Shown here: positions 1 through 64,000 of the stretch, one piece after another
How positions within the stretch are numbered: the stretch's first letter is position 1
How the letters are laid out: every line of letters starts with the position of its first letter
IMG/VR virus record: IMGVR_UViG_3300049329_000003
Span: 2,588 to 66,587 of that record
From: a virus
Taxonomy: Duplodnaviria; Caudoviricetes
Reading direction: 5' to 3' (one strand)
DNA: 64,000 nt
Position numbers and translations under genes: made by a program
Notes under the pieces: model-generated
The model's input: the letters and a program-made list of their open reading frames with translations, nothing else
Databases searched by the model: none
Told to the model about the DNA's origin: nothing

Positions 1-145
1 TGAGACACTCGCTGACTGCATGGCCCAAGTCCGCGCCGCCACCCACACGGAAGGCAGCGAAAAGTCTTTGGATGAATAGGACAAGCGTCGCTTCCTCTCA
101 TCCGTTATTTCAAACGCGGCGTTTCTTTTTGGAGGTAGAACCCAG

Positions 146-304
146 ATGGAGAACACAGAGAAAGTCAACGTAAATGAAGAGGTTAGATCGTTAGTCGAGA
201 AGGCTGAACGGGCCGAGAAGTCTGACGATGCTTTGAAGTTTTCACAAGCGGCTTGTAATGCAGCGAATGCGGCTTGCGCTGCTAATGCGTCAACTCGGGC
301 GTGA
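146..304 (+). CDS. Small hypothetical protein (52 aa, MENTEKVNV...SDDALKFSQAACNAANA)
   Basis: Read by eye, below the 60-aa cutoff of the track; GGAGG at 131-135, ATG 146, TGA 302-304. Confidence 0.75.
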   Translation: MENTEKVNVNEEVRSLVEKAERAEKSDDALKFSQAACNAANAACAANASTRA

Positions 305-371
305 GTCGGTGTGGGGGAGGGGCTTGTGCTTAAAAGGGCAGCCCCACCTCACACGGAAAGGGGTAAAGTAA

Positions 372-671
372 ATGGCTCATCACTGTCACGCAACGAACTG
401 CACGGCAATTGTTCCGCCCACGATGTGGGGTTGTCGTAAACATTGGTTCATGGTGCCAAAAAAGATCCGCGATGAGATCTGGCGCACCTATGAAGACGGT
501 CAATGCGACACGTTAGATCCGTCCTCTGCCTATTGTCAGGCCGCACGGGCAGCAGTGATTGCGGTAGCTGAGAAGGAAGGAATCGAGCCTGACACGTCGC
601 TGTATGACATCTTTGAAACAATAGCCAATGCCCGCACGGAAGGGGAGAAGTCGAGCGAAAGGAATCTATGA
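372..671 (+). CDS. Hypothetical Cys/His (Zn-binding-like) phage protein
   Basis: HHCHATNC...CRKHW motif; purine-rich RBS upstream. Confidence 0.75.
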   Translation: MAHHCHATNCTAIVPPTMWGCRKHWFMVPKKIRDEIWRTYEDGQCDTLDPSSAYCQAARAAVIAVAEKEGIEPDTSLYDIFETIANARTEGEKSSERNL

Positions 672-814
672 TGATTACCTTACGAGAATACTTTATACAC
701 TTAATTACCTTGCTGGCCCTACTTGGGTTATTGGTCTATCTGACGCCAAAGGTTGCTCAGACAATCTCAGCCAGCATGCAACCAAAAGTCTCTACGTTTA
801 AGCCGTCACTATGA
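668..814 (+). CDS. 48-aa single-TM peptide with Flp-pilin-like TxxEY motif
   Basis: MMITLREYFIHLITLLALLGLLVYLTPKVAQTISASMQPKVSTFKPSL; ATGA overlaps with both neighbouring genes. Confidence 0.7.
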   Translation: MMITLREYFIHLITLLALLGLLVYLTPKVAQTISASMQPKVSTFKPSL

Positions 815-1098
815 GAGCGGAGACACGGGAAAGGAGAACAGTATTGAGTAAATTTCAAGACTGTGAAGACTTAGAAGGCGCGGTGCTGCTGGGTTGCGTG
901 GAGTCTCTCAATGAGATCGAGCCGCTGGCGATGCAGCGCGTTATTAGGTATTTGGCCGAAAGGTGCTTGATCCGTCTCCAAGCAGAGCATAGCGAGATAG
1001 ATAAGTCAATCGCATGGGTTAAGACCGAGATAACAAAACAGGACCACGCTCGACTGACTGAGCGCCGTGTTGCGGCACCGGAGCAGCAGCAACGATGA
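811..1098 (+). CDS. Hypothetical protein, last gene of the rightward operon
   Basis: 95-aa ORF coupled by ATGA; converges on the 1119 gene. Confidence 0.65.
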   Translation: MRAETRERRTVLSKFQDCEDLEGAVLLGCVESLNEIEPLAMQRVIRYLAERCLIRLQAEHSEIDKSIAWVKTEITKQDHARLTERRVAAPEQQQR

Positions 1099-1118
1099 CG
1101 GAGCGGGAACGGCCTTTG

Positions 1119-3053
1119 TTAACCCGTCACATTCACCTTCACAACCGCCACGCCACAGCCTGACTGAAACTTAATCTCGCGTGATTGCTTTTTAACCCGG
1201 ACATTGAATTGCTTTTTGCGGTCGTTCGGATTCGCATTCCACGACGTGGGCGATACAGTCACTTGTCCATCGGGAACAATGACCCTGACTTCGGTTGCGG
1301 CGGTGAGATTCAGTAACTCAATCTCAATCACTCCAGTGCCATTGCGCGGCACGTTCACTGAGGCAGGCGCAGAGATTGAGCAAGGAATCGTCGGTGGAGG
1401 CGGCGGCGGCGGCTCCACAGGCGGCGCTGCGACGTTCTTCACGGTAACTCTCACCCGCGCGGAGTCCACCGCATTCCCCGCCTGCCACGCGCGTATCCAG
1501 AGCGAATGCGGCCCATCCTGCATCTGTGCCGTATCCAACTGGAACTCGTAGGGCGCAGTTACGTCCATTCCAACCACAGTTTCATCCGCGACGAGAAACA
1601 CGTCTCCGATCCCTTCTGCGTTTGTAATAGTCGCAGTTACAGACGCCTTCCCTGAGAGAATTGCGCCGTCAGCGGGAGACGTGATTGTGGCGATGGGTGG
1701 AGCGGTGGGAGTTGGCGTTGGTGCAGGTGTCGGAGTTGGCGGACTTGGCACTGCTCCTTCGCTCGGCGCAGGCTCAATCTTCGCAATGAAGATGTCAGTG
1801 CGGCTTATCCCCGGTATACCGTTGTTGTTGCCCGTCCAGCATACCAGTCGCCCGTCGCGGCTAATCGTCGCTCGCGGTGTGTACCAGTAATGGGGTGATT
1901 CGTAATTCGCTCTCGTGTGAACCAATCGACGGAATTGACCCGGGAACGGCGGCTTGACGCCAACTTGAAATATCTCACGCACGAATGGGCCCTCGGTCAC
2001 GTCCACAACCTCACCTTGCGCGTTGCGAATGCGAGTGCCAGCGTAAGTCGAGACTAACGCCCACGAGTCGTTATCCGCACGTAAGCTCACATGCCAGTTG
2101 ATCCAGCCAGTCTTCGCGTACTGCCACGCCATTGTGACGTCGTGCGGTGCCGACATCTTTCGCGCGGTGAATGCGCCCCGCCACTGATCGCCACCAACGC
2201 AGAAGTCCATGCCGATGTCGTTGTGCCCGATGCAGTAATCAGGTGCACCGCTTCGTGAGAACCGATGATAATCGGGCGTCTCGGGCGCGACGTGGATGGC
2301 GTCCAACTCTCGGAATTTACAGTCATTGCAGAGATCGGCAACTAGCGCCTCAAATGTCCCCGTATCAACGTTGTAAACTTGCTGGTAAAACTGCCCTCCC
2401 GCGGCATCTTCACGGACCAGTAAGACGTATCGTCCATCCTTGCCCATTGTGATGCCGTTGATTTGATTGACTTTCACGTCAAGCTTGATTGAATTCGATG
2501 AAGCCTCGTATACCATGATGCCGTAGTCGCCCGAGCCGATAGAGCCGGAGCGCACCACGGCTGCAAAGCGGTTGTCATCCTGACTGACGTACAACTGATT
2601 GAACCTTGCGCCAGCAGGAAAGTGAGAGCGTAGATCTGCCACTACGCTGTATTGCTTGGTTGATGGTTTGTAACTCCAGATTTGACAGTCAACGAGGATG
2701 AATCCCTTATCCCTGTCAAGGAATGACCAGAACATTGATTCGTAGTCAACGAACGATCCACGAGCCGGAACCACTTCTTCCAGTGGACCAATTCTCTCAT
2801 GCGTAACCGGATTCAGGTTTCCAACGTAGTACGGCCCTCGCTGCTCGAATAGCCAGATTCTCGTTGCGTCACAATTGAACGCATTCCAAACTGAATAGGT
2901 CGTACTGAAACTCCCACCGTTTCCGTCCCGCTCATCAGTAAATCTCAACACTTCCGCACTAGAGAGATCGTCTATATACTTCCCTCCGGCAGTAGGCAGT
3001 TGCAGGACTTTGGGGTTCTCGGAATAAGTAGCAGTGTCGGTTTTGATGGTCAT
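1119..3053 (-). CDS. Beta-propeller-like protein with Pro/Thr linkers and bacterial Ig-like domains (putative virion-associated adhesin/hydrolase)
   Basis: N-terminal blades (ATISRDGRLVCWT), PTPTPAPTPTPT linker, Ig-like ITSPADGAILSG...APYEFQLDT...DGPHSLWIRA, second poly-Pro linker and a C-terminal beta domain. Confidence 0.7.
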   Translation of the reverse strand: MTIKTDTATYSENPKVLQLPTAGGKYIDDLSSAEVLRFTDERDGNGGSFSTTYSVWNAFNCDATRIWLFEQRGPYYVGNLNPVTHERIGPLEEVVPARGSFVDYESMFWSFLDRDKGFILVDCQIWSYKPSTKQYSVVADLRSHFPAGARFNQLYVSQDDNRFAAVVRSGSIGSGDYGIMVYEASSNSIKLDVKVNQINGITMGKDGRYVLLVREDAAGGQFYQQVYNVDTGTFEALVADLCNDCKFRELDAIHVAPETPDYHRFSRSGAPDYCIGHNDIGMDFCVGGDQWRGAFTARKMSAPHDVTMAWQYAKTGWINWHVSLRADNDSWALVSTYAGTRIRNAQGEVVDVTEGPFVREIFQVGVKPPFPGQFRRLVHTRANYESPHYWYTPRATISRDGRLVCWTGNNNGIPGISRTDIFIAKIEPAPSEGAVPSPPTPTPAPTPTPTAPPIATITSPADGAILSGKASVTATITNAEGIGDVFLVADETVVGMDVTAPYEFQLDTAQMQDGPHSLWIRAWQAGNAVDSARVRVTVKNVAAPPVEPPPPPPPTIPCSISAPASVNVPRNGTGVIEIELLNLTAATEVRVIVPDGQVTVSPTSWNANPNDRKKQFNVRVKKQSREIKFQSGCGVAVVKVNVTG

Positions 3054-3072
3054 TTAGGAGATTCCTTTCTTA

Positions 3073-3849
3073 CTAACTGACGGACAAACCGTAATAGTCA
3101 TTGATGTAGTCTTTTATTGTATCGTATTGCGTCGATTCAACTCTCTGACTGAAACAAAAGAACTCCGCTACCATACCATCCCAGTGCGACGTACTGGCAC
3201 CACTGCTCCAGACCGCTCGTCCCAGATGCGTGGTAGCGCCGAAGGAGAGGCTGGACATGTTTCGACTGTCGCCCACAGTGCCGTCAAGATAGTGTTTATA
3301 GTTATTTGAGACGCCCCCATCCTGTCCAGTCTTAGCCGTGACTCGGTATAAGCGCCATGACGTTAAGGATGCAGCGAAGTCGTTTTGTATACGTGCGTTG
3401 GGAGGGCCATCAGGATAAAACGCACCCTCCTTTATTAGACCATCCGTCGCAGGCCATTCGGTAAGAGACAAGAAACTGGCATTGATATCTCCCAGTAACC
3501 ACAATCCCACTTTACTTGTAGCGCTGTGCGGATCGCTCACGGATTTCAGGACAATAAATACATCCGCCTCAGTCAACCCTAACCCGCTAAGGTCCGGTCC
3601 ATCGAGATACTGAGAATTAGCCGTATCAAATTGAACTGCTGCATGACCGTTGACTTCATTGGTCTGAAACGTTGGCCTACGCGCACTGGTGGCCTGCGCC
3701 CAATCGTTACCATTTACAGTCATATCTTCCCATGTCACGACCGGGTCGCCGTCACTGAGAGCTAATTCATCAGCCCGTACACGCCAGAGAAGATTTGCTT
3801 CACTGAAATCCGTATCTTCCGCAATTGCCTCTCCTGAAAGAATAATCAT
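3073..3849 (-). CDS. LamG/concanavalin-A-like tail-associated protein
   Basis: WRVRAD...DGDPVVTWED...NGHAAVQFD...LGRA...WDGMVAEFF pattern typical of phage LamG-like domains. Confidence 0.75.
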   Translation of the reverse strand: MIILSGEAIAEDTDFSEANLLWRVRADELALSDGDPVVTWEDMTVNGNDWAQATSARRPTFQTNEVNGHAAVQFDTANSQYLDGPDLSGLGLTEADVFIVLKSVSDPHSATSKVGLWLLGDINASFLSLTEWPATDGLIKEGAFYPDGPPNARIQNDFAASLTSWRLYRVTAKTGQDGGVSNNYKHYLDGTVGDSRNMSSLSFGATTHLGRAVWSSGASTSHWDGMVAEFFCFSQRVESTQYDTIKDYINDYYGLSVS

Positions 3850-3853
3850 CGTA

Positions 3854-4255
3854 CTAGCTCGCTGGCTGCGTGATTGAGAATGAACTGATTGTAACCAGTT
3901 GGCCGGACGTAATTGCCACGGAAGTCATTTCAATCTCGCCCCCGCCTCCTGTCGTAGTAATAGACCCGTCATACCAACGTGTTCCCGCTGACGATTCTAC
4001 GCGAAACCAGCCCGCGTCAGTTGGTGCTCCCGCGCCTGCCGTGCCTGACCATGTACCGGACTTCGCGCCAACTCCTCCAGCTGCCGCTGCCATTGCGTCA
4101 GCGGGGAGCGTGATGGTTACAAGTAGCGTTCCCGTGGCCGCTGCTCCCGCCGCTGGCTGTGTGCCGCTATAGATCTTCAATGTAGCGTTGTTAAAGTCGT
4201 CACCTATTGAATCAACTTGCCGATTTCTCGCGGCGTCGTTCAAGCGTTCTGCCAT
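3854..4255 (-). CDS. Small virion structural protein (tail tip/fibre associated)
   Basis: LKIYSGTQP...GTLLVTITLP...AGWFRV...DGSITTTGGGGEI pattern; position after the tail tip gene. Confidence 0.7.
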   Translation of the reverse strand: MAERLNDAARNRQVDSIGDDFNNATLKIYSGTQPAAGAAATGTLLVTITLPADAMAAAAGGVGAKSGTWSGTAGAGAPTDAGWFRVESSAGTRWYDGSITTTGGGGEIEMTSVAITSGQLVTISSFSITQPAS

Positions 4256-4264
4256 AATAACCTC

Positions 4265-7200
4265 TTAAGGAATCGTATATGTTCCGCTGCCGCTTGGTCC
4301 TGCTCCCGCAGTACCGGAGAATTGCACCATTGGCGTAATCCACTCACCCTGCGCAGCACCGAGTCCAATCGCTATCGTTGCGCATGGCCCGATAGATGAC
4401 TTCACCCCAAACCCCGAGACCGCTTGTAAACAAACCTCATAAACTCCCGGTGTGGCCGCGAGGATTTCAAAGGTTCCGTGCAGCGCGTCATCAGGAATGA
4501 CTTTTGCGTTAGCGATCTCCTGCGAGCCTCCCGGCTTGGTGACGTAGACAATCGCGTACTGACCCGGATAGATCGTTGCTCCGAAGATGATTCCGCCCAC
4601 GATAGTTGACACGCCGCCTATACCATCGTTGCCCTGCTCTAACCCATCAGGCGGAAACGTAACTGTGTCAAACTCCAGTACTGGAGCTTCGCCAAGGTAA
4701 TTAACCAACGCACTTGGCAACGGCACTTGAGTCTGCAATACCGCATCGTCAAACGCCGAAGTCGAATACAGTCTACATGTAAAGCTCGCTTCAAACTTTT
4801 GATTATAACTAATGTCTTCAATCGTCACGGGAACATTCCGCCACTCGCCTGAGTCGTCAGAGAGACAAACCAGATCACCCATCTCCAGTAGTAGCGGCTC
4901 ACCGGCTGCGCTCCACTTGAAGAAAAAGTCAAGGTCTCTGAACTTGGCGAGATAACCATTTAGCAACCGTGAGGCTTGATTGAAATTGTCCACTGCGGAA
5001 AGATCGATAGTGGTACTATTAATCTCTCCAGTCTCGTCCTGATGGCGCTCGTCGTTGATCGTTAGCGGCTGCTCAGCGAAATCCTGAATCGCCTCCCGGT
5101 ACGTTCCCTTGACTTGGTTGATGAGCGATTGTCTACCACCTTCCGGCCATCCGAACGAGCCGTCGAGATGTGTGGCTCGCGTGGTATCCGCATAGGCTAA
5201 GGCTCGCTGCGCATCGGAGTACATGACGCGAAGGATCTCTTCCCCAGTCGTATTCAGCTTTGGCGCGTGTTCCGCTGTCACCACCGGAAGAGAGTTGATT
5301 GAGAATCCTGCCCCATTGTTGTTATGTACCAGCAGCATGAGATCGGAATTCGCCTCGACTGAAACAAACCAGTCAATTGAATCTGCCCCAGCAGGCAGCG
5401 CAACCCCAGTGACATCAATCTGCTTGTTTGCAAGGATCGTGATCGCGCCAATGTTAGAAACGTTTGTATTGCCGTTTGCGTTGTGATAGGCGTAGGCCAC
5501 GAGGTAAGCACCAGCCGTAAGTATTCCGGTAGATGACGCAAGTGTTGGCGCGGTTACGGGATCATCTAGTTCAGCAAAGTGATTCTCCTCTAACGGCGTG
5601 GTGAATTTGAGTACGCCGTACTTGGCGAAGATCACTACCTCAGTCGGATTAGAGCCAAACCGCTGCGCCTCAACGTAGTCCCTTAACCCCGGTTCCGCGT
5701 TGATAGCGTAAACAAGTTGAGATGCCATCGTGAGATTATCAATCGCTGCATCCACGTCTTCCTGCGTTGCTGTAACACTAACAGTGTAGGAGTCAATTGT
5801 GATTGAGATCACGTCTCCTACGGCACAGCTCCCACCAATCGTCACCGTTCCAGTAGCAGGAGTGGAAGTTGAACCAGCAGAGAACGTACTACCCGATGCC
5901 GCTGCAGTCATCGTCCCACTGGTAGAGTTAGCCGAGAGGGCGATCGCGTTACCATCAGCGGAGTATTCGACGTTATCGAGGACTGGGCGCACTTCGGAAG
6001 TGAGCTTATGCGCGCCTAGAAGAATCTTCCCTCTCAACGGAGGATAGAGGTTGACGATCAGATCCAAAGGACGCCACGGAGTTACGTCCAGTACCTTAAT
6101 CGAAGTCGCGCCTGCTGGGGCATTGTCTCTCAGGTAGGTATGATCTACAGGCCGCTCACAATCAATTACCAATCTCCCGTGATGGTCCCAACGGGTAAAG
6201 CCTCTAAAAGTCGTATACAGCGTATCGTAAAGGAAGTCTATCGCTTTCTTCTTATCAGTGATGACGATCCCGGCTGTGTAGCGCTTACGATAACGAGTGA
6301 TGACGTCCAACGAGGTAGGTGGCAAGTCAGGATCAAAGAATTCATACACTGCTTCTCGCGCCCAATAACCCCCCGGTCGTTGGTCCTGAAATAGAAAGTC
6401 CAGTCCTAGCCCAAAGAAGCTAAGCGCGCCAATCATCCCCGTCGAGTTGAACCGCTTGTAATCGACCCCTGCCCGTGTAGTCTCAGTATTAGGCAGCAGG
6501 CACCTCTCCGCGTTGGAAACGTCCTTAATCCCTCCCGTTGTGTAAGCAGCGGTGATTGCGGTTGCTAGTTCCCCGATATGATTGTCAGGCAGTCCGAGAT
6601 AAGCAGGATCGTTGATGATAAATCGCGCTAGATCGACCGGATTGTCAGACCACGCGATCACTCCATTACTATAACCAGCAAAGGCATTGGATATCCTTCC
6701 CGTGCCATTACCATCGACTCCAAATGCCTTGCGCACAACCTGTCCGGCGATTAGCGAGGTGATATCCGGCGCGGGATCTGAGATGACAATGTCTGAGCCG
6801 ATGCATCGTCCTGTGACGTAGGCGAGTTTTGAGTGGTACTCACCGCCAGGGAATACAAGATCCTGCGTCTGCGTGCCGACACCGCCGTACTCGCCTAGAT
6901 GCTTCACTACTTCAAGCGGTTGACTGAAGTTTGGCGATTCATTCTTGAGCGTCACGAAGTCTTTGATTGGTCCTCGGCATCCGCCCTTCTTAAACCAGAT
7001 TGTCTCTCCAGCGTCTTTATACTGAATTGTGAACAGTCTATGCAGCCAACGACCGAGCACTACCGGAACAGGCTGACCGTAAGGCGTGGTGTTGTAGGTC
7101 GAGTTATCAACTGTTGTTTTCTTCCGACTAATGCCGGGAAGAATGTTGAGTACCTTTTTAAGGAACGACTCATTATGCTTGTGTAGAAAACTCGACTCGA

Positions 7201-7918
7201 TTTGAACTACCTGTGTGCCTTGAAAGTACTTCTCGTTTCCGTATTCAATGCACTGCGCCTCAGTCTTATTGCAGACCTTCGCGGCCTGGTAAGTTGCGGT
7301 CTTCTGCGAGAGGGTTTGATCGCCTAAGCAGTCGCCCTTCTTGAACTTCAATGGACAGCTTGGTTGTAAGTCGCGCTCGGGAATCTGCGCCGCTATCGTG
7401 CCGATATCCTGCTTGGCCGTAATCGTTCCACTTGCTCTATCAAAGTCATTTGGCTTTTCACATCTGCCTACAAACCAGATAATCGAGTGAGTAAAAGGAG
7501 AGGCAGAGGCTTCAATGATGCTGAGACTGATGGCCGAACGCGGGATAATCCTCACCACGAGACGCATGCCCGGCAAGCGATTAGTGAGCACAAACCTCGC
7601 TAGATATCGCCTGCCATCATCATCCTGTTTGATGTTTGAACAAGTGAGGGAGACGGAATCAAATTGCTTGCCCTTGGACTTCTTTATGCTTGGCCCGTCG
7701 GTGACGACGCGGATGTAGTCGATAGTCTCTGCGCCCCAAGTGAAGGAGAGTGAGGACCCAGCCCAGCGTGCGAGGGCATGGCGCGGATCATAGCTGAGAT
7801 TGCCGTCTAGCGGGGCAGGGAAGAGGCTGTAATTCCATTCGTAGAGCTCATAAACGCAGGACAGGTCGCGCGAGCGCGAGCGTAGGATTGCCAGCAGATC
7901 ATCGCTAACGTCATACAT
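4265..7918 (-). CDS. Tail tip/baseplate hub protein (gpL-like Cys domain fused to gpJ-like host-specificity domain)
   Basis: 1217 aa after Dit; Cys cluster (SCPLKF..DCLG..CNKTEAQC), GQPVPVVLG, WSDNP, C-terminal LEMGDLVCL...VTIEDI and Fn3-like end. Confidence 0.85.
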   Translation of the reverse strand: MYDVSDDLLAILRSRSRDLSCVYELYEWNYSLFPAPLDGNLSYDPRHALARWAGSSLSFTWGAETIDYIRVVTDGPSIKKSKGKQFDSVSLTCSNIKQDDDGRRYLARFVLTNRLPGMRLVVRIIPRSAISLSIIEASASPFTHSIIWFVGRCEKPNDFDRASGTITAKQDIGTIAAQIPERDLQPSCPLKFKKGDCLGDQTLSQKTATYQAAKVCNKTEAQCIEYGNEKYFQGTQVVQIESSFLHKHNESFLKKVLNILPGISRKKTTVDNSTYNTTPYGQPVPVVLGRWLHRLFTIQYKDAGETIWFKKGGCRGPIKDFVTLKNESPNFSQPLEVVKHLGEYGGVGTQTQDLVFPGGEYHSKLAYVTGRCIGSDIVISDPAPDITSLIAGQVVRKAFGVDGNGTGRISNAFAGYSNGVIAWSDNPVDLARFIINDPAYLGLPDNHIGELATAITAAYTTGGIKDVSNAERCLLPNTETTRAGVDYKRFNSTGMIGALSFFGLGLDFLFQDQRPGGYWAREAVYEFFDPDLPPTSLDVITRYRKRYTAGIVITDKKKAIDFLYDTLYTTFRGFTRWDHHGRLVIDCERPVDHTYLRDNAPAGATSIKVLDVTPWRPLDLIVNLYPPLRGKILLGAHKLTSEVRPVLDNVEYSADGNAIALSANSTSGTMTAAASGSTFSAGSTSTPATGTVTIGGSCAVGDVISITIDSYTVSVTATQEDVDAAIDNLTMASQLVYAINAEPGLRDYVEAQRFGSNPTEVVIFAKYGVLKFTTPLEENHFAELDDPVTAPTLASSTGILTAGAYLVAYAYHNANGNTNVSNIGAITILANKQIDVTGVALPAGADSIDWFVSVEANSDLMLLVHNNNGAGFSINSLPVVTAEHAPKLNTTGEEILRVMYSDAQRALAYADTTRATHLDGSFGWPEGGRQSLINQVKGTYREAIQDFAEQPLTINDERHQDETGEINSTTIDLSAVDNFNQASRLLNGYLAKFRDLDFFFKWSAAGEPLLLEMGDLVCLSDDSGEWRNVPVTIEDISYNQKFEASFTCRLYSTSAFDDAVLQTQVPLPSALVNYLGEAPVLEFDTVTFPPDGLEQGNDGIGGVSTIVGGIIFGATIYPGQYAIVYVTKPGGSQEIANAKVIPDDALHGTFEILAATPGVYEVCLQAVSGFGVKSSIGPCATIAIGLGAAQGEWITPMVQFSGTAGAGPSGSGTYTIP

Positions 7919-7921
7919 AGA

Positions 7922-8335
7922 TTACGAGGGGTAGCGCACGATAACGACGCGGCGCTGCTGAATGAATTTGACTCCGTTTACATCGCCGTGGTCCCGATCA
8001 AACGACTCGAACCGGCATCCGGTAAATGTCCCGCCTTCCTGAAAAGTCCACGGGTGATCTCGAGGTTCGATAAAGGTAAACGTGATGTGCTTCTTATGTG
8101 TATCCCAAAATTGATCGAGAATGTTGGCGTCTTCATCGCTCAAGCCATCGTAGATTAGCTCCCAGCGTTGCGGAGCGTCCTCAGCAGTCGTAGTGAAATC
8201 GCGGCCCTGATCCTCGTAGACGCTTTCAATGGTGATCTCTGTATAGTCCCTACGATGGCGTAGGTACTTGACATAGATCGGCCCTGTGTCATAAGAAGTC
8301 GAATGCAGTGGAGTGGGATAGGTAGCCTCTGCCAC
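7922..8335 (-). CDS. Distal tail (Dit/gpM-like) protein
   Basis: 137 aa directly after the tape measure; RWELIYDGLS...ILDQFW...FTF pattern. Confidence 0.7.
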   Translation of the reverse strand: MAEATYPTPLHSTSYDTGPIYVKYLRHRRDYTEITIESVYEDQGRDFTTTAEDAPQRWELIYDGLSDEDANILDQFWDTHKKHITFTFIEPRDHPWTFQEGGTFTGCRFESFDRDHGDVNGVKFIQQRRVVIVRYPS

Positions 8336-11300
8336 TATGCTAACACCTCGTCATCTGCAAATGCTTGCCGGATAGGGCCACCCGACTTAACGTCATTGAG
8401 CACTACCGCGGTGAAGGCACGAGACATCTGATCGCCCGCCGCGCGGAACTCAACAATGATTCGCTGTGGCTCAGGTTGATTGCGATTGAAGGCGAGAGGA
8501 TTTAGCTGACCACGATCGCGATCTCCGCTACTGCTACCCGTGCCGCCGCCTGTCCCTTTCTGCTTGAACGCATCACCGGCCACGGCTCGTCCCGCGATCG
8601 CCGCCGCACCGGCAATGGAACCCCACAGTGCGGCGGATATAAACGCGTCGCTGGCTCCCTTGAAGTTGCCAATGGCGAGCATTGCAAATCCGACTGCTAG
8701 TTGCTTTACGGCGTTGATAGCCGCCTCTGCTGCGATTGACGCAAGGGCCTGAGCAAGAATTTTCCGCATCACTGCTGGACCGGTCTCGCCGAGTAAGACC
8801 CAATTAGCCACTACTTGACCTATCGCATCGGCAAACTGAGAAAAGGTATTGCTGAGAATATCACCGAGCGGGACAATAGTGGTTTCCGTTTCCGCAATAA
8901 ATGCCCGCATCGTGTTCTGCAACTCAGCAAAGGCGCTCTTGATGGATTCAATCGGACTCAGAAACGCATCCTTAAAGAGTCCCGCAAAGTCCCCCAAGTC
9001 TTTAGCGTTAAATCCGAGCTTGCCGAAAGGCGAGGCTTCTCGTTCATCCCGTTCCGACTCCTCGGTAACACGCCGCTTACGAGCCTGCGTTTTCTTGTCT
9101 TCCGCGTCCTGCTGACGTTTTAGTTCTTCCCGCTTCAGACGTAGCGTTTCCAACTCTTTTACGAGGCGTTCGTGCTGCTCGATCTCGGCGTCCGTACCGA
9201 TTTTCAGGCTCTTAAGGTGTTGCTCGATGATCCTGATTTGCTCATCAACCTCACGCTCTTGGGCTGTAATTGAATCCGTGACACGCTGGTGTCTTGCGGA
9301 CTCTTCCGCTAAGTCAAGATCACGCTGCGCGCGGATGATTGCCTTCCGATCAGCGAAGTGTAGCCGCATCAGCCGGATAACCTCATCCTGCGCATCACGC
9401 TCGATGTCGGCAATGCGTTCTCGGATATCCTCTAACTCCCGAGCGTAGCGCCGCTCGTTCTCCAAATCCTCTTGTCGCTTCTCGTCGATATTGCGATTGC
9501 CTTCATCCTCGATTGTTACGCGCTGCGCACGGAGAATCTTGAGCTGGTTGTTCAACTCCGCTTCCGCTTTGAGCCGTTCATTGACGTTGACGATTGACCC
9601 TGCTGTTTTTAGCCGCGCTTCCGTGGCCTCGATCTCCTGATCGATTAAATCTAACCTAACGCGCAGGATCTCTCGCGCCGCGTCTTCCTCGGTCTTGATC
9701 CTGAGCCGCGCCTGCGCCTCAATCGCGGCTATGGTTCGCTCACTGGAAATGCGCAGCAGTTCGAGAGCAGTGTCGATCTCACCCTGCTTGATTTCCTTAG
9801 TTCGTATCGCGGCTTGCCGATCTCGCTGCAAACGCCGCTCTCGCTGTTCATCTGCAAGTCGATCCGCTTCCTGGTTGAGCTTCTGAATTTCGTTATCAAT
9901 GTCCTTCTGGTTTTCAATCGTGAGGAAGCCGATGCGCTTTTGTTCTTCCAATGATTCCCGTCGGGCGTCGATTTTAGATCGCTCAAGCTGCTCGATTATT
10001 GTTAGACCATCAGCCTCCGTCTCGGCACCACGCTCAATCTCAGCTTCGATGATCTTGATCTGCCTATCGAACTCACGCACTAGAATGTCAGTTGCATTCC
10101 GCGCTTCATTGCGCCGTGAGTCAGCGGCTTCCTTTGCCGCCTTCGCGCGAATTTCGCGTGAGGTGGTGGTGAATAGCGACTCGGCGTCCAGTTCCTGTTG
10201 CTGGAGTTTCTGAACTTCCTCACCGGCCTTGCGAATAGTCTCAATCTTCTCTGACTCGGAAATGTCGGTACGGCCTTGAGTGATCTTGATCTGCTGTTCC
10301 TGCAAATCCAACTGCGCCTGAATGCGTGCTTTATCCGCGTCCAGTACCTTCTTATTGTTAGTGATTACACCTTCCGCCTCTTGCTGGCGGTTAATCCGGC
10401 CCTGCTCAAACAATTGACTCAGTATCTGCTTCTGTTCCGCTGCTGAGCGTTTAACTATCGCCGTTACAGCATCGGCGGTCTGCGCAGCGTCTTTAGCCGA
10501 TCCGAGTGCGCTTGTTATAGGCAGTGCTACAGGAGACGGCCCAGGGGCGTTCTGCGATGGGATCGCCTGCGGGTTGATATCCTTGAATATCGTCGCCTGC
10601 TCGTTCGATTCCTTGATGGCGTCCGCAAGCGCTTTGTAGTCATTAGTGAGCGCGGCCACGATGAGGCCCAGTCCCTTCATGCTCTGGCCCACAGTGCGTA
10701 CGACCGGACCGGCCAGATTGCTGAAAAGCCTGAGCAGTGGACCAAGGTCGCGGACCAAGTCACCGGTCACGCGGATCACATCGATGAAAGCGGGGATTAG
10801 CTCCTGCGCGGCTACAGCAGAAGCCGCACGGAGTTGGAAGTCCAATAGTGCTAACTCATCATTGAACTTGTCGGCAGCACGAGCAGCATCCGTCTCAATG
10901 AGTATGCCCATTTCACGGAAGCGTTTGATTGCCCCGTCGAGATCGCCATTAGTCTCTTTGAGGATGGCGAGGATCTGCTTGCCGCCTCGCGCGCCGAATA
11001 GTTCCGCTGCTGCGTTGGTCTGCTCAAACCCTTCTGGCATGGCAGCCAAGGCAGCAAACGCGGACCGTAACGCTGTCTCAGTATCGGAGGTAGCAATACC
11101 AAAGTCGCTGAATAGCTTCCCGGTTTTACTGAGAGGATCTTGCGCGTCGTCAAGCTTGCGCTGAAAGTTGACGATGGAGTTGGTGAGACTCCCCACTTCA
11201 CCGCCAGTGGTCTTCGCCAGCACCTCCAACGCAGAAAGCGTCTCAACTGCCAGCCCCGTCTGTTGCGCAAGATCGAACATTCGTCCTTGGAACTCTGCCG

Positions 11301-11931
11301 CATTCTTTGTCAACTGAAAGATCTCACGCGCCGCGAGTGCTGCCCCGGTAGCCATTGCGGTAATCGCTACAACGGCAAGGCCAATCGGCAACGCTAAGCC
11401 GCCCGCCGCCACCGCTGCACCTTCCGCTGATGTTGCCATCGTGGCTAATCCCGATGCGGCCTGCTCGGCAGATGGAATGATCTTCGCGTTGTTTGCCAGT
11501 AGCTCGGCGCCGAAGAACTTCACCGCGGCAGCGTCACGGTTAGCCTGTCCCTCAATCTTCGCGAAGGTAGTTAGGAAGGTGGTTAGTTGCGGGACAGATT
11601 TACCTGTAGTAGATGAGAGTCCGGTGATTGAATCGGCTACTTTCTTGAGCGCCGCTTCCTGCTTGGCGGTCTCCTTACCTAGCCCGCTGATATTTTCAGT
11701 AACGCGCAGGAAGGACCCGCCAACCAGAGGAAGACGCTGACTGACAAAGACGTTGAGATTGTCGCCCAGATCACTGAATACTTTGTTCGTGCCTGAAACG
11801 GTTTGTGTGAGTTCGGGACCGAAGGATTGACGAAGTTGGGCCACGGCGACGCGAGTCTCAGCTACCGCAGCTTTACCACCGGAGGAATCCCCGCGGATGC
11901 GGAGTAGCAGCGATGTCTCGTTAGCTGACAT
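8335..11931 (-). CDS. Tape measure protein
   Basis: 1198 aa, Ala-rich helical/coiled coil, LAQQTGLAVETLSAL and ADKFNDEL motifs, downstream of the tail chaperones. Confidence 0.93.
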   Translation of the reverse strand: MSANETSLLLRIRGDSSGGKAAVAETRVAVAQLRQSFGPELTQTVSGTNKVFSDLGDNLNVFVSQRLPLVGGSFLRVTENISGLGKETAKQEAALKKVADSITGLSSTTGKSVPQLTTFLTTFAKIEGQANRDAAAVKFFGAELLANNAKIIPSAEQAASGLATMATSAEGAAVAAGGLALPIGLAVVAITAMATGAALAAREIFQLTKNAAEFQGRMFDLAQQTGLAVETLSALEVLAKTTGGEVGSLTNSIVNFQRKLDDAQDPLSKTGKLFSDFGIATSDTETALRSAFAALAAMPEGFEQTNAAAELFGARGGKQILAILKETNGDLDGAIKRFREMGILIETDAARAADKFNDELALLDFQLRAASAVAAQELIPAFIDVIRVTGDLVRDLGPLLRLFSNLAGPVVRTVGQSMKGLGLIVAALTNDYKALADAIKESNEQATIFKDINPQAIPSQNAPGPSPVALPITSALGSAKDAAQTADAVTAIVKRSAAEQKQILSQLFEQGRINRQQEAEGVITNNKKVLDADKARIQAQLDLQEQQIKITQGRTDISESEKIETIRKAGEEVQKLQQQELDAESLFTTTSREIRAKAAKEAADSRRNEARNATDILVREFDRQIKIIEAEIERGAETEADGLTIIEQLERSKIDARRESLEEQKRIGFLTIENQKDIDNEIQKLNQEADRLADEQRERRLQRDRQAAIRTKEIKQGEIDTALELLRISSERTIAAIEAQARLRIKTEEDAAREILRVRLDLIDQEIEATEARLKTAGSIVNVNERLKAEAELNNQLKILRAQRVTIEDEGNRNIDEKRQEDLENERRYARELEDIRERIADIERDAQDEVIRLMRLHFADRKAIIRAQRDLDLAEESARHQRVTDSITAQEREVDEQIRIIEQHLKSLKIGTDAEIEQHERLVKELETLRLKREELKRQQDAEDKKTQARKRRVTEESERDEREASPFGKLGFNAKDLGDFAGLFKDAFLSPIESIKSAFAELQNTMRAFIAETETTIVPLGDILSNTFSQFADAIGQVVANWVLLGETGPAVMRKILAQALASIAAEAAINAVKQLAVGFAMLAIGNFKGASDAFISAALWGSIAGAAAIAGRAVAGDAFKQKGTGGGTGSSSGDRDRGQLNPLAFNRNQPEPQRIIVEFRAAGDQMSRAFTAVVLNDVKSGGPIRQAFADDEVLA

Positions 11932-11975
11932 AAAGTAAAAGGCCCAACTCGGTTAGGAATCGGGCCTGCTGGAAG
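11932..11975 (-). promoter_or_regulatory. Hairpin plus TTTACTTT directly before the tape measure ATG
   Basis: Minus strand CAGGCCCG-attcctaaccgag-TTGGGCC-TTTTACTTT-ATG; no SD between stem and start. Confidence 0.55.
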
Positions 11976-11981
11976 CCGCTA

Positions 11982-12203
11982 CTAAAATGTCCACCCCTCA
12001 GTCGGAGGGCGCGATTGCCTGTACATTTCAAACGCTATCACTCGCAGGTGATCGATCGTTAGCTCGTTCTTGTGAATCTGACTGCCATGCTTGTTTTGAA
12101 ACCTGACCTTGCCATCTGAGATTTCAAGAAAGGGTTTCTGACAGCGGTTGCAAATCAGCACCGAGCCTGACTCACGGTGCTCGATGATTAGCCGATGGGC
12201 CAT
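11982..12203 (-). CDS. Small CxxC protein between tail chaperone and tape measure
   Basis: 73 aa, LICNRCQKPF; TAATG coupling with the upstream ORF. Confidence 0.7.
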   Translation of the reverse strand: MAHRLIIEHRESGSVLICNRCQKPFLEISDGKVRFQNKHGSQIHKNELTIDHLRVIAFEMYRQSRPPTEGWTF

Positions 12204-12460
12204 TAAAAACTCTGCTCATTAAACTTCTCGGTTTCGATCTTGATTCGCTTAGGCATTGAACCTGTCGCCAGTGCTGCTAGATACGCGGTTAACCTTTCAC
12301 TCTCACGCTCCTGCTCAAATCCATCCCAGACAATCCCGCACTCAATGTTGAACGCCTGCGCTATCGACTCGTCCTCAATCCCCAGTTCCTCTGCCGGACT
12401 TCTAAGACACAGCCGCGCTGTCGTTATCAACGTCAATACCTGATCCCGATCCTTCAGGAA
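12203..12460 (-). CDS. Tail assembly chaperone second ORF (gpT-like, probably reached by frameshift)
   Basis: Overlaps the 3' end of the 12402-12869 gene in the +1 frame, has no good start of its own and occupies the classical position. Confidence 0.7.
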   Translation of the reverse strand, partial: FLKDRDQVLTLITTARLCLRSPAEELGIEDESIAQAFNIECGIVWDGFEQERESERLTAYLAALATGSMPKRIKIETEKFNEQSF

Positions 12461-12869
12461 AGTTACTGACCGCTTCCACAGTCGTCTCCCCTTCCTTGAG
12501 CCTGACAGGTATGGTTGGCGAGCCTTGCGCAAACCACATGAAGATCTGCCAGAAGTCGCGGACAGGAAGATCGTCAGGGTGGTATTGACCTTCCTTCGGG
12601 TTGAGCGAGACTACAGGGCTGACAATCACGTCCGAGATCACCACGCGGGCAAATTCAGTTAACTCCTCTAATTCTGAGTCAGAGAGCTTCTGAATTGCGT
12701 CAAGCTGTGCGTCCGCTGTCACCTTTTCCTTTGCGCCTACCTTGTTGAGGACGCGGACAAATCTCCCGGCCTTGAGCGAGAGACTAGGCCCTGGACGGCG
12801 CAGGACAACCTGATTGCCGGAATCACAGGTGAATGTCGTCACCTGCCGCTTAGACCATTGATTGTTCAT
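12402..12869 (-). CDS. Tail assembly chaperone (gpG-like)
   Basis: 155 aa between major tail and tape measure genes. Confidence 0.8.
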   Translation of the reverse strand: MNNQWSKRQVTTFTCDSGNQVVLRRPGPSLSLKAGRFVRVLNKVGAKEKVTADAQLDAIQKLSDSELEELTEFARVVISDVIVSPVVSLNPKEGQYHPDDLPVRDFWQIFMWFAQGSPTIPVRLKEGETTVEAVSNFPEGSGSGIDVDNDSAAVS

Positions 12870-13495
12870 TACGACTGCGCTCCCGCGTTCTGGACAAACA
12901 TGAATCCGACGCGATCGGTTTTCAGCCTAGAGCCGATGGCTAGACCGCGGAACGCATACGGAGACTTGCTAATGTCTTTACTGGTAATGTTTCCAGTCAG
13001 TCCCGCATCGTTGAAAGCCTTGTAGAGATGAATATAAGAGAATCTTGTCGGGTCATCTTCAAACGGCCAGATCAGAGCAACGGAAGTATAGACAACATCG
13101 GCTTGGCCGATAGTAACCCCCGTGCCGCCGTCTCCGTCTCTACGGGTCAGAGTCGGATTTAAGATTTCTGCCAAGTTCATATCCATCACTTGAAGCAGTG
13201 AACCGGAAATCACGGCCTCTTGCGCGGTCGGCCGACTAAAAAGAGGATCAGGTGATTCATCAGCAAAGAAGGTGGCAAATGTGGGCTTGATGAGAAACTG
13301 AGAACCCGCATCAGTCCATCCAATGTGTAGCGCGTTCGGATTCTGAGTTGAGTCTGGCGTACCGTCCGCGTCCAGAACCAATCGGATGCCTGCGCCCTTA
13401 TCCCATTCCCCGCTGCCGGTGCCGAGGTCCGCGTATAGCTTGCCCGGACCTATCGGGACATTCTGATTAACAAAGTTGTCAGGTGTGCCACCCAT
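12869..13495 (-). CDS. Major tail (tube) protein
   Basis: 208 aa, IGPGKLY...HIGWTDAGSQF pattern, AAGGAG RBS, position. Confidence 0.85.
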   Translation of the reverse strand: MGGTPDNFVNQNVPIGPGKLYADLGTGSGEWDKGAGIRLVLDADGTPDSTQNPNALHIGWTDAGSQFLIKPTFATFFADESPDPLFSRPTAQEAVISGSLLQVMDMNLAEILNPTLTRRDGDGGTGVTIGQADVVYTSVALIWPFEDDPTRFSYIHLYKAFNDAGLTGNITSKDISKSPYAFRGLAIGSRLKTDRVGFMFVQNAGAQS

Positions 13496-13512
13496 TGGAG
13501 GATCTCCTTTGT

Positions 13513-13560
13513 GAAAAGAAAGCCCGCCACTTCCTCGGTTAAGAGAAAGGGCGGGCAGGT
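13513..13560 (-). terminator. Large-loop terminator-like hairpin before the major tail gene
   Basis: Minus strand ACCTGCCCGCC-(21 nt)-GGCGGGC-TTTCTTTT. Confidence 0.65.
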
Positions 13561-13602
13561 AAACGTCGAAGCGTTTCTTAGACCGCTAGATGGTTTTCAA
13601 CG

Positions 13603-14124
13603 CTACTTCTCATTGAATACAAGGGTAGCCTGCATCAATGCGTCTCGATAATAAACCGACTCGCGCTCACGGATTGATCCGTAAACATGCTCTAACTCCA
13701 AAACAATGCCAAAGATTATAGCACTCATGTTCCGTTTCCAGTCGGCTTTTTTCGCTGAGCGTAATACGGCATCTAAGGTATTCATGTAACGCATGAGTTT
13801 AACGGAGACTGCTCGCCCGGAATCGGCAGTCACGCCTACATAGATATCAAATCTTACTGCTTGATTGAGCCTGTCAGCGGCGTCGGATTCAGTACCAGCG
13901 TTTCGATTTGGACCTATCGCCAACGTTGGGAAGACAAGTCTCTGGATTTGACCCACGGCACGCTCCTGAAAGTCTTCCATGTATTGCGGATCGTCGGGAG
14001 AGAGCGCGGCCTGTGTGGGAAAAAAGTAATCCAGCGCCTCTTTATAGTCGCGTTCAATAACAAGGAGGGCGTTGTTGATTACACCCTCCTCTTGGACTGC
14101 GTGGTATTTCGGTGTCCATGCCAT
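13603..14124 (-). CDS. Tail terminator-like protein
   Basis: 173 aa immediately upstream of the major tail gene; FPTLAIGP...VRFDIYVGV. Confidence 0.6.
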   Translation of the reverse strand: MAWTPKYHAVQEEGVINNALLVIERDYKEALDYFFPTQAALSPDDPQYMEDFQERAVGQIQRLVFPTLAIGPNRNAGTESDAADRLNQAVRFDIYVGVTADSGRAVSVKLMRYMNTLDAVLRSAKKADWKRNMSAIIFGIVLELEHVYGSIRERESVYYRDALMQATLVFNEK

Positions 14125-14331
14125 TTAGCAATTCTCGTAAGGAAAAGGCTTATACTGCGTCAGTGCCAGGATAACCGTAATGCCTTCGTTTAAGCTCCAG
14201 TTATCCTCACGGTTACAAATCACCATCGCGCGATCTCTAAAGCTAACCACGTCGCCTTTTTCGATATTCTCCAGCCCTGCGCAAATAAGATCGACGCCAT
14301 TGAAACTGACCGTCTCAAATTGTTCAGCCAT
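14125..14331 (-). CDS. Hypothetical protein
   Basis: 68-aa ORF tightly packed in the neck operon. Confidence 0.55.
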   Translation of the reverse strand: MAEQFETVSFNGVDLICAGLENIEKGDVVSFRDRAMVICNREDNWSLNEGITVILALTQYKPFPYENC

Positions 14332-14336
14332 ACAGA

Positions 14337-14819
14337 TTAAGCCGCCCTCTCGTCAACCTCAAATCCCGTACTGCGTGTGAACTCGACTAACCGTTGCTGA
14401 ATGCTTTTTATAAACCTACGCTTCTGCTCCTCAGTGAGCGAGATGATCGGTCGTGACTTCTGGTGAAAGAGTGCGTAAGGTAAAGCCGAGCCAATCAGTA
14501 ACTCCTCTTTCTCTGGTCTGAGAACCGAGTCCAGCGCGTCCGGCCCGGTTATTGACTCATACAACGCATCCTCTCGCCTGAGAATCGTCTTGCCGGGGAA
14601 CTCGCGCTCCTTGAATAGCTTGTAAGCGGGACTCAGCGGCGCCCACTTGCCGGATGCGCCGCTTGCGCCCTCGGTTAAAAACTGTTCATTCTCAATTTCA
14701 TAGAACGTTGTGATCACTCCCGGCCAGAAGTTGCGAAAGTCGGTGATCTCCTGCTCAACGCGATTGAAGGCGCGGTCGATGATTACTTCGCCTTGGATCT
14801 GCGCGGTGAACCGTAGCAT
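14337..14819 (-). CDS. Phage virion morphogenesis (tail completion, Mu gpG-like) protein
   Basis: KWAPLSPAY...GKTILRREDALYES...IGSALPYALFHQ pattern. Confidence 0.85.
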   Translation of the reverse strand: MLRFTAQIQGEVIIDRAFNRVEQEITDFRNFWPGVITTFYEIENEQFLTEGASGASGKWAPLSPAYKLFKEREFPGKTILRREDALYESITGPDALDSVLRPEKEELLIGSALPYALFHQKSRPIISLTEEQKRRFIKSIQQRLVEFTRSTGFEVDERAA

Positions 14820-15691
14820 TAGACAAACGCTGGCCCCGCTACCTTACCGCGCCACTTGCGAGCAATGGCCTTTACACGGGGCGGAATCGACTCTCTTAAA
14901 GGTTGACCTTCCAGTCCGACTAACTTGACCGCAGCGGGGTCGGTTTCTCGCCAAAGATTCAGCACCCACTCAATCACTGCCGCCTTAACATCTTGCGGAG
15001 TCTCCCGCCAGCCCCACACAGCGGATACCGTAACAGCCACTCCTGACCACCAGCCCGACCCAGAGAGGTTATAGAAGCGGTTAGATGGCGGTAGTAGACC
15101 GCTTTCAGTAGTTAGCACTAAGTAGCCGTTCTGTTCGACGTAGGCAGGCGTGGTGTAATCACTCGGCACCGTGATACTGAGTGTTCCCGGTAGGTACGGC
15201 GGAAGTTGCAGGTAATTACCTCCATCACCGTAGATTGTTTTCGTTGTAGCAATAGGAATCTCAACGGGATTGAAGTAACCTTCAGGTACGCCGCACTCAA
15301 GATCGAACATACGCGATGCCTGCTCAATTAGCGCATCCAGCTCAGCGGGGGTCAACGACGCAGTTGTAGCTGAGCCTCCCGCGCCTGCCCCGCCCTGCGC
15401 GCGGCGTCTCACTTCGGTTGAGGAGCAGTACGCAACTGAGCGCTGGATGCGGATATAGAAACTGCGCGTCTCGGTCTGCATTCCGGCGGTGATCGTATTG
15501 CTGAGTTCGTAAGTCTCACCCCAAGTACCACCCGAAAGGCGAATCAGTGTCGTACTTGAGGTGTTACTATCTGCGTCTTTAGTGATACCTGACGGCACAC
15601 TCCACGCTGAGGTCGAGATAGTCAGATCACCAAGCCAATCAGACCAATTAATTGAGTAGTCTAAAATCTCAACTGGTTCTTTAGTGAACAT
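14819..15691 (-). CDS. Fibre-adaptor Ig-like domain fused to gp6-like head-tail connector
   Basis: N-terminal KEPVEILDYSINWSDWL...LSGGTWGETYELSN; C-terminal AYCS...LIEQASRMFD...WGWRETPQDVKAAV. Confidence 0.75.
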   Translation of the reverse strand: MFTKEPVEILDYSINWSDWLGDLTISTSAWSVPSGITKDADSNTSSTTLIRLSGGTWGETYELSNTITAGMQTETRSFYIRIQRSVAYCSSTEVRRRAQGGAGAGGSATTASLTPAELDALIEQASRMFDLECGVPEGYFNPVEIPIATTKTIYGDGGNYLQLPPYLPGTLSITVPSDYTTPAYVEQNGYLVLTTESGLLPPSNRFYNLSGSGWWSGVAVTVSAVWGWRETPQDVKAAVIEWVLNLWRETDPAAVKLVGLEGQPLRESIPPRVKAIARKWRGKVAGPAFV

Positions 15692-17308
15692 CTAGATTGT
15701 TCCCGTTTGGGTCTCCAGCTCGGTAGTCTGCGTTCTAGCTTCCGTGCCTACGCTTAACGATCTCGACGTGGAACCAATAACAACCGACTGACGCGGCGCA
15801 AAGTGGACAACAGAAACTGCAATTCCTGAGGCGAGTATAGCACTTGCGGCGTTAAGAGAAACAGATCCTTCGTGTTCTCCCGTGCTGACTAGACCACCGG
15901 ACTCGACGGTGACAAGCCCCGTGATAAGTCCAGATGACTGGAGAATCGAGAAGAACAAACCGCCCGAGACGCTAATACTACTAGCTGCGTCTAACGCACT
16001 ACCTCTAAGAATCTCGCACTGACCGGCCGATTGAATCTCCCCGTTGATATTAAAATCACTGGCTGATTGAGCTATTGAGAAGAATTCTGCTGCAGCTGCA
16101 ACTACGCCTGCGCCTTCGAGTTGACTGAAACGTTCAAGAGTCGTGAATCCACTGGATTGTATCTCTCCACTAACGGCAATCAAGACTGAGCGCTCATGCG
16201 CTCCAGTGGGAGGCTGAATCTCTCCGCTGCTCTCAACAGCAGCGTCAGTACTAACAATCCCCGCTCTCTGAAATATCGAGAAGAAAGTTGCCGCTGTCTG
16301 AATCCTAACCTCGGTCTCTAGTAATGCTGATCCTGCAAAGATCGAAAAGAACTCGCCTGAAACCGTGACTGACGCAGTTCCGTTTACCACTGAACTCCCG
16401 GAAACTACAGAGAAGAAGTCTCCGGTTGCGCTAATGTCCGCGCTTACGCTTATGAGTGTAGAACCCGACAGAACGGAGAAGAAAACACTTGAAGAGTTAA
16501 TGATGGACGCTGCGTCGATCGCGCTTGAACGTAGTAAGCTTCTCTGTCCCGCCGTAGCTATCAGCCCCGCTGCGTCATTGAGAGACGTCCGACTGAACAC
16601 AGAAAAGAAAGTTGCGGCTGATGCCACTGCGCCCACACCGTCAACTAATGCAGATCCGGTAAGGAGCGCGCTCCCATCAAGCTCTAAAGCATGCGAGCAA
16701 AAGACCGTGCTCGAAGCTGCTCCAAAGGTTATTGTGGTTCCGGTAAATCCACTATTGCGTGTAGCGACTTCTAACGCAACTGTATCATTCGACTGGCTTG
16801 TGTCTTGTCGTTCGGTCCAGCCGGTCGGCTCCGTGGTGGTCGTATCCGCGCTGCCATGCGCGACGATAGTAAGGTTTCCGGTCAATGCGCTTTGGTTGAG
16901 GACTGGCGCAGCGGTTCCCGCCGCCTGGTTATTCTGCGATCCCTTGCTGCGAACCGCATCCGCGCCCACTCGAGACATACCACTAATCGCAACCGACACA
17001 ACGCAGCCGGACGTATTTGAGCCCGTCGCCACGGTAATCACGGTTGAGGTCGTATTCGCCATCAACGCCGTGCGGATGAAGACCGAGAGGCGGTAATTTA
17101 TAGACGCAATGGAGGCATTCATCACGTCAATGCGGTCGTAAGTTCCGGAACTGTTGCTATCTGAGCAAGTAGGCGTGTCATTCGTGTTGGCGGCAACAAA
17201 ACAGTAAACGATTAGCAGATCCCCGACAGCCGGAGTAATAGTCGCGGTACGATTGCCCGTTCCTGAGGATGTACCACCCGCTACTGATGTACGATAAGTT
17301 GCCGCCAT
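15692..17308 (-). CDS. Ser/Thr/Ala-rich neck or head fibre protein with 22-aa FFS repeats
   Basis: GDLLIV...PTGWTE beta domain followed by periodic FFSV/FFSI motifs every ~22 aa. Confidence 0.7.
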   Translation of the reverse strand: MAATYRTSVAGGTSSGTGNRTATITPAVGDLLIVYCFVAANTNDTPTCSDSNSSGTYDRIDVMNASIASINYRLSVFIRTALMANTTSTVITVATGSNTSGCVVSVAISGMSRVGADAVRSKGSQNNQAAGTAAPVLNQSALTGNLTIVAHGSADTTTTEPTGWTERQDTSQSNDTVALEVATRNSGFTGTTITFGAASSTVFCSHALELDGSALLTGSALVDGVGAVASAATFFSVFSRTSLNDAAGLIATAGQRSLLRSSAIDAASIINSSSVFFSVLSGSTLISVSADISATGDFFSVVSGSSVVNGTASVTVSGEFFSIFAGSALLETEVRIQTAATFFSIFQRAGIVSTDAAVESSGEIQPPTGAHERSVLIAVSGEIQSSGFTTLERFSQLEGAGVVAAAAEFFSIAQSASDFNINGEIQSAGQCEILRGSALDAASSISVSGGLFFSILQSSGLITGLVTVESGGLVSTGEHEGSVSLNAASAILASGIAVSVVHFAPRQSVVIGSTSRSLSVGTEARTQTTELETQTGTI

Positions 17309-19456
17309 TTAGAGAGTTCTATACTCCGTCCCGATTGATTGACTACGGACTTCTTTCGCCACCTTCGCCAACCGCATAGGGTAAAACTCCACTGAAGGGG
17401 TCACGCCTGAGATTGCGATTAATCCTAACGCCTCTAAACTTACTGATCGGAATAGAGAGCGTCGTCCTATGACTGCTATCCCACTTTGCGCTTCGCATAA
17501 AATAGCTCGCTCAATCACTGAAAAGACTATTCCGTCTGACTCAATCCCGGCCACAACAACTAGAGACGCTAAACGCTCGTGGCTTACAGTTCCCGGATCT
17601 ATCTCTCCGGCGCTGGCAATTTCACCTGCGATGTTTAGTAAAGCTGAAGACTGAACTTCACGAAAAGAAACTGCCGCTGTTTCTATCCCCACCGTAACTA
17701 ACACTGTTACAGATGCGTTTAGTTCACTGAAAAACTGAGCAGAAGACTCCAGCGCCCCAAGTAGATCTATTGTTGTGCTGCGTTCAAAAACAGAGAAGAA
17801 GAGTGCCGTACTGGAAATCTCTCCTACCGCATCAAAAGATAATAAGGAGCTGAGAATTGAAAAGAATTGACCGCTGGATTCGACAGTCGCGGTGGCGTCA
17901 ATCGAGGCTGAGCCACTTAATACAGAAAACCCCGTTGCCGAAGATTCAACAACAGAGGTACAGCCAACTGAAGCGGAACGCTCAAAGGTAGTGACAGGGC
18001 TTGATACAGTTCCGGCGCTGGCGATATCTCCGGATACTCCGATATCGACAGCACGTGATACCTGACGCACGCCGGAGACGGATATCGACGCAGATCCGTT
18101 GAGTAGACCGGAACGTTCAAAAACTGAGAAGAATACCGCGGAAGATGTGACTGCTCCAATTGTATTAACTGCAACCGAACGGGAGTGCTCCGTGACACTC
18201 TCTATTCCGATTACTTCAACCAGACCGATAGCCGTAGGGCTGGCACTGGAAAGCGTAAACGAGGCACTGGCGGCGTCTCCGGTGGTATTGAAAACCTGAT
18301 CAGCCGTAGTGATACCAAGCCCGTCGTTACGCTCTGTCCAGCCGCTCGGGGCCGTAAACGTTGGCACACCATCAGCGACGCACGTCACTACCACGATCAC
18401 CCTTGTCGCAGATCTTATCAGCGCATCCCAAGTCGAAGTAGTTGAAGACGCGTTCTGGCGAAGGTTAACGTTCCCGACTGGGTCTGATTGATGACAGTTG
18501 TAATAAGTACAAATAGCAGCGGAGATTTCAGCGGAACCTGTACGGGAAAAAGTGCGACTAAGCGCGGCATCGGCATAGGCCCAGAACTTCGAAACAGAGG
18601 AGCCGCCGCCAGAGGTCGTTGTATCCCACGTCGAGATCTCAGTCCAACCTGCGGGGGCGCTAAGAGTTGTCGATCCTGCGCCTTCGACTGTTGCAATTAG
18701 GACATCCTTGTTGCCTTCCACGTCGGTGCGGGTTGTCCCGCTGGGGAGCGCGGGCGTTACTGAAGTCCCAGTAGCGGTAGACTGAGAGGCAGAGCGATAG
18801 TAAGGATAATCAGCGGATGGGATCGCAATGATGCCAGCCACCCACCTAACTCCCGATGTCGGGCTGGCATCCTGACTTGCTAACACAGTGCCCTGATCTG
18901 CGACGGTCTTACTAGACGCGTTGCCAACCAGCGTGCCGCTGATAATGATCTCTTCGTCTTGTGTATAGCCTGACGGGTCAGGAGCGTTTGTTGCGGAGCG
19001 CTGAAAGTAGAAGTGGATAATTAACGCCTCTGGAAAAGGCGTTGTTATTGAGGCGGGGCGGATTGGGTTAGCCGTGCCAGTGGTGTAGTTCCGGGCCGCC
19101 CATGCGGGCAAGCTGAATACTCCCTCTTCGCTTGCCCCGTCAACTGACCAAGCAAACGCTTCGCGCGTGACGGTGGCTCCTAGTGTAAATACCGGACTTG
19201 CTAAGGGAAGTGAATCGCCAGAAAGGACGCGCCGCTGAAACACTGTGGCTAGGAGTCCGTTTGCTGAGGTTCCTACTTGCGGCTGTGCTACTCGTGACCA
19301 ACCCGCCGGATTACCTAGCCAAAGAGTATTGCCGGTGTTGCCGATAGCAATGTAAATGATGTCGCCGGCAGCGTGAGTCGGCAACGTAACCGTGATCGTG
19401 CTGCCTGTGCCGCCGGGATTAGTCGGGGTAGAGTCTCGGATGGTTGCGTTAGCCAC
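17309..19456 (-). CDS. Paralogous fibre protein with two P-x-GW beta domains and 22-aa FFS repeats
   Basis: GDIIYIA...PAGWS, KDVLIA...PAGWTE domains; FFSVFERS repeats; similar C-terminus to the 15692 gene. Confidence 0.7.
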   Translation of the reverse strand: MANATIRDSTPTNPGGTGSTITVTLPTHAAGDIIYIAIGNTGNTLWLGNPAGWSRVAQPQVGTSANGLLATVFQRRVLSGDSLPLASPVFTLGATVTREAFAWSVDGASEEGVFSLPAWAARNYTTGTANPIRPASITTPFPEALIIHFYFQRSATNAPDPSGYTQDEEIIISGTLVGNASSKTVADQGTVLASQDASPTSGVRWVAGIIAIPSADYPYYRSASQSTATGTSVTPALPSGTTRTDVEGNKDVLIATVEGAGSTTLSAPAGWTEISTWDTTTSGGGSSVSKFWAYADAALSRTFSRTGSAEISAAICTYYNCHQSDPVGNVNLRQNASSTTSTWDALIRSATRVIVVVTCVADGVPTFTAPSGWTERNDGLGITTADQVFNTTGDAASASFTLSSASPTAIGLVEVIGIESVTEHSRSVAVNTIGAVTSSAVFFSVFERSGLLNGSASISVSGVRQVSRAVDIGVSGDIASAGTVSSPVTTFERSASVGCTSVVESSATGFSVLSGSASIDATATVESSGQFFSILSSLLSFDAVGEISSTALFFSVFERSTTIDLLGALESSAQFFSELNASVTVLVTVGIETAAVSFREVQSSALLNIAGEIASAGEIDPGTVSHERLASLVVVAGIESDGIVFSVIERAILCEAQSGIAVIGRRSLFRSVSLEALGLIAISGVTPSVEFYPMRLAKVAKEVRSQSIGTEYRTL

Positions 19457-19462
19457 ATTCGC

Positions 19463-19858
19463 TTATTGATTCTGGTTATAGGGACGGCCTCTAACGCTGA
19501 CATCAACGCCAGTGGGCCAAACGGTACTATCAACGAAAACGGTGACTACAATGATTGGTGCCGCGGCGATTATGGATTGCCCGTTGCCGCCAAAACCTCC
19601 CGCATCCTGAGGCGTTTCCCCTGGTCCGTGTGATGTGAAAAATTGGTATGCGACTCCTGATGGGCCGCTGCCGGACTCCGATCCCTGAAGGGTCAAAATC
19701 TCATAAAACTCTTCTGGTCCGTTAAAGAACGCCGACGCTTCGTATAGTGTGTCAGGCTCAAGATTGGGAGCGTTCGCGGGAAAGAACACCTGCTCGTTAA
19801 CGGCGTTAGCGCTGCCACCATAAGCACTTGCACCATAAGCTGAGGATCCGTAAGACAT
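19463..19858 (-). CDS. Virion structural protein (YGASAYGG N-terminal repeat)
   Basis: 131 aa in the head-neck operon. Confidence 0.6.
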   Translation of the reverse strand: MSYGSSAYGASAYGGSANAVNEQVFFPANAPNLEPDTLYEASAFFNGPEEFYEILTLQGSESGSGPSGVAYQFFTSHGPGETPQDAGGFGGNGQSIIAAAPIIVVTVFVDSTVWPTGVDVSVRGRPYNQNQ

Positions 19859-19867
19859 TAAAGCTCC

Positions 19868-20527
19868 TCAAGTAATCGTACTGTAGATCGGGAGGTACCC
19901 AATGATTGTTCCGCTTGCGTCACGGATAGCAAGCTTTCCAGCCAATGTACCGACCGCTACCGTCGCGGATTCGACCTGCGTAGTCGCCAAGTTCACGTTA
20001 TTTAGCGTCAGACGATTATTTGCGTCGTCAAGAACCATATAGCTTGAGTTGCCCTGCCCCTCAAAATCGCCGATATATACGGCAGTTTGCTGAATCTCCG
20101 TATATCCATCTTTAAGATCGATGAACTTGCTGGTATCAAGCCTCACGAGCACACTTGGTTCGTTAGGATCAATCACCAATGCAGGACCAAAGCCAAACAC
20201 GTCGCCTACCGTCTCAGTGATTGTGCGTGCCGTCATCCCCGCAATCAAGTTATAGGTCTTGCCCGCTACGTTATGATCTTCCGCTGCCGTGCCTTCCTGT
20301 GCGCGGGTAATCGTTAGGGTATCAGTTGACTTGGCCGTAACGCGGATTATTTCCACGCCGAGATCGTCTGAGGGATCAGGGTAATCCGTCGCGTTCCACC
20401 ACACTGCGTTGAAAGGCGCGGCTGGTAAACGATCACCGTGCCCTGCGATTACATCGATCTCGGTGGCTGATGCGTCGTAATTACCGTCTGAGACAACAGC
20501 CTTGGCAAAGTTTTTAATTGCGTCCAT
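19868..20527 (-). CDS. Virion structural/fibre protein
   Basis: EIIRVTAKSTDTLTITRAQEGTAA motif common in phage fibre N-terminal domains; C-terminal YLPIYS. Confidence 0.7.
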   Translation of the reverse strand: MDAIKNFAKAVVSDGNYDASATEIDVIAGHGDRLPAAPFNAVWWNATDYPDPSDDLGVEIIRVTAKSTDTLTITRAQEGTAAEDHNVAGKTYNLIAGMTARTITETVGDVFGFGPALVIDPNEPSVLVRLDTSKFIDLKDGYTEIQQTAVYIGDFEGQGNSSYMVLDDANNRLTLNNVNLATTQVESATVAVGTLAGKLAIRDASGTIIGYLPIYSTIT

Positions 20528-20541
20528 GAATGCTCCCTAAC

Positions 20542-20988
20542 TTAGTCAGCGGCTGAAACACTTAGCGATAAAAAGCCGATTATAGGGTCTCCGCTGACAT
20601 TGATGCTACCGCCGGCTTCCGTGCTGCTCTCTAATTCAGTAACAGCAAAGGACACAGCACGAGCCTCTTGCCCGTCTAGTGTCAGAGAACGGAGATGGGT
20701 GATTAGCTGCTCACGCGATAGCCCTCGGGGCAGATTCGTCTTATTCAATTGCCATATACTCTCCGATCGCTTGGCACCCATCACGATTGAGAGATAGTTA
20801 TCTGTTCCTACTCGGCTACCGCTCAGGTTGATTGCGCATTGCTCTTGTTGGCCCGCTTCCAGTTCGGCCATCACAAACTCAACCGTGCGCGACCGCTGGG
20901 CGTTGTCATTCTCATCGGTCAACGGCTTGAGGCGTCCTAACTCATCAAGCATCGTTTCGCGATCACTCTGCTTTACGATTGACCACAC
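20542..20988 (-). CDS. Hypothetical protein with an internal duplicated domain
   Basis: Two similar halves (RETMLDELGRL...RTVEFVMAELE...INLSG; REQLITHLRSL...RAVSFAVTELE...INVSG). Confidence 0.6.
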   Translation of the reverse strand: MWSIVKQSDRETMLDELGRLKPLTDENDNAQRSRTVEFVMAELEAGQQEQCAINLSGSRVGTDNYLSIVMGAKRSESIWQLNKTNLPRGLSREQLITHLRSLTLDGQEARAVSFAVTELESSTEAGGSINVSGDPIIGFLSLSVSAAD

Positions 20989-21036
20989 TTTGTTATTTGC
21001 CTTTCAGTCAATGTTCCCATCATGTATGAAAAAGTG

Positions 21037-21414
21037 CTACGTGAAACTCAAGTCCAAATCGGCCGTAGGTAGCCGAAATGTGTCTCCCGCAGTAACCGCC
21101 GCCGATGAAGAGAGGTCATCACGTCCAAGAAAATTTCCTCCCGATGAAGCATCCCAAAGACTGATGTGAGTATATGTCTCCGTTGTGCTCACGTTCAGCC
21201 ATTCCGTTGCCGCGGTTGTGGTAATCGCCCGACTGGCTGCCGCAGAGCCGAATGTCGCCTGTTGTCGAGTTGTTTCTACCGCCGCATTTGCTGTTCCCGC
21301 TGAGCCCGGATCGCCAAGATGCAGCTTCACCCAAACTGCCGCCTCGGCGTAAGAGACGTTGCGCGCTACCGCATCAAGAACTGAATTTGCCACGAGGTCT
21401 GAAAAGGTTCCCAT
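21037..21414 (-). CDS. Virion structural protein (head/tail fibre adaptor family)
   Basis: VWVKLHLGDPG...TYTHISLWDASSGGNFL...VTAGDTFRLP pattern. Confidence 0.75.
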   Translation of the reverse strand: MGTFSDLVANSVLDAVARNVSYAEAAVWVKLHLGDPGSAGTANAAVETTRQQATFGSAAASRAITTTAATEWLNVSTTETYTHISLWDASSGGNFLGRDDLSSSAAVTAGDTFRLPTADLDLSFT

Positions 21415-21425
21415 AGTTCAACTCC

Positions 21426-22736
21426 TTACGCGGCGGCTTCTTCCGCCCTCTTGCGAGCGCGCTGCTTGTTTTCTTCCGGTGCCGCGATAGCCTTGTTTTC
21501 AGGTGGAGCGGGGATGGCCTTTGCGTCAACGTCAATCCAGCCATGCTCACGCGCCATCGATTCGGGAATCTGCGTACCTTTCCCGGCGATCTGCACCGCT
21601 GCGCCGGTAGGAATCCGTCCCGGATTATCAACCGCCTGATAACTCCCATCCCGCATCTTGTAGATCCATCGATCCGAGGTCCACATTTTCATTGCTTCCG
21701 GTACTCCATTCTTGTATCGTGCGGCGGTCTCGATTAGCGCCGCCTCAAGTCTACCAAACTCACTCTCAGGATCTAAAGATGCAGCCAGAGTAAGTACCGC
21801 TTCTGAGCGCTCGCGATAGTAGGCTTCGTCAGTGAGCAGGCGATCGACTTCCATGTACCATGCGGCAATATCGTTGCGGTCAATGAAGATACCTGCGTCT
21901 CCGAAGGCTTCCTTCAATCCCTCAGTCGGATGTGCGATCGTCGGAATTCCCGCACACGCTGCCTCAATGCCGACACGACCATAGGATTCATAGTCAGAAG
22001 GCATTAGCAGTACCTTAGTCTTGCGGAACACTTCGCGAATGTCCGACGTATGTGCCATCCATTCGATGTTACCCGATGCGGCGAATTTCGGATCTGTTCC
22101 CGGCGCAGTGATTACCTGATCGCCGTAGCCGCCTTCAACCGCAAGGAATTCCCTATCAGGCATCTGCTTCGCCAGCGCTTTGAACGTGTTTGCGCCCTTT
22201 GTTGGTGTCGGGTTGACGAGGGTGATCTTGGTACCCGTTTCACAGCGGTAGCGTTCCGGCTCAACTACCGGATGGACCACAATTGACGGAGCCAGCCATT
22301 CGTCCGGCATTTCCTGTCCGGCCCATTGACTACGCTTCGCCGCTAACCAATATGAGTTGTAGACCGCCAGCGCATTCTTGTAAGGCACGCGCGCATCGAC
22401 GCGCCAGTACATGAGTTGAGCGTCGTTGTGGACGAAGTGGACGAGGGGAATCTTCGTTGCCATCGCGAGCGACATGGCTTGGCTGGTAAGATCGAGATGA
22501 GTGACTAACAGATCGGCATCTTTGACGAAGTACTCTAGCCACGATTGCACTCCTCGGCGCGGAGGGCGAACGACCTTGATACCATCGATCTCGTAAGGCG
22601 CAGTCTTACTGCGATCGCAGATGACGTTGACCATGTGGCCGCGATTCACCATCGCGCGAAGGGCAGCGTGGACTGTGGTTTCTGAGCCCGCGTTATGCTC
22701 AGGCGGGAAAAGATGGAAGTAAGCCGTGATTCTCAT
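21426..22736 (-). CDS. GT-B/GT4-family glycosyltransferase with C-terminal capsid-associated extension
   Basis: HLFPPEHNAGSE N-terminus; LLMPSDYESYGRVGIEAACAGIP (E-x7-E) motif; extra ~85-aa tail ending in KAIxAPxENK repeats. Confidence 0.9.
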   Translation of the reverse strand: MRITAYFHLFPPEHNAGSETTVHAALRAMVNRGHMVNVICDRSKTAPYEIDGIKVVRPPRRGVQSWLEYFVKDADLLVTHLDLTSQAMSLAMATKIPLVHFVHNDAQLMYWRVDARVPYKNALAVYNSYWLAAKRSQWAGQEMPDEWLAPSIVVHPVVEPERYRCETGTKITLVNPTPTKGANTFKALAKQMPDREFLAVEGGYGDQVITAPGTDPKFAASGNIEWMAHTSDIREVFRKTKVLLMPSDYESYGRVGIEAACAGIPTIAHPTEGLKEAFGDAGIFIDRNDIAAWYMEVDRLLTDEAYYRERSEAVLTLAASLDPESEFGRLEAALIETAARYKNGVPEAMKMWTSDRWIYKMRDGSYQAVDNPGRIPTGAAVQIAGKGTQIPESMAREHGWIDVDAKAIPAPPENKAIAAPEENKQRARKRAEEAAA

Positions 22737-22790
22737 AAAGTAAATGGCGGCTCCCCCTCAAGGGAAGAAAAGAGAAGCCGCCTGCTGGCG
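22737..22790 (-). promoter_or_regulatory. Hairpin plus TTTACTTT directly before the GT4 ATG
   Basis: Minus strand CAGGCGGCTTC-(loop)-GGAGCCGCC-ATTTACTTT-ATG; the GGAG lies inside the stem. Confidence 0.55.
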
Positions 22791-22815
22791 TAACGGCTAT
22801 GGCGTCGTTACGGTA

Positions 22816-24147
22816 CTAACTATTCTCACCTGCGTGTAGGTCTATTTTGACCACAGCGGGCGGTCGCAACACGCCGAACGCCCATCGGCCTTCATACAGG
22901 ATATCGATGATGTTGCGCTCGAAGTGATCGCGGTTTGAGTCAGTGATGTAGAGGCTTGGATCTTGTCTGTCCCATATTACTAACTGCTTCAAGTCGCCTG
23001 TGTAACCCGTACCTTGCGGGATGACTTCGGACTCAATTACGGGCAAGCCCCAAAGCATCTTCTGACCCAGCGCCATTGGGCCACCAAAGTAAAACCAGCC
23101 GTTGTCGTGGCGGGCAAGATCGATAGTTTCCCAGTCATACGAATTGAGCAGGAATCCCGTCGAGCGAGCACGGCCCCGAATGGTCGCAGCAGTACGCGCC
23201 TTCCGAGTGGTCGTAATCATTCCGCCTGTAGTGTCTTGAGCATCGACCACAAAGTCCTGCGTCGTCAGGTTCGGCGTGTTCTCTAGTCCGGTAAAATGAT
23301 TTGCCCCGCCTGGCCCGGCTACAATCTCCTCTTCCAGCGCCAGGTCGATATCCGTCCGCATGAACGCAGTCATCATCGATTGGAGCTGAGGATAGTCAGC
23401 AAGGATCGTGCGCGTAGCGTTCATGATGACCGCGATAGTCTTCACACCTGTCTGCACGACTTCAAGCGACATTGCCGCTTTCGGCTTGAGCGCGGCATCG
23501 TCAGTCAGCGAAGTCGCCTCGGGAACGATCCGCGCCGCACGAGTAAGCGAGTTGACGCGCACGTACTCGATGAGATTTGAGCCTGTTTGCAGGATCGTGA
23601 TCACGTCGCGAATGGACGGCGTACGCAACGGCAAATCAATCGGCCATGGACCATAGTCGCGTCGCACCAATGAGCCACCCGCCGATCCGGGCACGGTCAT
23701 TACCAGCGTGTCCTTGAATGAAATGTCGCCCAGTCCAATGTCCTTTAGTGAGATCGTTGGCGAGCGCCCGAACTGGTAAGAAGCAGTCATCTCCTTGCCT
23801 TCGGGGGCTACCTGCTCACGCCATGCTTTGAACTCCGGGGCGTTGATGATCAACTCGCCCATCGTTTTTAGCTCCGGCTCACGGTTGGCATCAGGGTTCC
23901 CAAAATCGGGACGACCTACGGGCTGTTTAAGAAAATCGTCGATTGCTTTCAGACGCTTCTTGCGATCCGCGTACTTGTTCTCTTCATCAACCTCGGCAAC
24001 CAACTCCTCGATTCGTTTCCAGCGAGTGTCAAGCTCGGCTTTTTGCTCGGTAGTAGGATCTTCGTCTCCCTGCTTTGCCCAAAAAGCCTGCTCTGCATCT
24101 TTCAGTTCTTTGAGTTCCTGTGTGGCTGTCTTTTTCTCTTCGGCCAT
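22816..24147 (-). CDS. Major capsid protein, HK97 fold
   Basis: 443 aa with N-terminal coiled-coil delta domain; AARIVPEA...KP, LWGLPVIES, FERNIIDILYEGRWAFGVLRPPA. Confidence 0.95.
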   Translation of the reverse strand: MAEEKKTATQELKELKDAEQAFWAKQGDEDPTTEQKAELDTRWKRIEELVAEVDEENKYADRKKRLKAIDDFLKQPVGRPDFGNPDANREPELKTMGELIINAPEFKAWREQVAPEGKEMTASYQFGRSPTISLKDIGLGDISFKDTLVMTVPGSAGGSLVRRDYGPWPIDLPLRTPSIRDVITILQTGSNLIEYVRVNSLTRAARIVPEATSLTDDAALKPKAAMSLEVVQTGVKTIAVIMNATRTILADYPQLQSMMTAFMRTDIDLALEEEIVAGPGGANHFTGLENTPNLTTQDFVVDAQDTTGGMITTTRKARTAATIRGRARSTGFLLNSYDWETIDLARHDNGWFYFGGPMALGQKMLWGLPVIESEVIPQGTGYTGDLKQLVIWDRQDPSLYITDSNRDHFERNIIDILYEGRWAFGVLRPPAVVKIDLHAGENS

Positions 24148-24168
24148 CTGCTGCTCCTTTAGCGAAAA

Positions 24169-25266
24169 CTACGCCAGCGCTCGCATAGCGAGGCTCTGCA
24201 TGCGTAGCGATTGAGTCCTTAGCGTATCCACGGTGATCTCTTTCTCTACTGGCTCCTTCGGCTCGGAAGCAGCAAGAAGCTGGTCTAACGCATCTCTTGC
24301 GGCTACTACCTTCGCGCGATTGGAAGCAGAGAGAATCCGGCCTTCCTTGACTCGGTTCTCGTGGTTGCGCTGCATGTTGTGGGTATGCTTCTCCACTGCG
24401 GATACCACAGCATCGAAGGACTCAAAGGAGCCGGGTACCGATTCACCTTTGAGGTAAAATTCCTTGTCGCTACCGTCGAGGTAGTCTTCAATCTGGCCGA
24501 TCACGATCGGCAGTAACTGTGGACCGTACTCACCAACCAGATCCGTAATCTTTGCCCGCCAGTCGAGCACTGCTCCGGTCACGTTGGAGTCTTTGGCGGT
24601 CTCGGCTATCTTACGGACTACGCGATGAAAGGCTGACTCAACCTCCCAGATAGAGGGAGTCGTTTGGGCCATCTCCTCGGCCAGCATACCTTTGGATTCT
24701 CCATTGCTCGACTTCACAGCGGTCGCCATTGCTAACCTATTCATCGGCGCGGTGACGATTGAGTCTTCAATTACTTCACCCTTTTTCAGGATGCGGATGC
24801 GGTCGAACTTCTGCGCCTTGAGAAGATTGGCTTGCAGGCGGTCAGCCTTGACATAAAGCGGCAACTGCTCCTTGTAATCTTTTGCTTCGATGTAAGACTT
24901 GTCTGAGACTGAATAACCAAACGAGAAGCCAACACGCTTCCCGGCTTTCTTGCGCTCAACCGCCTTAGTGCGAACTGCCTGCGCATCAGACGTAGAGTGG
25001 AACTCAGAATCAACGAAAAAGCCGTGATCATCTTCCTTCGCTACCATCGGATAACCAACCGCTTTATCGAAGTCCCAATCATGTGAGTGAGCCGTGAAGC
25101 CTGCCTCCAGGTATTCGGTTATGCAGTCCTTGAAAAAACCGGGAACGATGAGATCCCCGCCCTCATCAATTTCATTAAAGACAGCTCGATAGCCAGAGAT
25201 GTGACCTGGGCCTTCATCTGTGACTGTCAGGTCTTTAAGGTCGATGAACTTGCGCTCAATTTGCAT
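24169..25266 (-). CDS. Prohead protease (HK97/S78 family)
   Basis: ISGYRAVFNEIDEGGDLI...AHSHDWD...GFSFGY...EDSIVTAPMN; likely start ATG 25266. Confidence 0.92.
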   Translation of the reverse strand: MQIERKFIDLKDLTVTDEGPGHISGYRAVFNEIDEGGDLIVPGFFKDCITEYLEAGFTAHSHDWDFDKAVGYPMVAKEDDHGFFVDSEFHSTSDAQAVRTKAVERKKAGKRVGFSFGYSVSDKSYIEAKDYKEQLPLYVKADRLQANLLKAQKFDRIRILKKGEVIEDSIVTAPMNRLAMATAVKSSNGESKGMLAEEMAQTTPSIWEVESAFHRVVRKIAETAKDSNVTGAVLDWRAKITDLVGEYGPQLLPIVIGQIEDYLDGSDKEFYLKGESVPGSFESFDAVVSAVEKHTHNMQRNHENRVKEGRILSASNRAKVVAARDALDQLLAASEPKEPVEKEITVDTLRTQSLRMQSLAMRALA

Positions 25267-25274
25267 GGTTGAAC

Positions 25275-25330
25275 CCAAAAAGAAAGCCCGCCAATGATCC
25301 TCTTCCGAGAACCACGGGCGGGCAGGTCGT
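25275..25330 (-). terminator. Large-loop terminator-like hairpin before the protease gene
   Basis: Minus strand ACCTGCCCGCC-(loop)-GGCGGGC-TTTCTTTTT, same arms as the 13513-13560 element. Confidence 0.65.
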
Positions 25331-25373
25331 CATCACGGGCTGACGCTTAACTCGCTAGTTGATTGTCAATAAC

Positions 25374-25544
25374 TTACGCGGTCTTCTCTCTCAATCCCTT
25401 GACCCGATCGATTAGGTTGTACAACTGCCGCTCAATCTTCTGTAGTTCCTGCTTGGTGCTTTGCGGAGACGTGTCCGGTTTGACTAAGGGAATGCTCTGC
25501 GTGTTCAGCAAGGCTGATTCGGGTTTAGGGGACTCTCGGCTCAT
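25374..25544 (-). CDS. 56-aa coiled-coil peptide
   Basis: MSRESPKP...KQELQKIERQLYNLIDRVKGLREKTA; TGcTAAACT extended -10 upstream. Confidence 0.55.
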   Translation of the reverse strand: MSRESPKPESALLNTQSIPLVKPDTSPQSTKQELQKIERQLYNLIDRVKGLREKTA

Positions 25545-25592
25545 TCCGTGCGGAGTTTAGCACAGTTTGGTTAAACATTTGCAAGGAGAAAT

Positions 25593-25808
25593 CTACTGGA
25601 CGGTTTCAACTTCGATGGTTCCATGCAGGATTGAGGTACGGCAGTATATCATCCGAAACTCGGTGGTGGCGGAATTTACGGCTCGACAACAGTGAAGGTG
25701 GCTGACTGCTTCGGTGATCGGTTCAGCGGTAATAATCTCCCAGCCGCGTAGGTCGTCCAACGATTCCGCGGTCCAGTATTCGTGACCATCAACGCAATCA
25801 ACTCTCAT
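25593..25808 (-). CDS. Hypothetical protein
   Basis: Coupled small ORF in the island. Confidence 0.5.
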   Translation of the reverse strand: MRVDCVDGHEYWTAESLDDLRGWEIITAEPITEAVSHLHCCRAVNSATTEFRMIYCRTSILHGTIEVETVQ

Positions 25809-26083
25809 TCACGTAACCACTTCTGCGCCAACTCCCGCATCTTTGCCGGACAATAGGCTCGCGGCATCAGGTTCCCGCAGTACTCGCAGAGCATGAGGTT
25901 GTAGCTGATGTTGAACACTCGTCCACTGAGAAATCCGCGTCCATCGTCAGGATGTTGTCCACGCCCGCTGTCGGTCTGCCGCGTCATGTGACAAGCCAGT
26001 TGCGATTCAGGCAGGTCATTGGCCCGCACGAGTTCAAGAATTGCGGTGTGTTCGTGCTTTGGGAGGGGCTCAAGGGCGTTCAT
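25805..26083 (-). CDS. Hypothetical protein with CxxC
   Basis: LCEYCG; ATGA coupling. Confidence 0.6.
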   Translation of the reverse strand: MNALEPLPKHEHTAILELVRANDLPESQLACHMTRQTDSGRGQHPDDGRGFLSGRVFNISYNLMLCEYCGNLMPRAYCPAKMRELAQKWLRE

Positions 26084-26355
26084 GCGTAAATCGGCTTAAC
26101 CTCATTTAGCGGTATTTCGTCATCAATCACTATTGGAATTCCCCACAGCGTTTCCGATATTGCGTCATTTAATTTCAGAAGATTGTCAGCGCCTAACTGC
26201 TTTTCGAGTAAGCGAAGCGTCATCATGCTCATTTCATAACGCTTAATAGCGGGACCATACTTCGCTCGCTGTGACTGGAGTAGCTTGTAGGCTTCTTCAA
26301 TTTGGTTCATTTCGTAATTCGCTATTCTTTTGGTGTCTTCGGCGACGGCATCCAA
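26080..26355 (-). CDS. Hypothetical protein
   Basis: 91 aa; LWGIPIVID motif. Confidence 0.6.
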   Translation of the reverse strand: MDAVAEDTKRIANYEMNQIEEAYKLLQSQRAKYGPAIKRYEMSMMTLRLLEKQLGADNLLKLNDAISETLWGIPIVIDDEIPLNEVKPIYA

Positions 26356-26534
26356 TAGCGGACATCTACACCTCGACGCATTCCCTCACGAGCATCAACG
26401 TAACAAAATCCCGCATCGCTGAAGTATTCACCGCTAATCGCGTTGGACGAATAGTTGGGATCGTACTCGGCAATCAACACGGGTTGGCCGCTTTCTGGTA
26501 ATCTATCCCTGACGCTGATCCACTCGTTGCTCAT
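26322..26534 (-). CDS. DUF551-like small phage protein
   Basis: EWISVRDRLPESGQPVLI...VRYWMPSPKTP. Confidence 0.8.
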   Translation of the reverse strand: MSNEWISVRDRLPESGQPVLIAEYDPNYSSNAISGEYFSDAGFCYVDAREGMRRGVDVRYWMPSPKTPKE

Positions 26535-27292
26535 TTCCAGTCAATCACCTTCCAGTCAGCACCGTAAATATCCTCTGCCGTAATGTGCGTATATGCCTTC
26601 CCAAACCACGGTCTCGGCACCACCACTCGCTTGTCTGGTGCATCACTCAGCACTGCGGCCATTGCGCTGTAACTGCTGTTAGCAACAATGTAATGTCTGC
26701 ACCGTTTAAGTAGCTTGAAATCTTCCAGATAATCCCGCCCTTCGGAATACTCCACGCCTGACCCGAACATCTGCTTCGCCCCGACAATGTCATCACTGAA
26801 CACAAGAAACTTTGCGCCGGGAAATTCAGCCATTGCGGATCGATAGTAGCCCATCGTCAACCGGGGGTGATATCCATCTCCGTCAGTGTAATCTCCCGCC
26901 CGCCAGTGGATGGCTACGCAGTCGTTCTGTGGTGGTTCGTCTTTCATGCGCAAGTACCATCGGATTTCGTCCAGCGCATGCGAGAAATACTTCTCGGATT
27001 GAAAATGCCCCTTAAGACTTACACTCTCAGTCAGATCAACGTCGTGAAATCCCCAATCGACCCAGCGCTCGGGTAATGGTGGACCGGAATAAAGCGGCAA
27101 CGGATTGGCAAAATGCTCGTAAACGTTGACGCCTTCGCTTGAGCCAAACCGATCCCGATGATCGTGATTGATCCACGGCGGGAAGGCGAAGTCTGCATTG
27201 TTGCGACGGGCTACGCCAATCGTCCCGGCCACCTGGTAGGCGCCGTTGCAAAATCGGCCCATTAGCCCGAGGTTGGCAAATGTCACTATCAT
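26531..27292 (-). CDS. Alpha-1,2-fucosyltransferase (GT11)
   Basis: [43 protein letters not shown] motifs. Confidence 0.92.
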
Positions 27293-28257
27293 AATTCGCG
27301 CTGCTTATTCCGCATCGCAGGCAACTCGCTTGACCTTGATCCAGACTCTCCCACTCGTGCGCGATACCAGTCGAAGGTTGAACGAAGCCCGTCATAGAGC
27401 GAGATTTTAGCACGCCAGCCGAGGAATCTGATGCGAGAACTGTCTACCAGCTTGCGAGGCGGACCATCGGGCTTGGTTGAATCAAACAAAATCTCCCCAC
27501 GATAGCCGACTACTTCAGCAACCATGTGGGCCAGATCGCGGATCGTTACTTCTTGCCCTGAGCCTACGTTAATCGGTTCCGCGTCGTTATATTCCGCCAT
27601 CAGGGTAATAAGCGCGTCTGCAAGATCGTCAACGTGCAGGAATTCGCGCTTCGCCCTCCCCGATCCCCACACCGTAACCGACCTGTCGCCGTTCAACGCG
27701 GCGCGGTAGAGCCTCGACATCAGCGACGGAATCACATGCGCGTCAACTGAATCAAAGTGATCGTTGGGGCCGTAGAGGTTTGTAGGCATGGCGGCGATCG
27801 CGTTGAAGCCGTACTGCTTGCGATAGGCTTGGCACAGCTTCAACCCGGCGATCTTAGCAATCGCGTAGTACTCGTTCGTCGGCTCCAGTGGGCCGGTGAG
27901 TAGCGCGTCTGCTCGCATGGGTTGTTGCGCGTCACGCGGGTAGATGCAGGATGAGCCGAGGAATAGTAGCTTCTGCGTAGCTCCATAACGATATGCAGCC
28001 TCAATAACATTCGCTTGTATGAAAAGGTTGTCATAGATAAAGTTAGCGGGATAAGTCGAGTTCGCGTGAATACCTCCGACTTTAGCCGCCGCAAGAAAAA
28101 CCTGCCGAGGTTGATGAAGAGAGAAGTAGAAGTCTACAGCGCTCTGATCGGTTAGATCCAACTCTTGGCGAGGGGCGGTCAACGCATCGGGAATCCGCCG
28201 CAGTAACGCGCTACCTACGAGTCCGGTGTGACCGGCAATGTAAGTGGTGCTCATCAA
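27289..28257 (-). CDS. fcl: GDP-L-fucose synthase
   Basis: [64 protein letters not shown]. Confidence 0.96.
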
Positions 28258-28718
28258 CTTTCCCTTGCCTCAACCTCACTATAATCATGCAAATGGATGA
28301 CGGGTGGTCGATGCGGATGAGGACGCAAACCCGCTTGACACGCCTGCCACTCAAACTCACTGTCGAGCCGAGACCAATGATGGCCGATACGAGACCATAC
28401 GTCAGGTAAGCGCCGGATTAGCCCAGCAGAGAACTTAGTACAGCCAAATGAGTGATAGATACCAATACCACGCTGATCGTAAGAATTTGCGCACCATAAG
28501 CCGGGACATTGCCATAACTCCTCCAGTGCCCCCGGCCACGGGAGAATGTCATGCTCAACCAGAATGAACGTCTCACCCTTTTGCCATAGATCGTTAAGCA
28601 GATTCCAATAGGCATCAGACGAGGCACTAACATCGACATAGGTTGGGGCGTGACCGTAACGTGAAAGTAGTTGCGGGAGCAGCGGATGCAGTTGAACGTG
28701 GGGGATAATGATATTCAC
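28254..28718 (-). CDS. Small GT-A-like glycosyltransferase/nucleotide-sugar protein
   Basis: [19 protein letters not shown] and SFGCTKF patterns; location in the glyco cluster. Confidence 0.55.
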
Positions 28719-28724
28719 TGAGGC

Positions 28725-28904
28725 CTAGCGATAACGCTCGCACTCCTTGCATTCAAAGCTCAGTCGGTAAAAGGCTAGGGCTAGATGGTAAATACAGATC
28801 TTGGTCCAGAATTCCGCTTCTGGCATGAGATAGAAGAACGCATGACGCTCCGCTGCTTTCGCAAACATGGCGGCGTAATACATGTGGTATTTTGAATCCG
28901 TCAT
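28725..28904 (-). CDS. 59-aa hypothetical protein
   Basis: Read by eye: MTDSKYHMYY...FECKECERYR. Confidence 0.45.
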   Translation of the reverse strand: MTDSKYHMYYAAMFAKAAERHAFFYLMPEAEFWTKICIYHLALAFYRLSFECKECERYR

Positions 28905-28910
28905 GTTCTC

Positions 28911-29246
28911 TTACTTGAATATATCTCTCCCTAGCCTGCCCAGTTGAGTCCGTGTCTCAGACAAAAGGACCTTCACTTCACCCGTATCAGTATGCTTCCT
29001 AATAGTAAGCGGGTACTGAATTTGGCGCGAACTTTTCACCGTAGCAATGAGTCTATTCTTGCTAAGCAGCCGAGAGCGAGTAGCGGAATAGCGCGTGATC
29101 ATATTGCGCGGGCTGTCAGCGTAAAAGTTATGCGGTGCGGCGGACATCTCAACCGTGATATCGCTTTTTACAAGCCGCCGCTTCCGCCCAAGTATCACTG
29201 TCACCGGCGCTTTGATTTCGTATGTACCAACAAACGCATATTTCAT
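28911..29246 (-). CDS. Basic hypothetical protein
   Basis: Likely start ATG 29246 (ATGA overlap with the methyltransferase stop). Confidence 0.5.
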   Translation of the reverse strand: MKYAFVGTYEIKAPVTVILGRKRRLVKSDITVEMSAAPHNFYADSPRNMITRYSATRSRLLSKNRLIATVKSSRQIQYPLTIRKHTDTGEVKVLLSETRTQLGRLGRDIFK

Positions 29247-29902
29247 TGCAACCAACTCCGATTGAAATACAGTTCCCACTCCAGTAACGGATGTGGCTCG
29301 CATTCAGGAAACAGGTGTCCATATTCCTGTTTAACTAGAATGAGATTTCCGGTGTGACACAGCACGAAATATCCACGCTCCAGCGCCGCAACTGTCATGG
29401 TCCAATACCCTACGCCACCGTCTGAGTTAACGCGCTCACTTGGAGGCTCAATGCTGCTGTCGATTTCTACGATAACGATCTTAGGCCGCGCCTTCATACC
29501 ACAGAAGATTGCATAGTCGCCCCCATCGGTATCGATGCTGAGCAAATCGCACTTGTCATCAACGAAGGCGTTCACGTTGCGGCCGTCTACGCGGGAGCAC
29601 TGGTGTCGAACGTGAGGATTATCAGCCCAATTCTGTTTTGACTGAAGGTAGAGATTATGATCGGCTTCGACAAACAAACCGGACCATCCCTGCTCAATAA
29701 GGTATCGCGTGTTTGAGAGCCACAGACCCTCGTTGCCGCCGATCTCTACTGCGTGGCCCAAGACCGCCACTTTGGACTCCCCGTTGTAGAGATAACCGTC
29801 ATGCTGATTAGCGGTGATGCGCTTCCAGCCTTCTTGAATGATTAAATCCTCTCCGTTTTGCGAGTGGACGTTCCCGGCATACCGTTTTACAAAATCAAGC
29901 AT
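29243..29902 (-). CDS. FkbM-like SAM-dependent (sugar) methyltransferase
   Basis: NVHSQNGED, VEIGGNEGLWLSNT, GWSGLFVEAD, DLLSIDTDG, RPKIVIVE. Confidence 0.85.
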   Translation of the reverse strand: MLDFVKRYAGNVHSQNGEDLIIQEGWKRITANQHDGYLYNGESKVAVLGHAVEIGGNEGLWLSNTRYLIEQGWSGLFVEADHNLYLQSKQNWADNPHVRHQCSRVDGRNVNAFVDDKCDLLSIDTDGGDYAIFCGMKARPKIVIVEIDSSIEPPSERVNSDGGVGYWTMTVAALERGYFVLCHTGNLILVKQEYGHLFPECEPHPLLEWELYFNRSWLQ

Positions 29903-30632
29903 GGCAGCCCACTTTCCGGCGCTTGGTCTCGTTTATCTTCTTGCGCGTTTCCGAAGATATGCCGCGCTTTTTCGCGGCTTGCCGCATCCGTTCTCTCACC
30001 TCATCTGTGTACACGATTTTGGCCTGTTGCGCCCTTGCCGCCCTGATTCGATCGAGTGTTTCATCTGAGTATATACCCGTTTTCCCTTTATTCCACGGGA
30101 TGCGTCCCTTATTCTTCGCCGCGACTTTCGCTGTATGCGCAGGGGATTGAGGTCCGCGTTTTCTTCCACGCCAGAACGCTCCAGACCTCTCGGCATGTAG
30201 AGGCCCATGCTTCTTACCCGTGTTCGCTTCGCTAATCTTCTTTCGTGTTTCTTGAGATACGGGATGGCCCATTCGCTTCTCTCGAAATTTCTGCTTCGTC
30301 TCCTCACTTGTCCTGCCCTTGGCTCCCGCCTCTCGTGTGTTAAGTAGCCGACACCCGCGTTTACGGTATGAATCCATGTAGATCTGCTCGTAATGGTCAA
30401 GACGATGCTGCTCAATGTTTTGAGGAAGCCAGTGGGTCAACTGGAACTCATGGGCCAGCACTCCGTACTTAAAGAAAGAGTTGTCCAGCTTTGGCTGCGT
30501 CCCCTTTCTTTTGTCGTACCGATAGAAACGAAAGCGCGCGTAAACATGGCGGCTCTGGCCCACGTAAATACGACCTGACGGAGATGTAATTGTATAAATG
30601 CCGCAAACGCGCTTAGGATGGTATCTAGCCAC
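29895..30632 (-). CDS. Free-standing GIY-YIG homing endonuclease with NUMOD3-type repeats
   Basis: CGIYTITSPSGRIYVGQS; repeated SEETKQK/SQETRKKISEA/PWNKGK motifs. Confidence 0.92.
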   Translation of the reverse strand: MARYHPKRVCGIYTITSPSGRIYVGQSRHVYARFRFYRYDKRKGTQPKLDNSFFKYGVLAHEFQLTHWLPQNIEQHRLDHYEQIYMDSYRKRGCRLLNTREAGAKGRTSEETKQKFREKRMGHPVSQETRKKISEANTGKKHGPLHAERSGAFWRGRKRGPQSPAHTAKVAAKNKGRIPWNKGKTGIYSDETLDRIRAARAQQAKIVYTDEVRERMRQAAKKRGISSETRKKINETKRRKVGCHA

Positions 30633-30656
30633 TGATGTGAACCTCTGACATAGGTA

Positions 30657-30752
30657 TCACTCTTTGGTAAGAGTCGCTCGAATGCTGATAAACACTCGGG
30701 CGACTCGCATTATACCGTAGTTCTTTGCGTATCTGTGTAAGAAGGTAAGCAT
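30657..30752 (-). pseudogene. Relic 5' end of the methyltransferase gene (MLTFLHRYAKN...)
   Basis: First 11 codons match the methyltransferase N-terminus MLDFVKRYAGN at 7 of 11 residues, then run into the endonuclease promoter. Confidence 0.6.
30671..30714 (-). promoter_or_regulatory. TATAAT -10 box followed by a 36-nt hairpin upstream of the endonuclease
   Basis: TATAAT 30714-30709; GAGTCGC-CCGAGTG-tttatcag-CATTCGA-GCGACTC. Confidence 0.6.
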
Positions 30753-30971
30753 TTATTCGGCCTTGCAGAAGGGGCACGGTTCGTCTCCAACGAAACATTC
30801 AACCGCGTGATTAACCGGCTCGTGCTCTTTCATGAAACGCGTTAGTTGTTGTTTTCCTTCCTCAGTTGGATCTACAACCTTTATTACCCGACACGTCAGA
30901 CAGTTGGCCCACCAATTCACTTTCGCCTCCAGCCCGATCGTCGCCATGTATTTATGTAAGAAGCTAAGCAT
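30753..30971 (-). CDS. 72-aa Cys-containing protein beginning MLSFLHKY
   Basis: ORF track; first 24 nt are 21/24 identical to 30729-30752. Confidence 0.65.
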   Translation of the reverse strand: MLSFLHKYMATIGLEAKVNWWANCLTCRVIKVVDPTEEGKQQLTRFMKEHEPVNHAVECFVGDEPCPFCKAE

Positions 30972-30974
30972 GTC

Positions 30975-31367
30975 TTATAGGCCAAGTAGGGCCATGCGAA
31001 TCGGGCCATTCGCCTTAAGATCGTCAACAACAGTCTCAATAACGCGACGTCGAAACGCACCATCCGATGACCCATCTTCACCTTCAATTCCACCGTGGAA
31101 AAGCGCCTTCAATTGTATGTAGGCATCCCACTGTGCCGGACCCATCTGATGAACCGTAGCGCCTGCCTGATCAAAACGTTTTGCCGCTTGTTTTATCTGC
31201 TTTAGCTGCTCATACTCTTCTCGGCTCACGGTTAGGGTTTCGGTGTTTTCACTGCGGTACAGGCCGGCCAGAAAACCGTGATGCGCCAGCATCCGACCGC
31301 GGCCCGTTTCGTCCGGGTCAAACTGCCTGTTCCACCACTCTGTAAAGCGTGGATCTTCGTCACTCAT
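30975..31367 (-). CDS. Hypothetical protein
   Basis: 130 aa coupled ORF. Confidence 0.6.
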   Translation of the reverse strand: MSDEDPRFTEWWNRQFDPDETGRGRMLAHHGFLAGLYRSENTETLTVSREEYEQLKQIKQAAKRFDQAGATVHQMGPAQWDAYIQLKALFHGGIEGEDGSSDGAFRRRVIETVVDDLKANGPIRMALLGL

Positions 31368-32185
31368 GCCGCGTTACTCCATTCATGGTTACGTTTTCTA
31401 TGATGTGAAAAGAGGATCGGGTACGTGTCTCCCGCGTACTCCGGTAACTTCTCATAAACAAATTCCGGCGAACTGCCCCGATTGTATACCGCGGGCCAGT
31501 AATGAAGTTTCAAACCCTCTCTGTATGCGAGCGTGGTCAGTATGCTTTGATCGTGTCGGTTCTCTCTGAACTCAGGATGATTCGGACTTCGGCTGGGTGA
31601 ATCATCAATCAACCTTCCGCCTTCAAAGAGACACCACTTCAACCACTCAGCGACGAACTTACGCGAGTAGTCAGAGACACGAAAGAAGATTACTGAGGCT
31701 TGGCATTGCTTGCCGAAACGTTCCCACGTAACGGCCATGTCTGAGTGGTATTCCAAATTGGGTTCCCAGAACTTCGACGGCCAAATCTCTTGAACCACAT
31801 CCCGTTTACACCACGCGTAATGCGGCCAGTTATTACCGAATAGAAAGATGTCCTGATCCATTCGATCGATTATGTGGGAGACGGGAGCGATGAACTCAAT
31901 GCCGGCATCCGCATAGCACACCACGTCACCGTTCCGCACGTTCCGCACAAAGCCAGCTACGCCAGTTAGCCGATCAATTAAATAAGGCTTCCATGACCAT
32001 AGACCATAGCCTTTCCGGTTAGCAAAAATTTGTGGATGCTCTTCCATCATGGGTCGGATATCCCACTCATCGCAAGTATGAATCTGGTTTGCGCCAATCC
32101 CGCCTTTCAGAATTGCGCTCTCAACGCACAACTCCCGCGCTCGGCTCATGCTTTCATCTGAGAATGTAACGAGATGGACTGTCAC
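31364..32185 (-). CDS. Putative glycosyltransferase (GT-A-like)
   Basis: KGYGLWSWKPYLI, VVCYADAG (DxG/DxD-like), ENRHDQSILT motifs typical of nucleotide-sugar transferases in phage glyco clusters. Confidence 0.7.
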   Translation of the reverse strand: MTVHLVTFSDESMSRARELCVESAILKGGIGANQIHTCDEWDIRPMMEEHPQIFANRKGYGLWSWKPYLIDRLTGVAGFVRNVRNGDVVCYADAGIEFIAPVSHIIDRMDQDIFLFGNNWPHYAWCKRDVVQEIWPSKFWEPNLEYHSDMAVTWERFGKQCQASVIFFRVSDYSRKFVAEWLKWCLFEGGRLIDDSPSRSPNHPEFRENRHDQSILTTLAYREGLKLHYWPAVYNRGSSPEFVYEKLPEYAGDTYPILFSHHRKRNHEWSNAA

Positions 32186-32289
32186 TTATTGTCTCTTTTT
32201 CAATGCGGCTCTCAACGCCAACGCTCCGCTACAGTCAGGGCACCACGGATCGGCCCAACAGGACGGACATTTGCAGCAGGAGAATCATT

Positions 32290-32481
32290 TCAATCACCAC
32301 TTACAGGCATACGAATTGACAGCCACAAGTCATCTGGCATAAGACCTAAGTATCCCTCCGGCAGGTTCTTGCCCGTAATGTATTCACTGGAATCATCCAC
32401 AATGCCAACGTAAAAACCCTGCCAGCGATAGACCACAATCAAGCCGGACGGTTTAACGTCAGAAACCTTTTCCCATTTCAT
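32290..32481 (-). CDS. Hypothetical protein
   Basis: 63 aa coupled ORF. Confidence 0.5.
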   Translation of the reverse strand: MKWEKVSDVKPSGLIVVYRWQGFYVGIVDDSSEYITGKNLPEGYLGLMPDDLWLSIRMPVSGD

Positions 32482-33092
32482 CTCAGCCTCTTATCCGATT
32501 CTTGAAAGATTTCCGTGTAGTCATCAACATAGCCACCTTGCCAGATGCTGCTCACACGCGGCCTCTGGTACGCAACCATCGGCGCGACGCAGTACGCGTT
32601 CAACTCCCGTAGTCTCGTGGACAGCCAGTTATCAAACATGATTTCAGAGAACGCAGGCTGCTTGGCTAAAAGCTCGTAAACGCATTTACGATTATACCCG
32701 ATCGCATGTGTGGTCCAGGCGGCCTTAACGCGCCACAGGTGCTCGCTGTAACGCTCGGGCTCAGGCTCGCCATTGTTCCAGCAAACCAGATTCGCGCCTA
32801 GATAAGCAATATCCCAATCTTCAGGTAACTCGCCTAACGCTTGCTCCAGATGACTTAGATCGCGAAACAGGCAATCGTCTTCCAAGTGCAGTAACGTCTC
32901 CGCGCCTGACAGGTAGAATTCGCACAGGATCTCTCGCTCTGACTTGTTGAACGATTGATGCGGGCCAATGTCGGGGAGGGATTGGAACTTCTCGACCTCG
33001 AGGCCGACGCGCTGGAATTCCAGCCGCGCCTGCGCCCACTCGCTGTCGAGAGTTGTCAGGCAAACGCGGCTTTGGAAAAACGACCAGTTCAT
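32478..33092 (-). CDS. GT25-like glycosyltransferase
   Basis: LLHLEDDC, LPEDWDIAYLG, WTTHAIGY, DNWL motifs. Confidence 0.85.
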   Translation of the reverse strand: MNWSFFQSRVCLTTLDSEWAQARLEFQRVGLEVEKFQSLPDIGPHQSFNKSEREILCEFYLSGAETLLHLEDDCLFRDLSHLEQALGELPEDWDIAYLGANLVCWNNGEPEPERYSEHLWRVKAAWTTHAIGYNRKCVYELLAKQPAFSEIMFDNWLSTRLRELNAYCVAPMVAYQRPRVSSIWQGGYVDDYTEIFQESDKRLR

Positions 33093-33358
33093 TTGGCTTC
33101 AATCTTGCGGAATACTACCTCGCCTGCTTCGTTTATTCCGTCAATATCAACTTTGCCATCGATAACAAGTGAGATCAACGCTTGGTCAATGCGAGCCGCA
33201 TGTAGCATGTCGAGAACCTTTTGGGTTACAAGCGCACATTTCTCTTCCGTTACTGGCTCCATTCCGCGAACCACGCTAGCGATAATTAGCAGGCACTCGC
33301 GATCTGTTACAGTTTCCGGCTGCACGTAGGTCCATGAACCGACGGTACATGCGCTCAT
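33089..33358 (-). CDS. Hypothetical protein
   Basis: 89 aa, ATGA coupled. Confidence 0.55.
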   Translation of the reverse strand: MSACTVGSWTYVQPETVTDRECLLIIASVVRGMEPVTEEKCALVTQKVLDMLHAARIDQALISLVIDGKVDIDGINEAGEVVFRKIEAK

Positions 33359-33561
33359 TTATTTCGCTCCTTGCTGCTGCCGTTGACAATCGGCTTCTCA
33401 AACAGCCAGCGCATCAACTTTATCATCGTCACGGCGTCCATGACCTCGCCGCGCTCAATACGTGAGATCGTGCCATGCGAAACGCCCACTTCCTGCGCCA
33501 GTTCGCGGATACCGACATCACGCTTCTGCCGCCAGCTTCGTAAGACCTCGCCAATCTTCAT
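33355..33561 (-). CDS. XRE/Cro-family HTH regulator, first gene of the glyco island, leaderless
   Basis: LRSWRQKRDVGIRELAQEVGVSHGTISRIERGE. Confidence 0.9.
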   Translation of the reverse strand: MKIGEVLRSWRQKRDVGIRELAQEVGVSHGTISRIERGEVMDAVTMIKLMRWLFEKPIVNGSSKERNK

Positions 33562-33641
33562 GCGGCTAACTTAGCATATACTGTCTAAGCTGTCAAACAT
33601 TTTCTCTTGCGCTGCCAATGGGGATTTGCTAACATGCAGCC
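33562..33641. promoter_or_regulatory. Divergent sigma70 promoter pair, both leaderless
   Basis: Minus: TTGACA-17-TAAGTT-6-ATG; plus: TTGCGC-17-(TGc)TAACAT-6-ATG. Confidence 0.75.
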
Positions 33642-33833
33642 ATGCGGCTTCTGACAGACGAACAGCTAAGGCGAGTAGATGAGATTATTACAGACGAAAT
33701 TAATCTGGAAATTGATTACGTCTTCAACGGGGAAGACTCACTGCCGGAAATCGACGGAGACGAAACGTTACGTAATGCGGCGCGTGCTGTGAGAGCATAT
33801 TTGGAAACACTGGAAACGGAGATAGGTAAATGA
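33642..33833 (+). CDS. Acidic hypothetical protein (moron, opposite strand to the late operon)
   Basis: 63 aa directly after the plus-strand promoter. Confidence 0.65.
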   Translation: MRLLTDEQLRRVDEIITDEINLEIDYVFNGEDSLPEIDGDETLRNAARAVRAYLETLETEIGK

Positions 33834-33900
33834 CAAACGCTGAGTTGTACTACCAGCTACGCAAGGGCTGGGTGAGACGGTTGCTGGATTGGATCGCGGG

Positions 33901-34191
33901 ATGAGCTTTGCGCCTAAGGTTGGTGATATTTACCTCGATCCGCACAGCGGTAAGGTCTATCGGTACTATTCCGTCTATCAAGGCGACAATGGATCGTTTG
34001 GCAGTAGCGCCGAGCCTTTGGGATTCATTGCGGACCAGCGCCCCACGTTGATCGATCTACTCTACGCTTTCTACTGCCGCAGTCGAGGCGGAATCATCTG
34101 GCGCTATCAGCTAATCTACTCTCATTACCAGTCCGAAAAAGACCGAGCAATGCGACCGCCGCAAACTCTCGTCAAAGACATCATTGATTAA
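33901..34191 (+). CDS. Hypothetical protein (moron)
   Basis: MSFAPKVGDIYLDP...; likely ATG 33901. Confidence 0.55.
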   Translation: MSFAPKVGDIYLDPHSGKVYRYYSVYQGDNGSFGSSAEPLGFIADQRPTLIDLLYAFYCRSRGGIIWRYQLIYSHYQSEKDRAMRPPQTLVKDIID

Positions 34192-35071
34192 TCCAGACGT
34201 GAAAACACCTGCAATAGTCTCCACCTAAGCAGTCAGGGTTTGGCGCGGGCTGTAGATCATCTTCACTATTAGCAGTTTGACCGTCTTCCGCGGCGCAGGG
34301 CTCGCAAACGTTCTGATCGAGCAAGGCTGAATACTCCACTCGCTCCCATTCATCAGATCTCGCTTCTGCTTCATCACCGCGCCCGATGTTGATGACTTTG
34401 TTCGCTAACCCTCGTGCGGCGCGATCGATGTAAGTCACTGAGCCGGCGTTAATCTCGTTTGTAACGGCATTAATGAGTCCGTCTCCGGTCTGGCCTAGCA
34501 GCGCGTGTCGTGCAGCAGCGTCAATAAGCCGAGACTGCACGTCGTTGGTAACGCGGCTGGTCGTGAGGTCAACTAAGTCTTCAAGTTCGTCAAAATCACC
34601 ATCATCAATAACCGCGGCCTTCGTATTCAATTCAGCAGCAACCAGCATCCGGCCGTGACGGTGGACTTTGACGAGCTTATCACTTAGATCGATCCTTAGC
34701 TCGCCCGGCGCTTGCAGTACCAACTCGTGATAATGCGCAGGTCTCAGCTTTTTGATTCGGCTCAATCCATCGGTGATGAGATCTGCGCGCAGTCGTAGCA
34801 ACACAGTCCCGATAGATTCCTTAGCCGACTCCTGCGCGTTGTGGATTCCTTTGACGGCGATCTTCTCGTGCTCTTTTGGCTCGCGTGAGAGGGTGAGTCC
34901 TTCCCATTCGACGCCCTTACGCTCAATGTGGTTCAGTCCAAGTGAGAGGTAGAATGCTTCGGCTTTATGCTCACCATGCGTGTGAATCTGCTTATCCCAA
35001 AACTCAGCCAGCCGCGCCGCCGTAACCACGTCACGCTTGAGCTGGTTTAACTTCTCAGCGAGAATCGGCAT
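34181..35071 (-). CDS. Head morphogenesis protein (SPP1 gp7/Mu F-like)
   Basis: YSALLDQNVCEPC...PNPDCLGGDYCRC; follows the portal; likely start 35071. Confidence 0.9.
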   Translation of the reverse strand: MPILAEKLNQLKRDVVTAARLAEFWDKQIHTHGEHKAEAFYLSLGLNHIERKGVEWEGLTLSREPKEHEKIAVKGIHNAQESAKESIGTVLLRLRADLITDGLSRIKKLRPAHYHELVLQAPGELRIDLSDKLVKVHRHGRMLVAAELNTKAAVIDDGDFDELEDLVDLTTSRVTNDVQSRLIDAAARHALLGQTGDGLINAVTNEINAGSVTYIDRAARGLANKVINIGRGDEAEARSDEWERVEYSALLDQNVCEPCAAEDGQTANSEDDLQPAPNPDCLGGDYCRCFHVWINQ

Positions 35072-36545
35072 TCCGCATGAACCTCTCAGCCTGTTCGTTG
35101 AGATAGGCAATCTGACGGTCGATATCGGCTATCTTCGCAGCTTCCTGAATCGGATCCACCGGCGCAGTCATCGGTGTCTCCTCAGGCGGCTTCGTCGCCA
35201 TCTCAATCAACCGTTCAGGCGACATCGGAGACGCTATTCCCGGTACCATGCGGATGTCTCCGAGAGGTGCGCCGAGAGTCTTCTTACCGATTGCGGTGTA
35301 GAATTGGTCAATCGTGCTTGCGCCTGATCGAAAGACTTCCGATTCGCGCTTAACCAAGGCATCCTTGTCTTCTTCCAGTACTCGAACGTTCGTTGTATCA
35401 AACCAAAATTGATCATCTTCGGTTAAGTCCGAGAATTCCGGCTTTAGCTGCCAGTTGATCTCTTCCTCCCAAACGCTTTGGATGGGAATGATCACTTCCT
35501 CGTAACCCTGTTGCCGAGCCTGCTCACTAGACGCGTAGCTCGTGCCGTTTTGCAGCCCCACAAGCAATCCTAATGTTGGCGCGGGGATTTGCAATACCGC
35601 CGCAACGCGAGACTCGGGAATAAGCCTAAGTGCCGATAAGTCTAACTCCTGTGGGCTGAATCCTACCTTCTCAAAATCAATCGGCTCGCTCAGCACGATT
35701 GGCTCACCAGCCCGATCGCCAGTTGTCTTCCGCATCCAGCCTTCCTTCATCGCCGCGGCTTTCGTTGCATCCACCCGCACTTCCTTGTCCTTGGGCGAGA
35801 TCACGGGCACCTGAATGCCCATGTTGCGCATGATCGCTGCCGTAAATTGCGCCATTTTGTCGTCGCCGTAGAGTTCCTTGACGAGTGGGGCGAATGGTTG
35901 GCGAGTGCGTCGATCCTCGCCTAAAGGACCGCGTTTAAGGTGCAGCACATCAGCCGCCGGCCATAGCACCGGAGCCTTACCAGGGACATCAAACTGATAG
36001 TGCGAGAGGAATGGATCGAGCGATGTTTCACGTGGAACCTCGGGTGCGCCTCCGTCCCCCGGCCAGCGCGGGCGGATTAGGTAGTGCGGTATATGCCACA
36101 GTTCGATTAGTTGCCCGCCTACGTCGCGTACCTTCTTGAACCTGACTCCACCATCGATCCACCAGTCGATTGAGGCTGCCTGCGAGTAGTTGGCCCAGAT
36201 GTGGTGTTTGTTTGGGCGACGGATGAGTTGGGCGAGGGCGTGATTTGCGTCGATCTGCGTGTCGCCGTCCTTGTTGATGCGTCGGATGACGGGCTTGGCT
36301 TCAGGAAGTCGTGTCCCGGTGTAATTGAACACGCAGGCGACAAGCGAGTGGCTGTCGAGATTTCCTACTTCACGCTTATAATCAACGGTTGCAGGTGGAT
36401 TCCAATGATTCCAGCGGAAGCGATAGTCGGGGAAGTTATCGTACGTGTTAGCTTGGGCGAAGTCTGGAGCTGGAGAGGCAGCTTTCTGCTCGGTTAAAGC
36501 ACGATAAGCTTTGGAGATACGGTTAATGAGACTGAATTCAGCCAT
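35055..36545 (-). CDS. Portal protein (HK97-like)
   Basis: LIRRPNKHH, LWHIPHYLIRP, VLHLK, IAAVLQIP-type and IIPIQSVWEEEIN motifs; follows terL. Confidence 0.93.
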   Translation of the reverse strand: MAEFSLINRISKAYRALTEQKAASPAPDFAQANTYDNFPDYRFRWNHWNPPATVDYKREVGNLDSHSLVACVFNYTGTRLPEAKPVIRRINKDGDTQIDANHALAQLIRRPNKHHIWANYSQAASIDWWIDGGVRFKKVRDVGGQLIELWHIPHYLIRPRWPGDGGAPEVPRETSLDPFLSHYQFDVPGKAPVLWPAADVLHLKRGPLGEDRRTRQPFAPLVKELYGDDKMAQFTAAIMRNMGIQVPVISPKDKEVRVDATKAAAMKEGWMRKTTGDRAGEPIVLSEPIDFEKVGFSPQELDLSALRLIPESRVAAVLQIPAPTLGLLVGLQNGTSYASSEQARQQGYEEVIIPIQSVWEEEINWQLKPEFSDLTEDDQFWFDTTNVRVLEEDKDALVKRESEVFRSGASTIDQFYTAIGKKTLGAPLGDIRMVPGIASPMSPERLIEMATKPPEETPMTAPVDPIQEAAKIADIDRQIAYLNEQAERFMRNADSR

Positions 36546-38033
36546 TTAGAACATTTCTAGTTCGCGAACGTTAGCCAGCTTAGAAAACGCCCCGCTTGCC
36601 GCATCTACCTGATCGTCGTTATCACCATGCGGAAATGCGGTTAACTCATTGCGAAACGCGATATTCCAATCTGCTTTGAGTACTCTTACGTTTTGACCTT
36701 CACACTGGCTGGCAAAGGGATCGGCGCGAGTCTCCTTGTCGTTTTTCGCCATCTCAGTATGAACGCTAAAGCCCGCCATGTCACGAATAATGTTCGCAAT
36801 GACCTCTACGGCCAAGCCCGGCACTTTCTCAATCCAAGTTGGAATGACGCCATACTTATTGAGATCTGACTGCGCCGTGTCCTTCATCTTTTGGTTCCGA
36901 TCTCTTGGAGACCACTGACCGCGCTGGATGTCCTCGACGTAGAAGAGACCGCCGTGCTCAGCCATGAGACAGCCGACTGAGTAATCCGCCTTCGTACTAT
37001 CACTGCCACCTAGATCCCAATAACGGACACGGTTCGCGCCAACAGGAACCACGCTAACCTCGTGCGCGAGATCTGAAAGCTTGAACAGCCCACCTTCCCT
37101 TGGTGCTGGTCGCTGGCGATAGAGCGCGTTCCAATAGTAAGGGCCAATGCGCTGCTGAATCTTTCTCAGCTTCTCAATCGGATACCGCTCGGGACATAAG
37201 GCTTCCCCAACCGCACGATCATCAGGCTCAAGCGTGCAAGTGGGCGGGATCTCTATCGACTTCTCTTCCTTGATCGCCTCCAGACAGACAATATGCCAGT
37301 GCTCCGGCTCCTCGCCTGTCTCTTGAGCTAAAAGCCAGCCAGGGAGGTCTGATTGATTCCAGCGAGTAGCTTGGAGGACTATCGCCCCATTTGGCTCCTC
37401 GCGCGTGTAAAACGTTGACGGATACCAGTCTTGGTGATCTCGCTGGACGGCCTCGGATAATGCTTCTTTAGCATTCTTAATCGGGTCGTCAATGATGCCG
37501 AGGTGAAATCCCTTGCCAGTGATAGGGCCACCAACACCCGCAGACCATAGCCCGCCGCCTTGATCTGTCTCCCAATGCTTTACCGCTCGAGCTGATTCGC
37601 GCATTTCGCTGCCGCTGCTAAGGTAATTATCGCGGGAGTTGCGTGAGAGGGTGAAAGCTAATTCCGCTGCGTAGGAATTGATACCTGCCCAACGTTCCGG
37701 AAACAGGTTGAGGTAGTAAGCTGAGAATAAGCGTGAGAGTAGCTCCGACTTGCCATGCCGAGGAGGAGCGAAGATCATCACGCGATTTAGCTCACCTTGA
37801 GCCACGCGGATGAGCACCTTGGCTATCTTGATGCAGTGGGGATACCACTTGAAACGAGGGTTAGCGGTTGAGACGAAAGATTGGAAGCCTTCAAGGCTCG
37901 GTTGGCGGGATAGACGGTGCTGCGGCCCTTGCCCGCTCAATGGCTTCGAGAAGGCGAACTGATTTGTCTGCCATGACTCCGTGGAGAACGGCAAGCTTAT
38001 CGGCTGATTGTTGTCGTAAGTATTCGTCCTCAC
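36546..38033 (-). CDS. terL: Terminase large subunit
   Basis: Walker A RVMIFAPPRHGKS, Walker B GIIDDP, nuclease YWDLG...HGDNDDQVDA; start codon uncertain. Confidence 0.96.
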   Translation of the reverse strand: MRTNTYDNNQPISLPFSTESWQTNQFAFSKPLSGQGPQHRLSRQPSLEGFQSFVSTANPRFKWYPHCIKIAKVLIRVAQGELNRVMIFAPPRHGKSELLSRLFSAYYLNLFPERWAGINSYAAELAFTLSRNSRDNYLSSGSEMRESARAVKHWETDQGGGLWSAGVGGPITGKGFHLGIIDDPIKNAKEALSEAVQRDHQDWYPSTFYTREEPNGAIVLQATRWNQSDLPGWLLAQETGEEPEHWHIVCLEAIKEEKSIEIPPTCTLEPDDRAVGEALCPERYPIEKLRKIQQRIGPYYWNALYRQRPAPREGGLFKLSDLAHEVSVVPVGANRVRYWDLGGSDSTKADYSVGCLMAEHGGLFYVEDIQRGQWSPRDRNQKMKDTAQSDLNKYGVIPTWIEKVPGLAVEVIANIIRDMAGFSVHTEMAKNDKETRADPFASQCEGQNVRVLKADWNIAFRNELTAFPHGDNDDQVDAASGAFSKLANVRELEMF

Positions 38034-38283
38034 TGGCTATCCGAGCCTGCGCCTGAAGTGCGTTCAGGTTCGAGGTCAGGTAATCAAATAACAGATTCTC
38101 AATCTTTTCGCCACGGTTTTTGTTCCGAAGATCTCCGAATTCCTCTTCTACACGGCGCTTGAGGTCGCTCACCGTGCTGTCAGGTAGGTTGTATTGTTCT
38201 GACACTTCGGTAACGCCTTGACCGGCCAGTAGGGCCGACATGACTTCGGCTTGAACTTCATCTGAGTGTTTGCGGCCTCTCAT
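37891..38283 (-). CDS. terS: Terminase small subunit
   Basis: N-terminal HTH (LLAGQGVTEVSEQYNLPDSTVS), directly upstream of and overlapping terL. Confidence 0.8.
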   Translation of the reverse strand: MRGRKHSDEVQAEVMSALLAGQGVTEVSEQYNLPDSTVSDLKRRVEEEFGDLRNKNRGEKIENLLFDYLTSNLNALQAQARIASEDEYLRQQSADKLAVLHGVMADKSVRLLEAIERARAAAPSIPPTEP

Positions 38284-38630
38284 AGTAGCACTGCTTCTAC
38301 GTAGTCGTATTCGCCCATCCACTACCATCCAAAACGTCTGCCAATGTGGCTAGTAATCGCGATGTTAGTCCGTATCACGCCCACGAGTATGCCCAGTATA
38401 AAACTAACAATGCCGATTAAAACCATCCATGCAGTTGTGCTCATTCTTCATTGCTCCGGTGACTGGCGACGTAAGTTCATCTGCCAATATGAATATATCG
38501 TGGCTGCATGAAAAGCAACATATGCCGCCGCCAGCGGGCCAGCGATTACGTGATCAATCGAAGCATATAAACATATGAAAATCTGTCCGGCACTAAAGCA
38601 AATCCCTGTTTTACTCCACTTGCTCATTTC

Positions 38631-38855
38631 TTACTCCGGCGCGGGTAGCGTTGCCGTTGCCTGACTACACGTAAACCAGTGTTGCGGCAGATCCATGCAG
38701 CACTCACTACAGTAACCAAGCAGTCGCGCTTTCGTACGCGCCGCAACGTTGAAGTCGTCCTCGCTCCATGCCTTACGCTTGTGGCTGCGCATGCTGGCGT
38801 TAGCCGCATCGGTAGCCACAGCATGTGCCAAATCGGAAGTTAGTTCCATGCTCAT
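38631..38855 (-). CDS. Hypothetical protein with CxxC motifs
   Basis: 74 aa coupled to the HTH gene; followed by two short TM ORFs at ~38322-38626. Confidence 0.6.
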   Translation of the reverse strand: MSMELTSDLAHAVATDAANASMRSHKRKAWSEDDFNVAARTKARLLGYCSECCMDLPQHWFTCSQATATLPAPE

Positions 38856-39052
38856 TTCGCCTCTCTCCGTGGCCTGCCCGCACGCTTCATATTATCGTTA
38901 GGTTTCCATTGATTCAACGATTGCCGCACGATCATCCGACTAGGGATATCAATCGTGACAGTCGCTAGCTTTCCCGACTTGATAGCAGCCTGCACAGCCT
39001 GACGCGTGACTCCTTTGATTCTTGCTGCGTCGTTAATCGTGACTGGCTTCAT
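38852..39052 (-). CDS. Small excisionase/MerR-like HTH protein (paralogue A), leaderless
   Basis: VTINDAARIKGVTRQAVQAAIKSGKL. Confidence 0.88.
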   Translation of the reverse strand: MKPVTINDAARIKGVTRQAVQAAIKSGKLATVTIDIPSRMIVRQSLNQWKPNDNMKRAGRPRREAK

Positions 39053-39143
39053 AGACGCAAATGTACACCTTGGAAGTTATTTTGTCAAGGGCTAATTTAT
39101 TTGCTTGACAGGGGCAAATAACTAGTGTACAGTCCCTCTCACG
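39053..39143. promoter_or_regulatory. Divergent sigma70 promoter pair (switch A)
   Basis: Minus: TTGACA(39088-83)-17-TACATT-7-ATG; plus: TTGACA(39105-10)-17-TACAGT-10-ATG 39144. Confidence 0.85.
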
Positions 39144-39255
39144 ATGACAAAGACGGACACAGCGGAGGTTATGACGATGCAAAGCCGCTCTCCCGTCTTA
39201 ACGAAGCAGCGATGATGTTCGAAACTAAGGACCGTCAACTCAACCAAGGGGAACG

Positions 39256-39735
39256 ATGATGAGTGAAGATAATTGTGCTTACGTCTACGAAAAGGCAGAA
39301 CTAATGCGCTGTGGCAGAAGTCGCGAGAAGCACGTGGTGGGAATGAGCCATAGCTTTGTCGATCCCGACTCGGAAATCGTACCGACGCAACCCGCGCCGG
39401 ATACAGGCGGGGAGTGGCGCTACAAATATGAGCCGGACCTAAGCAGGACCGGCCAATATACACTATACGACGATCGAGACTGTCCGCTGGCTGAGATTTA
39501 CGATCAGCAAGTAGCCGCGCAAATCGTCTCAGACCGCAACGTCGTGCCGAAACTCGTGGCAGCGCTCAAAGATGCCCTCTTTGAAGCCGAAGTCTCAACT
39601 GTGCTCTGGCACCAATCGCGAGGATTTATCGGTATCGTAAAGGACGCTTACGACAAGGGACTAATGCCGCCTGCGTTTGTACGCGCTCGCGCTGCCCTTG
39701 CCGCCGTGAGCCGGGAGGGGGATGAGCGCAAGTGA
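39256..39735 (+). CDS. Hypothetical early protein
   Basis: 159 aa, GGGGAA RBS. Confidence 0.7.
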   Translation: MMSEDNCAYVYEKAELMRCGRSREKHVVGMSHSFVDPDSEIVPTQPAPDTGGEWRYKYEPDLSRTGQYTLYDDRDCPLAEIYDQQVAAQIVSDRNVVPKLVAALKDALFEAEVSTVLWHQSRGFIGIVKDAYDKGLMPPAFVRARAALAAVSREGDERK

Positions 39736-39989
39736 ATTATCACGAAATGTACCAAGCACTGCCACCTAAAGCCCAACGAGCTATTAGACAGTTGATGCGG
39801 GCTGTTCTGGAGTGCGATACGCGACATCCAGTAGTGCAAAATCAGACCTGTACTTCGAGCCTGGAAACTGGAATAGCGGAGATTTTGCAATGTACCAGAA
39901 AAATCAAAAAGTCAGACGAGGAGAGCCGCGCTCCTACTGGATACCTGCGTTCTGCTCCGTATGTCTACGAGGAGGACTTACGACAATGA
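39732..39989 (+). CDS. Hypothetical early protein
   Basis: GTGA/ATGA coupling on both sides. Confidence 0.6.
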   Translation: MNYHEMYQALPPKAQRAIRQLMRAVLECDTRHPVVQNQTCTSSLETGIAEILQCTRKIKKSDEESRAPTGYLRSAPYVYEEDLRQ

Positions 39990-40186
39990 TCTTCCCCCCA
40001 AAAAAACCACTCAGGCTGACAATCGACGATCAGATCGAGACGAGGATCTACCAGGCCAAGCAGTCAATGAGGTTTCCCGTGGACGGGGAGACAACAGCGA
40101 AGTTGAAGCGGGTGCTCACGCTGGACACGAGTGTGGAGATTCCGTGGTGGAGACGGTTGCTGAGATGGCTGCAAAGAACGGGGTGA
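39986..40186 (+). CDS. Hypothetical early protein
   Basis: ATG 39986 overlaps the upstream stop; GGAGG upstream. Confidence 0.55.
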   Translation: MIFPPKKPLRLTIDDQIETRIYQAKQSMRFPVDGETTAKLKRVLTLDTSVEIPWWRRLLRWLQRTG

Positions 40187-40200
40187 GATTTATTTTTGTG

Positions 40201-40237
40201 TTGACTTACACAACAAGTTGTTGTATGCTGCGTGAGC
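40201..40237 (+). promoter_or_regulatory. Sigma70 promoter with palindromic operator
   Basis: TTGACT-17-TATGCT-8-ATG; ACAACAA-G-TTGTTGT palindrome at 40210-40224. Confidence 0.85.
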
Positions 40238-40366
40238 ATGAAAATAGCAACGTGCAAGTGCAAGCGATGTAAGTACGAGTGGGTGCCGCGCACGACGAGG
40301 GTGCCGAGACAATGCCCGAAGTGTTGGGCTACTGACTGGAATCAGCCGAGAGGGAAAACTAAATGA
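40238..40366 (+). CDS. 42-aa zinc-ribbon protein, probable autoregulator, leaderless
   Basis: MKIATCKCKRCKYEWVPRTTRVPRQCPKCWATDWNQPRGKTK; two CxxC pairs; ATGA coupling. Confidence 0.8.
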   Translation: MKIATCKCKRCKYEWVPRTTRVPRQCPKCWATDWNQPRGKTK

Positions 40367-40770
40367 GATGCGATCAATGTAATAAATTTGCGGCTTACGA
40401 TGACTCGACAGAGCCGGAAGTAGACCTCGACTTCAATGAAGATGGAAGTTACAGCGGTCAGGTGCGAATCGTATTAACGCATGACGAGTGTGGGCAAGAG
40501 TTGAAAGAGGCGTCATTTGACTTCGAGGGAGAAGTGCCGGAAGAAGTCATCAAAAAACACAGGGGTGATGGTCATGTTTTGGACCTAAAGGCAGATTCAG
40601 GCGAACTTACATCGCGCTACGAAGGCAAAGGACGTTATACCAAGACATTCTATGGTTACGACGTGGCCCTGAACTTAACCTGCAACTGTCAGGAACACGG
40701 AGCGGAGTCGCTGTGGCAGGGAAGCGCTACCGATGACATTCAGGCGTCGTACATGGATGAGTTAGTTTAG
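40363..40770 (+). CDS. Acidic hypothetical protein with Cys/His motifs
   Basis: 135 aa ORF. Confidence 0.7.
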   Translation: MRCDQCNKFAAYDDSTEPEVDLDFNEDGSYSGQVRIVLTHDECGQELKEASFDFEGEVPEEVIKKHRGDGHVLDLKADSGELTSRYEGKGRYTKTFYGYDVALNLTCNCQEHGAESLWQGSATDDIQASYMDELV

Positions 40771-40792
40771 GCCGAAGATCGGAGCCCGCAAA

Positions 40793-41017
40793 TTGAACGA
40801 AATTGAATACCTCGACAGTGTTGACGGGAAACTACAGGCAATCTTCGATCTGGCAGTTGCGGCGCGAGACGAAGCACAAGCGGCACTGGCAGCAGTGCGG
40901 GCGTTGAAAGGTGATCTGCGGGCGTTGAAAGGTGATCTGTTACGCCGGAAGCTTGAGTTGCAGCGAGAGGAACTCGCAAGGAGAGAGGAGGGGTTGAGTG
41001 ATGGCGTTAGCAGTTGA
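40793..41017 (+). CDS. Coiled-coil hypothetical protein
   Basis: 74 aa containing a perfect 21-nt tandem duplication. Confidence 0.6.
   Translation: MNEIEYLDSVDGKLQAIFDLAVAARDEAQAALAAVRALKGDLRALKGDLLRRKLELQREELARREEGLSDGVSS
40897..40938 (+). repeat. Perfect 21-nt tandem repeat (RALKGDL x2)
   Basis: GCGGGCGTTGAAAGGTGATCT twice. Confidence 0.95.
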
Positions 41018-41174
41018 AGATCGCGCTGAACGATTACGAGAATTATTACACCGATCCGAAGTCAAAGAAGCCATGCTTGAACGTTGCGATGAGCAGGGCC
41101 ACGACTACGAAAATTGCTGCTCTCCGATGTTTCAAATCTACCAAAGTTGTAAATGGTGCGGACAGGTTCGATAG
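41001..41174 (+). CDS. 57-aa Cys-containing protein
   Basis: MALAVEDRAERL...CDEQGHDYENCC...CKWCGQVR; GAGG upstream. Confidence 0.6.
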   Translation: MALAVEDRAERLRELLHRSEVKEAMLERCDEQGHDYENCCSPMFQIYQSCKWCGQVR

Positions 41175-41203
41175 CACCAGTTGAAAAGGAGCGGGGTGAG
41201 AGG

Positions 41204-41383
41204 ATGACAAGTAAGGAACGAGACGCCAAAGTTGAAGCGTTGAATGAAGCTGCCGAGCATCTAGAAATGAACTGGTCAGACGATGCGGAGGAGCGCAGGC
41301 AGGGGCGAATAGTGGCCGCTGAGCTACGTCGCAGAGTTGATCGGCTGATGGCTACGACCACCACCAAGGAGCATGAGGGATGA
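41204..41383 (+). CDS. Hypothetical protein
   Basis: GAGAGG-ATG 41204. Confidence 0.6.
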   Translation: MTSKERDAKVEALNEAAEHLEMNWSDDAEERRQGRIVAAELRRRVDRLMATTTTKEHEG

Positions 41384-41637
41384 GCAGGAAGAAATCTATC
41401 ACAGCTAAAAGCATGGCAGATGAGCTAGACAGCGGCGAATACCCGAAGCGATTTGAGATCGTCGTTGACCGTCATGCCAAAGATCCGACGAAAGTGCTGG
41501 TTACACGTACCTGTGACAATATGAGTGGATTTGAACTCTACGGATTATTGCAAGTGGTATTGCGGGCCGTGGAAATGCAGATCACGTTCCCTGAGATTCG
41601 ACGCTCTGATGGCTACAGACTAGAACGAGAGGAGTAG
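41380..41637 (+). CDS. Hypothetical protein
   Basis: 85 aa, coupled. Confidence 0.6.
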   Translation: MSRKKSITAKSMADELDSGEYPKRFEIVVDRHAKDPTKVLVTRTCDNMSGFELYGLLQVVLRAVEMQITFPEIRRSDGYRLEREE

Positions 41638-41644
41638 ATGGCCC

Positions 41645-41869
41645 ATGACCACTGAAATCCACGACGGCAATCGACCGGAACTGATTTGCGTTGGCTGTGG
41701 CAAGAGACCGGATGAACTTGCTGAATACGTCAGCGCGGCCAGTGAAGCGCACAGCGGCGTGGCGGACATGACAGCAGGCGACTACGTCTGGCAGGAAGAA
41801 GGAACAGGGTATACGATGCCAGCAAGCTCAACATGGAGGCCAAAGTGCGATGGTTACTCACGACAATAA
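41645..41869 (+). CDS. Hypothetical CxxC protein
   Basis: LICVGCGKRPDELAEYV...QEEGT. Confidence 0.55.
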   Translation: MTTEIHDGNRPELICVGCGKRPDELAEYVSAASEAHSGVADMTAGDYVWQEEGTGYTMPASSTWRPKCDGYSRQ

Positions 41870-42404
41870 CCGACACAACGAAGGACCGTGGTGCGACGAT
41901 TGTCATGGTTACAGCCACATGCCGTGGTGCTCACGGTACGTGGAAAAGGTATCAGAAGTCGTCTCGGAGGCTGAAAACGTTCCCAGCGGCGATTCTGAGG
42001 CCGTAGCAAAGCAATGCCACGAGCGCAGTGACGGCTTAAACGAACAGGAAATGGGGCAGTTGATTGCCCACATCCACGCCGCGATGGCCGAGGATTGCGA
42101 CTGCCCGCTGCATCGGACTAAGGATGCAGAGATCGATCCCGCGGTCCTGCAACGCGTCTCCACTGCTATTAGTCAGGACCAAGCTTTCGCTTCGTTGACG
42201 ACGGTGCGGGCGGCGATTGCGGACGTGCTGGACGCGGGCTGTTCCTGCACGAATGAAAAGCATCCGTGGGAACTGGATGATACAACGGCGGAAGAATTAG
42301 ACGTGACTAACGGACAACGTGTGCGGTTCATAGACGACGTGTGTCGCCGCATCCTCGCCCTCCAGCGTGAGCCGCATGGAATGGATGCGGGCGGTAGACG
42401 ATGA
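41850..42404 (+). CDS. Modular hypothetical protein
   Basis: 184 aa with several Cys/His clusters. Confidence 0.6.
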   Translation: MVTHDNNRHNEGPWCDDCHGYSHMPWCSRYVEKVSEVVSEAENVPSGDSEAVAKQCHERSDGLNEQEMGQLIAHIHAAMAEDCDCPLHRTKDAEIDPAVLQRVSTAISQDQAFASLTTVRAAIADVLDAGCSCTNEKHPWELDDTTAEELDVTNGQRVRFIDDVCRRILALQREPHGMDAGGRR

Positions 42405-42610
42405 CGGACAGCCTCAAGCAGCAAACCACAACTTGTCCCATTGACGGGATCTTGGTAGTCGATTGTCCACACGCGGTCTGTGAGAGGTGCAGAGCAACTC
42501 TAAACGTCTGCGGAGGCTGTTTCAGATGTGTTGAGTGCCACGATGATTACAGTAATTGTGCGGATTGGTTAATTGCGGTTGAGGTGGTGGTAGTGAAAGG
42601 CGGTAGTTGA
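42401..42610 (+). CDS. Cys-rich small protein
   Basis: CPIDG...CPHAVCERC...CGGCFRCVEC. Confidence 0.6.
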   Translation: MTDSLKQQTTTCPIDGILVVDCPHAVCERCRATLNVCGGCFRCVECHDDYSNCADWLIAVEVVVVKGGS

Positions 42611-42614
42611 AACA

Positions 42615-42815
42615 ATGGGTGAGCTTGATATAGCGAGACTGGTTGCCGTTAATGAATTGCATAAACCGACAACATGGAGGCGCGAACTTATTGCAGCAGG
42701 ATGGATAGAAGAGCGGCATACGGTCTGGAGAGATCCTAATGGTCGTTTGTGGCGCGGGCCGTTCGGCGCATGGCGTGAGATGAAACGGCGCGAGAAAGGC
42801 AAATCAGATGACTGA
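42615..42815 (+). CDS. Hypothetical Trp/Arg-rich protein
   Basis: AAGWIEERHTVWRDPNGRLWRGPFGAW. Confidence 0.65.
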   Translation: MGELDIARLVAVNELHKPTTWRRELIAAGWIEERHTVWRDPNGRLWRGPFGAWREMKRREKGKSDD

Positions 42816-44355
42816 CAAGCAGCAACCACCGGAGCGCGTGTGGTTGGAATTCTTTGATGACAACGTACGCGGCGTATCGGTCTACGTTCCTGAATGGCAC
42901 GACAAGACCCCAATCACTTATCGGCTAGAGCGAATTAAACAAAACGGCTTTCCGTATGCTCTTGTCCACCCGGCAAGTGAACAGTGCGATCTAGGCACAT
43001 GTTCGAGACCGTCTGATTGTCGCTATTATTGCATCGAGCGTCACGCAAGGGTTTGTGTTAGGCCTCGTAATCAACGGCAACCGAACACAGGAACCTGCGA
43101 ACACGGCATTTCATGGAGCATGGAATGTTTATCGTGTGGACATTCAGACTTTGTCGCCGCCCGCGTCCAGCCAGTAGACGAGGCGCGAGTGGAATCACTT
43201 TGGAGGCGTGTTAACGCGGTCAAGGTACAGATTGCCAATGATCACCACGTAGCTGATCAGCCGACGTGGGCTGATGTTCATTACTTGCTTTCCTTGCTCC
43301 CCCAACTCTCCAGTAGTGAGATTGCACGGTGCATTCAAGAGCGAGCGGTCAAGATCCGCAAGGCCGGAAACGACTCCGGCAATGAAAGGGATCAACAATT
43401 CATCGAAGGCGGCATATCGGCTTTGGAGGTTCTGGCTGATGACATCGAAGACGGGACATTTCCCGTCTCCAGTAGTGAGCGCGGCAACGAGCAACGCCAT
43501 CCACGTATGACGCCTGAAGATCATCGGCGAATACAGGAAACCTTGGACTCTCTTCCTGAGTACCCGACCGAGGAAGAAGCAGAATCTTATTTACAAGCCT
43601 GTGGAACGAGCGGCAAAGAAGTTGTTAATCAGTTTATTGAACGCTTACTAAAAGAGCGGCTGGAGTTCAAGGAAGAAGTCGAGCGGCTCCGTGTATTGCT
43701 CTCCAGTAGTGAGCGCCGCTGTCCATCATGTGGTCATGCCGGCGATCTGGATGCAAACGGGATCTGCCAAACACAGATCGGAGCGCGCAACTGGGAGTAC
43801 TGCCAATGCAAGTGCGTGTTCCCTGCCACTGTGGCAGTCATTGAGGGTGAAGAGCAGCACGAGCACGACTGGTACAACGATGGGGATTTACTGCGTTGCT
43901 ACGACTGCACTGCTACAGAGTCGGCTGTGCCCACTGCGACCACTGGCACGACTGACGGATTCGACACGGCCACTGCACATGCAACTACAGCCGAAGGTCT
44001 GAATGACCCGTGGATCGACGCGAACGGTCACGCCTGGGAACGGCGGCACGGTATTGAATGCGTCGAGTGTCCTGATTGTGGTTTCACGTTCGCTGCTATG
44101 CACAAAGATGGGGACGGTAAGGGCTACTCCTGCCCAAATTGCGGAACGGGCGAGACCGCACCAGCAGGAGTCGAAGCAGCAGCGAAAGAGATTGCCGATT
44201 GGATCACTCAAACAACGCCGCTAACTGTCGGTGACGCGTTGCGCTCGAGCATTCAACGCATCATCTTCAAGCACTGCGCTGCTCCGGTGGCGGCTGAGAG
44301 CAGCGAAGTCAAACGTCTTCGTAAAGCTCGAAAGGAAAAGAGGGAGAGTGATTAG
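42808..44355 (+). CDS. Mosaic 515-aa protein built from short zinc-finger and helical modules
   Basis: Many CxxC modules; identical 14-nt linkers at three junctions. Confidence 0.75.
   Translation: MTDKQQPPERVWLEFFDDNVRGVSVYVPEWHDKTPITYRLERIKQNGFPYALVHPASEQCDLGTCSRPSDCRYYCIERHARVCVRPRNQRQPNTGTCEHGISWSMECLSCGHSDFVAARVQPVDEARVESLWRRVNAVKVQIANDHHVADQPTWADVHYLLSLLPQLSSSEIARCIQERAVKIRKAGNDSGNERDQQFIEGGISALEVLADDIEDGTFPVSSSERGNEQRHPRMTPEDHRRIQETLDSLPEYPTEEEAESYLQACGTSGKEVVNQFIERLLKERLEFKEEVERLRVLLSSSERRCPSCGHAGDLDANGICQTQIGARNWEYCQCKCVFPATVAVIEGEEQHEHDWYNDGDLLRCYDCTATESAVPTATTGTTDGFDTATAHATTAEGLNDPWIDANGHAWERRHGIECVECPDCGFTFAAMHKDGDGKGYSCPNCGTGETAPAGVEAAAKEIADWITQTTPLTVGDALRSSIQRIIFKHCAAPVAAESSEVKRLRKARKEKRESD
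43307..43713 (+). repeat. Three copies of TCTCCAGTAGTGAG (encoding SSSE)
   Basis: 43307-43320, 43466-43479, 43700-43713; copies 2 and 3 share 17 nt. Confidence 0.95.
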
Positions 44356-44758
44356 CGGCATGCCATTGCCGGTGCATTTGATCAGTGCGGTCACTCTCTT
44401 GCCGTAATCTCGCCTCCAATGACTCAAACACGCTGGTTATTACCTCAGCCGTTGCCAGTGGCGCAAACTTAGAAACCAGGTCTGCCGCGCTGAGAAAGTC
44501 ATCACAAAACACTAGTCCGCTCTCGCTAGAATTACCGATTTCGACAACGTATGGAAACTGCGGCTGGATCTTCATTCTCTTGTTAACGCCTCGCACTATC
44601 ACCTCCCAGCCGCAGTCGTGACCAACACGATCACCGGAGATGTAGTAGCCATTAGCTTGCAGGTAATCATCCCAGTGCTGGCCTTCTACTAGATCAGATA
44701 GCGGAGAACTGTCCAGTTTTGACCACCCCTCGATCAGACCATATCGGTAGTTAGTCAT
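44309..44758 (-). CDS. Hypothetical protein, second gene of the RHH operon
   Basis: ATG 44758 overlaps the RHH stop. Confidence 0.65.
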   Translation of the reverse strand: MTNYRYGLIEGWSKLDSSPLSDLVEGQHWDDYLQANGYYISGDRVGHDCGWEVIVRGVNKRMKIQPQFPYVVEIGNSSESGLVFCDDFLSAADLVSKFAPLATAEVITSVFESLEARLRQESDRTDQMHRQWHAANHSPSFPFELYEDV

Positions 44759-44960
44759 TGTCCTCCTCCCTTTTTCCACGCATTACCGCATATACCAATG
44801 GCATTGACTCCTCGACTTCTTCCGCTTGCTTGCGAATCATTATCTCCAGTACTGAGCCCTTGGAAATCCCTTGTTCGTCAGCCATTGCCTGAAGAAGCGC
44901 AAACGCTTTGATACTTAATCTTACAGGTAGTAGTTGTTTTTTGTTGTTACTTTGTATCAT
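44751..44960 (-). CDS. Ribbon-helix-helix (CopG/Arc-like) regulator, leaderless
   Basis: LLPVRLSIKAFALLQAMADEQGISKGSVLEIMIRK; TTGATT-17-TAATAT-6-ATG upstream. Confidence 0.85.
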   Translation of the reverse strand: MIQSNNKKQLLPVRLSIKAFALLQAMADEQGISKGSVLEIMIRKQAEEVEESMPLVYAVMRGKREEDND

Positions 44961-45029
44961 ATCTGTATATTAACATGTTCGGTCAACGTAATCAAATGTA
45001 GTATGAAATCGTGACCGATGGTTAATTGT

Positions 45030-45230
45030 TGAACTGTTTAACAAGGAGCGAAGTGTAAAAAGCCTAATAAAACAGGGGTATTATCTAAACCTTTCTTTAT
45101 AAACTTTTTCATACGCGATGGTATAGGAAAGTTTTTTATTTTGAGTCTGCGAGGGTAGGGAGTAGAGGCGAACACCTTAAATGTCGGGTAATAGGACACT
45201 TAGCAAAATTCCGCCCCAGTATGGCGAACG
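45030..45230. other. AT-rich non-coding region with imperfect inverted repeat, candidate replication origin
   Basis: AAACTTTTTCATAC-gcgatg-GTATAGGAAAGTTT at 45101-45134; adjacent to the helicase gene. Confidence 0.4.
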
Positions 45231-45232
45231 GC

Positions 45233-46285
45233 TTACTCGGAAAGGTCTTTTTCGGGATCTTGGGCAACTACAAGCCTAAGAACATGGGCGGATTCAGTAG
45301 GCTTGAGAAAATGACCGCGTGCCTGCAATCGTTCCAGCCCGTCTAGCGCCCAGTTAAAGATTGCCTGACCGGAGAGCTTGATCTGGCGTTTAATGTTCTC
45401 ATTGCGCTTACTTTCATCCATTGGCGGAAATTTAACTACTACCACTCGACGAGCTAGACCAATACCGCTCTTGGGAATGTCCGGCAGCTCATTCATCGCC
45501 CATAGGAACTTAGCGCGGCAGAACATCTCGAAGGGATCGTGATACTTATGGTCAACCATGATCCCTTCACCTGAGATAAGCTGATTGAGAATCTGAACCT
45601 GTTTCATCGATGCTGGTTGCTCGGAGGCAATAGCAAGAGTCTTTCCGTTGAGGTGACTTAGCCCAAAACGAGAGTCCAGGTTGGCAATACTGAAGGTTGT
45701 AACACGGTTTCCAAACGCAGCCCGCAGCCCGTCAAGGAACGTGGACTTACCGCAGCCGGATGGCCCATAAAGCCACACTGCGGTTTCTTTCACCATGTCC
45801 GTAGTCAGTGCATACCCAGCAAATTCCTGCAAGAATGAGAGACAGTCAGATGGGATCACTTCATCAAGGTACATTTCCCATACGTCTGAACGGGTTTTAG
45901 GGTTGTAATCGAAAGGGAACGCGGATGTAAGGTAGTCCTTGCAGTTATGTTCGCGGCGCTGTCGTGTGCTGATTTCCAGAGTACAGTCACGGAAGGTGAT
46001 CAAATCCGTCTTCCGATCCATGGTTCCGTCCGGCCTTGAGCACGCCACTCGTACTAGATTTGTGATGCTATCTAATGTTCCAGCCGTGGCGGTGATTGCC
46101 AGCTTGCTATCACTATCAATGATTGCCTGCGCTTCCTGTTTGATCAGGTATTCAGGTATGTTTTCCCATAACCGCCCATTAAACCTGAACCATTGCCCAG
46201 AAGTAAAAGCGGTTTGTTGGTGTTGACGAATCAGGGTATCACGCACGAAGACATGCGGCCTGCTTCTAGGGGATTTTCCTGCCAC
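45233..46285 (-). CDS. D5/P4-family SF3 helicase lacking a primase domain
   Basis: FLQEFAGYAL, LYGPSGCGKST, GKTLAIASE, KFLWAMNELP, RRVVVVKF. Confidence 0.9.
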   Translation of the reverse strand: MAGKSPRSRPHVFVRDTLIRQHQQTAFTSGQWFRFNGRLWENIPEYLIKQEAQAIIDSDSKLAITATAGTLDSITNLVRVACSRPDGTMDRKTDLITFRDCTLEISTRQRREHNCKDYLTSAFPFDYNPKTRSDVWEMYLDEVIPSDCLSFLQEFAGYALTTDMVKETAVWLYGPSGCGKSTFLDGLRAAFGNRVTTFSIANLDSRFGLSHLNGKTLAIASEQPASMKQVQILNQLISGEGIMVDHKYHDPFEMFCRAKFLWAMNELPDIPKSGIGLARRVVVVKFPPMDESKRNENIKRQIKLSGQAIFNWALDGLERLQARGHFLKPTESAHVLRLVVAQDPEKDLSE

Positions 46286-46303
46286 GTTGGTTGAGAGTTG
46301 CTG

Positions 46304-46498
46304 CTACTTATGACCGTTGTTGTTGGGCTTTTGCTGTTCTCCCGTCCTGATTTCCGCTTTAATCTGCGCGATTTGTTCTCTCGATAATACCGGACGCCTA
46401 GCGATAATCGTAGGACGGTATCGAGGTAGGTATTTCCGATACAACCAGGCCCGGCTAATACCAATACGAGCAGCGGATTCAGTCAGGTTGAAAAACAT
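46304..46498 (-). CDS. Small HTH protein
   Basis: FNLTESAARIGISRAWLYRKY; start ATG 46498. Confidence 0.75.
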   Translation of the reverse strand: MFFNLTESAARIGISRAWLYRKYLPRYRPTIIARRPVLSREQIAQIKAEIRTGEQQKPNNNGHK

Positions 46499-46520
46499 TG
46501 CGGCGCAGGTTATCACAGTT

Positions 46521-46600
46521 GTCTACGCCATGTATACGGTCAAATTGACGTTGGTTAAGTTGAAAATAATCCTTGCAATTTTGTAGACGCTCTGTATACT
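46521..46600. promoter_or_regulatory. Two 17-bp operator-like repeats and a rightward promoter
   Basis: GTCTACGCCATGTATAC (46521-37) and GTAGACGCTCTGTATAC (46583-99); TTGCAA-16-TATACT. Confidence 0.6.
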
Positions 46601-46622
46601 GCGGCCTGTCGTTTCGAATTCA

Positions 46623-47546
46623 TTGATAAGACAAAAGGTAAACATGGCAGCAACAATACAGGAAGCAGGCAGCGTGGCCGCGGATGATTTGCAGTCGCAA
46701 GTCAAGCCGTTCGCCGAAACGCTCAAGTGTGCTGCTTATGCAGCCCAGGGCGGACGCAAGACGCTGCAAATCGGCCATCTAATCGAGGCATTTGGCGTGG
46801 AAAACGTGGCGATTATCAGCTGCGAGCATGGCCTGGGGACAATCTCCAGCCGGGTTGATGAGCGGTTTGTGTTTCGCACGGGCGACAGGCAAGGTTTGCG
46901 TGACGGGTACAAATGGGCTGGCGATAAAGGTTTTACAACCCGCGACAAATGGGTATGTGTAGACGGTGGTTCACGCGCTCTCAACTGGATCAACCACGAC
47001 ATCTTCATGGGCGCGCAGAAGGCGCTTGAGGGAGTAATTGAAGGTAAATCCAAGCAGGCGCTCGATGCGAGCTTTCGCAAGTACTCGTCGTATGTAACTA
47101 AAGAGCAGGACCTAAACAGCCAGCAAATGTGGTGGCGGACGGGCTATGAATGCGAGCAGTTGCTTGATGCCTTTATCAAGCTCGGCAGCAACATGTACTG
47201 GACGTTTTGGGAAGACCAGACATCAATCAGCCAGTACGTCAAAGGCGTGCCGTGGATACCGGAAACACCGGGCAAGGGCGCGTTGACAGCGGTCAAAGGA
47301 GCGTTTGATTTCATCTTTCGACTGACACCCTGCCGGATAAAGGACGAAGCAACCGGAGGGCTGCGGGACAGCGTGGCGGCAACCTTTCGCAACCCACCGA
47401 GTAATAACGAAAACTACGCCAAGGTACGGGACGACTGGGACGGTGGAGTGCGAGTGCCTGATCGTATCGACGACTTCAATCTAGCAGATTTTGCAAAACT
47501 AATAACTAAGACCAGCGCGCGTAAGGCAGCAGACGTACAGGCGTAA
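46623..47546 (+). CDS. Sak4-like AAA ATPase/single-strand annealing protein
   Basis: Deviant Walker A (YAAQGGRKT), Walker B VCVDG, FDFIFRL, YAKVRD...PDRI; precedes an SSB-like gene. Confidence 0.7.
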   Translation: MIRQKVNMAATIQEAGSVAADDLQSQVKPFAETLKCAAYAAQGGRKTLQIGHLIEAFGVENVAIISCEHGLGTISSRVDERFVFRTGDRQGLRDGYKWAGDKGFTTRDKWVCVDGGSRALNWINHDIFMGAQKALEGVIEGKSKQALDASFRKYSSYVTKEQDLNSQQMWWRTGYECEQLLDAFIKLGSNMYWTFWEDQTSISQYVKGVPWIPETPGKGALTAVKGAFDFIFRLTPCRIKDEATGGLRDSVAATFRNPPSNNENYAKVRDDWDGGVRVPDRIDDFNLADFAKLITKTSARKAADVQA

Positions 47547-47600
47547 CGGCAACCCTTACGCGCTTAACACAACCAAAACAACCAAAGGAGCGATGAAGCA

Positions 47601-48050
47601 ATGAGTATTTGGGACGATTTAGACAAAGAGGCGAGTGAGGACAAGCGGATAGGCAGTCACGATTTTACGGTTGACAGGATTACGGAAGGCGAATGGGAGC
47701 CTGGTCGAGCATACCGAGAGCTTGACGGCAGGTTAATAACGTCCGACAACTTCAATTTGCGGCAACGGTTCAACGTGACGCCATCCGAAGAGGTGGTCCA
47801 GCGTGAAAAAGGCAACTGGGACCAACGGACCAAGAAGTCGGTAAACTACTCGCATCAGATGGACGTGGTACTAGAAAAAGAATACGGCGTCACGCTCGCA
47901 GGTATTAAGGAAGGTGACACGTTGCGAGTGTTAACCGGCTACGAAACTGACAAGAATAACAAGGAAAAGAAGTACGTGAAGATTGTCAAGTTTCTACCTA
48001 AAACCGCGCCGCTGTCAGGCAATGGCAACTCATCCGACGTACCTTTCTAA
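47601..48050 (+). CDS. Single-stranded DNA-binding-like protein
   Basis: Position after the annealing ATPase; C-terminal DVPF tail. Confidence 0.65.
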   Translation: MSIWDDLDKEASEDKRIGSHDFTVDRITEGEWEPGRAYRELDGRLITSDNFNLRQRFNVTPSEEVVQREKGNWDQRTKKSVNYSHQMDVVLEKEYGVTLAGIKEGDTLRVLTGYETDKNNKEKKYVKIVKFLPKTAPLSGNGNSSDVPF

Positions 48051-48054
48051 AACC

Positions 48055-48846
48055 ATGCCTATCGTCGCGTTCTACTGCCGGAAATGCAGAGCCAACGTGC
48101 CGCTGGATCACTACGACTCATGCGGCGCAGTCCACCCTGACTTCGCCGCGGCTGTAGTCGCCGATAGTAAACGGGACCGTAGCGACGGCATCCATGTGAC
48201 CGACGTGCTTGGTTGCCCACGCAAAGCGGCAATTCAGGCGGTAGCCAACATACATGTAGATCCGTTGGCGTATAACTCAATACTCGGCGGCACGGCTTGG
48301 CATGCTCAGATGCGAGCGGCGTCCAACAAGCCGGAGCTTTGCGAGGTTGACGTATCCGGCATCGTGGGGGGCGCGATGCTGGTTGGCAGGGTGGATCGAC
48401 TGCATCCACCCACCGCCATCAGCGATTGGAAGGTAACAAGCGAGTGGGCCGAGAAGTGGCTGAGCAAACCGAAAGATGAAGGCGGCGGTATGAAGCCTGA
48501 GCACTTGGTGCAAATGTCGCTGTACGCCGAGCTTGTCGAGCAGTCGTTGGGCTGGCGTCCGCTGTATGGTATCGCATGGTACAGGACACATAAAACAATG
48601 CTGCCATTTACTGAGTTGCTGTGGTCGCTTGATCGCGTGCTAGGTTTTCATCCGCTTGGCGGAGATTACTCGGTTGTTGAGTTGATTGGTCAGGCAGCTT
48701 GGTCGCTGGACTGTGGTATTACTGCCGAGTGCTGGCAGGAACTGCCACTAGCAGGAGAGTCAATGAAGTACGGAGCCAAACTGGCCTGTGATTACTGCGC
48801 GATGAGGGAGCCGTGCTGGACTGCCGCGAAGTCCGCGCCGTTCTAA
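48055..48846 (+). CDS. Cas4-like PD-(D/E)xK exonuclease
   Basis: GCPRK, GTAWH, GRVDRL, DWKVT, QMSLY, CDYC...C. Confidence 0.85.
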   Translation: MPIVAFYCRKCRANVPLDHYDSCGAVHPDFAAAVVADSKRDRSDGIHVTDVLGCPRKAAIQAVANIHVDPLAYNSILGGTAWHAQMRAASNKPELCEVDVSGIVGGAMLVGRVDRLHPPTAISDWKVTSEWAEKWLSKPKDEGGGMKPEHLVQMSLYAELVEQSLGWRPLYGIAWYRTHKTMLPFTELLWSLDRVLGFHPLGGDYSVVELIGQAAWSLDCGITAECWQELPLAGESMKYGAKLACDYCAMREPCWTAAKSAPF

Positions 48847-48849
48847 GCC

Positions 48850-49347
48850 ATGAAAGAACTAGTCTTGCCAAGAATCGCGATAGACACGAGGGAGCAAGCG
48901 AGATTTATGTTTGATGGTTACGAGAGTTATAGGACAACGCTGCAAACAGGCGACTATAGCCTTGAGGGACTGACTGACGTACTGGCAGTTGAGCGAAAAA
49001 GTCACGGTGATGCGTGGGCCATGTTGACTGCCGAGCGTAAACGGTTTGAGCGCTGTCTGGAACGCATGGCGCTACTGGACAGGGCCGCGATAGTTATCGA
49101 ATGCAGCATGGCTGAGTTTGTTGTGCCGCCGCCACAGGTCAAGCGGGTCAATGCAGCAACGGCTATGGGTTCCTATATCAGTTGGTCTACCAAGTACCGG
49201 ATACCTGTTTATTGGGCCGAAAATCGCCGGTGGGCTGAGCGCGTCACGCTTCGTGTCTTGGCAGCTTACTACAAACATTGCGCTGATGGGGCTTGTGTAA
49301 CAACGGAGCGCGCACGAGTAGAAGCGCAGTTGCTGGAGGTTGGATGA
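48850..49347 (+). CDS. ERCC4-domain nuclease
   Basis: IDTREQ, LQTGDYS, AVERKS, RFERCLERM. Confidence 0.9.
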   Translation: MKELVLPRIAIDTREQARFMFDGYESYRTTLQTGDYSLEGLTDVLAVERKSHGDAWAMLTAERKRFERCLERMALLDRAAIVIECSMAEFVVPPPQVKRVNAATAMGSYISWSTKYRIPVYWAENRRWAERVTLRVLAAYYKHCADGACVTTERARVEAQLLEVG

Positions 49348-49937
49348 GCGGACTATTCGACGACAAGTACGCGTTAGTGCGAGACGACTGGGAAGATGAG
49401 CAGCCTGTCAGGTTGGTTGAACCGCCACCAACGCCTGCCGCGTGGCTCGGTTCCGCCTGCGTGTGGGGTCCGGCACAAACGCAGGGCAGCAAGCGGGGGT
49501 TTGTGCATCCGCACCTGAAAAGGGTTGTGATAGTTGACGATAATGATCGCGCGCTTAAAAGCTGGCGACAGGAGCTAGTTGACGCGATGGTGCGACACAA
49601 GCCTGCTAACCCGCTTGATGGACCTGTGGCAGTGAATATCAAGCTGTATGTCCCGCGACCACGCGCGCATTACCGGACAGATGGAACACTCAAACCCAAC
49701 GCGCCAAAGCTGCCGGCCGCAGGCCGCGACATTGACAAGGTGGCACGCGCGATACTGGACGCCGGTCAGATAGCTCGCTGGTGGACGAACGACGCGAGGG
49801 TGACAGACTTGCATATGCGGCGCAGGTACGACGATGGCATTGGCGAGCGGAGCTGGGTGTGGGCATGGGCTGTGAGTGAGCCTGACCAGCCTATGCCGGA
49901 GTTGGATGAGACAATTGATGTGGGGGAAGATAGGTGA
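49344..49937 (+). CDS. rusA: RusA-like Holliday junction resolvase
   Basis: PAQTQGSKR, RDIDKVARAILDA...WTNDARV. Confidence 0.88.
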   Translation: MSGLFDDKYALVRDDWEDEQPVRLVEPPPTPAAWLGSACVWGPAQTQGSKRGFVHPHLKRVVIVDDNDRALKSWRQELVDAMVRHKPANPLDGPVAVNIKLYVPRPRAHYRTDGTLKPNAPKLPAAGRDIDKVARAILDAGQIARWWTNDARVTDLHMRRRYDDGIGERSWVWAWAVSEPDQPMPELDETIDVGEDR

Positions 49938-50164
49938 TGGCGGTGAGAATAGAAGGCGATATGGATTTATACGATGTCGCAATCCGGCGTATACATCAAC
50001 TTGAGGCGTTGAATGCGATACTCGCGGCACAGGTGGATCGGCAGGGGAAGGTGGTTAATGCCGTACTGGTGGCTTTCAATCGCGGCGGAGGGTTTACCCA
50101 GCAATTAGCAACGGCGTGTGACGATTACATTACGGCGATGGCCCAACTGGCAAAGGAAGGATAA
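49934..50164 (+). CDS. Hypothetical protein
   Basis: 76 aa coupled. Confidence 0.55.
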   Translation: MMAVRIEGDMDLYDVAIRRIHQLEALNAILAAQVDRQGKVVNAVLVAFNRGGGFTQQLATACDDYITAMAQLAKEG

Positions 50165-50169
50165 AGGGG

Positions 50170-50391
50170 ATGGCGAAAATCGTAACTATAACTAATCCGG
50201 CTGAGTTATTAATGGCTCAAATTGAAGAAGTGCGTACCGGTAACTCGCAAACGCGAAACGAGATTGAACGGTTGCGACGCTTACTAAAAGGCGGCGAGAA
50301 GGAAGAGGCTAAGCTACAGGCCGAGTTGGATAAGCTGCTACTCAGCCATAAGTCAAAAACAACCGACGAGTGCTGCCACTTTCAAGACTAG
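50170..50391 (+). CDS. Coiled-coil hypothetical protein
   Basis: AAGGG RBS, 73 aa. Confidence 0.6.
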   Translation: MAKIVTITNPAELLMAQIEEVRTGNSQTRNEIERLRRLLKGGEKEEAKLQAELDKLLLSHKSKTTDECCHFQD

Positions 50392-50401
50392 GAAGCGAGT
50401 A

Positions 50402-50641
50402 ATGAGAATAGCAGACAATCCTGACCTTGGCAGTCCGGCACGCGAGCGAGCCGCTGACCACTCCGGATGGGTGGAAACTTGCCGCACGGCGTTTACCCAC
50501 GGCTGGGACGCGGCCATGCACCAAGTCAGCCTGCTTGTGCGAACTCCCGGTGGCGATGGTTGTTACTGTGCACACCATCCGGACGATCCGGCACATGGCA
50601 GGGATTGCTATGACTTGTTTAAGGCGCTGACGGGTAAATAA
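50402..50641 (+). CDS. Hypothetical protein
   Basis: 79 aa. Confidence 0.55.
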   Translation: MRIADNPDLGSPARERAADHSGWVETCRTAFTHGWDAAMHQVSLLVRTPGGDGCYCAHHPDDPAHGRDCYDLFKALTGK

Positions 50642-50745
50642 AAGTCGGCTGCTAGCGCCGCTGATTTAAGTCACGACGCGAATGCGCGGGTTTAAATATC
50701 GTCCAAAGGATCGTTCGAGGTAAATCAGGAAAGGATAAGCACACA

Positions 50746-51030
50746 ATGGACGCAAACCAGCTAAACGAACTTGCTACAAACGCGCTGCTCGACCACTGGC
50801 CGCCGCATCTAGGCGTGCAGACTGAGACGGAGAAGGTTGCGTATCTGGCTGAGCAATTGCGGGAAGCGGCTGATGCTGAGACACAAGCGGATGAGCTAGC
50901 GGATCAACTGGAAGCCGTACAGGAACAAAGCAATGAGTATGAGCGACAGTTAGAAGCCGCCAACGCTGAGATCTCTGACTTGAATGCGGTGATTGTCGAG
51001 TTGAAGGCTAAGCAGAATGTTCAAAGTTAA
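50746..51030 (+). CDS. Coiled-coil hypothetical protein
   Basis: AAAGGA RBS, 94 aa. Confidence 0.7.
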   Translation: MDANQLNELATNALLDHWPPHLGVQTETEKVAYLAEQLREAADAETQADELADQLEAVQEQSNEYERQLEAANAEISDLNAVIVELKAKQNVQS

Positions 51031-52114
51031 CCGTAGTCTCTTAAACACTGAACTTGCCATCATCGGCTCCGTCGTCAAAGACGAAAAGACGTTACCAGTT
51101 CTGCGATGTGTGCGGATGGTGTTTGATGGTGCTGAATTGCAACTGACGGGCTCGTCGGTTGACGTGACATTGCGGGTATCGTTGAGCGCTGAGGGCGAAG
51201 CATGGTCCGGCTGCGTGCCGTGGCAGCAGTTGGCGGCGTTAGTCAAGACGTTGTATGACGAGACGGTTTCGTTTGTACCTAAAGATGGCAAGATAACCAT
51301 CAAGGCGGGCACATCCAAGACGGTGTTGCACACGTTACCAGCAAGCGACTTCCCCGCACCTGACACCACCGCTACGCCAACACGGTTGACGCTGAATGGT
51401 GATGTGTTGCGAGAAGCGGTCAGGCGAGCGTTACCTTGCGTGTCTACAGAGGAATCGCGCTACGCCATGCGCGGGTTAAGCTTTGAAGCCAAGGACGGAG
51501 CACTGTGTGTTGTTGCTACAGACGGACATAGGCTTGCAGTCTCAACCATACCTGACATAAGCGTAATCGCAACGGCGCTAATCCCTGATATTGGTGTGCG
51601 GCCACTGTTGAATATGACCGCTGAATCTATCGCTATCGAGATAGGCCAAGGTCATGTCGTATTCAACTGCGACGGACGCATTCTCACCGCAAGATTGATA
51701 GCGGGTCAGTTTCCCAACTGGCGGCTGATTATTCCTGAGCACCTACCAAACCATATGGAAGTCGATTCTGAGTCGCTCTCCGCATCGTTAAAGCGCTCAG
51801 CAATCACTCGTGGGCGAATCTTCAAAACAGGCACAGGCGTAATCATGGATGGAATGAAGTTCACGTTTGCGCGTGACGCTCTAACGGTAGAGGTTAAAGA
51901 GAACGATCGCGGTGCGTTCAGTGAAGAGATCGCGGCAACAAGTAGTCTCAATGGCGAGGCGACGATCACGGCATTGAATCCCGATTACTTGGTAGACTTC
52001 CTCGCAACTGGCGAGGGTAAGTTAATTTGCCAGTGGAACGATGCGAGTAGTCAATTCCTGCTTTCGTGGCCTGACGTTGAGTATCGGTATGTTTTGATGC
52101 CGATGAGAGTATGA
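51017..52114 (+). CDS. dnaN: DNA polymerase III beta sliding clamp
   Basis: TLPVLRCV, STEESRYAMRG, VATDGHRLA, GQFPNWR, LNPDYLVD, YVLMPMR. Confidence 0.95.
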   Translation: MFKVNRSLLNTELAIIGSVVKDEKTLPVLRCVRMVFDGAELQLTGSSVDVTLRVSLSAEGEAWSGCVPWQQLAALVKTLYDETVSFVPKDGKITIKAGTSKTVLHTLPASDFPAPDTTATPTRLTLNGDVLREAVRRALPCVSTEESRYAMRGLSFEAKDGALCVVATDGHRLAVSTIPDISVIATALIPDIGVRPLLNMTAESIAIEIGQGHVVFNCDGRILTARLIAGQFPNWRLIIPEHLPNHMEVDSESLSASLKRSAITRGRIFKTGTGVIMDGMKFTFARDALTVEVKENDRGAFSEEIAATSSLNGEATITALNPDYLVDFLATGEGKLICQWNDASSQFLLSWPDVEYRYVLMPMRV

Positions 52115-52665
52115 CCTGCGCGGATAGCACAAGAATAGTGTGTCCTCTATTCCAGGAGGAAGGTGACGGTTCAAGTCCGATCTCCGCGCTCCAGTTATTT
52201 GTTGGGCGAATGAATCCAATGAAAGCGGCTATGTATAACTCATTGTGGCATCGGACCATGCCTTACATCGGACTCCCCGGCATGTGCGTGCCGTCGTTTG
52301 CCGCGTCATTCGCAAATGTTTATTACGCAGTTGCTTTATGGTCATTACCTATCGCGGCAAACAGACTGAAAGATGGCTACGAATGCTTAGAGTTGCGCCG
52401 CTTTGCTATCGCTCCAGACGCACCAAAAAATACCGCGTCGTTTATGCTTAGCCGAATGCGCAAAGCGATTAAGGGCGACATGCCAGAGATCAAACGTCTA
52501 ATCAGTTACCAAGACACCGGCGCACATCAGGGCACGATTTACAAAGCGGCTGGCTGGTTAGCGACCTGCAAGAGCGAGTACGTTTCATGGGAACATCACA
52601 GTAAACGACCCGGTAGCATGGAGCAATCGACCGCCGATAAGGTTCGCTGGGAGTGCGCGATATGA
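52111..52665 (+). CDS. Mom-like (GNAT-fold) DNA modification protein
   Basis: LELRRF...APKNTASFMLS...LISYQD..HQGTIYKAAGW. Confidence 0.85.
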   Translation: MTCADSTRIVCPLFQEEGDGSSPISALQLFVGRMNPMKAAMYNSLWHRTMPYIGLPGMCVPSFAASFANVYYAVALWSLPIAANRLKDGYECLELRRFAIAPDAPKNTASFMLSRMRKAIKGDMPEIKRLISYQDTGAHQGTIYKAAGWLATCKSEYVSWEHHSKRPGSMEQSTADKVRWECAI

Positions 52666-52818
52666 GACGCCAACGTATTTACATCATCGCGCAACGCTTT
52701 CCTGACTGTTGGGGTAATAAGCCGCTGTCGTTTGCGATCTATCAAGGCCGGACATTTTTAGCTTATTCATGGTCGCTTAGCGGGGCATGGGTGGCGCTAC
52801 AGGTTATTAGGAGAACGT

Positions 52819-53007
52819 GTGGACTACGCTAATCTGAAGTTCAAAGCCACAGGCAAGCGCCGCTACTGCCCGACTTGCGACAGTAAGCAGTTGACGAAAA
52901 TCTCCACGGCTACGGTTGAGTACAACTGCTATATCGAATCCTGCAAACGTTGTGGCGGCTGGCTTATCAAGTGGCCGAAGAAGACTTATGACGAGTACAT
53001 ACGCTGA
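52819..53007 (+). CDS. Small zinc-ribbon protein
   Basis: YCPTCD...SCKRCGGW. Confidence 0.55.
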   Translation: MDYANLKFKATGKRRYCPTCDSKQLTKISTATVEYNCYIESCKRCGGWLIKWPKKTYDEYIR

Positions 53008-54367
53008 ATTCCTGGACAGCAAGCGCATTACGATTGCGCCGAGTGGGTTTGAAGTTGAGCCTGCCAACCCGCACCTGTTTCCCTTTCAGCGCGATCTAGT
53101 CCGCTGGTCCTTGCGTATTGGTAAGGCGGCGATTTGGGCCGACTGCGGGTTAGGTAAAAGTTTGATGGAGTTGTCATGGGCTGAGCATGTAGCGCAACAC
53201 TTCAATGCGCCTGTGCTAATTCTTGCCCCGCTATCAGTCTCGCATCAAACGGCTCGTGAGGGTGAGAAGTTCGGTATCCCCTGCCGCGTGGTTGCGTCAC
53301 AAGCAGAAGTTGACGGGCCAGGGATCTACATCACGAATTATGAGAAGTTGCATCACTTCGATCCGTCCGTGTTCCCCGGCGTGGTATTGGATGAATCGAG
53401 TTGTCTGAAATCATTTACTGCCATTACACGCAACCTGCTAATTGAGGCATTCGCGCACACGCCGATGAAGCTGTGCTGCTCCGCGACACCTGCGCCAAAT
53501 GACAGAATGGAACTAGGGAACCATAGTGAGTTTCTTGGGGTGCTAACTCGAACCGAAATGCTTTCAACTTTCTTTGTCCACGATGGTGGGGATACTAGTA
53601 AATGGCGACTCAAGGGCCACGCGCAAGAGGAATACTGGAAATGGATGTGTCAATGGGCTGTGATGATGCGGCGGCCTTCCGATCTCGGGTACGATGACGA
53701 TGGCTTTGTTCTGCCGACACTCAACTACCGTCATCACGTTGTTAAAGCGGAGAATAATCTTGACGGGTTCCTGTTTCCAGTTGAAGCGCAGACATTGATA
53801 GAGCGCCGTGGGGCTAGACGCAACAGTTTAACCGAGCGAGTGGAATTGCTATCTGATTTACTAATGGGCAATGACGATCAGCATGTTGTCTGGTGCGGGC
53901 TTAACGTTGAGCAGGATGCGCTAGCTAAGATTTGCAAGGATGAATGTGTGTCTATTTACGGTTCGCTGTCTGACGGTGAAAAGGAATCTAGACTGGCTCA
54001 ATGGTTACAGGGTAAGAAGCGAATTCTAATCAGCAAGGTATCGATTTTTGGGTGGGGTTTAAATCTTCAACAGTGCCACAACGTTGCATTTCTTGGCATT
54101 TCAGATTCATTCGAAGAGATGTATCAAGGTGTCCGCCGCTGCTGGCGCTTCGGCCAAACGCGCGAAGTCAACTGCCACGTCATCACTAGCGAGGCCGAGG
54201 GCGCAGTCGTGCGCAACATTCAACGCAAGGAAGCCGATGCGGCAAAGATGGCGAAAGAAATGGTAAAGCATATGAGTGTTTATAACACTGAGGCGGTACG
54301 TGGTACTACATTATCTAAGGTGGGATATGTCCCGCACGAGTCAATGAGGCTACCGTCATGGATCTAG
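52988..54367 (+). CDS. SF2 (SNF2-like) helicase
   Basis: ADCGLGKS, LDESS, SATPAPND, QGVRRCWRFGQ; start ATG 52988. Confidence 0.92.
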   Translation: MTSTYAEFLDSKRITIAPSGFEVEPANPHLFPFQRDLVRWSLRIGKAAIWADCGLGKSLMELSWAEHVAQHFNAPVLILAPLSVSHQTAREGEKFGIPCRVVASQAEVDGPGIYITNYEKLHHFDPSVFPGVVLDESSCLKSFTAITRNLLIEAFAHTPMKLCCSATPAPNDRMELGNHSEFLGVLTRTEMLSTFFVHDGGDTSKWRLKGHAQEEYWKWMCQWAVMMRRPSDLGYDDDGFVLPTLNYRHHVVKAENNLDGFLFPVEAQTLIERRGARRNSLTERVELLSDLLMGNDDQHVVWCGLNVEQDALAKICKDECVSIYGSLSDGEKESRLAQWLQGKKRILISKVSIFGWGLNLQQCHNVAFLGISDSFEEMYQGVRRCWRFGQTREVNCHVITSEAEGAVVRNIQRKEADAAKMAKEMVKHMSVYNTEAVRGTTLSKVGYVPHESMRLPSWI

Positions 54368-55380
54368 ACATCAAAGTGTTGAATCAGGCGAATGGTGAAA
54401 ATTGGGCCATGTATCAGGGTGATGCCTGTGAAGTGGTTAAAGGCATTCCGTCTGATAGTCTGCACTACTCTATCTTCTCACCGCCATTCATCTCGTTGTA
54501 TGTATACAGTTCGTCTGAGAGAGACCTGGGCAATGCTAGAAGTGACGCTGAGTTTTACGATCACTTCCAGTTCTTGATCCAAGAGTTACATCGAGTGCTC
54601 ATACCTGGTCGGTTGTTAAGCTTCCACTGCATGGATATCCCCGCGATGAAAGAGCGCGACGGTTACATCGGGCTAAAAGATTTTCCCGGCGATCTAATTC
54701 GCATGTTTCAGGCGGTAGGTTTTATCTATCACTCACGGGTAGCAATCTGGAAAGACCCGCTAATCGAGGCCACGCGGACAAAAGCGCTCGGGTTGATGCA
54801 TAAGCAGGTTATCAAGGATAGCGCTATGAGTCGGCAGGGATTACCAGACTATCTAATCACCATGCGCAAACCGGGCGATAACAGTAAGCCAATATCGCGG
54901 CCCAACGGGTTTACGGAATTCATTGGGGAGGATGAACCGAAGGCGCGTAAGGGTGAACCCAAAATTACCGCAAGTGACTTTGAGAGATCTTCCAAACGCG
55001 GCTCAACGGTCTATACCCACGATGATCCAATTTACACTCATCAAGTCTGGCGACGGTATGCGTCTCCCGTGTGGATGGATATTAACCAGAGCGACACATT
55101 GCAGCGCGAATCAGCGCGTGAAGAAGCAGACGAGAGACATGTATGCCCTTTGCAACTGCAAGTGATCCAGCGAGCGCTGGAACTGTGGACCAGTCGTGGC
55201 GATGTAGTCCTATCTCCTTTCGCCGGTATTGGTAGTGAGGGCTACGTGGCTGTGCAACGCGGGCGGCGGTTTGTAGGTATAGAATTGAAAAAGTCATATT
55301 ACGATCAAGCCGTTGCTAACCTGCGCAACGCTGAGGCGGCAATGGAACAAACAACGCTGTTTAGCGGGGTGGGACGATGA
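54358..55380 (+). CDS. Beta-class N4-cytosine/N6-adenine DNA methyltransferase
   Basis: SIFSPPF near the N-terminus, VLSPFAGIGS near the C-terminus, HVCPLQ. Confidence 0.93.
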   Translation: MDLDIKVLNQANGENWAMYQGDACEVVKGIPSDSLHYSIFSPPFISLYVYSSSERDLGNARSDAEFYDHFQFLIQELHRVLIPGRLLSFHCMDIPAMKERDGYIGLKDFPGDLIRMFQAVGFIYHSRVAIWKDPLIEATRTKALGLMHKQVIKDSAMSRQGLPDYLITMRKPGDNSKPISRPNGFTEFIGEDEPKARKGEPKITASDFERSSKRGSTVYTHDDPIYTHQVWRRYASPVWMDINQSDTLQRESAREEADERHVCPLQLQVIQRALELWTSRGDVVLSPFAGIGSEGYVAVQRGRRFVGIELKKSYYDQAVANLRNAEAAMEQTTLFSGVGR

Positions 55381-55910
55381 GCGCGACGCAAACCAAGCGA
55401 ACTGTTTACCACGTTGGCGATCGAGTGCAAGTAGTCGAGCCGCTGGTTGTTATCCGCGTAGGCTATCCATTGACGAAGGAAGACGCGCTGAAAGCCGTTG
55501 AGAAAGAGCACGCGCAAAAGGTTAGTGATTTTATCGTCAGCGTGACAGGGAGTCCAATCGATATTACTACCACCGATCCGCGACTATGCGCCGACCTTTT
55601 AGATGCGCTTGCCTCGCACTGGATTCGCACGCAAGGATTCGGCGGTAAGGAGCGAAAGATCTACACGGAGGCCAACGAGCGCTTTCGCGGCACATCGGGT
55701 TGGACGGTATTGGGCAAGCGCCACGTTAAGACTGGAACATATTGCAGTGGTGGTTATTCAGGTGGTTACGACGGTGAGCCTGATTACGATCCTCCTTATC
55801 TTAGTAACGAACAAACGCACACACTGCTAACTATAGAGCCGCCTGACTGGAAGGTTAGCTTAACTTCGATTGAGATCGAATCAGTGAATGTGGAAAAGGA
55901 GTCGCAATGA
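55377..55910 (+). CDS. Hypothetical protein
   Basis: 177 aa, coupled. Confidence 0.7.
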   Translation: MSATQTKRTVYHVGDRVQVVEPLVVIRVGYPLTKEDALKAVEKEHAQKVSDFIVSVTGSPIDITTTDPRLCADLLDALASHWIRTQGFGGKERKIYTEANERFRGTSGWTVLGKRHVKTGTYCSGGYSGGYDGEPDYDPPYLSNEQTHTLLTIEPPDWKVSLTSIEIESVNVEKESQ

Positions 55911-56023
55911 CTATCACCCACTGCCACTGCTGCGGCTCTCTGCTCTGCGAGTGTTCGCAGTACAGGTGTGATGATTGTGAAGAATGCTCGAAGTGCTGTA
56001 CGTGCGGGGAGGATAAGAGATGA
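55907..56023 (+). CDS. 38-aa metallothionein-like peptide (11 Cys)
   Basis: MTITHCHCCGSLLCECSQYRCDDCEECSKCCTCGEDKR; AAAGGAG RBS; ATGA overlaps at both ends. Confidence 0.75.
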   Translation: MTITHCHCCGSLLCECSQYRCDDCEECSKCCTCGEDKR

Positions 56024-56316
56024 CGACACGGGTATTGCTGCATCATAAGACGATGGGCATTTATCTTGGCTCTGCGCTGGGATTCGGCTTCTGGTCCAAG
56101 CTTGATCCATGTGGGCAGGACGCCGCGTGGACTTTTGAAAGCATTGAACAGGCGCGGGAAGCGGTAGCGTCATGGGATTCGCCAGTTGAAAACCCGATGT
56201 TCACGCATGTCGAAGTGGACGGAGAATTCGCCACCATTGAGCAATGCGTCGCGGTAGGGCTGGAGCCGTGGGAGCCCGATGTGATTCCCGTAGACAACGG
56301 AGAACAATCGCAATGA
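56020..56316 (+). CDS. Hypothetical protein
   Basis: 98 aa coupled. Confidence 0.65.
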   Translation: MTTRVLLHHKTMGIYLGSALGFGFWSKLDPCGQDAAWTFESIEQAREAVASWDSPVENPMFTHVEVDGEFATIEQCVAVGLEPWEPDVIPVDNGEQSQ

Positions 56317-56528
56317 CCAAGACAACGAAAACCACCATCGCAATCGACTTGGACCAACTGCGCGGGCTAATGCACGAGTTCTGTAACGAGCAAGACGGAG
56401 ACTTGGTTAATCGCGACCTGCTACTACGGTTGACGTTAAGCCAGTTCCTTCGATATCTGGAAACGCGACAGCCCACCGATGACAACAGCGTACTGATATT
56501 CAGTATTGAGAAGGGAGCGGGAAAGTGA
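56313..56528 (+). CDS. Hypothetical protein
   Basis: ATG 56313. Confidence 0.6.
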   Translation: MTKTTKTTIAIDLDQLRGLMHEFCNEQDGDLVNRDLLLRLTLSQFLRYLETRQPTDDNSVLIFSIEKGAGK

Positions 56529-56746
56529 GACTGATAGAGTTCATCGAGGCGCACCGCAACAGTGGCGAATCTATCCTATCGCTGGCCGATATGGCGGTCA
56601 ACGTAGGAATCGAAGACGACGCCGAGTTTATGATGGCGGCTAAGGCAGCATTGGTAGCCGAGGATAAGTTTTACAAATTGTGGTTAGCCCGAAAGGATGG
56701 TAATCAAAATGGCAAAGCGAACAACGAAACGCGACGTAATCCTTGA
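56525..56746 (+). CDS. Hypothetical protein
   Basis: GTG start overlapping the upstream stop. Confidence 0.5.
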   Translation: MRLIEFIEAHRNSGESILSLADMAVNVGIEDDAEFMMAAKAALVAEDKFYKLWLARKDGNQNGKANNETRRNP

Positions 56747-56957
56747 AGGAATCGACAAGGAGATCGCCAGTGTCAAGGCCGACATTGCTACAGCCGAGGC
56801 TGAGATGGCGGTCCATCGTAGTAATCTTAGCTCACTGTACACAGTTGAGCACGCGCTGGAGAAGTTGCGTAGGCAGACCGCGGAGTCACTCGCCCCGCAG
56901 CCACGCCAGCCCGACAAGAACGCTGCGCACGCTGTAGCGGGAGGCGGGAATGGGTAA
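56697..56957 (+). CDS. Coiled-coil hypothetical protein
   Basis: 86 aa. Confidence 0.6.
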   Translation: MVIKMAKRTTKRDVILEGIDKEIASVKADIATAEAEMAVHRSNLSSLYTVEHALEKLRRQTAESLAPQPRQPDKNAAHAVAGGGNG

Positions 56958-57147
56958 GAATGTGACACCTGACATTTACTCGGGCCGAGTGGGTCACGAT
57001 GTCTCTGAGGGTTTTTGCTCGTGTGGTGGTTTTCATCGACCGGAGGATGGGATACGCACCGGAACTAAGACCGTGGCGGTGGACGATAACGGCAAGGTGA
57101 AGATTATTGAATGGGAATGTAGCGACGGCAGCGACGACATTAGGTGA
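56950..57147 (+). CDS. Hypothetical protein
   Basis: GGAGG upstream. Confidence 0.55.
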   Translation: MGKNVTPDIYSGRVGHDVSEGFCSCGGFHRPEDGIRTGTKTVAVDDNGKVKIIEWECSDGSDDIR

Positions 57148-57803
57148 AGGAGAGAAGGCGCGATTTTATGAGAACCTTACCACTAAATATCGAAGAAATT
57201 GAGAAGGAAACCAGAGCGTTTATCTGTCCACATTGCAATACGTCGCTACAGTTTCTCGTGCGGGTGAGTGTCGTCGGCGTACACGAGTCGGAAACGCAGC
57301 CAGCACCTAAAGTTCAACCAGTACCTAAGCCCGCGCCTGTTTATGCGATAGCGGAAGAAGCCAAGCAGAATGGGATATTTGATGCTTTCGAGACTGCTGT
57401 AAAAGTCTCAACGCCACATAATATACCCAACCCACTGGAGCGGTACTTCTCTGTTTGGTTTTCACGGGCACACAAGGTAAAGACGCCGCAGTTCGCTATT
57501 CGTAAATGTCTGGAAGAGTCTGAACAGGACGCGGCAGGTGACTTGGAATTGTACGCGTTTCAGAACATAGCCGCGGTCGTAAAGGATGGAATTTTACATT
57601 CGTTCTTACCATACCAATTTGTAAAAGGTCATCCGCTGCCTTCGATGCTGGAGCCAAATGGCAGTGGCGTGAAACGCCCAACGCAGGAGATAACTCTTCC
57701 CGTTTGGGTGAAGACTCGCAATGGCTACGTACTCGGGAGAGGAATGCTGTTTCGGGAACTGAGAGGTAAAGCGGCAGGACAATTTGCTACTACCGGAATA
57801 TGA
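57144..57803 (+). CDS. Hypothetical protein with N-terminal CxxC
   Basis: FICPHC; 219 aa. Confidence 0.65.
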   Translation: MKERRRDFMRTLPLNIEEIEKETRAFICPHCNTSLQFLVRVSVVGVHESETQPAPKVQPVPKPAPVYAIAEEAKQNGIFDAFETAVKVSTPHNIPNPLERYFSVWFSRAHKVKTPQFAIRKCLEESEQDAAGDLELYAFQNIAAVVKDGILHSFLPYQFVKGHPLPSMLEPNGSGVKRPTQEITLPVWVKTRNGYVLGRGMLFRELRGKAAGQFATTGI

Positions 57804-57846
57804 ACTATGGACTCGCCCGACAGGTAACGTTGGACGGTGGGAAGGT

Positions 57847-58131
57847 ATGCTAAATTCTCCCGACAACCGAGGCTACGTCGGCCTCTCGTGCCCTAACTGC
57901 GGCCATGCACGAGCACACGTCATCGACACGAACATACGCGATGCCGGGGCAGCACGACGGCGGCGTAACGAGTGCAAGTCGTGCAAGTTCCATTTCACGA
58001 CTTATGAAGTACTCGCGGAGGACTACGAGAAGATGCTGGCAATGCGGGTTGATGCGAAGCAATTTGAATCAGTGATCAGTCAGTTACGTGCAATCAAAGC
58101 TCAATTTGGAGGCCGCAATGGACACCGCTAA
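57847..58131 (+). CDS. NrdR-like zinc-ribbon protein lacking the ATP-cone
   Basis: CPNCG...VIDT...RRRRNECKSCKFHFTTYE. Confidence 0.85.
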   Translation: MLNSPDNRGYVGLSCPNCGHARAHVIDTNIRDAGAARRRRNECKSCKFHFTTYEVLAEDYEKMLAMRVDAKQFESVISQLRAIKAQFGGRNGHR

Positions 58132-58339
58132 GGAAAAGTTTAGCGAAGGACAGCGAGTGCGAATGACTGAGAAGGCTATCGCGCAATACTTACAGGGCAC
58201 TAGCGACAGACGCACGGGAGTTGTTAAGGGATTGCCAACAACCGGATTCGGGGATATCCCCAAACTGGTCTACGTTGTTCGTGATGGCACCAGGACTAAG
58301 GTGTCGTATCACATGGACTTTTGGGAGGTCGTTGAATAG
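58118..58339 (+). CDS. SH3/KOW-like small protein
   Basis: FSEGQRVRM...RTGVV...YHMDFWE; GGAGG upstream. Confidence 0.65.
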   Translation: MDTAKEKFSEGQRVRMTEKAIAQYLQGTSDRRTGVVKGLPTTGFGDIPKLVYVVRDGTRTKVSYHMDFWEVVE

Positions 58340-58542
58340 TGGACATCGACAGCGCTAAAACTGAATACGACTTCCTGCTCGGCTTCTACCTGCACCTCGC
58401 AGTATTCGATCCGTTCACCAGCACGTTCAAGTTTCTCACTCCGACTGAGCGACAGGAAGTGATGCTGACGATCTCGGTGTTGCAGCGAAAGTTGTGTGAG
58501 ATTATGCCCAAGGTGCAGGATCGGGAGGCGATGACGAGGTGA
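58339..58542 (+). CDS. Hypothetical protein
   Basis: 67 aa, coupled. Confidence 0.55.
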   Translation: MDIDSAKTEYDFLLGFYLHLAVFDPFTSTFKFLTPTERQEVMLTISVLQRKLCEIMPKVQDREAMTR

Positions 58543-58828
58543 GTGGCAGTGATCGTAACTGAGGGCAGGCTAATCTGCACATCTTGATAGCGTGAACAAG
58601 GCGGGAAGTAGTTAAAATCTAAACGAAAGGAAAGAGCGATCTGGTTGTAAAGTTGATTTAGAACTGAGAATACTCTGCGTTGATTAGGACCCTGACGCGG
58701 AGTTAGAAGCGGGAGAGGCGCTTGACTGATTGATTGGGAGAGCGTCTCTTCCTGCACAGTTAGCAAAATCCGTAGACGCTTTGATTGTCTTTGAAGCAGA
58801 GCACAAGATCGGAGAGTAAAGTTAGACC
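58543..58828 (+). ncRNA. Candidate structured non-coding RNA or leader (~285 nt)
   Basis: No credible plus-strand ORF; stems at 58672-58703 and 58709-58755 with G-U pairs favouring the plus strand. Confidence 0.35.
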
Positions 58829-59167
58829 ATGAGTGAATACAGAACGGCCAATGATTACGTGTTGGATTGGGTGCGAGCCAATCAGATCCGAGAGAGAAGG
58901 CTAAACGACCTTCGCGGTGCCGATATCGATCTCCGCAAGGCCGAACAGTCGCTTGGCAAGTTCATCGCGCCAAAGTTGGTAAAGCCCGGCGACGTGTTTC
59001 TGCTTTGGGTCAACGGGCGATGCGTCGGCGTTCGCGGCGACATATTGCTTCAATTAACCATTCCTGATTCAGGGGATGGCTACCTTGTGGCTTGGCGCGA
59101 TCAAGAATCAGGGCGCTTCATCTACGACCAGCCGGAACGATACAAGAACGCCGCAGGATCGGAGTAG
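58829..59167 (+). CDS. Hypothetical protein
   Basis: 112 aa, GGAGAG upstream. Confidence 0.7.
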   Translation: MSEYRTANDYVLDWVRANQIRERRLNDLRGADIDLRKAEQSLGKFIAPKLVKPGDVFLLWVNGRCVGVRGDILLQLTIPDSGDGYLVAWRDQESGRFIYDQPERYKNAAGSE

Positions 59168-59171
59168 AAAC

Positions 59172-59318
59172 ATGCCTGAGTCAATCACTAAATGGTGGAC
59201 ACAACTCAGTGATAGTATTCTCAGGATAGCGATCTGCGCTGCTCTCCCCTTCGCAGGATTGACACTAGCTAGTTACTGTGCGATCAAAGTGCTAGTAAAT
59301 CCTCGTCCGGGGGATTAA
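59172..59318 (+). CDS. 48-aa membrane peptide
   Basis: GGAG RBS; hydrophobic ILRIAICAALPFAGLTLASYCAIKVLV. Confidence 0.55.
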   Translation: MPESITKWWTQLSDSILRIAICAALPFAGLTLASYCAIKVLVNPRPGD

Positions 59319-59334
59319 AAGAATAACTAGCACC

Positions 59335-59829
59335 CTATTCGGGCTTGGATGGCAAAGTGTAGTCTTCAGGTTTAGTATCCTGCGTGTTGTCGTAGTTCTT
59401 TTGTTCCAATATTAGTGTCGCCTGCATCGTTCGGATCTGATTCTCGTAGCTCTCCATTTCAGATTGCATCTTCCAAACTACCTCTTGCGCGTCAGCCAGT
59501 TTCCCGTCTAACTCTTCTGATTTGTTGCGCCAGAAAACAACCTGAGTGCGCATCTGTTCTTCCTTTAGGTGCCATTCGTCACGGCGCGTCTCGGCTTTGT
59601 CAATAACAGCCTGCATGTCCCGCATCAGTTCGCGCCCGAGGTTTATTTCAGCCGTCTCAGCGGTGACGTGAATACTTTTAGTTTCGGCGCGGACTCTATC
59701 AAGCTCGATTGGTTCACGTCTTTGCCTAAATCGCAGGGTGGTTATAGTTGTGACAACTGCAAGGATTGCTGTTACTACATTTGAGAGCAGTAACCAAAGG
59801 TGAGGCGAAACGGGGGTTTCTTGCTGCAT
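59335..59829 (-). CDS. N-terminal TM plus long coiled coil (holin-like or inner-membrane spanin-like)
   Basis: LWLLLSNVVTAILAVVTTITTL then heptads. Confidence 0.6.
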   Translation of the reverse strand: MQQETPVSPHLWLLLSNVVTAILAVVTTITTLRFRQRREPIELDRVRAETKSIHVTAETAEINLGRELMRDMQAVIDKAETRRDEWHLKEEQMRTQVVFWRNKSEELDGKLADAQEVVWKMQSEMESYENQIRTMQATLILEQKNYDNTQDTKPEDYTLPSKPE

Positions 59830-59830
59830 C

Positions 59831-60319
59831 TCATCGGTCCAATACCTGATTCATTCTAGAAAGGAATTCAGCCCACTGCTTATCTCGTCGCTCATCGGCT
59901 ACACGGTCTTTAATAACGAGCCTTAATTTAGGGTTGGCCCATCGCTTAGGATTCTTCTTGCGCGGAAAGATCGTGCCTGAGTACTGGGCCGAATCGGGCG
60001 GCATTAGTCGTCCGAAAGGTAATTTGCAGTATCCCCAATGCTCGCCCAAACATCCCGCGTCAGCTTGATCTTCATGTTCAAAGATTCCTTCGTCTTCACT
60101 CCAGCGAAACGTGCGCCGGACGTTGCCCTGCGCATCGGATTCGACAAGAACCTCCTTCACAGCAGGAACCTTGAATATACTGTAAGAGAATAAAAGAAAA
60201 GGTAGGTAGGCTAGTCTAAAATACCATCTCTGCCACCACGGCGCACCGTCGTCAAGGTTCCACTTCCACTGCGAAACCTTCCAGACGTCTCGTGACTCGG
60301 GTTTCGGTTCGGGTTGCAT
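59831..60319 (-). CDS. Hypothetical protein with an amphipathic/TM segment
   Basis: True start ATG 60319 with AAGGAG RBS. Confidence 0.7.
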   Translation of the reverse strand: MQPEPKPESRDVWKVSQWKWNLDDGAPWWQRWYFRLAYLPFLLFSYSIFKVPAVKEVLVESDAQGNVRRTFRWSEDEGIFEHEDQADAGCLGEHWGYCKLPFGRLMPPDSAQYSGTIFPRKKNPKRWANPKLRLVIKDRVADERRDKQWAEFLSRMNQVLDR

Positions 60320-60326
60320 AGTCTCC

Positions 60327-60473
60327 TTATTCGCCAGGAACATCGACATGGCCGGGCGGTTGCGGTGGTGGATTCTGCGGCTCATCCTGTGGCTGCGGCT
60401 TAGGTGCTGGTTTTGGTTCTGGTACATCCGGCTTCGGATCGGGTCTATCCGGTTTGTTTTCATTAGCTGTCAT
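60327..60473 (-). CDS. 48-aa proline-rich peptide (17 Pro)
   Basis: MTANENKPDRPDPKPDVPEPKPAPKPQPQDEPQNPPPQPPGHVDVPGE; AAAGGA RBS. Confidence 0.7.
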   Translation of the reverse strand: MTANENKPDRPDPKPDVPEPKPAPKPQPQDEPQNPPPQPPGHVDVPGE

Positions 60474-60551
60474 TTGGGCGATTCCTTTCTGGTTTTTGTA
60501 TTTATGCTTCCGTAGTGGCTATTATTTGCACCACTAGTTGAAATGCCGCTC

Positions 60552-60941
60552 TCAATGCGATGCTCCCCGTCTCAACGGTAAATGCTCTCTTGATTCAATA
60601 AATCTTAGTGAGACCGAAGCTGACTGACGCTTGCCCGGTACTTGGTTTTTATCTTCCATTACCTCGCGCAGTCCGTCAATTAATTCCTGCTTCTCGGCTA
60701 CCGAGATCTGTCCGCTCCCCGTCACACTTGCGATGTACTTGTCGGCCAGTTCGGATAGCCGCTCACTTGTCGGGTTGGTCGCTATCTTGATCGCGTCCAA
60801 CGAAGTCCTCAACCACCATTCGGCAAGAGGCTTTACGTCTTTCTTTAATTCAACAACATCCCAAAACAGTTTCGTTACAGCGAAGATTATAGCCAGCACG
60901 ACCGCCGTAGCGACGGATTGTGCTATCTGTTCAAGGCTCAT
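60552..60941 (-). CDS. N-terminal TM protein
   Basis: IAQSVATAVVLAIIFAVTKLF; ATGA coupling to the PAS gene. Confidence 0.75.
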   Translation of the reverse strand: MSLEQIAQSVATAVVLAIIFAVTKLFWDVVELKKDVKPLAEWWLRTSLDAIKIATNPTSERLSELADKYIASVTGSGQISVAEKQELIDGLREVMEDKNQVPGKRQSASVSLRFIESREHLPLRRGASH

Positions 60942-61465
60942 GGAGTAGCAGTTGAATCAGTAGCTCGCATCTTTACGATCGTGTAGCCATCGTTCGGATC
61001 GCTAAAGTGGCCCAGCCAGATTCCCGCCGCAATCTCTCTCCCGCGCTTATGTCGGAACGATAATCCGCGCATGGGTCGATTTGACGAGCTTACAAGGTAG
61101 CTTTCTCTATGGCTCGGATGAATCCCTTTGTACCTGTCCGGCACCATGATCTCGACAGCCTGACCGACCAGTTCGCTGCGGTGGTAGCCGGACATTTCCT
61201 CAAACCTGCGATTAACCATGACGATCTCACCGTCTTTGTCCGCCACGACGCAGGTGCCATCGGGATCGCACTCTACTACCTGCGCGCACATATTCAGGAA
61301 TCCCTCAATGCCGACTTTCGGCGCAAGGAATTGTTCCAGCCGCTCGGACATTTCCCGATTCTGCATGATCAGTTTGCGAATCTGGAAGATGCCGTAAATG
61401 ATCACCACGCCACCGAGAATCATCACGGAGTTGGCAAGGACGTTGAAAGTTGAAGTGTCAAACAT
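60938..61465 (-). CDS. Membrane-anchored stand-alone PAS domain protein
   Basis: TM (NSVMILGGVVIIYGIF), short coil, PAS DGEIVMVNRRFEEMSGYHRSELVGQAVEIMVPDRYKGIH...RPM...HKRGREI. Confidence 0.9.
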   Translation of the reverse strand: MFDTSTFNVLANSVMILGGVVIIYGIFQIRKLIMQNREMSERLEQFLAPKVGIEGFLNMCAQVVECDPDGTCVVADKDGEIVMVNRRFEEMSGYHRSELVGQAVEIMVPDRYKGIHPSHRESYLVSSSNRPMRGLSFRHKRGREIAAGIWLGHFSDPNDGYTIVKMRATDSTATP

Positions 61466-61564
61466 TGAGGGGAATCAGGTGTCCAGTTGTCCCAGTACTC
61501 ACTAGCGCATTAAGGCCAACGCTCAGCACGAGCACGAATCTCGTCCAAGGGTAGAGTAAGCAAT

Positions 61565-61644
61565 CGCAACGCTCGTCAGTGCCAATTTGCAAACTGCCCC
61601 CAATTTGCAAAGGAAAGTAAACAAGCTTCCTGGCGAGCGCTGCG
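61565..61644 (-). ncRNA. Candidate 80-nt multibranch RNA in the leader of the PAS gene
   Basis: Outer stem CGCAGCGCTCG/CGAGCGTTGCG, inner hairpins GGAAG..CTTTCC and TTTGCAAATTG-GGG-CAGTTTGCAAA. Confidence 0.45.
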
Positions 61645-61656
61645 AATTTGTTTCAG

Positions 61657-62145
61657 CTACGCCTGGGTACTACCCTCCGTCGTACCGCCGCCTGTTTCGC
61701 CGCTGCCGGTGTCGGGCACGACGCCGTTAATGTCATCAGCGATCGCCTTCACCGTGCCTTCAATCGCGCTGATTTCGTCGTCCAGTGCGGGATTGTTAGC
61801 TTTGAGATCGGCCACCTGTTGCTGGAGCGTGTTGATACCATCTGCAATGCTGGTCAGTGCGGTGTTAACGCCCTGTAATCTCTCTTCCTGTGTTGCCATG
61901 AATTCATCTACCTTTCCATTTAGATTGTTGATTAATTCGTGAATCAGGTTTAACTCTTCCGTGTGAAAACCCTGCTGTGCGGGAACGCCACCGAGCTCCG
62001 TGAGCATTGTAATGATCGCGTCCAGCTTCTGCGAGGGGCTAACAACGCCAATCTGTCCGCCGAGTAGATTTGCCAAGTTCTCACCAACGTCGAGTGTTAG
62101 TGAGTGGCGATCTGCCTTGCGCCTGTCCCGCCCTTCCCATGCCAT
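61657..62145 (-). CDS. Coiled-coil protein with N-terminal RDRRxxDR motif
   Basis: 162 aa; possible internal start at MATQEERL. Confidence 0.7.
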   Translation of the reverse strand: MAWEGRDRRKADRHSLTLDVGENLANLLGGQIGVVSPSQKLDAIITMLTELGGVPAQQGFHTEELNLIHELINNLNGKVDEFMATQEERLQGVNTALTSIADGINTLQQQVADLKANNPALDDEISAIEGTVKAIADDINGVVPDTGSGETGGGTTEGSTQA

Positions 62146-62155
62146 TGACTGCCTC

Positions 62156-62347
62156 CTACCTCGGCACCGCGCCTTCGCTCACCGCTTTAGCCATATCGGC
62201 TAATAGTCGCGCCTGTTCCGCGTCTAGCTCAATTCCCGCCGCACGCAGTACCTCCCCGTAACTCGCCTGGGGATTTTGGTTGCGAGCATCGCCAATAGCC
62301 TTGAACACATGCGGGGCAATCAGGTTGAAAATTGCGATCCACTCCAT
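62156..62347 (-). CDS. Small amphipathic protein
   Basis: 63 aa, GGAGG RBS. Confidence 0.65.
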   Translation of the reverse strand: MEWIAIFNLIAPHVFKAIGDARNQNPQASYGEVLRAAGIELDAEQARLLADMAKAVSEGAVPR

Positions 62348-62348
62348 C

Positions 62349-62798
62349 TTAATTTCCTCCTTGTAGCGCTTCGAGGCCGGCGATCACCGTGTTCATCCCT
62401 GAGATACTATCGCGCCAGACTTTTTGTGCGCTCGCGCTCTTAATGCCGAGCAGTGTCGGATCTTGTAGCCCGCGTAAGCTGGTAATAAGTGTTCTCACTG
62501 CGGCCTGTCGCGCGGAAGGATCGGGCGTTGTGCTATTGCTATTTGCAAGTCGCGCCAACTCATCGTTGACAAAACTACGATAAGCACGGTTAGCCTCAAG
62601 CAGTTTCGCGCTGATGTCGTAGTCTTGTTGCGCCGTAAGTTCATTGCGCGCGCGAAGATCACGCTTCACATTGCCCATTGTAGTGAGCATGTCTGCGACT
62701 GTCTTCGGTTGCTGTTTCCCGCTGCACGGGCCATAGCCGAATCCTACAGTTGCGAGAAGTAGTAGGATTGTCAGTTGTGAGCGTCGTTGTCGGATCAT
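62349..62798 (-). CDS. Putative lipoprotein (spanin-like candidate)
   Basis: Basic N-terminus, hydrophobic stretch LTILLLLATVGFG, Cys at about position 25 (non-canonical lipobox YGPC). Confidence 0.6.
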   Translation of the reverse strand: MIRQRRSQLTILLLLATVGFGYGPCSGKQQPKTVADMLTTMGNVKRDLRARNELTAQQDYDISAKLLEANRAYRSFVNDELARLANSNSTTPDPSARQAAVRTLITSLRGLQDPTLLGIKSASAQKVWRDSISGMNTVIAGLEALQGGN

Positions 62799-63061
62799 TG
62801 GTTTAGGTCCTCTCTCGCGTTCTTAACATCGGAAGCCTTTGCCGCTTCTCTTACTTCGGGCTTGCTTGCGCCGCCTTGAATCCGCTCAGATAGACCGGCC
62901 ACTAACAGCCCTGCCGCAGTGACTACCAGGCCAACCCATGAATACTTAGGCGGCAGCAGGTTAAGGAAGCCTGACGCTTGCAGTGAGCCAATGAAAGCAG
63001 AAACGATTGCCAGCGCTGAAACCAGCCGCCCGATCGGGCCATAGGTAAGATTTCCATTCAT
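62795..63061 (-). CDS. Holin-like protein (two TM segments, charged C-terminal tail)
   Basis: Start ATG 63061, 8 nt after TGaTACACT; LVSALAIVSAFIGSL and WVGLVVTAAGLLVAGL. Confidence 0.7.
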   Translation of the reverse strand: MNGNLTYGPIGRLVSALAIVSAFIGSLQASGFLNLLPPKYSWVGLVVTAAGLLVAGLSERIQGGASKPEVREAAKASDVKNAREDLNQ

Positions 63062-63134
63062 AGTCGAGCAGTGTATCACTTTCGGTTTAATTATGGCGGA
63101 AAAGTTACGAAACTTAGAAATCAAGAGCGCACTG

Positions 63135-63335
63135 TCAGGCAGCACGTCTCCCACATTGCTGACGTTTAGGATTTGGAGTGAAAGCCTCTAATGCTTCTGG
63201 CGTAATCCTGTGGCTTTTGGTAACGATTTCTATTGCTTTCAGTCTCCCGGTCTTAATTGCCGCGTGAATCGCCTGCCGGGAGACTCCTTTCATCTTCGCC
63301 GCCTGGTTAACTGTAATTAAATCATCCCTTTTCAT
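63135..63335 (-). CDS. Small excisionase/MerR-like HTH protein (paralogue B)
   Basis: ITVNQAAKMKGVSRQAIHAAIKTGRL. Confidence 0.88.
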   Translation of the reverse strand: MKRDDLITVNQAAKMKGVSRQAIHAAIKTGRLKAIEIVTKSHRITPEALEAFTPNPKRQQCGRRAA

Positions 63336-63424
63336 TGGGTACTTAGAGTAACAAAAGAATACCTCTCTTTACAAGTAAAATAATACTTGACAAGTCAATT
63401 AGACGGTAGTAATATCTCTTCACC
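63336..63424. promoter_or_regulatory. Divergent sigma70 promoter pair (switch B) with palindromes
   Basis: Plus TTGACA(63387-92)-17-TAATAT-9-ATG; minus TTGTAA-18-TACTCT-9-ATG; ACTTGACAAGT and CAAGTA-N6-TACTTG palindromes. Confidence 0.8.
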
Positions 63425-63571
63425 ATGACAAACACAGAAACAAATACCCGTCAGACGCTAGAAGAACTCGCGGCGCGGATGGCTCTAGAGATAGAAGCCG
63501 GTCGGGCACAGCGCATGCGGATGTTTGCAGCCGTAAGGAAGATGAAGGCCATACTCGCCGCGCGGCGCTAA
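63425..63571 (+). CDS. 48-aa first early gene, near-leaderless
   Basis: MTNTETNTRQTLEELAARMALEIEAGRAQRMRMFAAVRKMKAILAARR. Confidence 0.6.
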   Translation: MTNTETNTRQTLEELAARMALEIEAGRAQRMRMFAAVRKMKAILAARR

Positions 63572-63582
63572 CGGGAAAGGCC

Positions 63583-64000
63583 ATGAAGACCAAACAACGA
63601 ATCTACTGCGGAGACAGAGAGCGAGGCTGCGGGAATGAGCTCACATCTGCCGATTTAGAGGCAGGCTTTTGTACGCAGTGCCACGAGCCTCTAACAGTTC
63701 CAGAGTTCCCCTTAGAGCAGGCGCTCTTAATGTCACTGAATGAGGCTGAGAGCGCGAGGGCCGCACAAACGACCCCACTTATGGAGTGCGGATGCGCCGG
63801 ATCGGCACTGCACAATAATGCGCACGACGGGCTGGAGAGCGGGCATCCATCGTGCGTCGTGCACGTGCCAGCTAAAGCGGCCTGTAATCCAGTACGGCCA
63901 TTTAGTCTTGAAGGCCGCTTTGCTAAGTGCGGTCCTCATTGTACCGTGGCACCATCTAACACGAGCTTGGCGTTCTTTGAATATCTCGGTCCTGGATCGC
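63583..64000 (+). CDS. Cys-rich hypothetical protein, runs off the window end
   Basis: GGAAAGG RBS; MKTKQRIYCG...CTQC...LAFFEYLGPGS with no stop before 64000. Confidence 0.65.
   Translation, partial: MKTKQRIYCGDRERGCGNELTSADLEAGFCTQCHEPLTVPEFPLEQALLMSLNEAESARAAQTTPLMECGCAGSALHNNAHDGLESGHPSCVVHVPAKAACNPVRPFSLEGRFAKCGPHCTVAPSNTSLAFFEYLGPGS

Follow-up and report, generated by a model that had tools for sequence, protein, structure and literature searches.

A candidate virion O-glycosylation cassette with its own fucose donor gene in the head operon of an uncultured soil phage

We analyzed a 64,000-nucleotide stretch (the window) of an uncultured soil phage and found that its head operon holds a cassette at 25593-33561 on the minus strand. 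Its products are an XRE regulator, a GT-A/GT25-like transferase, a 273-aa protein, an FkbM-type methyltransferase, GDP-L-fucose synthase (Fcl), and a GT11 fucosyltransferase, with a GT4-type gene following the capsid gene. On balance, we think that the cassette serves to O-glycosylate virion proteins, its most likely product being a short fucose-containing chain on the phage's own capsid and tail tube. A first-pass annotation had described this chain of genes, all of which we located on the minus strand, and had proposed virion decoration, which we uphold as the best reading. The soluble set of donor, transferase, and methyltransferase genes that it saw in the head module is supported as well; its gene list overlooked a DUF551 gene and the gene for a GIY-YIG homing endonuclease.

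Upstream of the cassette lies a gene for a MuF-like minor head protein (34181-35110, minus strand; weak phrog_595 and phrog_6577 matches), which keeps this place in relatives. Downstream are the genes for the prohead serine protease (24169-25278, minus strand; PF04586, E 1.7e-9) and the HK97-type major capsid protein (22816-24147, minus strand; PF05065, E 1.6e-27). This position between portal/MuF and protease/capsid genes, on the same strand and in conserved order, is one reason to favor a virion target. Absences were judged over the complete 66.6-kb DTR genome, in which we found no Gmd, no flippase (Wzx), GtrA, or initiating phosphotransferase (Bac_transf), no tyrosine or serine recombinase that might act as integrase, and no thymidylate-synthase-family hydroxymethylase. 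None of the cassette proteins has a TM-like segment. Thus, the lack of Gmd, flippase, GtrA, and membrane glycosyltransferase claimed in the first-pass annotation is borne out, and a complete genome with neither a membrane route nor lysogeny genes again favors the virion.

Fcl (Fcl/GMER; 27289-28257, minus strand) matched NF047922 with an E value of 4e-136 (453 bits, under the cut-off of 500) and the solved Fcl structure 7ll6 with 1.8e-108, and it has both the YAIAK and the GxxGxxG (GHTGLVG) motifs. The GT11-family alpha-1,2-fucosyltransferase-like protein (26531-27292, minus strand) matched PF01531 at 45.1 bits and phrog_2644 over its full length (E 3e-37), with HxRxGDY, FSDD, and NSSYS intact; its gene is present in 25/25 relatives covering the site. 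Degenerate catalytic motifs had been named as a sign against such a cassette, and those of Fcl and GT11 are preserved. The FkbM-type SAM methyltransferase (29243-29902, minus strand; PF05050, 28.9 bits, over the 22.7 cut-off) shares 49-77% identity across 20 relatives and is probably a sugar O-methyltransferase.

The 204-aa protein (32478-33092, minus strand) is a GT-A-fold glycosyltransferase with a conserved E-D-D motif, and its gene occurs in 17/17 relatives covering the site at 60-90% identity. The top Foldseek matches of its AF2 model (pLDDT 72, pTM 0.73) were 8xlz, a GT25 beta-1,4-GalT, and COLGALT1, with PBCV-1 A64R also among the matches. Pfam GT25 did not match the protein, so the earlier label of GT25-like transferase stands for the modeled fold only. 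The "two further GT-A-like proteins" of the first-pass annotation are leads only. One, of 273 aa (31364-32185, minus strand), belongs to a large unclassified family (4762 representatives at E<=0.001) and carries RGxGxWxWKP, YxDAG, HRHDQ, and HHRxR motifs. Distant members are fused to FkbM or GT2 domains, bacterial homologues are located in polysaccharide clusters, and language-model neighbors are GT34/DUF1647/TOD1, which points to a probable glycan-building enzyme; its AF2 model (pLDDT 41) gave no usable fold. The other, of 154 aa (28254-28718, minus strand), has an invariant E-H-D motif, is found in 10 relatives, always adjoining fcl, and had zero matches in PDB and Pfam. Its atlas neighbor is an Anp1 family (0.95), and the protein is possibly a compact GT-A. 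The GT4-type (GT-B) glycosyltransferase (21426-22736, minus strand) was confirmed by PF00534 (54.1 bits) and phrog_26352 (E 5e-77) and is encoded after the capsid gene. It has a conserved C-terminal domain of about 90 aa that ends in tandem P-x-ENK repeats, and both this domain and the E-x7-E motif are conserved in 11 aligned sequences.

A synteny survey, proposed in the first-pass annotation, was run on 26 related IMG/VR loci with protease identities of 42-98%. The order GT25-like, 273-aa, FkbM, GT11, GT4 was constant in all relatives covering the sites, while the XRE, endonuclease, and donor genes varied. Core genes of the cassette are conserved at least as well as the capsid protein; in relative L019, for example, identities were 46% for the capsid protein, 53% for GT11, and 62% for the GT25-like protein. 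In the more distant L030, four GT genes, GT4 included, are contiguous. Two relatives (L024 and L025) carry a GDP-mannose 3,5-epimerase (GME; E 5e-108 to 2c59) in the Fcl slot. This enzyme yields GDP-L-galactose, which differs from GDP-L-fucose in bearing a 6-hydroxy group. It therefore seems that the GT11 step is retained and the L-sugar varied, and a donor swap that leaves GT11 in place is a further argument for decoration of the virion.

Candidate acceptor sites were seen at two C-termini. The capsid protein ends in AGENS (family consensus AGANS), and G440, N442, and S443 did not vary across 14 sequences, the most divergent at 45% identity. The putative major tail (tube) protein (12869-13495, minus strand), whose gene immediately precedes those of the chaperone pair and the tape measure, ends in NAGAQS, and 18 relatives with identities as low as 56% all keep this ending. 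Both share a terminal Gly-x-(Asn/Gln)-Ser that is fixed where neighboring positions vary. Among the 95 ORFs in the window, 4 end in G-x(0-2)-S, and those within the structural arm are just the capsid protein and the putative tail tube. The Che8 capsid and tail tube end in TGS and DGS, and those of Corndog end in VGS and GDS; we favor the virion reading in part because the conserved tails here parallel these. Both proteins were Ser-terminal in 4/4 GT-carrying phages versus 1/10 phages that have a homologous capsid protein but no GT, and the small control sample and post hoc motif, like the assignment of the tail tube by synteny only, count against the virion reading. Mycobacteriophage Charlie ends in SGS and PAS, yet has no annotated GT; a terminal serine is non-specific.

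If the cassette does glycosylate virion proteins, cytoplasmic phage Fcl would, late in infection, turn host GDP-4-keto-6-deoxymannose into GDP-L-fucose, and Gmd would have to come from the host. The soluble GT4-type, GT25-like GT-A, 273-aa, possibly 154-aa, and GT11 enzymes would assemble a short glycan, with L-fucose added by GT11 and O-methylation carried out by the FkbM-type enzyme. Attachment would be to the serine of the C-terminal Gly-x-(Asn/Gln)-Ser of the major capsid and tail tube proteins, and head and tail would then wear a glycan coat. Such a coat could possibly shield the virion from proteases, debris adsorption, or host or environmental binding factors. We identified no protein-O-glycosyltransferase to begin the chain on serine, which counts against this reading.

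To our knowledge, sugar-coating of phage virions has been proven only in a few phages of mycobacteria. In published work, the GTs that Che8, Corndog, and Myrna encode are reported to glycosylate the virions of these phages (PMC12363180, PMC13445384), the glycans being placed at the C-termini of capsid and tail-tube subunits (PMC12619734), and the Corndog (cluster O) virion is reported to be O-glycosylated (Freeman et al. 2023, cited in PMC12363180, PMC12619734, and PMC13445384). These three phages already have phage-GT virion glycosylation in or beside the head module, so the novelty suggested by the first-pass annotation is overstated; as precedent, they favor a virion target, Corndog having a like layout. 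Its methyltransferase gp35 and GTs gp36-38 are soluble and encoded in the head module directly upstream of the capsid gene, and its capsid and tail tube both end in Gly-(x)-Ser, as here. Sequence homology of the cassette enzymes to those of Che8 or Corndog was undetectable, and the parallel is therefore one of architecture only. In contrast to Corndog, the present locus, whose activity is predicted from its genes, has in addition a gene for nucleotide-sugar synthesis (Fcl, replaced by GME in two relatives), GT11, and a GT4 downstream of the capsid gene.

Other systems resemble parts of it. In PBCV-1, the major capsid protein is served by cytoplasmic GTs, a sugar methyltransferase, and the synthesis of GDP-L-fucose, all of them encoded by the virus; A064R is a GT-GT-methyltransferase, and GMD/GMER are viral as well (PMC5408694, PMC9614988); it is the A64R GT domain that appears among the 204-aa fold matches. 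However, the glycans of this eukaryotic giant virus are N-linked, its capsid is of the jelly-roll type, it has its own Gmd, and there is no sequence-level relationship. Streptomyces phage TurkishDelight encodes a GT4 homologue (gp20; 33% identity, E 1e-42) as a tandem GT-domain duplication between the capsid and major tail genes, which also favors the virion reading, and its capsid and major tail proteins are both Ser-terminal. Unlike our GT4, gp20 lacks the ENK-repeat C-terminal domain and has no fucose or methylation genes nearby; its role in glycosylation is putative.

Alternatively, the target could be a glycan of the host cell surface (for example LPS core, O-unit, EPS, or capsule), which the enzymes would remodel during infection by modifying lipid-linked intermediates on the cytoplasmic side, with export left to a host flippase; receptor masking could then block adsorption of progeny or competitors. 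Soluble GT11 and GT25 enzymes normally act on lipid-linked glycans flipped by the host. For this reason a phage flippase would be unnecessary, and the earlier argument that its absence speaks against serotype conversion is weak alone; the missing integrase is the stronger argument, as no long-lived lysogen would benefit. The GT11, GT25-like, FkbM, and 273-aa families are typical of bacterial surface-polysaccharide clusters, which speaks for a host-surface target and against a virion one, and the neighbors of 11 bacterial homologues included GT2 (10), GDP_Man_Dehyd (6), ABC transporter (5), GT1 (4), FkbM (3), and GT25 (2). Among cultured phages, the nearest homologues of GT11 (30-35% identity) and the 273-aa protein (25-28%) belong to cyanomyophages such as S-SM2, S-8S55, P-TIM68, and S-SCSM2R, where they adjoin epimerase and other GT genes in clusters interpreted as modifying the host surface or cell wall (PMC12801897), which also counts against the virion reading. 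Those clusters differ in lying outside the head module of large myovirus genomes, and a C-terminal tag logic is unreported for them. Here, every relative keeps the genes within its head operon, their conservation matches that of virion genes, neither an initiating phosphotransferase nor a membrane component is encoded, and the capsid and tail-tube tags would be left without explanation. We consider host-surface remodeling unlikely.

Decoration of virion components other than the capsid and tail-tube C-termini seems improbable. The candidates are two large Ser/Thr-rich proteins (15692-17308 and 17309-19456) and a 125-aa Ser/Thr-rich protein; they are encoded in the structural arm with 25-27% Ser+Thr, and the 125-aa gene, directly 3' of GT4, is kept in close relatives. 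However, no conserved motif connects these proteins with the GT genes, more distant relatives that retain all GT genes lack the 125-aa protein, and it is the capsid and tail-tube tails that parallel the proven cases. Sugars on phage DNA, as a base hypermodification evading restriction, had also been raised and are highly improbable. The substrates of GT11 and FkbM enzymes are glycans rather than bases, which argues against this target, as do the absent hydroxymethylase and the place of the cassette in the head module. The cassette proteins are cytoplasmic, as this idea would have it, but the Mom-like (52111-52665) and N6/N4 methylase (54358-55380) genes are in the replication arm, away from the cassette. 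Phage GTs do glycosylate hydroxymethylated bases, according to work cited in PMC12619734.

The XRE-type HTH regulator (68 aa; 33355-33561, minus strand), identified as such by PF13560 (HTH_31, E 2e-9), is coupled translationally to the next three genes by ATGA overlaps. It had been called the cassette's own regulator; a homologue is present in just 7/15 relatives covering the interval, so the gene is accessory to the cassette, and it may equally serve divergent plus-strand small ORFs. A putative sigma-70-type promoter (33568-33596, minus strand) reads TTGACA, 17 nt, TG-n-TAAGTT, 6 nt, ATG, with no SD, and scores below the consensus scan threshold. A leaderless start, with the transcript beginning at the A of the ATG, is plausible. 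Since a terminator-like hairpin follows the MuF gene and the cassette then has its own XRE-led putative promoter, the cassette and the head genes may be timed differently, which counts against the virion reading.

The remaining ORFs of the cassette are also on the minus strand. ORFs of 89 aa (33089-33358; no family match) and 63 aa (32290-32481; no match) recur only in L003 and L020, respectively, and one of 130 aa (30975-31367; no significant match) recurs in L001 and L013. A 72-aa Cys-rich ORF (30753-30971), with an N-terminus resembling the methyltransferase N-terminus, was found in none of the relatives. A 59-aa ORF (28725-28904) is kept in 9 relatives, and of three small ORFs (91, 92, and 71 aa; 25593-26355), the Cys-containing 92-aa one is kept in 18. 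The DUF551 protein (26322-26534; PF04448, E 4e-9), a variable moron, occurs in 3 relatives. The GIY-YIG/NUMOD3 homing endonuclease (29895-30632; PF07460, E 1e-8; PF01541, E 2.5e-4; phrog_314, E 3.5e-16) is a mobile insert, with homologues at differing cassette positions in L002, L005, L006, and L026.

The virus record is complete (66,587 bp, with direct terminal repeats), and the window covers nearly all of it. Its virion arm occupies about 38 kb to 1 kb of the minus strand. Read in that direction, it comprises the large terminase (36546-38033), portal (35055-36545), MuF-like minor head protein (34181-35110), sugar-enzyme island (25593-33561), S78 prohead protease (24169-25278), HK97-type capsid protein (22816-24147), and a GT4-type gene (21426-22736), followed by connector, fibre-like, and tail genes. 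Every enzyme named in the first-pass annotation was found in the island or, in the case of GT4, beside the capsid gene. We consider it reasonably probable that these enzymes O-glycosylate the virion, with the C-termini of the capsid and tail tube proteins carrying a short methylated glycan that contains L-fucose (or L-galactose).

Four of the enzymes could be assigned to families. GDP-L-fucose synthase (Fcl) matched NF047922 (E 4e-136; 453 bits, narrowly below the equivalog cut-off of 500) and was similar over its full length to the solved Fcl 7ll6 (E 1.8e-108) and to the E. coli enzyme 1bws (E 1.7e-96). Its catalytic YAIAK (YxxxK) and NADPH-binding GHTGLVG (GxxGxxG) motifs are at residues 131 and 9. 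The GT11 protein scored 45.1 bits against PF01531 (cut-off 23.9), with the match confined to the C-terminal half of the model, and hit phrog_2644 over its full length (E 3e-37); its motifs HWRAGDY (HxRxGDY), FSDD, and NSSYS are intact. The capsid-adjacent enzyme is a GT4-type GT-B protein (PF00534, 54.1 bits; cut-off 26.4) in which E250 and E258 of the E-x7-E motif are invariant. The FkbM methyltransferase passed the PF05050 gathering cut-off (28.9 against 22.7 bits) with the model covered in part.

The remaining assignments were less uniform. For the 204-aa protein (32478-33092, minus strand), the label "GT25-like" was borne out by fold and not by Pfam: no Pfam family matched the protein, and PF01755 stayed without a match even at thresholds of E<=5 and E<=10. 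Searching the PDB with its alignment profile recovered COLGALT1 only at an E value of about 0.5. The AF2 model has a GT-A fold (pLDDT 72, pTM 0.73), and Foldseek placed 8xlz and 9evj on top (E 2e-6, TM 0.52-0.59), the best fold matches being a GT25-type beta-1,4-galactosyltransferase and human COLGALT1; the PBCV-1 capsid glycosyltransferase A64R was also among the matches. A conserved E-D-D forms its acidic DxD-type motif. Two further genes had been described as GT-A-like, and both are present, with the GT-A assignment being less certain. The 273-aa protein (31364-32185, minus strand) has no Pfam or PDB relative, and its AF2 model, built from a 17-row alignment, was too poor to show a fold (pLDDT 41). 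PDB profile matches obtained with 17-, 59-, and 80-row alignments were marginal and probably spurious. Its family is very large (4762 representatives at E<=0.001), with members that carry an FkbM methyltransferase or a GT2 domain as a fusion, and in 11 bacterial genomes the homologues neighbour GT2, GDP-mannose dehydratase/epimerase, GT1, FkbM, TylF, and GT25 genes. The 154-aa protein (28254-28718, minus strand) matched nothing in Pfam or the PDB. It has an invariant E-H-D motif and is constantly linked to fcl; the one other lead is the Anp1 family, a language-model neighbour. Comparison of the three unclassified island proteins by hhalign revealed no relationship among them.

A synteny survey of 26 IMG/VR loci, fetched with the protease (42-98% protease identity), supported a conserved cassette. 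The order portal, MuF, GT25-like, 273-aa, FkbM, GT11, protease, capsid, GT4 was kept in every locus covering it, and the identities of the GT25-like, 273-aa, FkbM, GT11, and GT4 proteins were at least as high as that of the capsid protein across the relatives. The DUF551 gene and most small open reading frames (ORFs) varied. Most relatives have fcl and five are without it. Two loci (L024:8213-9259 and L025:5893-6876) instead have a GDP-mannose 3,5-epimerase (GME) in the Fcl slot, with an E value of 5e-108 to Arabidopsis GME. The product of GME is GDP-L-galactose, the 6-hydroxy analogue of GDP-L-fucose, and the gene content of these loci points to GDP-L-galactose as the donor in place of GDP-L-fucose. 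With Fcl replaced in this way, the transferase step appears to have been kept and the L-sugar supply swapped. In a more distant element (on a contig from a Terrimicrobiaceae MAG bin), the GT25-like, 273-aa, GT11, and GT4 genes are contiguous, an arrangement that links the GT4 next to the capsid gene with the same pathway.

The first-pass annotation had also given the island its own regulator. The 68-aa XRE protein (HTH_31, E 2e-9) is the first gene of a translationally coupled run of four (XRE, 89 aa, GT25-like, 63 aa), and a terminator-like hairpin lies 3' of the MuF gene. Upstream of the XRE ATG we found TTGACA, 17 nt, TG-n-TAAGTT, and 6 nt, with no Shine-Dalgarno sequence, so that a leaderless XRE transcript is plausible. 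To call it the island's own regulator is an overstatement, since only 7 of the 15 relatives covering the interval have an XRE homologue; because most relatives are without the gene, we regard it as an add-on outside the core system.

We then considered what the enzymes might modify. The capsid protein ends in AGENS, within a family pattern of AG(A/E)NS in which G440, N442, and S443 are invariant down to 45% identity. The putative tail tube protein (12869-13495, assigned by synteny only) ends in NAGAQS, an ending that 18 relatives as distant as 56% identity share without change, although the adjoining residues vary. We propose that this C-terminal Ser-containing tail, present on both proteins, may serve as the glycan acceptor. 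A G-x(0-2)-S ending occurs in 4 of the 95 ORFs in the window, and in the structural arm only in the capsid and putative tail tube proteins. According to PMC12619734, glycans are located C-terminally on the capsid and the tail tube subunit alike. The corresponding C-termini are TGS (capsid) and DGS (tail tube) in Che8 and VGS and GDS in Corndog. As a rough control, we examined ten cultured phages whose capsid protein is homologous and whose head module has no annotated GT. A terminal Ser on both proteins occurs in one of these ten and in all four GT-carrying phages (Che8, Corndog, TurkishDelight, and the family studied here), a comparison that is supporting and not proof, given the small sample and a motif defined after seeing the data. 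The one control is Mycobacterium phage Charlie (comparison loci L141/L142), with a capsid ending in TSGS, a major tail protein ending in QPAS, and no GT annotated anywhere in its genome; either the Gly-x-Ser motif is unspecific or Charlie is modified by host enzymes.

More generally, proteins ending in Ser make up 6 of the 21 in the structural arm (1119-24147, minus strand) and 5 of the 74 other ORFs (Fisher p 0.013). The further structural-arm examples are at 3073-3849, 3854-4255, 7922-8335, and 12402-12869. Between the head and tail genes, the 538- and 715-aa proteins (15692-19456, minus strand) and a 125-aa protein (21037-21414, minus strand) are 25-27% Ser plus Thr; it is possible that these are further glycan acceptors or head fibres.

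To our knowledge, glycosylation of tailed-phage particles has been proven only for a few mycobacteriophages. Phages of the Che8 and Corndog kind have soluble, phage-encoded GTs in or beside the structural gene module, as does the phage studied here. In the annotation of Corndog, one methyltransferase gene and three GT genes immediately precede the capsid gene, the same layout as that of the island. However, the enzymes are not homologous, with a best BLASTP E value of 0.6 or weaker between Corndog gp35-38 and all island proteins. Compared with the known cassettes, the one described here adds its own activated-sugar supply. Glycans have been demonstrated on the virion proteins of Che8 and Corndog; the phage studied here is uncultured.

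The main rival is that the enzymes remodel a surface glycan of the host, a reading favoured by their bacterial and cyanophage affinities. We think this fairly unlikely: the cassette sits in the head operon and is conserved, the structural proteins have their C-terminal tags, and lysogeny genes are absent. The complete genome has no tyrosine or serine recombinase, no initiating phosphoglycosyl transferase, and no match to PF00589, PF00239, PF04138, PF01943, or PF02397. As stated in the first-pass annotation, it also has no GDP-mannose dehydratase (Gmd), Wzx-type flippase, or GtrA, and the island has no membrane GT. Indeed, TM-like segments are missing from all island proteins, and there is no multi-pass membrane protein anywhere in the window. 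The phage thus does not show the features of a serotype-converting prophage (integrase/lysogeny module, GtrA flippase, and membrane GT). Decoration of phage DNA, the other target suggested at first, would be glycosylation of the hmC/hmU-sugar type. This is unlikely, as the complete genome has no PF00303 match and hence no thymidylate-synthase-family pyrimidine hydroxymethylase. A Mom-family protein (52111-52665, plus strand; PF25680, E 1.5e-14) and an N6/N4 DNA methylase (54358-55380, plus strand) are encoded in the replication arm, away from the island, and the DNA is probably modified by these unrelated routes.

If virion O-glycosylation is correct, a glycan coat on the virion would count as a trait that phages have evolved repeatedly and independently, and not as a mycobacterial curiosity. 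The C-terminal Gly-x-Ser tail would offer a simple sequence marker for further cases, and the Fcl/GME swap would provide a natural experiment in coat variation.

The C-terminal ~90 residues of GT4 (21426-21700) form a conserved extra domain with tandem P-x-ENK-A repeats at its end. All relatives down to 46% identity have this domain, and the TurkishDelight homologue lacks it. Complex prediction of the mature capsid protein with GT4 residues 338-436 gave a median score of 0.60 (runs of 0.00, 0.60, and 0.63; best control 0.00), with a partner pLDDT of at least 51 and a run-to-run contact agreement of at least 0%; of 80 solved complexes, 58 attain the mark for this score, as do 2 of 110 mismatches, and those that attain it with 0.60 or less are only 7 of the same 80 and both mismatches. 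This is weak support, and our interpretation does not draw on it. It is quite doubtful that GT4 docks on the capsid through the ENK-repeat domain and glycosylates the assembling shell, with the terminal L-sugar diversified by donor-gene swap. The options under such a mechanism would be L-fucose (Fcl), L-galactose (GME), or neither gene, and virion glycan coats would then vary antigenically within a widespread soil phage lineage outside the actinobacteriophages.

Soil metagenome runs of several independent studies contain stretches of the island, none of the listed runs being RNA. One island protein has more than 2000 close homologues, so the phage family is abundant; megablast of the island region gave no match in cultured phages. 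The nearest MAG-binned relatives are assigned to Cyclobacteriaceae and Terrimicrobiaceae and may be mis-binned viral contigs. We found no tRNA genes in the phage, no PHROG match for the lysis-region proteins, and no clear spanin or lipobox.

Between the MuF and XRE genes is a 24-codon ORF (33830-33904, plus strand; 50-92% identity in nine relatives), to which a 63-codon ORF (33642-33833, plus strand) is ATGA-coupled. An overlapping 100-aa ORF (33889-34191, plus strand) lacks conservation among the relatives and probably does not represent a gene. The island also contains a DUF551 gene and a GIY-YIG/NUMOD3 homing endonuclease gene (29895-30632), both absent from the first-pass annotation. Related endonucleases occur in four relatives (L002, L005, L006, and L026), at differing positions of the island, which makes the cassette a recurrent target of homing. 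The endonuclease gene overlaps the start of the methyltransferase gene, and a 72-aa ORF upstream of it starts with a near-copy of the methyltransferase N-terminus (MLSFLHKY versus MLDFVKRY; region 29895-30971).

Follow-up and report, generated by a model that had tools for sequence, protein, structure and literature searches.

A membrane-anchored PAS protein of predicted heme type and its obligate membrane partner form a conserved gene pair near lysis genes in a family of uncultured tailed phages

What might a tailed phage do with a small membrane-anchored PAS protein that lacks any output domain and is encoded together with a second membrane protein? Heme-PAS sensors of gases or redox state have so far been known as inputs of cellular kinases, c-di-GMP enzymes, and transcription factors, and a full-text literature search retrieved no description of a phage-encoded or lysis-gene-linked heme-PAS sensor. 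Should the pair described here bind heme and tune a late event at the membrane, this would represent a new way for a virus to read host physiology. The window, i.e., the whole stretch of 64,000 nucleotides analyzed, covers bases 2588-66587 of an IMG/VR virus record that is complete (66,587 bp, flanked by direct terminal repeats) and belongs to an uncultured phage. The first-pass annotation had noted a stand-alone, membrane-anchored and possibly heme-binding PAS sensor coupled to a membrane partner, and had interpreted it as a regulator of lysis timing or a decoy of host signaling. This observation is confirmed by the present analysis, and the interpretation is partly supported. The features of the region are the following.

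59335..59829, minus strand: OG3, 164 aa, with an N-terminal transmembrane (TM) helix, the motif RFRQRRE, and then a cytoplasmic coiled coil (predicted N-out/C-in)
59831..60319, minus strand: OG2, 162 aa, with one invariant Cys; usually found after the PAS-partner pair
60327..60473, minus strand: Pro-rich ORF of 48 aa with a C-terminal PGHVDxPG, conserved in relatives (counterpart in contig L015)
60552..60941, minus strand: 129-aa partner (OG1), an N-terminal TM helix followed by a conserved cytoplasmic helical bundle
60938..60941, minus strand: ATGA stop/start overlap from the PAS gene to the partner gene, read from the sequence
60938..61465, minus strand: 175-aa stand-alone PAS protein made up of a TM helix, a linker helix, and a heme-type PAS (from the ORF, Pfam, TIGR00229, AF2, and 121 homologues)
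60962..61267, minus strand: PAS core, residues 67-168 (from profiles, PDB alignments, the model, and Foldseek)
61067..61072, minus strand: codons of Met132 and Arg133 in the F-G loop (RPMRG), counterparts of DosP Met95/Arg97 and FG214 Met172
61118..61120, minus strand: codon (CAT) of His116, the predicted proximal heme ligand by alignment to DosP H77 and FG214 H156
61268..61378, minus strand: cytoplasmic linker and N-cap helix, residues 30-66, with Cys60 inside (from the model and heptad indels)
61379..61453, minus strand: N-terminal TM helix, residues 5-29 (from hydropathy), with invariant Asn8, Asn12, and Gly18 at its outer end
61540..61660, minus strand: conserved leader 5' of the PAS gene, nearly invariant in four close relatives
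61657..62798, minus strand: variable three-gene block encoding a 149-aa secreted or lipoprotein-like protein, a 63-aa protein, and a 162-aa coiled-coil protein
62795..63061, minus strand: 88-aa protein with two TM segments and a charged C-tail; only its topology and position are holin-like

The architecture read in the first pass, a TM segment and a short coil leading to a PAS domain with no output domain, holds up as one TM helix, a long linker helix, and a single PAS. The 175-aa protein scores 33.1 bits with the Pfam PAS family PF00989 (cut-off 22.6) and 46.5 bits with TIGR00229 (cut-off 22.9), and scans with family profiles returned PAS families only, with no kinase, cyclase, EAL, GGDEF, or HTH domain. 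All 121 homologues in the PAS family are between 112 and 202 aa long. Hydropathy places a single TM segment at residues 5-29, followed by R30, K31, R37, and R42, and in the 129-aa partner one TM segment at about residues 2-32, followed by a Lys-rich stretch (K/K/K). Following the positive-inside rule, both proteins are predicted to be oriented N-out/C-in with their soluble parts in the cytoplasm. The AF2 model of the PAS protein, built with 41 homologues (pLDDT 87), has one continuous helix over residues 4-66 and then a PAS core extending to about residue 168, in which five strands (70-75, 80-84, 131-138, 144-155, and 160-168) form an antiparallel sheet with flanking helices.

The register of the conserved His, seven residues after the Pro, as noted in the first pass, is borne out by tool alignments, in which VPDRYKGIH of the phage protein is matched to IPRDLRPAH of DosP and MPEPYRHEH of RmFixL. 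When the PAS family profile was searched against all PDB sequences, E. coli DosP (E 2e-12) and the FG214 heme-PAS 10jx (5.5e-11) were followed by FixL of two species (3e-8 to 2e-4), and the best non-heme PAS, a LOV histidine kinase, appeared only from E 1.2e-4. The window protein used as a single sequence gave eight PDB chains at E < 0.002, all experimentally proven heme-PAS domains, the top one being FG214 (E 1.7e-7). Structure comparison pointed in the same direction. Among the 472 PDB fold matches of the model at E <= 1e-3, the top ones listed are PAS domains, and the first 30 or so Foldseek rows are occupied by RmFixL, FG214, BjFixL, and EcDOS/DosP (E 2e-9 to 3e-7), below which PpsR and short LOV proteins are found.

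His116 is aligned with DosP His77, FG214 His156, and the His of RmFixL, and the neighboring His119/Arg120 with His159/Arg160 of FG214. Farther along, Met132 is aligned with DosP Met95 and FG214 Met172 and Arg133 with DosP Arg97, an F-G loop alignment that is ambiguous by one position because a one-residue gap is needed. The roles of these ligand residues are documented for both reference proteins. In FG214, His156 is the proximal ligand, His175 the distal ligand, and Met172 an alternative distal ligand (bioRxiv 10.64898/2026.03.15.711900); in DosP, R97 lies at the F-G loop/G-beta start and hydrogen-bonds bound O2 (PMC11543664). Lack of conservation of the His in phage homologues had been named in the first pass as speaking against the proposal, but the residue is present in 120 of the 121 family members and invariant in all 41 aligned sequences; RxMxG occurs in all 121 members and RPMRG in 116. 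The nearest cellular PAS domains are input-domain repeats of multi-PAS histidine kinases, and among 418 such repeats compared, 396 keep the His, 305 Met132, and 334 Arg130.

As judged from sequence and model, the 175-aa protein is thus well supported as a stand-alone, TM-anchored PAS of the heme (FixL/DosP) type, and we consider it probable that it binds heme. Two other cofactor classes were considered and rejected: a LOV or flavin PAS, since the protein lacks the Cys motif and flavin-PAS structures are outranked by heme-PAS ones, and c-type heme, since there is no CXXCH motif.

DosP (EcDOS; PDB 1V9Y/1S66/9CDR; PMC11543664) is the best profile match, and the correspondence of its His77/Met95/Arg97 to H116/M132/R133 makes a His/Met hexacoordinate, O2-displaceable mechanism plausible. 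DosP is, however, a soluble 799-aa enzyme with a GGDEF-EAL output that the phage protein lacks, and the phage F-G loop is 2-3 residues shorter, with Met and Arg adjacent (RPMRG) instead of separated by a Ser. FG214, the HTH-PAS one-component regulator of Fimbriimonas ginsengisoli (PDB 10jx/10jy), is the second Foldseek match, and its heme state controls its oligomerization (bioRxiv 10.64898/2026.03.15.711900). It is soluble, with an HTH output and bis-His ligation, whereas the phage protein is TM-anchored, has no DNA-binding domain, and has a separate partner gene; the distal His175 of FG214 falls in an alignment gap and has no counterpart. The top Foldseek match is RmFixL (E 2e-9), one of the FixL proteins of Sinorhizobium meliloti and Bradyrhizobium japonicum (PDB 1D06, 1DP6, 8JS5), which share the His register with the phage protein. 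RmFixL is likewise membrane-anchored with its heme-PAS in the cytoplasm. The output of FixL runs through a C-terminal coiled coil into a histidine kinase, while the only helix of the phage PAS leads to the N-terminal TM helix.

The phage protein ends right after the PAS core, and therefore its output should pass through the N-terminal helix and the TM helix or through the PAS surface. Linker lengths are informative in this respect. In the 117 sequences that could be scored, Asn12 and the APK motif are separated by 22, 29, or 36 positions, or by 33 or 40 where the TM helix has a 4-residue insert, and no other spacing occurs, so that indels in the cytoplasmic linker amount to exactly one heptad. 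The window protein is the +7 form with a one-heptad insertion (LIMQNRE). In the partner, the linker indel is 11 residues, i.e., three helical turns. Such steps of 7 and 11 residues suggest, at the level of sequence, that both linkers are rigid signaling helices, and together with the invariant Asn8, Asn12, and Gly18 in the TM helix the phased linker suggests that these helices transmit a signal and are not a mere anchor. A route from sensor to N-terminal coiled coil to TM helix, without enzymatic output and with a separate obligatory partner, would be an unusual direction for PAS signaling. Some resemblance is seen to short stand-alone PAS/LOV proteins such as PpSB1-LOV (PDB 5J3W/7R4S; Foldseek E ~5e-7), which have no effector domain and signal via N-cap or J-alpha helices and dimer rearrangement, but proteins of this type are soluble and cellular and bind flavin via a conserved Cys motif absent from the phage PAS.

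The coupling of the PAS gene to that of the 129-aa TM protein by an ATGA, proposed in the first pass, is evident from the stop/start overlap, and it extends well beyond this genome. The partner gene directly follows the PAS gene in all 11 fetched loci with a close PAS homologue, where the two genes overlap, abut, or are separated by no more than 7 nt. At least 121 members (50-94% identity) make up the PAS family, many of them on contigs of 55-75 kb, and at least 148 the partner family, on contigs of matching sizes, so the two families are similar in size. Their coupling as a gene pair is strict. In the alignment of the partner family 34 columns are invariant, and many of these are polar (TS.DA, ATNPTSERL, EKQELIDGLR, KRQSAS.SLRFIE), and its model (pLDDT 73) shows the TM helix running into a domain resembling a four-helix bundle. 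Profile scans including Pfam and PHROGs matched no domain family to it, and VIA-align against 48,161 chains yielded unrelated helical bundles (best Z 7.3), which is uninformative. Nothing below E 0.17 was found in BFVD, and the ESM Atlas contained only sub-threshold clusters of viral hypothetical proteins for the partner (DUF2730 at 0.79) and no usable match for OG2. A complex prediction of PAS and partner, run without controls, scored 0.16, which is below the mark and weighs neither in favor of binding nor against it.

The suspected link to lysis has to be considered separately for the window and for the phage family. The PAS gene was said to sit downstream of a holin-like gene; downstream it is, but four genes away and not adjacent, and the 88-aa ORF in question does not match any holin family. 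This ORF shares a conserved junction (IHCS[TA]M) with the slot occupied by the phrog_1299 holin in the related contig L007. No endolysin was recognizable in this genome by PHROGs and Pfam scans of about 60 ORFs, by six-frame searches of the genome with eight endolysin-type families (two of which, PF00182 and PF05838, had no match in control genomes either and are little informative), or by tblastn of the endolysins of relatives. Among the relatives, in contrast to this window, a recognized holin or endolysin gene lies at most 2.2 kb upstream on the same strand in 5 of 11, which agrees with the expectation that homologues are linked to lysis genes. An endolysin is found upstream in L010 (phrog_181, 1.7e-25), and in L013 an endolysin with PG_binding_1 (4.6e-15) is followed by a holin-family protein (phrog_1299, 3.9e-4). 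A holin precedes the pair in L004 (phrog_9752, 2.7e-9) and in L007 (phrog_1299, 4.4e-5), and L003 has a weak upstream holin match (7e-3) in addition to a holin/XhlA-type gene (phrog_689, 5.6e-7; PF10779) directly after the partner. In L011 the pair directly follows the tail-fibre-like protein OG4 in the same orientation, and in two other related contigs the PAS module is located upstream of terminase genes. The lysis link is therefore real at the family level, and in this window it is one of position and topology only.

A more specific proposal, that the pair acts as an antiholin, fares less well. The upstream holins of relatives belong to phrog_1299, to phrog_9752, or to no family. Because these upstream lysis genes are not orthologous while the PAS-partner pair stays constant, contact with a particular holin is unlikely. 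Small proteins of lysis cassettes that time holin triggering, some of them membrane-anchored, include RI and RIII of T4, LydB of P1, and S107 of lambda. The resemblance is a functional analogy only, as no sequence or fold relation to the PAS pair was found, and to our knowledge none of these proteins has a PAS or heme domain. Known antiholins are, moreover, specific for one holin, whereas holin families differ among the relatives carrying the pair. A function of the pair in lysis timing is plausible and the holin-specific antiholin form is disfavored. The pair may instead influence lysis whichever holin is used, or act on another target in the membrane.

A scheme that accommodates these observations runs as follows. 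The 175-aa protein would be a heme-b PAS sensor tethered to the inner membrane with its PAS domain in the cytoplasm. His116 would serve as the proximal iron ligand, and Met132 and Arg133 of the F-G loop would compete for the distal position, as their counterparts do in DosP. When O2, CO, or NO binds, or when the iron changes its redox state, the F-G loop would move and thereby alter the PAS dimer, and the change would pass along the register-sensitive coiled-coil linker into the TM helix. The partner, a TM-anchored cytoplasmic helical bundle, would read this signal and affect a late membrane event. Holin-dependent lysis timing is the most likely such event, as the PAS and partner genes are found within the lysis cassette or next to it in this family of phages. 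An input of oxygen or redox state to lysis timing also makes biological sense, because holin triggering depends on membrane energization. The fold, the subfamily, the conserved ligand residues, the topology, the strict pairing, the heptad-phased linker, and the neighborhood are supported in silico, and from them we infer heme binding, the sensed signal, the PAS-partner contact, and the target. For the complete chain from heme-PAS sensor via the partner to a late membrane event, most likely holin-dependent lysis timing, we see about an even chance. Going by the sequences, the related phages may read the oxygen or redox state of their hosts late in infection.

A broader formulation dispenses with the holin. 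Tailed phages of uncultured, probably soil, bacteria might possess a two-protein inner-membrane device with phase-locked TM and linker helices that gates lysis or another late membrane event by O2, NO, or redox state independently of the holin used, e.g., via membrane energization or a conserved host membrane target. We put this forward tentatively, as a possibility that falls well short of likely.

How the pair is distributed bears on both formulations. The PAS family profile found no copy in about 185,000 species-representative bacterial and archaeal genomes, and neither blastn of the module nor tblastn of the PAS protein found a match in the phage GenBank collection. In L015, a contig of 75 kb from a related phage, the Pro-rich ORF, OG2, and OG3 are retained but the PAS-partner pair is missing; the pair is thus dispensable. 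Positions 63059-61708, which cover the holin-like gene and those of the 149-aa, 63-aa, and 162-aa proteins, show no similarity at the DNA level to relatives with PAS proteins of 94-97% identity, while the PAS-partner and OG2-OG3 stretches do align with the DNA of these same relatives. The three-gene block at 61657..62798 is swapped for unrelated genes in close relatives. The PAS-partner pair is hence a unit of two genes that can be separated from its surroundings: it accompanies genes of the lysis region without being tied to one holin.

Alternatively, a heme-type sensor pair could act on something other than lysis, i.e., on a different late or accessory function associated with the membrane, such as superinfection exclusion, interference with host respiration or envelope physiology, or defense or counter-defense, with the proximity of lysis genes reflecting only the usual build-up of accessory genes at module junctions. 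In favor of a target of this kind, the pair remains constant while holin and endolysin genes are swapped, it is missing from the related phage that keeps OG2-OG3, and it lies, in this phage, away from the structural operon in a minus-strand island of 4 kb that begins with an HTH gene. The conserved leader, which contains two TTTGCAAAT palindromes (61585-61593 and 61603-61611) inside a 12-bp outer inverted repeat and is nearly invariant in the four close relatives despite differing upstream genes, suggests separate regulation of the pair as well. It is possibly an operator, a promoter, or an RNA hairpin. As a structured RNA it gains no covariation support, since all predicted pairs are invariant, and a promoter and terminator scan of the module gave no more sites than expected by chance. 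Against a target other than lysis stands the repeated occurrence of the pair near holin or endolysin genes on the same strand, including the holin/XhlA-type gene directly downstream in L003. A role in defense, in particular, gains nothing from PADLOC, whose profiles did not match the PAS protein, the partner, OG2, or OG3 at E <= 0.01. We regard a target unrelated to lysis as unlikely.

The assignment to the heme type could itself be mistaken if the PAS domain functions without heme, the His, Met, and Arg serving another ligand or a protein interface, and the protein being a membrane scaffold or dimerization module. Approximately 40% of the FixL/DosP sequence cluster lacks the His (PMC10468136), and hence the fold alone does not imply heme. 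In the phage family, however, the His is kept in all but one member together with the Met and Arg of the F-G loop, and all significant PDB sequence matches are proven heme binders. In addition, the protein lacks the Cys motif of LOV domains, and FAD-binding PAS structures do not figure among the top sequence or fold matches. A heme-free PAS is accordingly quite unlikely.

A thiol switch has also been considered as the whole or part of the sensor. Cys60 in the N-cap helix and Cys72 in the first strand would be joined by a disulfide, or would coordinate a metal or cluster across the dimer, and so lock the signaling helix to the PAS core under oxidizing conditions. Of the 105 family members whose motif can be matched, 104 have both residues, and in the AF2 model these flank the junction of linker helix and PAS core. 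The 418 nearest cellular PAS repeats have Val, Ile, or Leu at position 72 and a residue other than Cys at position 60, so the pair of Cys is peculiar to the phage proteins in this comparison. On the other hand, a thiol switch would leave the invariant His, Met, and Arg unexplained, and the cytoplasm is normally reducing. We rate a thiol switch as improbable, although the Cys60-Cys72 pair could add a thiol-based redox input to a heme-type sensor or replace it.

Least probable by our estimate, and very much so, is a decoy that would form heterodimers with a PAS histidine kinase or a c-di-GMP enzyme of the host and take over its signaling. The nearest cellular relatives are indeed input PAS domains of multi-PAS histidine kinases and PAS domains commonly dimerize, but none of the cellular domains is close: the best one reaches ~90-95 bits, compared with 180-390 for family members, and in the one candidate host MAG, a Pyrinomonadaceae MAG with a contig of a related phage, the best PAS has 28% identity. 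The family is, moreover, an old one whose members have diverged (down to 50% identity) while their synteny stayed fixed, and the dedicated phage partner and invariant TM motif point to a circuit internal to the phage.

A phage-encoded PAS sensor is known from vibriophage VP882, whose VqmA-Phi is a soluble transcription factor of PAS-HTH architecture with the quorum-sensing molecule DPO as its ligand. Unlike the PAS protein of this window, VqmA-Phi is not known to have heme-type residues, a TM anchor, or a place in a lysis cassette.

Two neighbors of the pair were assessed as spanins and rejected. OG3 does not fit an i-spanin, as an acidic or neutral N-terminus and an RFRQRRE or RRKRE after the TM helix in all members predict a cytoplasmic coiled coil, and the Pro-rich 48-aa ORF, which is without signal peptide or lipobox, does not fit an o-spanin. 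Across the genomes searched, the OG2 profile was found in only one MAG contig. The start of OG2 was also revised: the ORF of "210 aa" is over-extended, and the conserved start at M49 gives the 162-aa protein at 59831..60319.

Three proteins of the conserved block, the PAS protein (60938-61465), its partner (60552-60941) and the TM coiled-coil protein OG3 (59335-59829), share the same unusual layout: the N-terminus is uncharged or acidic, a single TM helix precedes a basic cluster, and a predicted cytoplasmic helical domain lies beyond it. This likeness in build suggests that the three may belong to a common assembly near the membrane. Within the PAS protein, two cysteines set the phage family apart from its cellular counterparts.

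61249-61288, minus strand: residues 60-72 of the PAS protein, with conserved Cys60 and Cys72

Both are kept in the phage PAS family, whereas the corresponding positions are non-Cys or aliphatic in 418 cellular heme-type PAS repeats. Cys60 and Cys72 may form a thiol switch where the signalling helix joins the PAS core.

Conservation in the relatives extends to the region upstream of the PAS gene.

61540-61660, minus strand: leader of the PAS gene, about 100 nt and nearly invariant among relatives

The leader holds the only exact copies in the window (n = 2) of the palindrome TTTGCAAAT, at 61585-61593 and 61603-61611, 18 nt apart and enclosed together by an outer inverted repeat of 12 bp. It is kept in the related phage loci L007, L008 and L009 and occurs in a variant form in L010, despite differing genes upstream. 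The leader could serve as a promoter, form an RNA hairpin or act as the operator of a dimeric regulator.

Gene content further along was compared with L007 and L009.

63059-63110: apparent fixed junction
61708-63059: apparently swapped stretch

The short coding stretch IHCS[TA]M is common to the window and both loci. Past it, the sequences run on into small membrane proteins that are unrelated: L007 has a phrog_1299 holin there, and the window and L009 have the OG29 two-TM protein. For approximately 1.35 kb after the junction, there is no nucleotide similarity between the window and its closest relatives. The 61708-63110 region looks like the product of cassette exchange at a fixed junction.

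No endolysin was recognizable in the complete DTR genome (window positions 1-64000 plus L006) when approximately 60 ORFs were scanned against PHROGs and Pfam, and neither six-frame searches of the whole record with eight endolysin-type families nor tblastn with the endolysins of relatives as queries gave a match. Presumably, one of the unknown proteins encoded in the 59335-63061 module, such as OG2 or the secreted protein of 149 aa, is a muralytic enzyme of unrecognized type.

60327-60473, minus strand: Pro-rich ORF of 48 aa with C-terminal PGHVDVPGE

This ORF is probably a genuine gene, since a counterpart is present in the distant relative L015. A 210-aa ORF call overlapping it is over-extended, the conserved start of that gene being M49, at 60319.

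The related phage genome represented by L015/L016 (GCA_035491875.1, contig DATJKB010000744.1, 75.5 kb) was binned in a soil MAG labeled Pyrinomonadaceae bacterium (Acidobacteriota), which is the only, and weak, host hint. In this phage the PAS-partner slot is taken by genes for a GIY-YIG endonuclease and for a tail-anchored coiled-coil protein of 197 aa. Another viral contig (L012; IMGVR_UViG_3300022663_000379, 68.9 kb) carries at its end (6827-9346) a TM-GAF-PAS-HisKA-HATPase-REC hybrid histidine kinase (PAS 33% identical), which could be phage-borne or part of a host flank.

In cellular proteins of 3,000-3,500 aa (P0138, P0142, P0145 and others), the heme-type PAS subfamily forms up to 13 tandem repeats. 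The proximal His is kept in 396 of the 418 repeats pooled from the 149 closest cellular representatives, and arrays of putative heme sites on such a scale seem remarkable in their own right.
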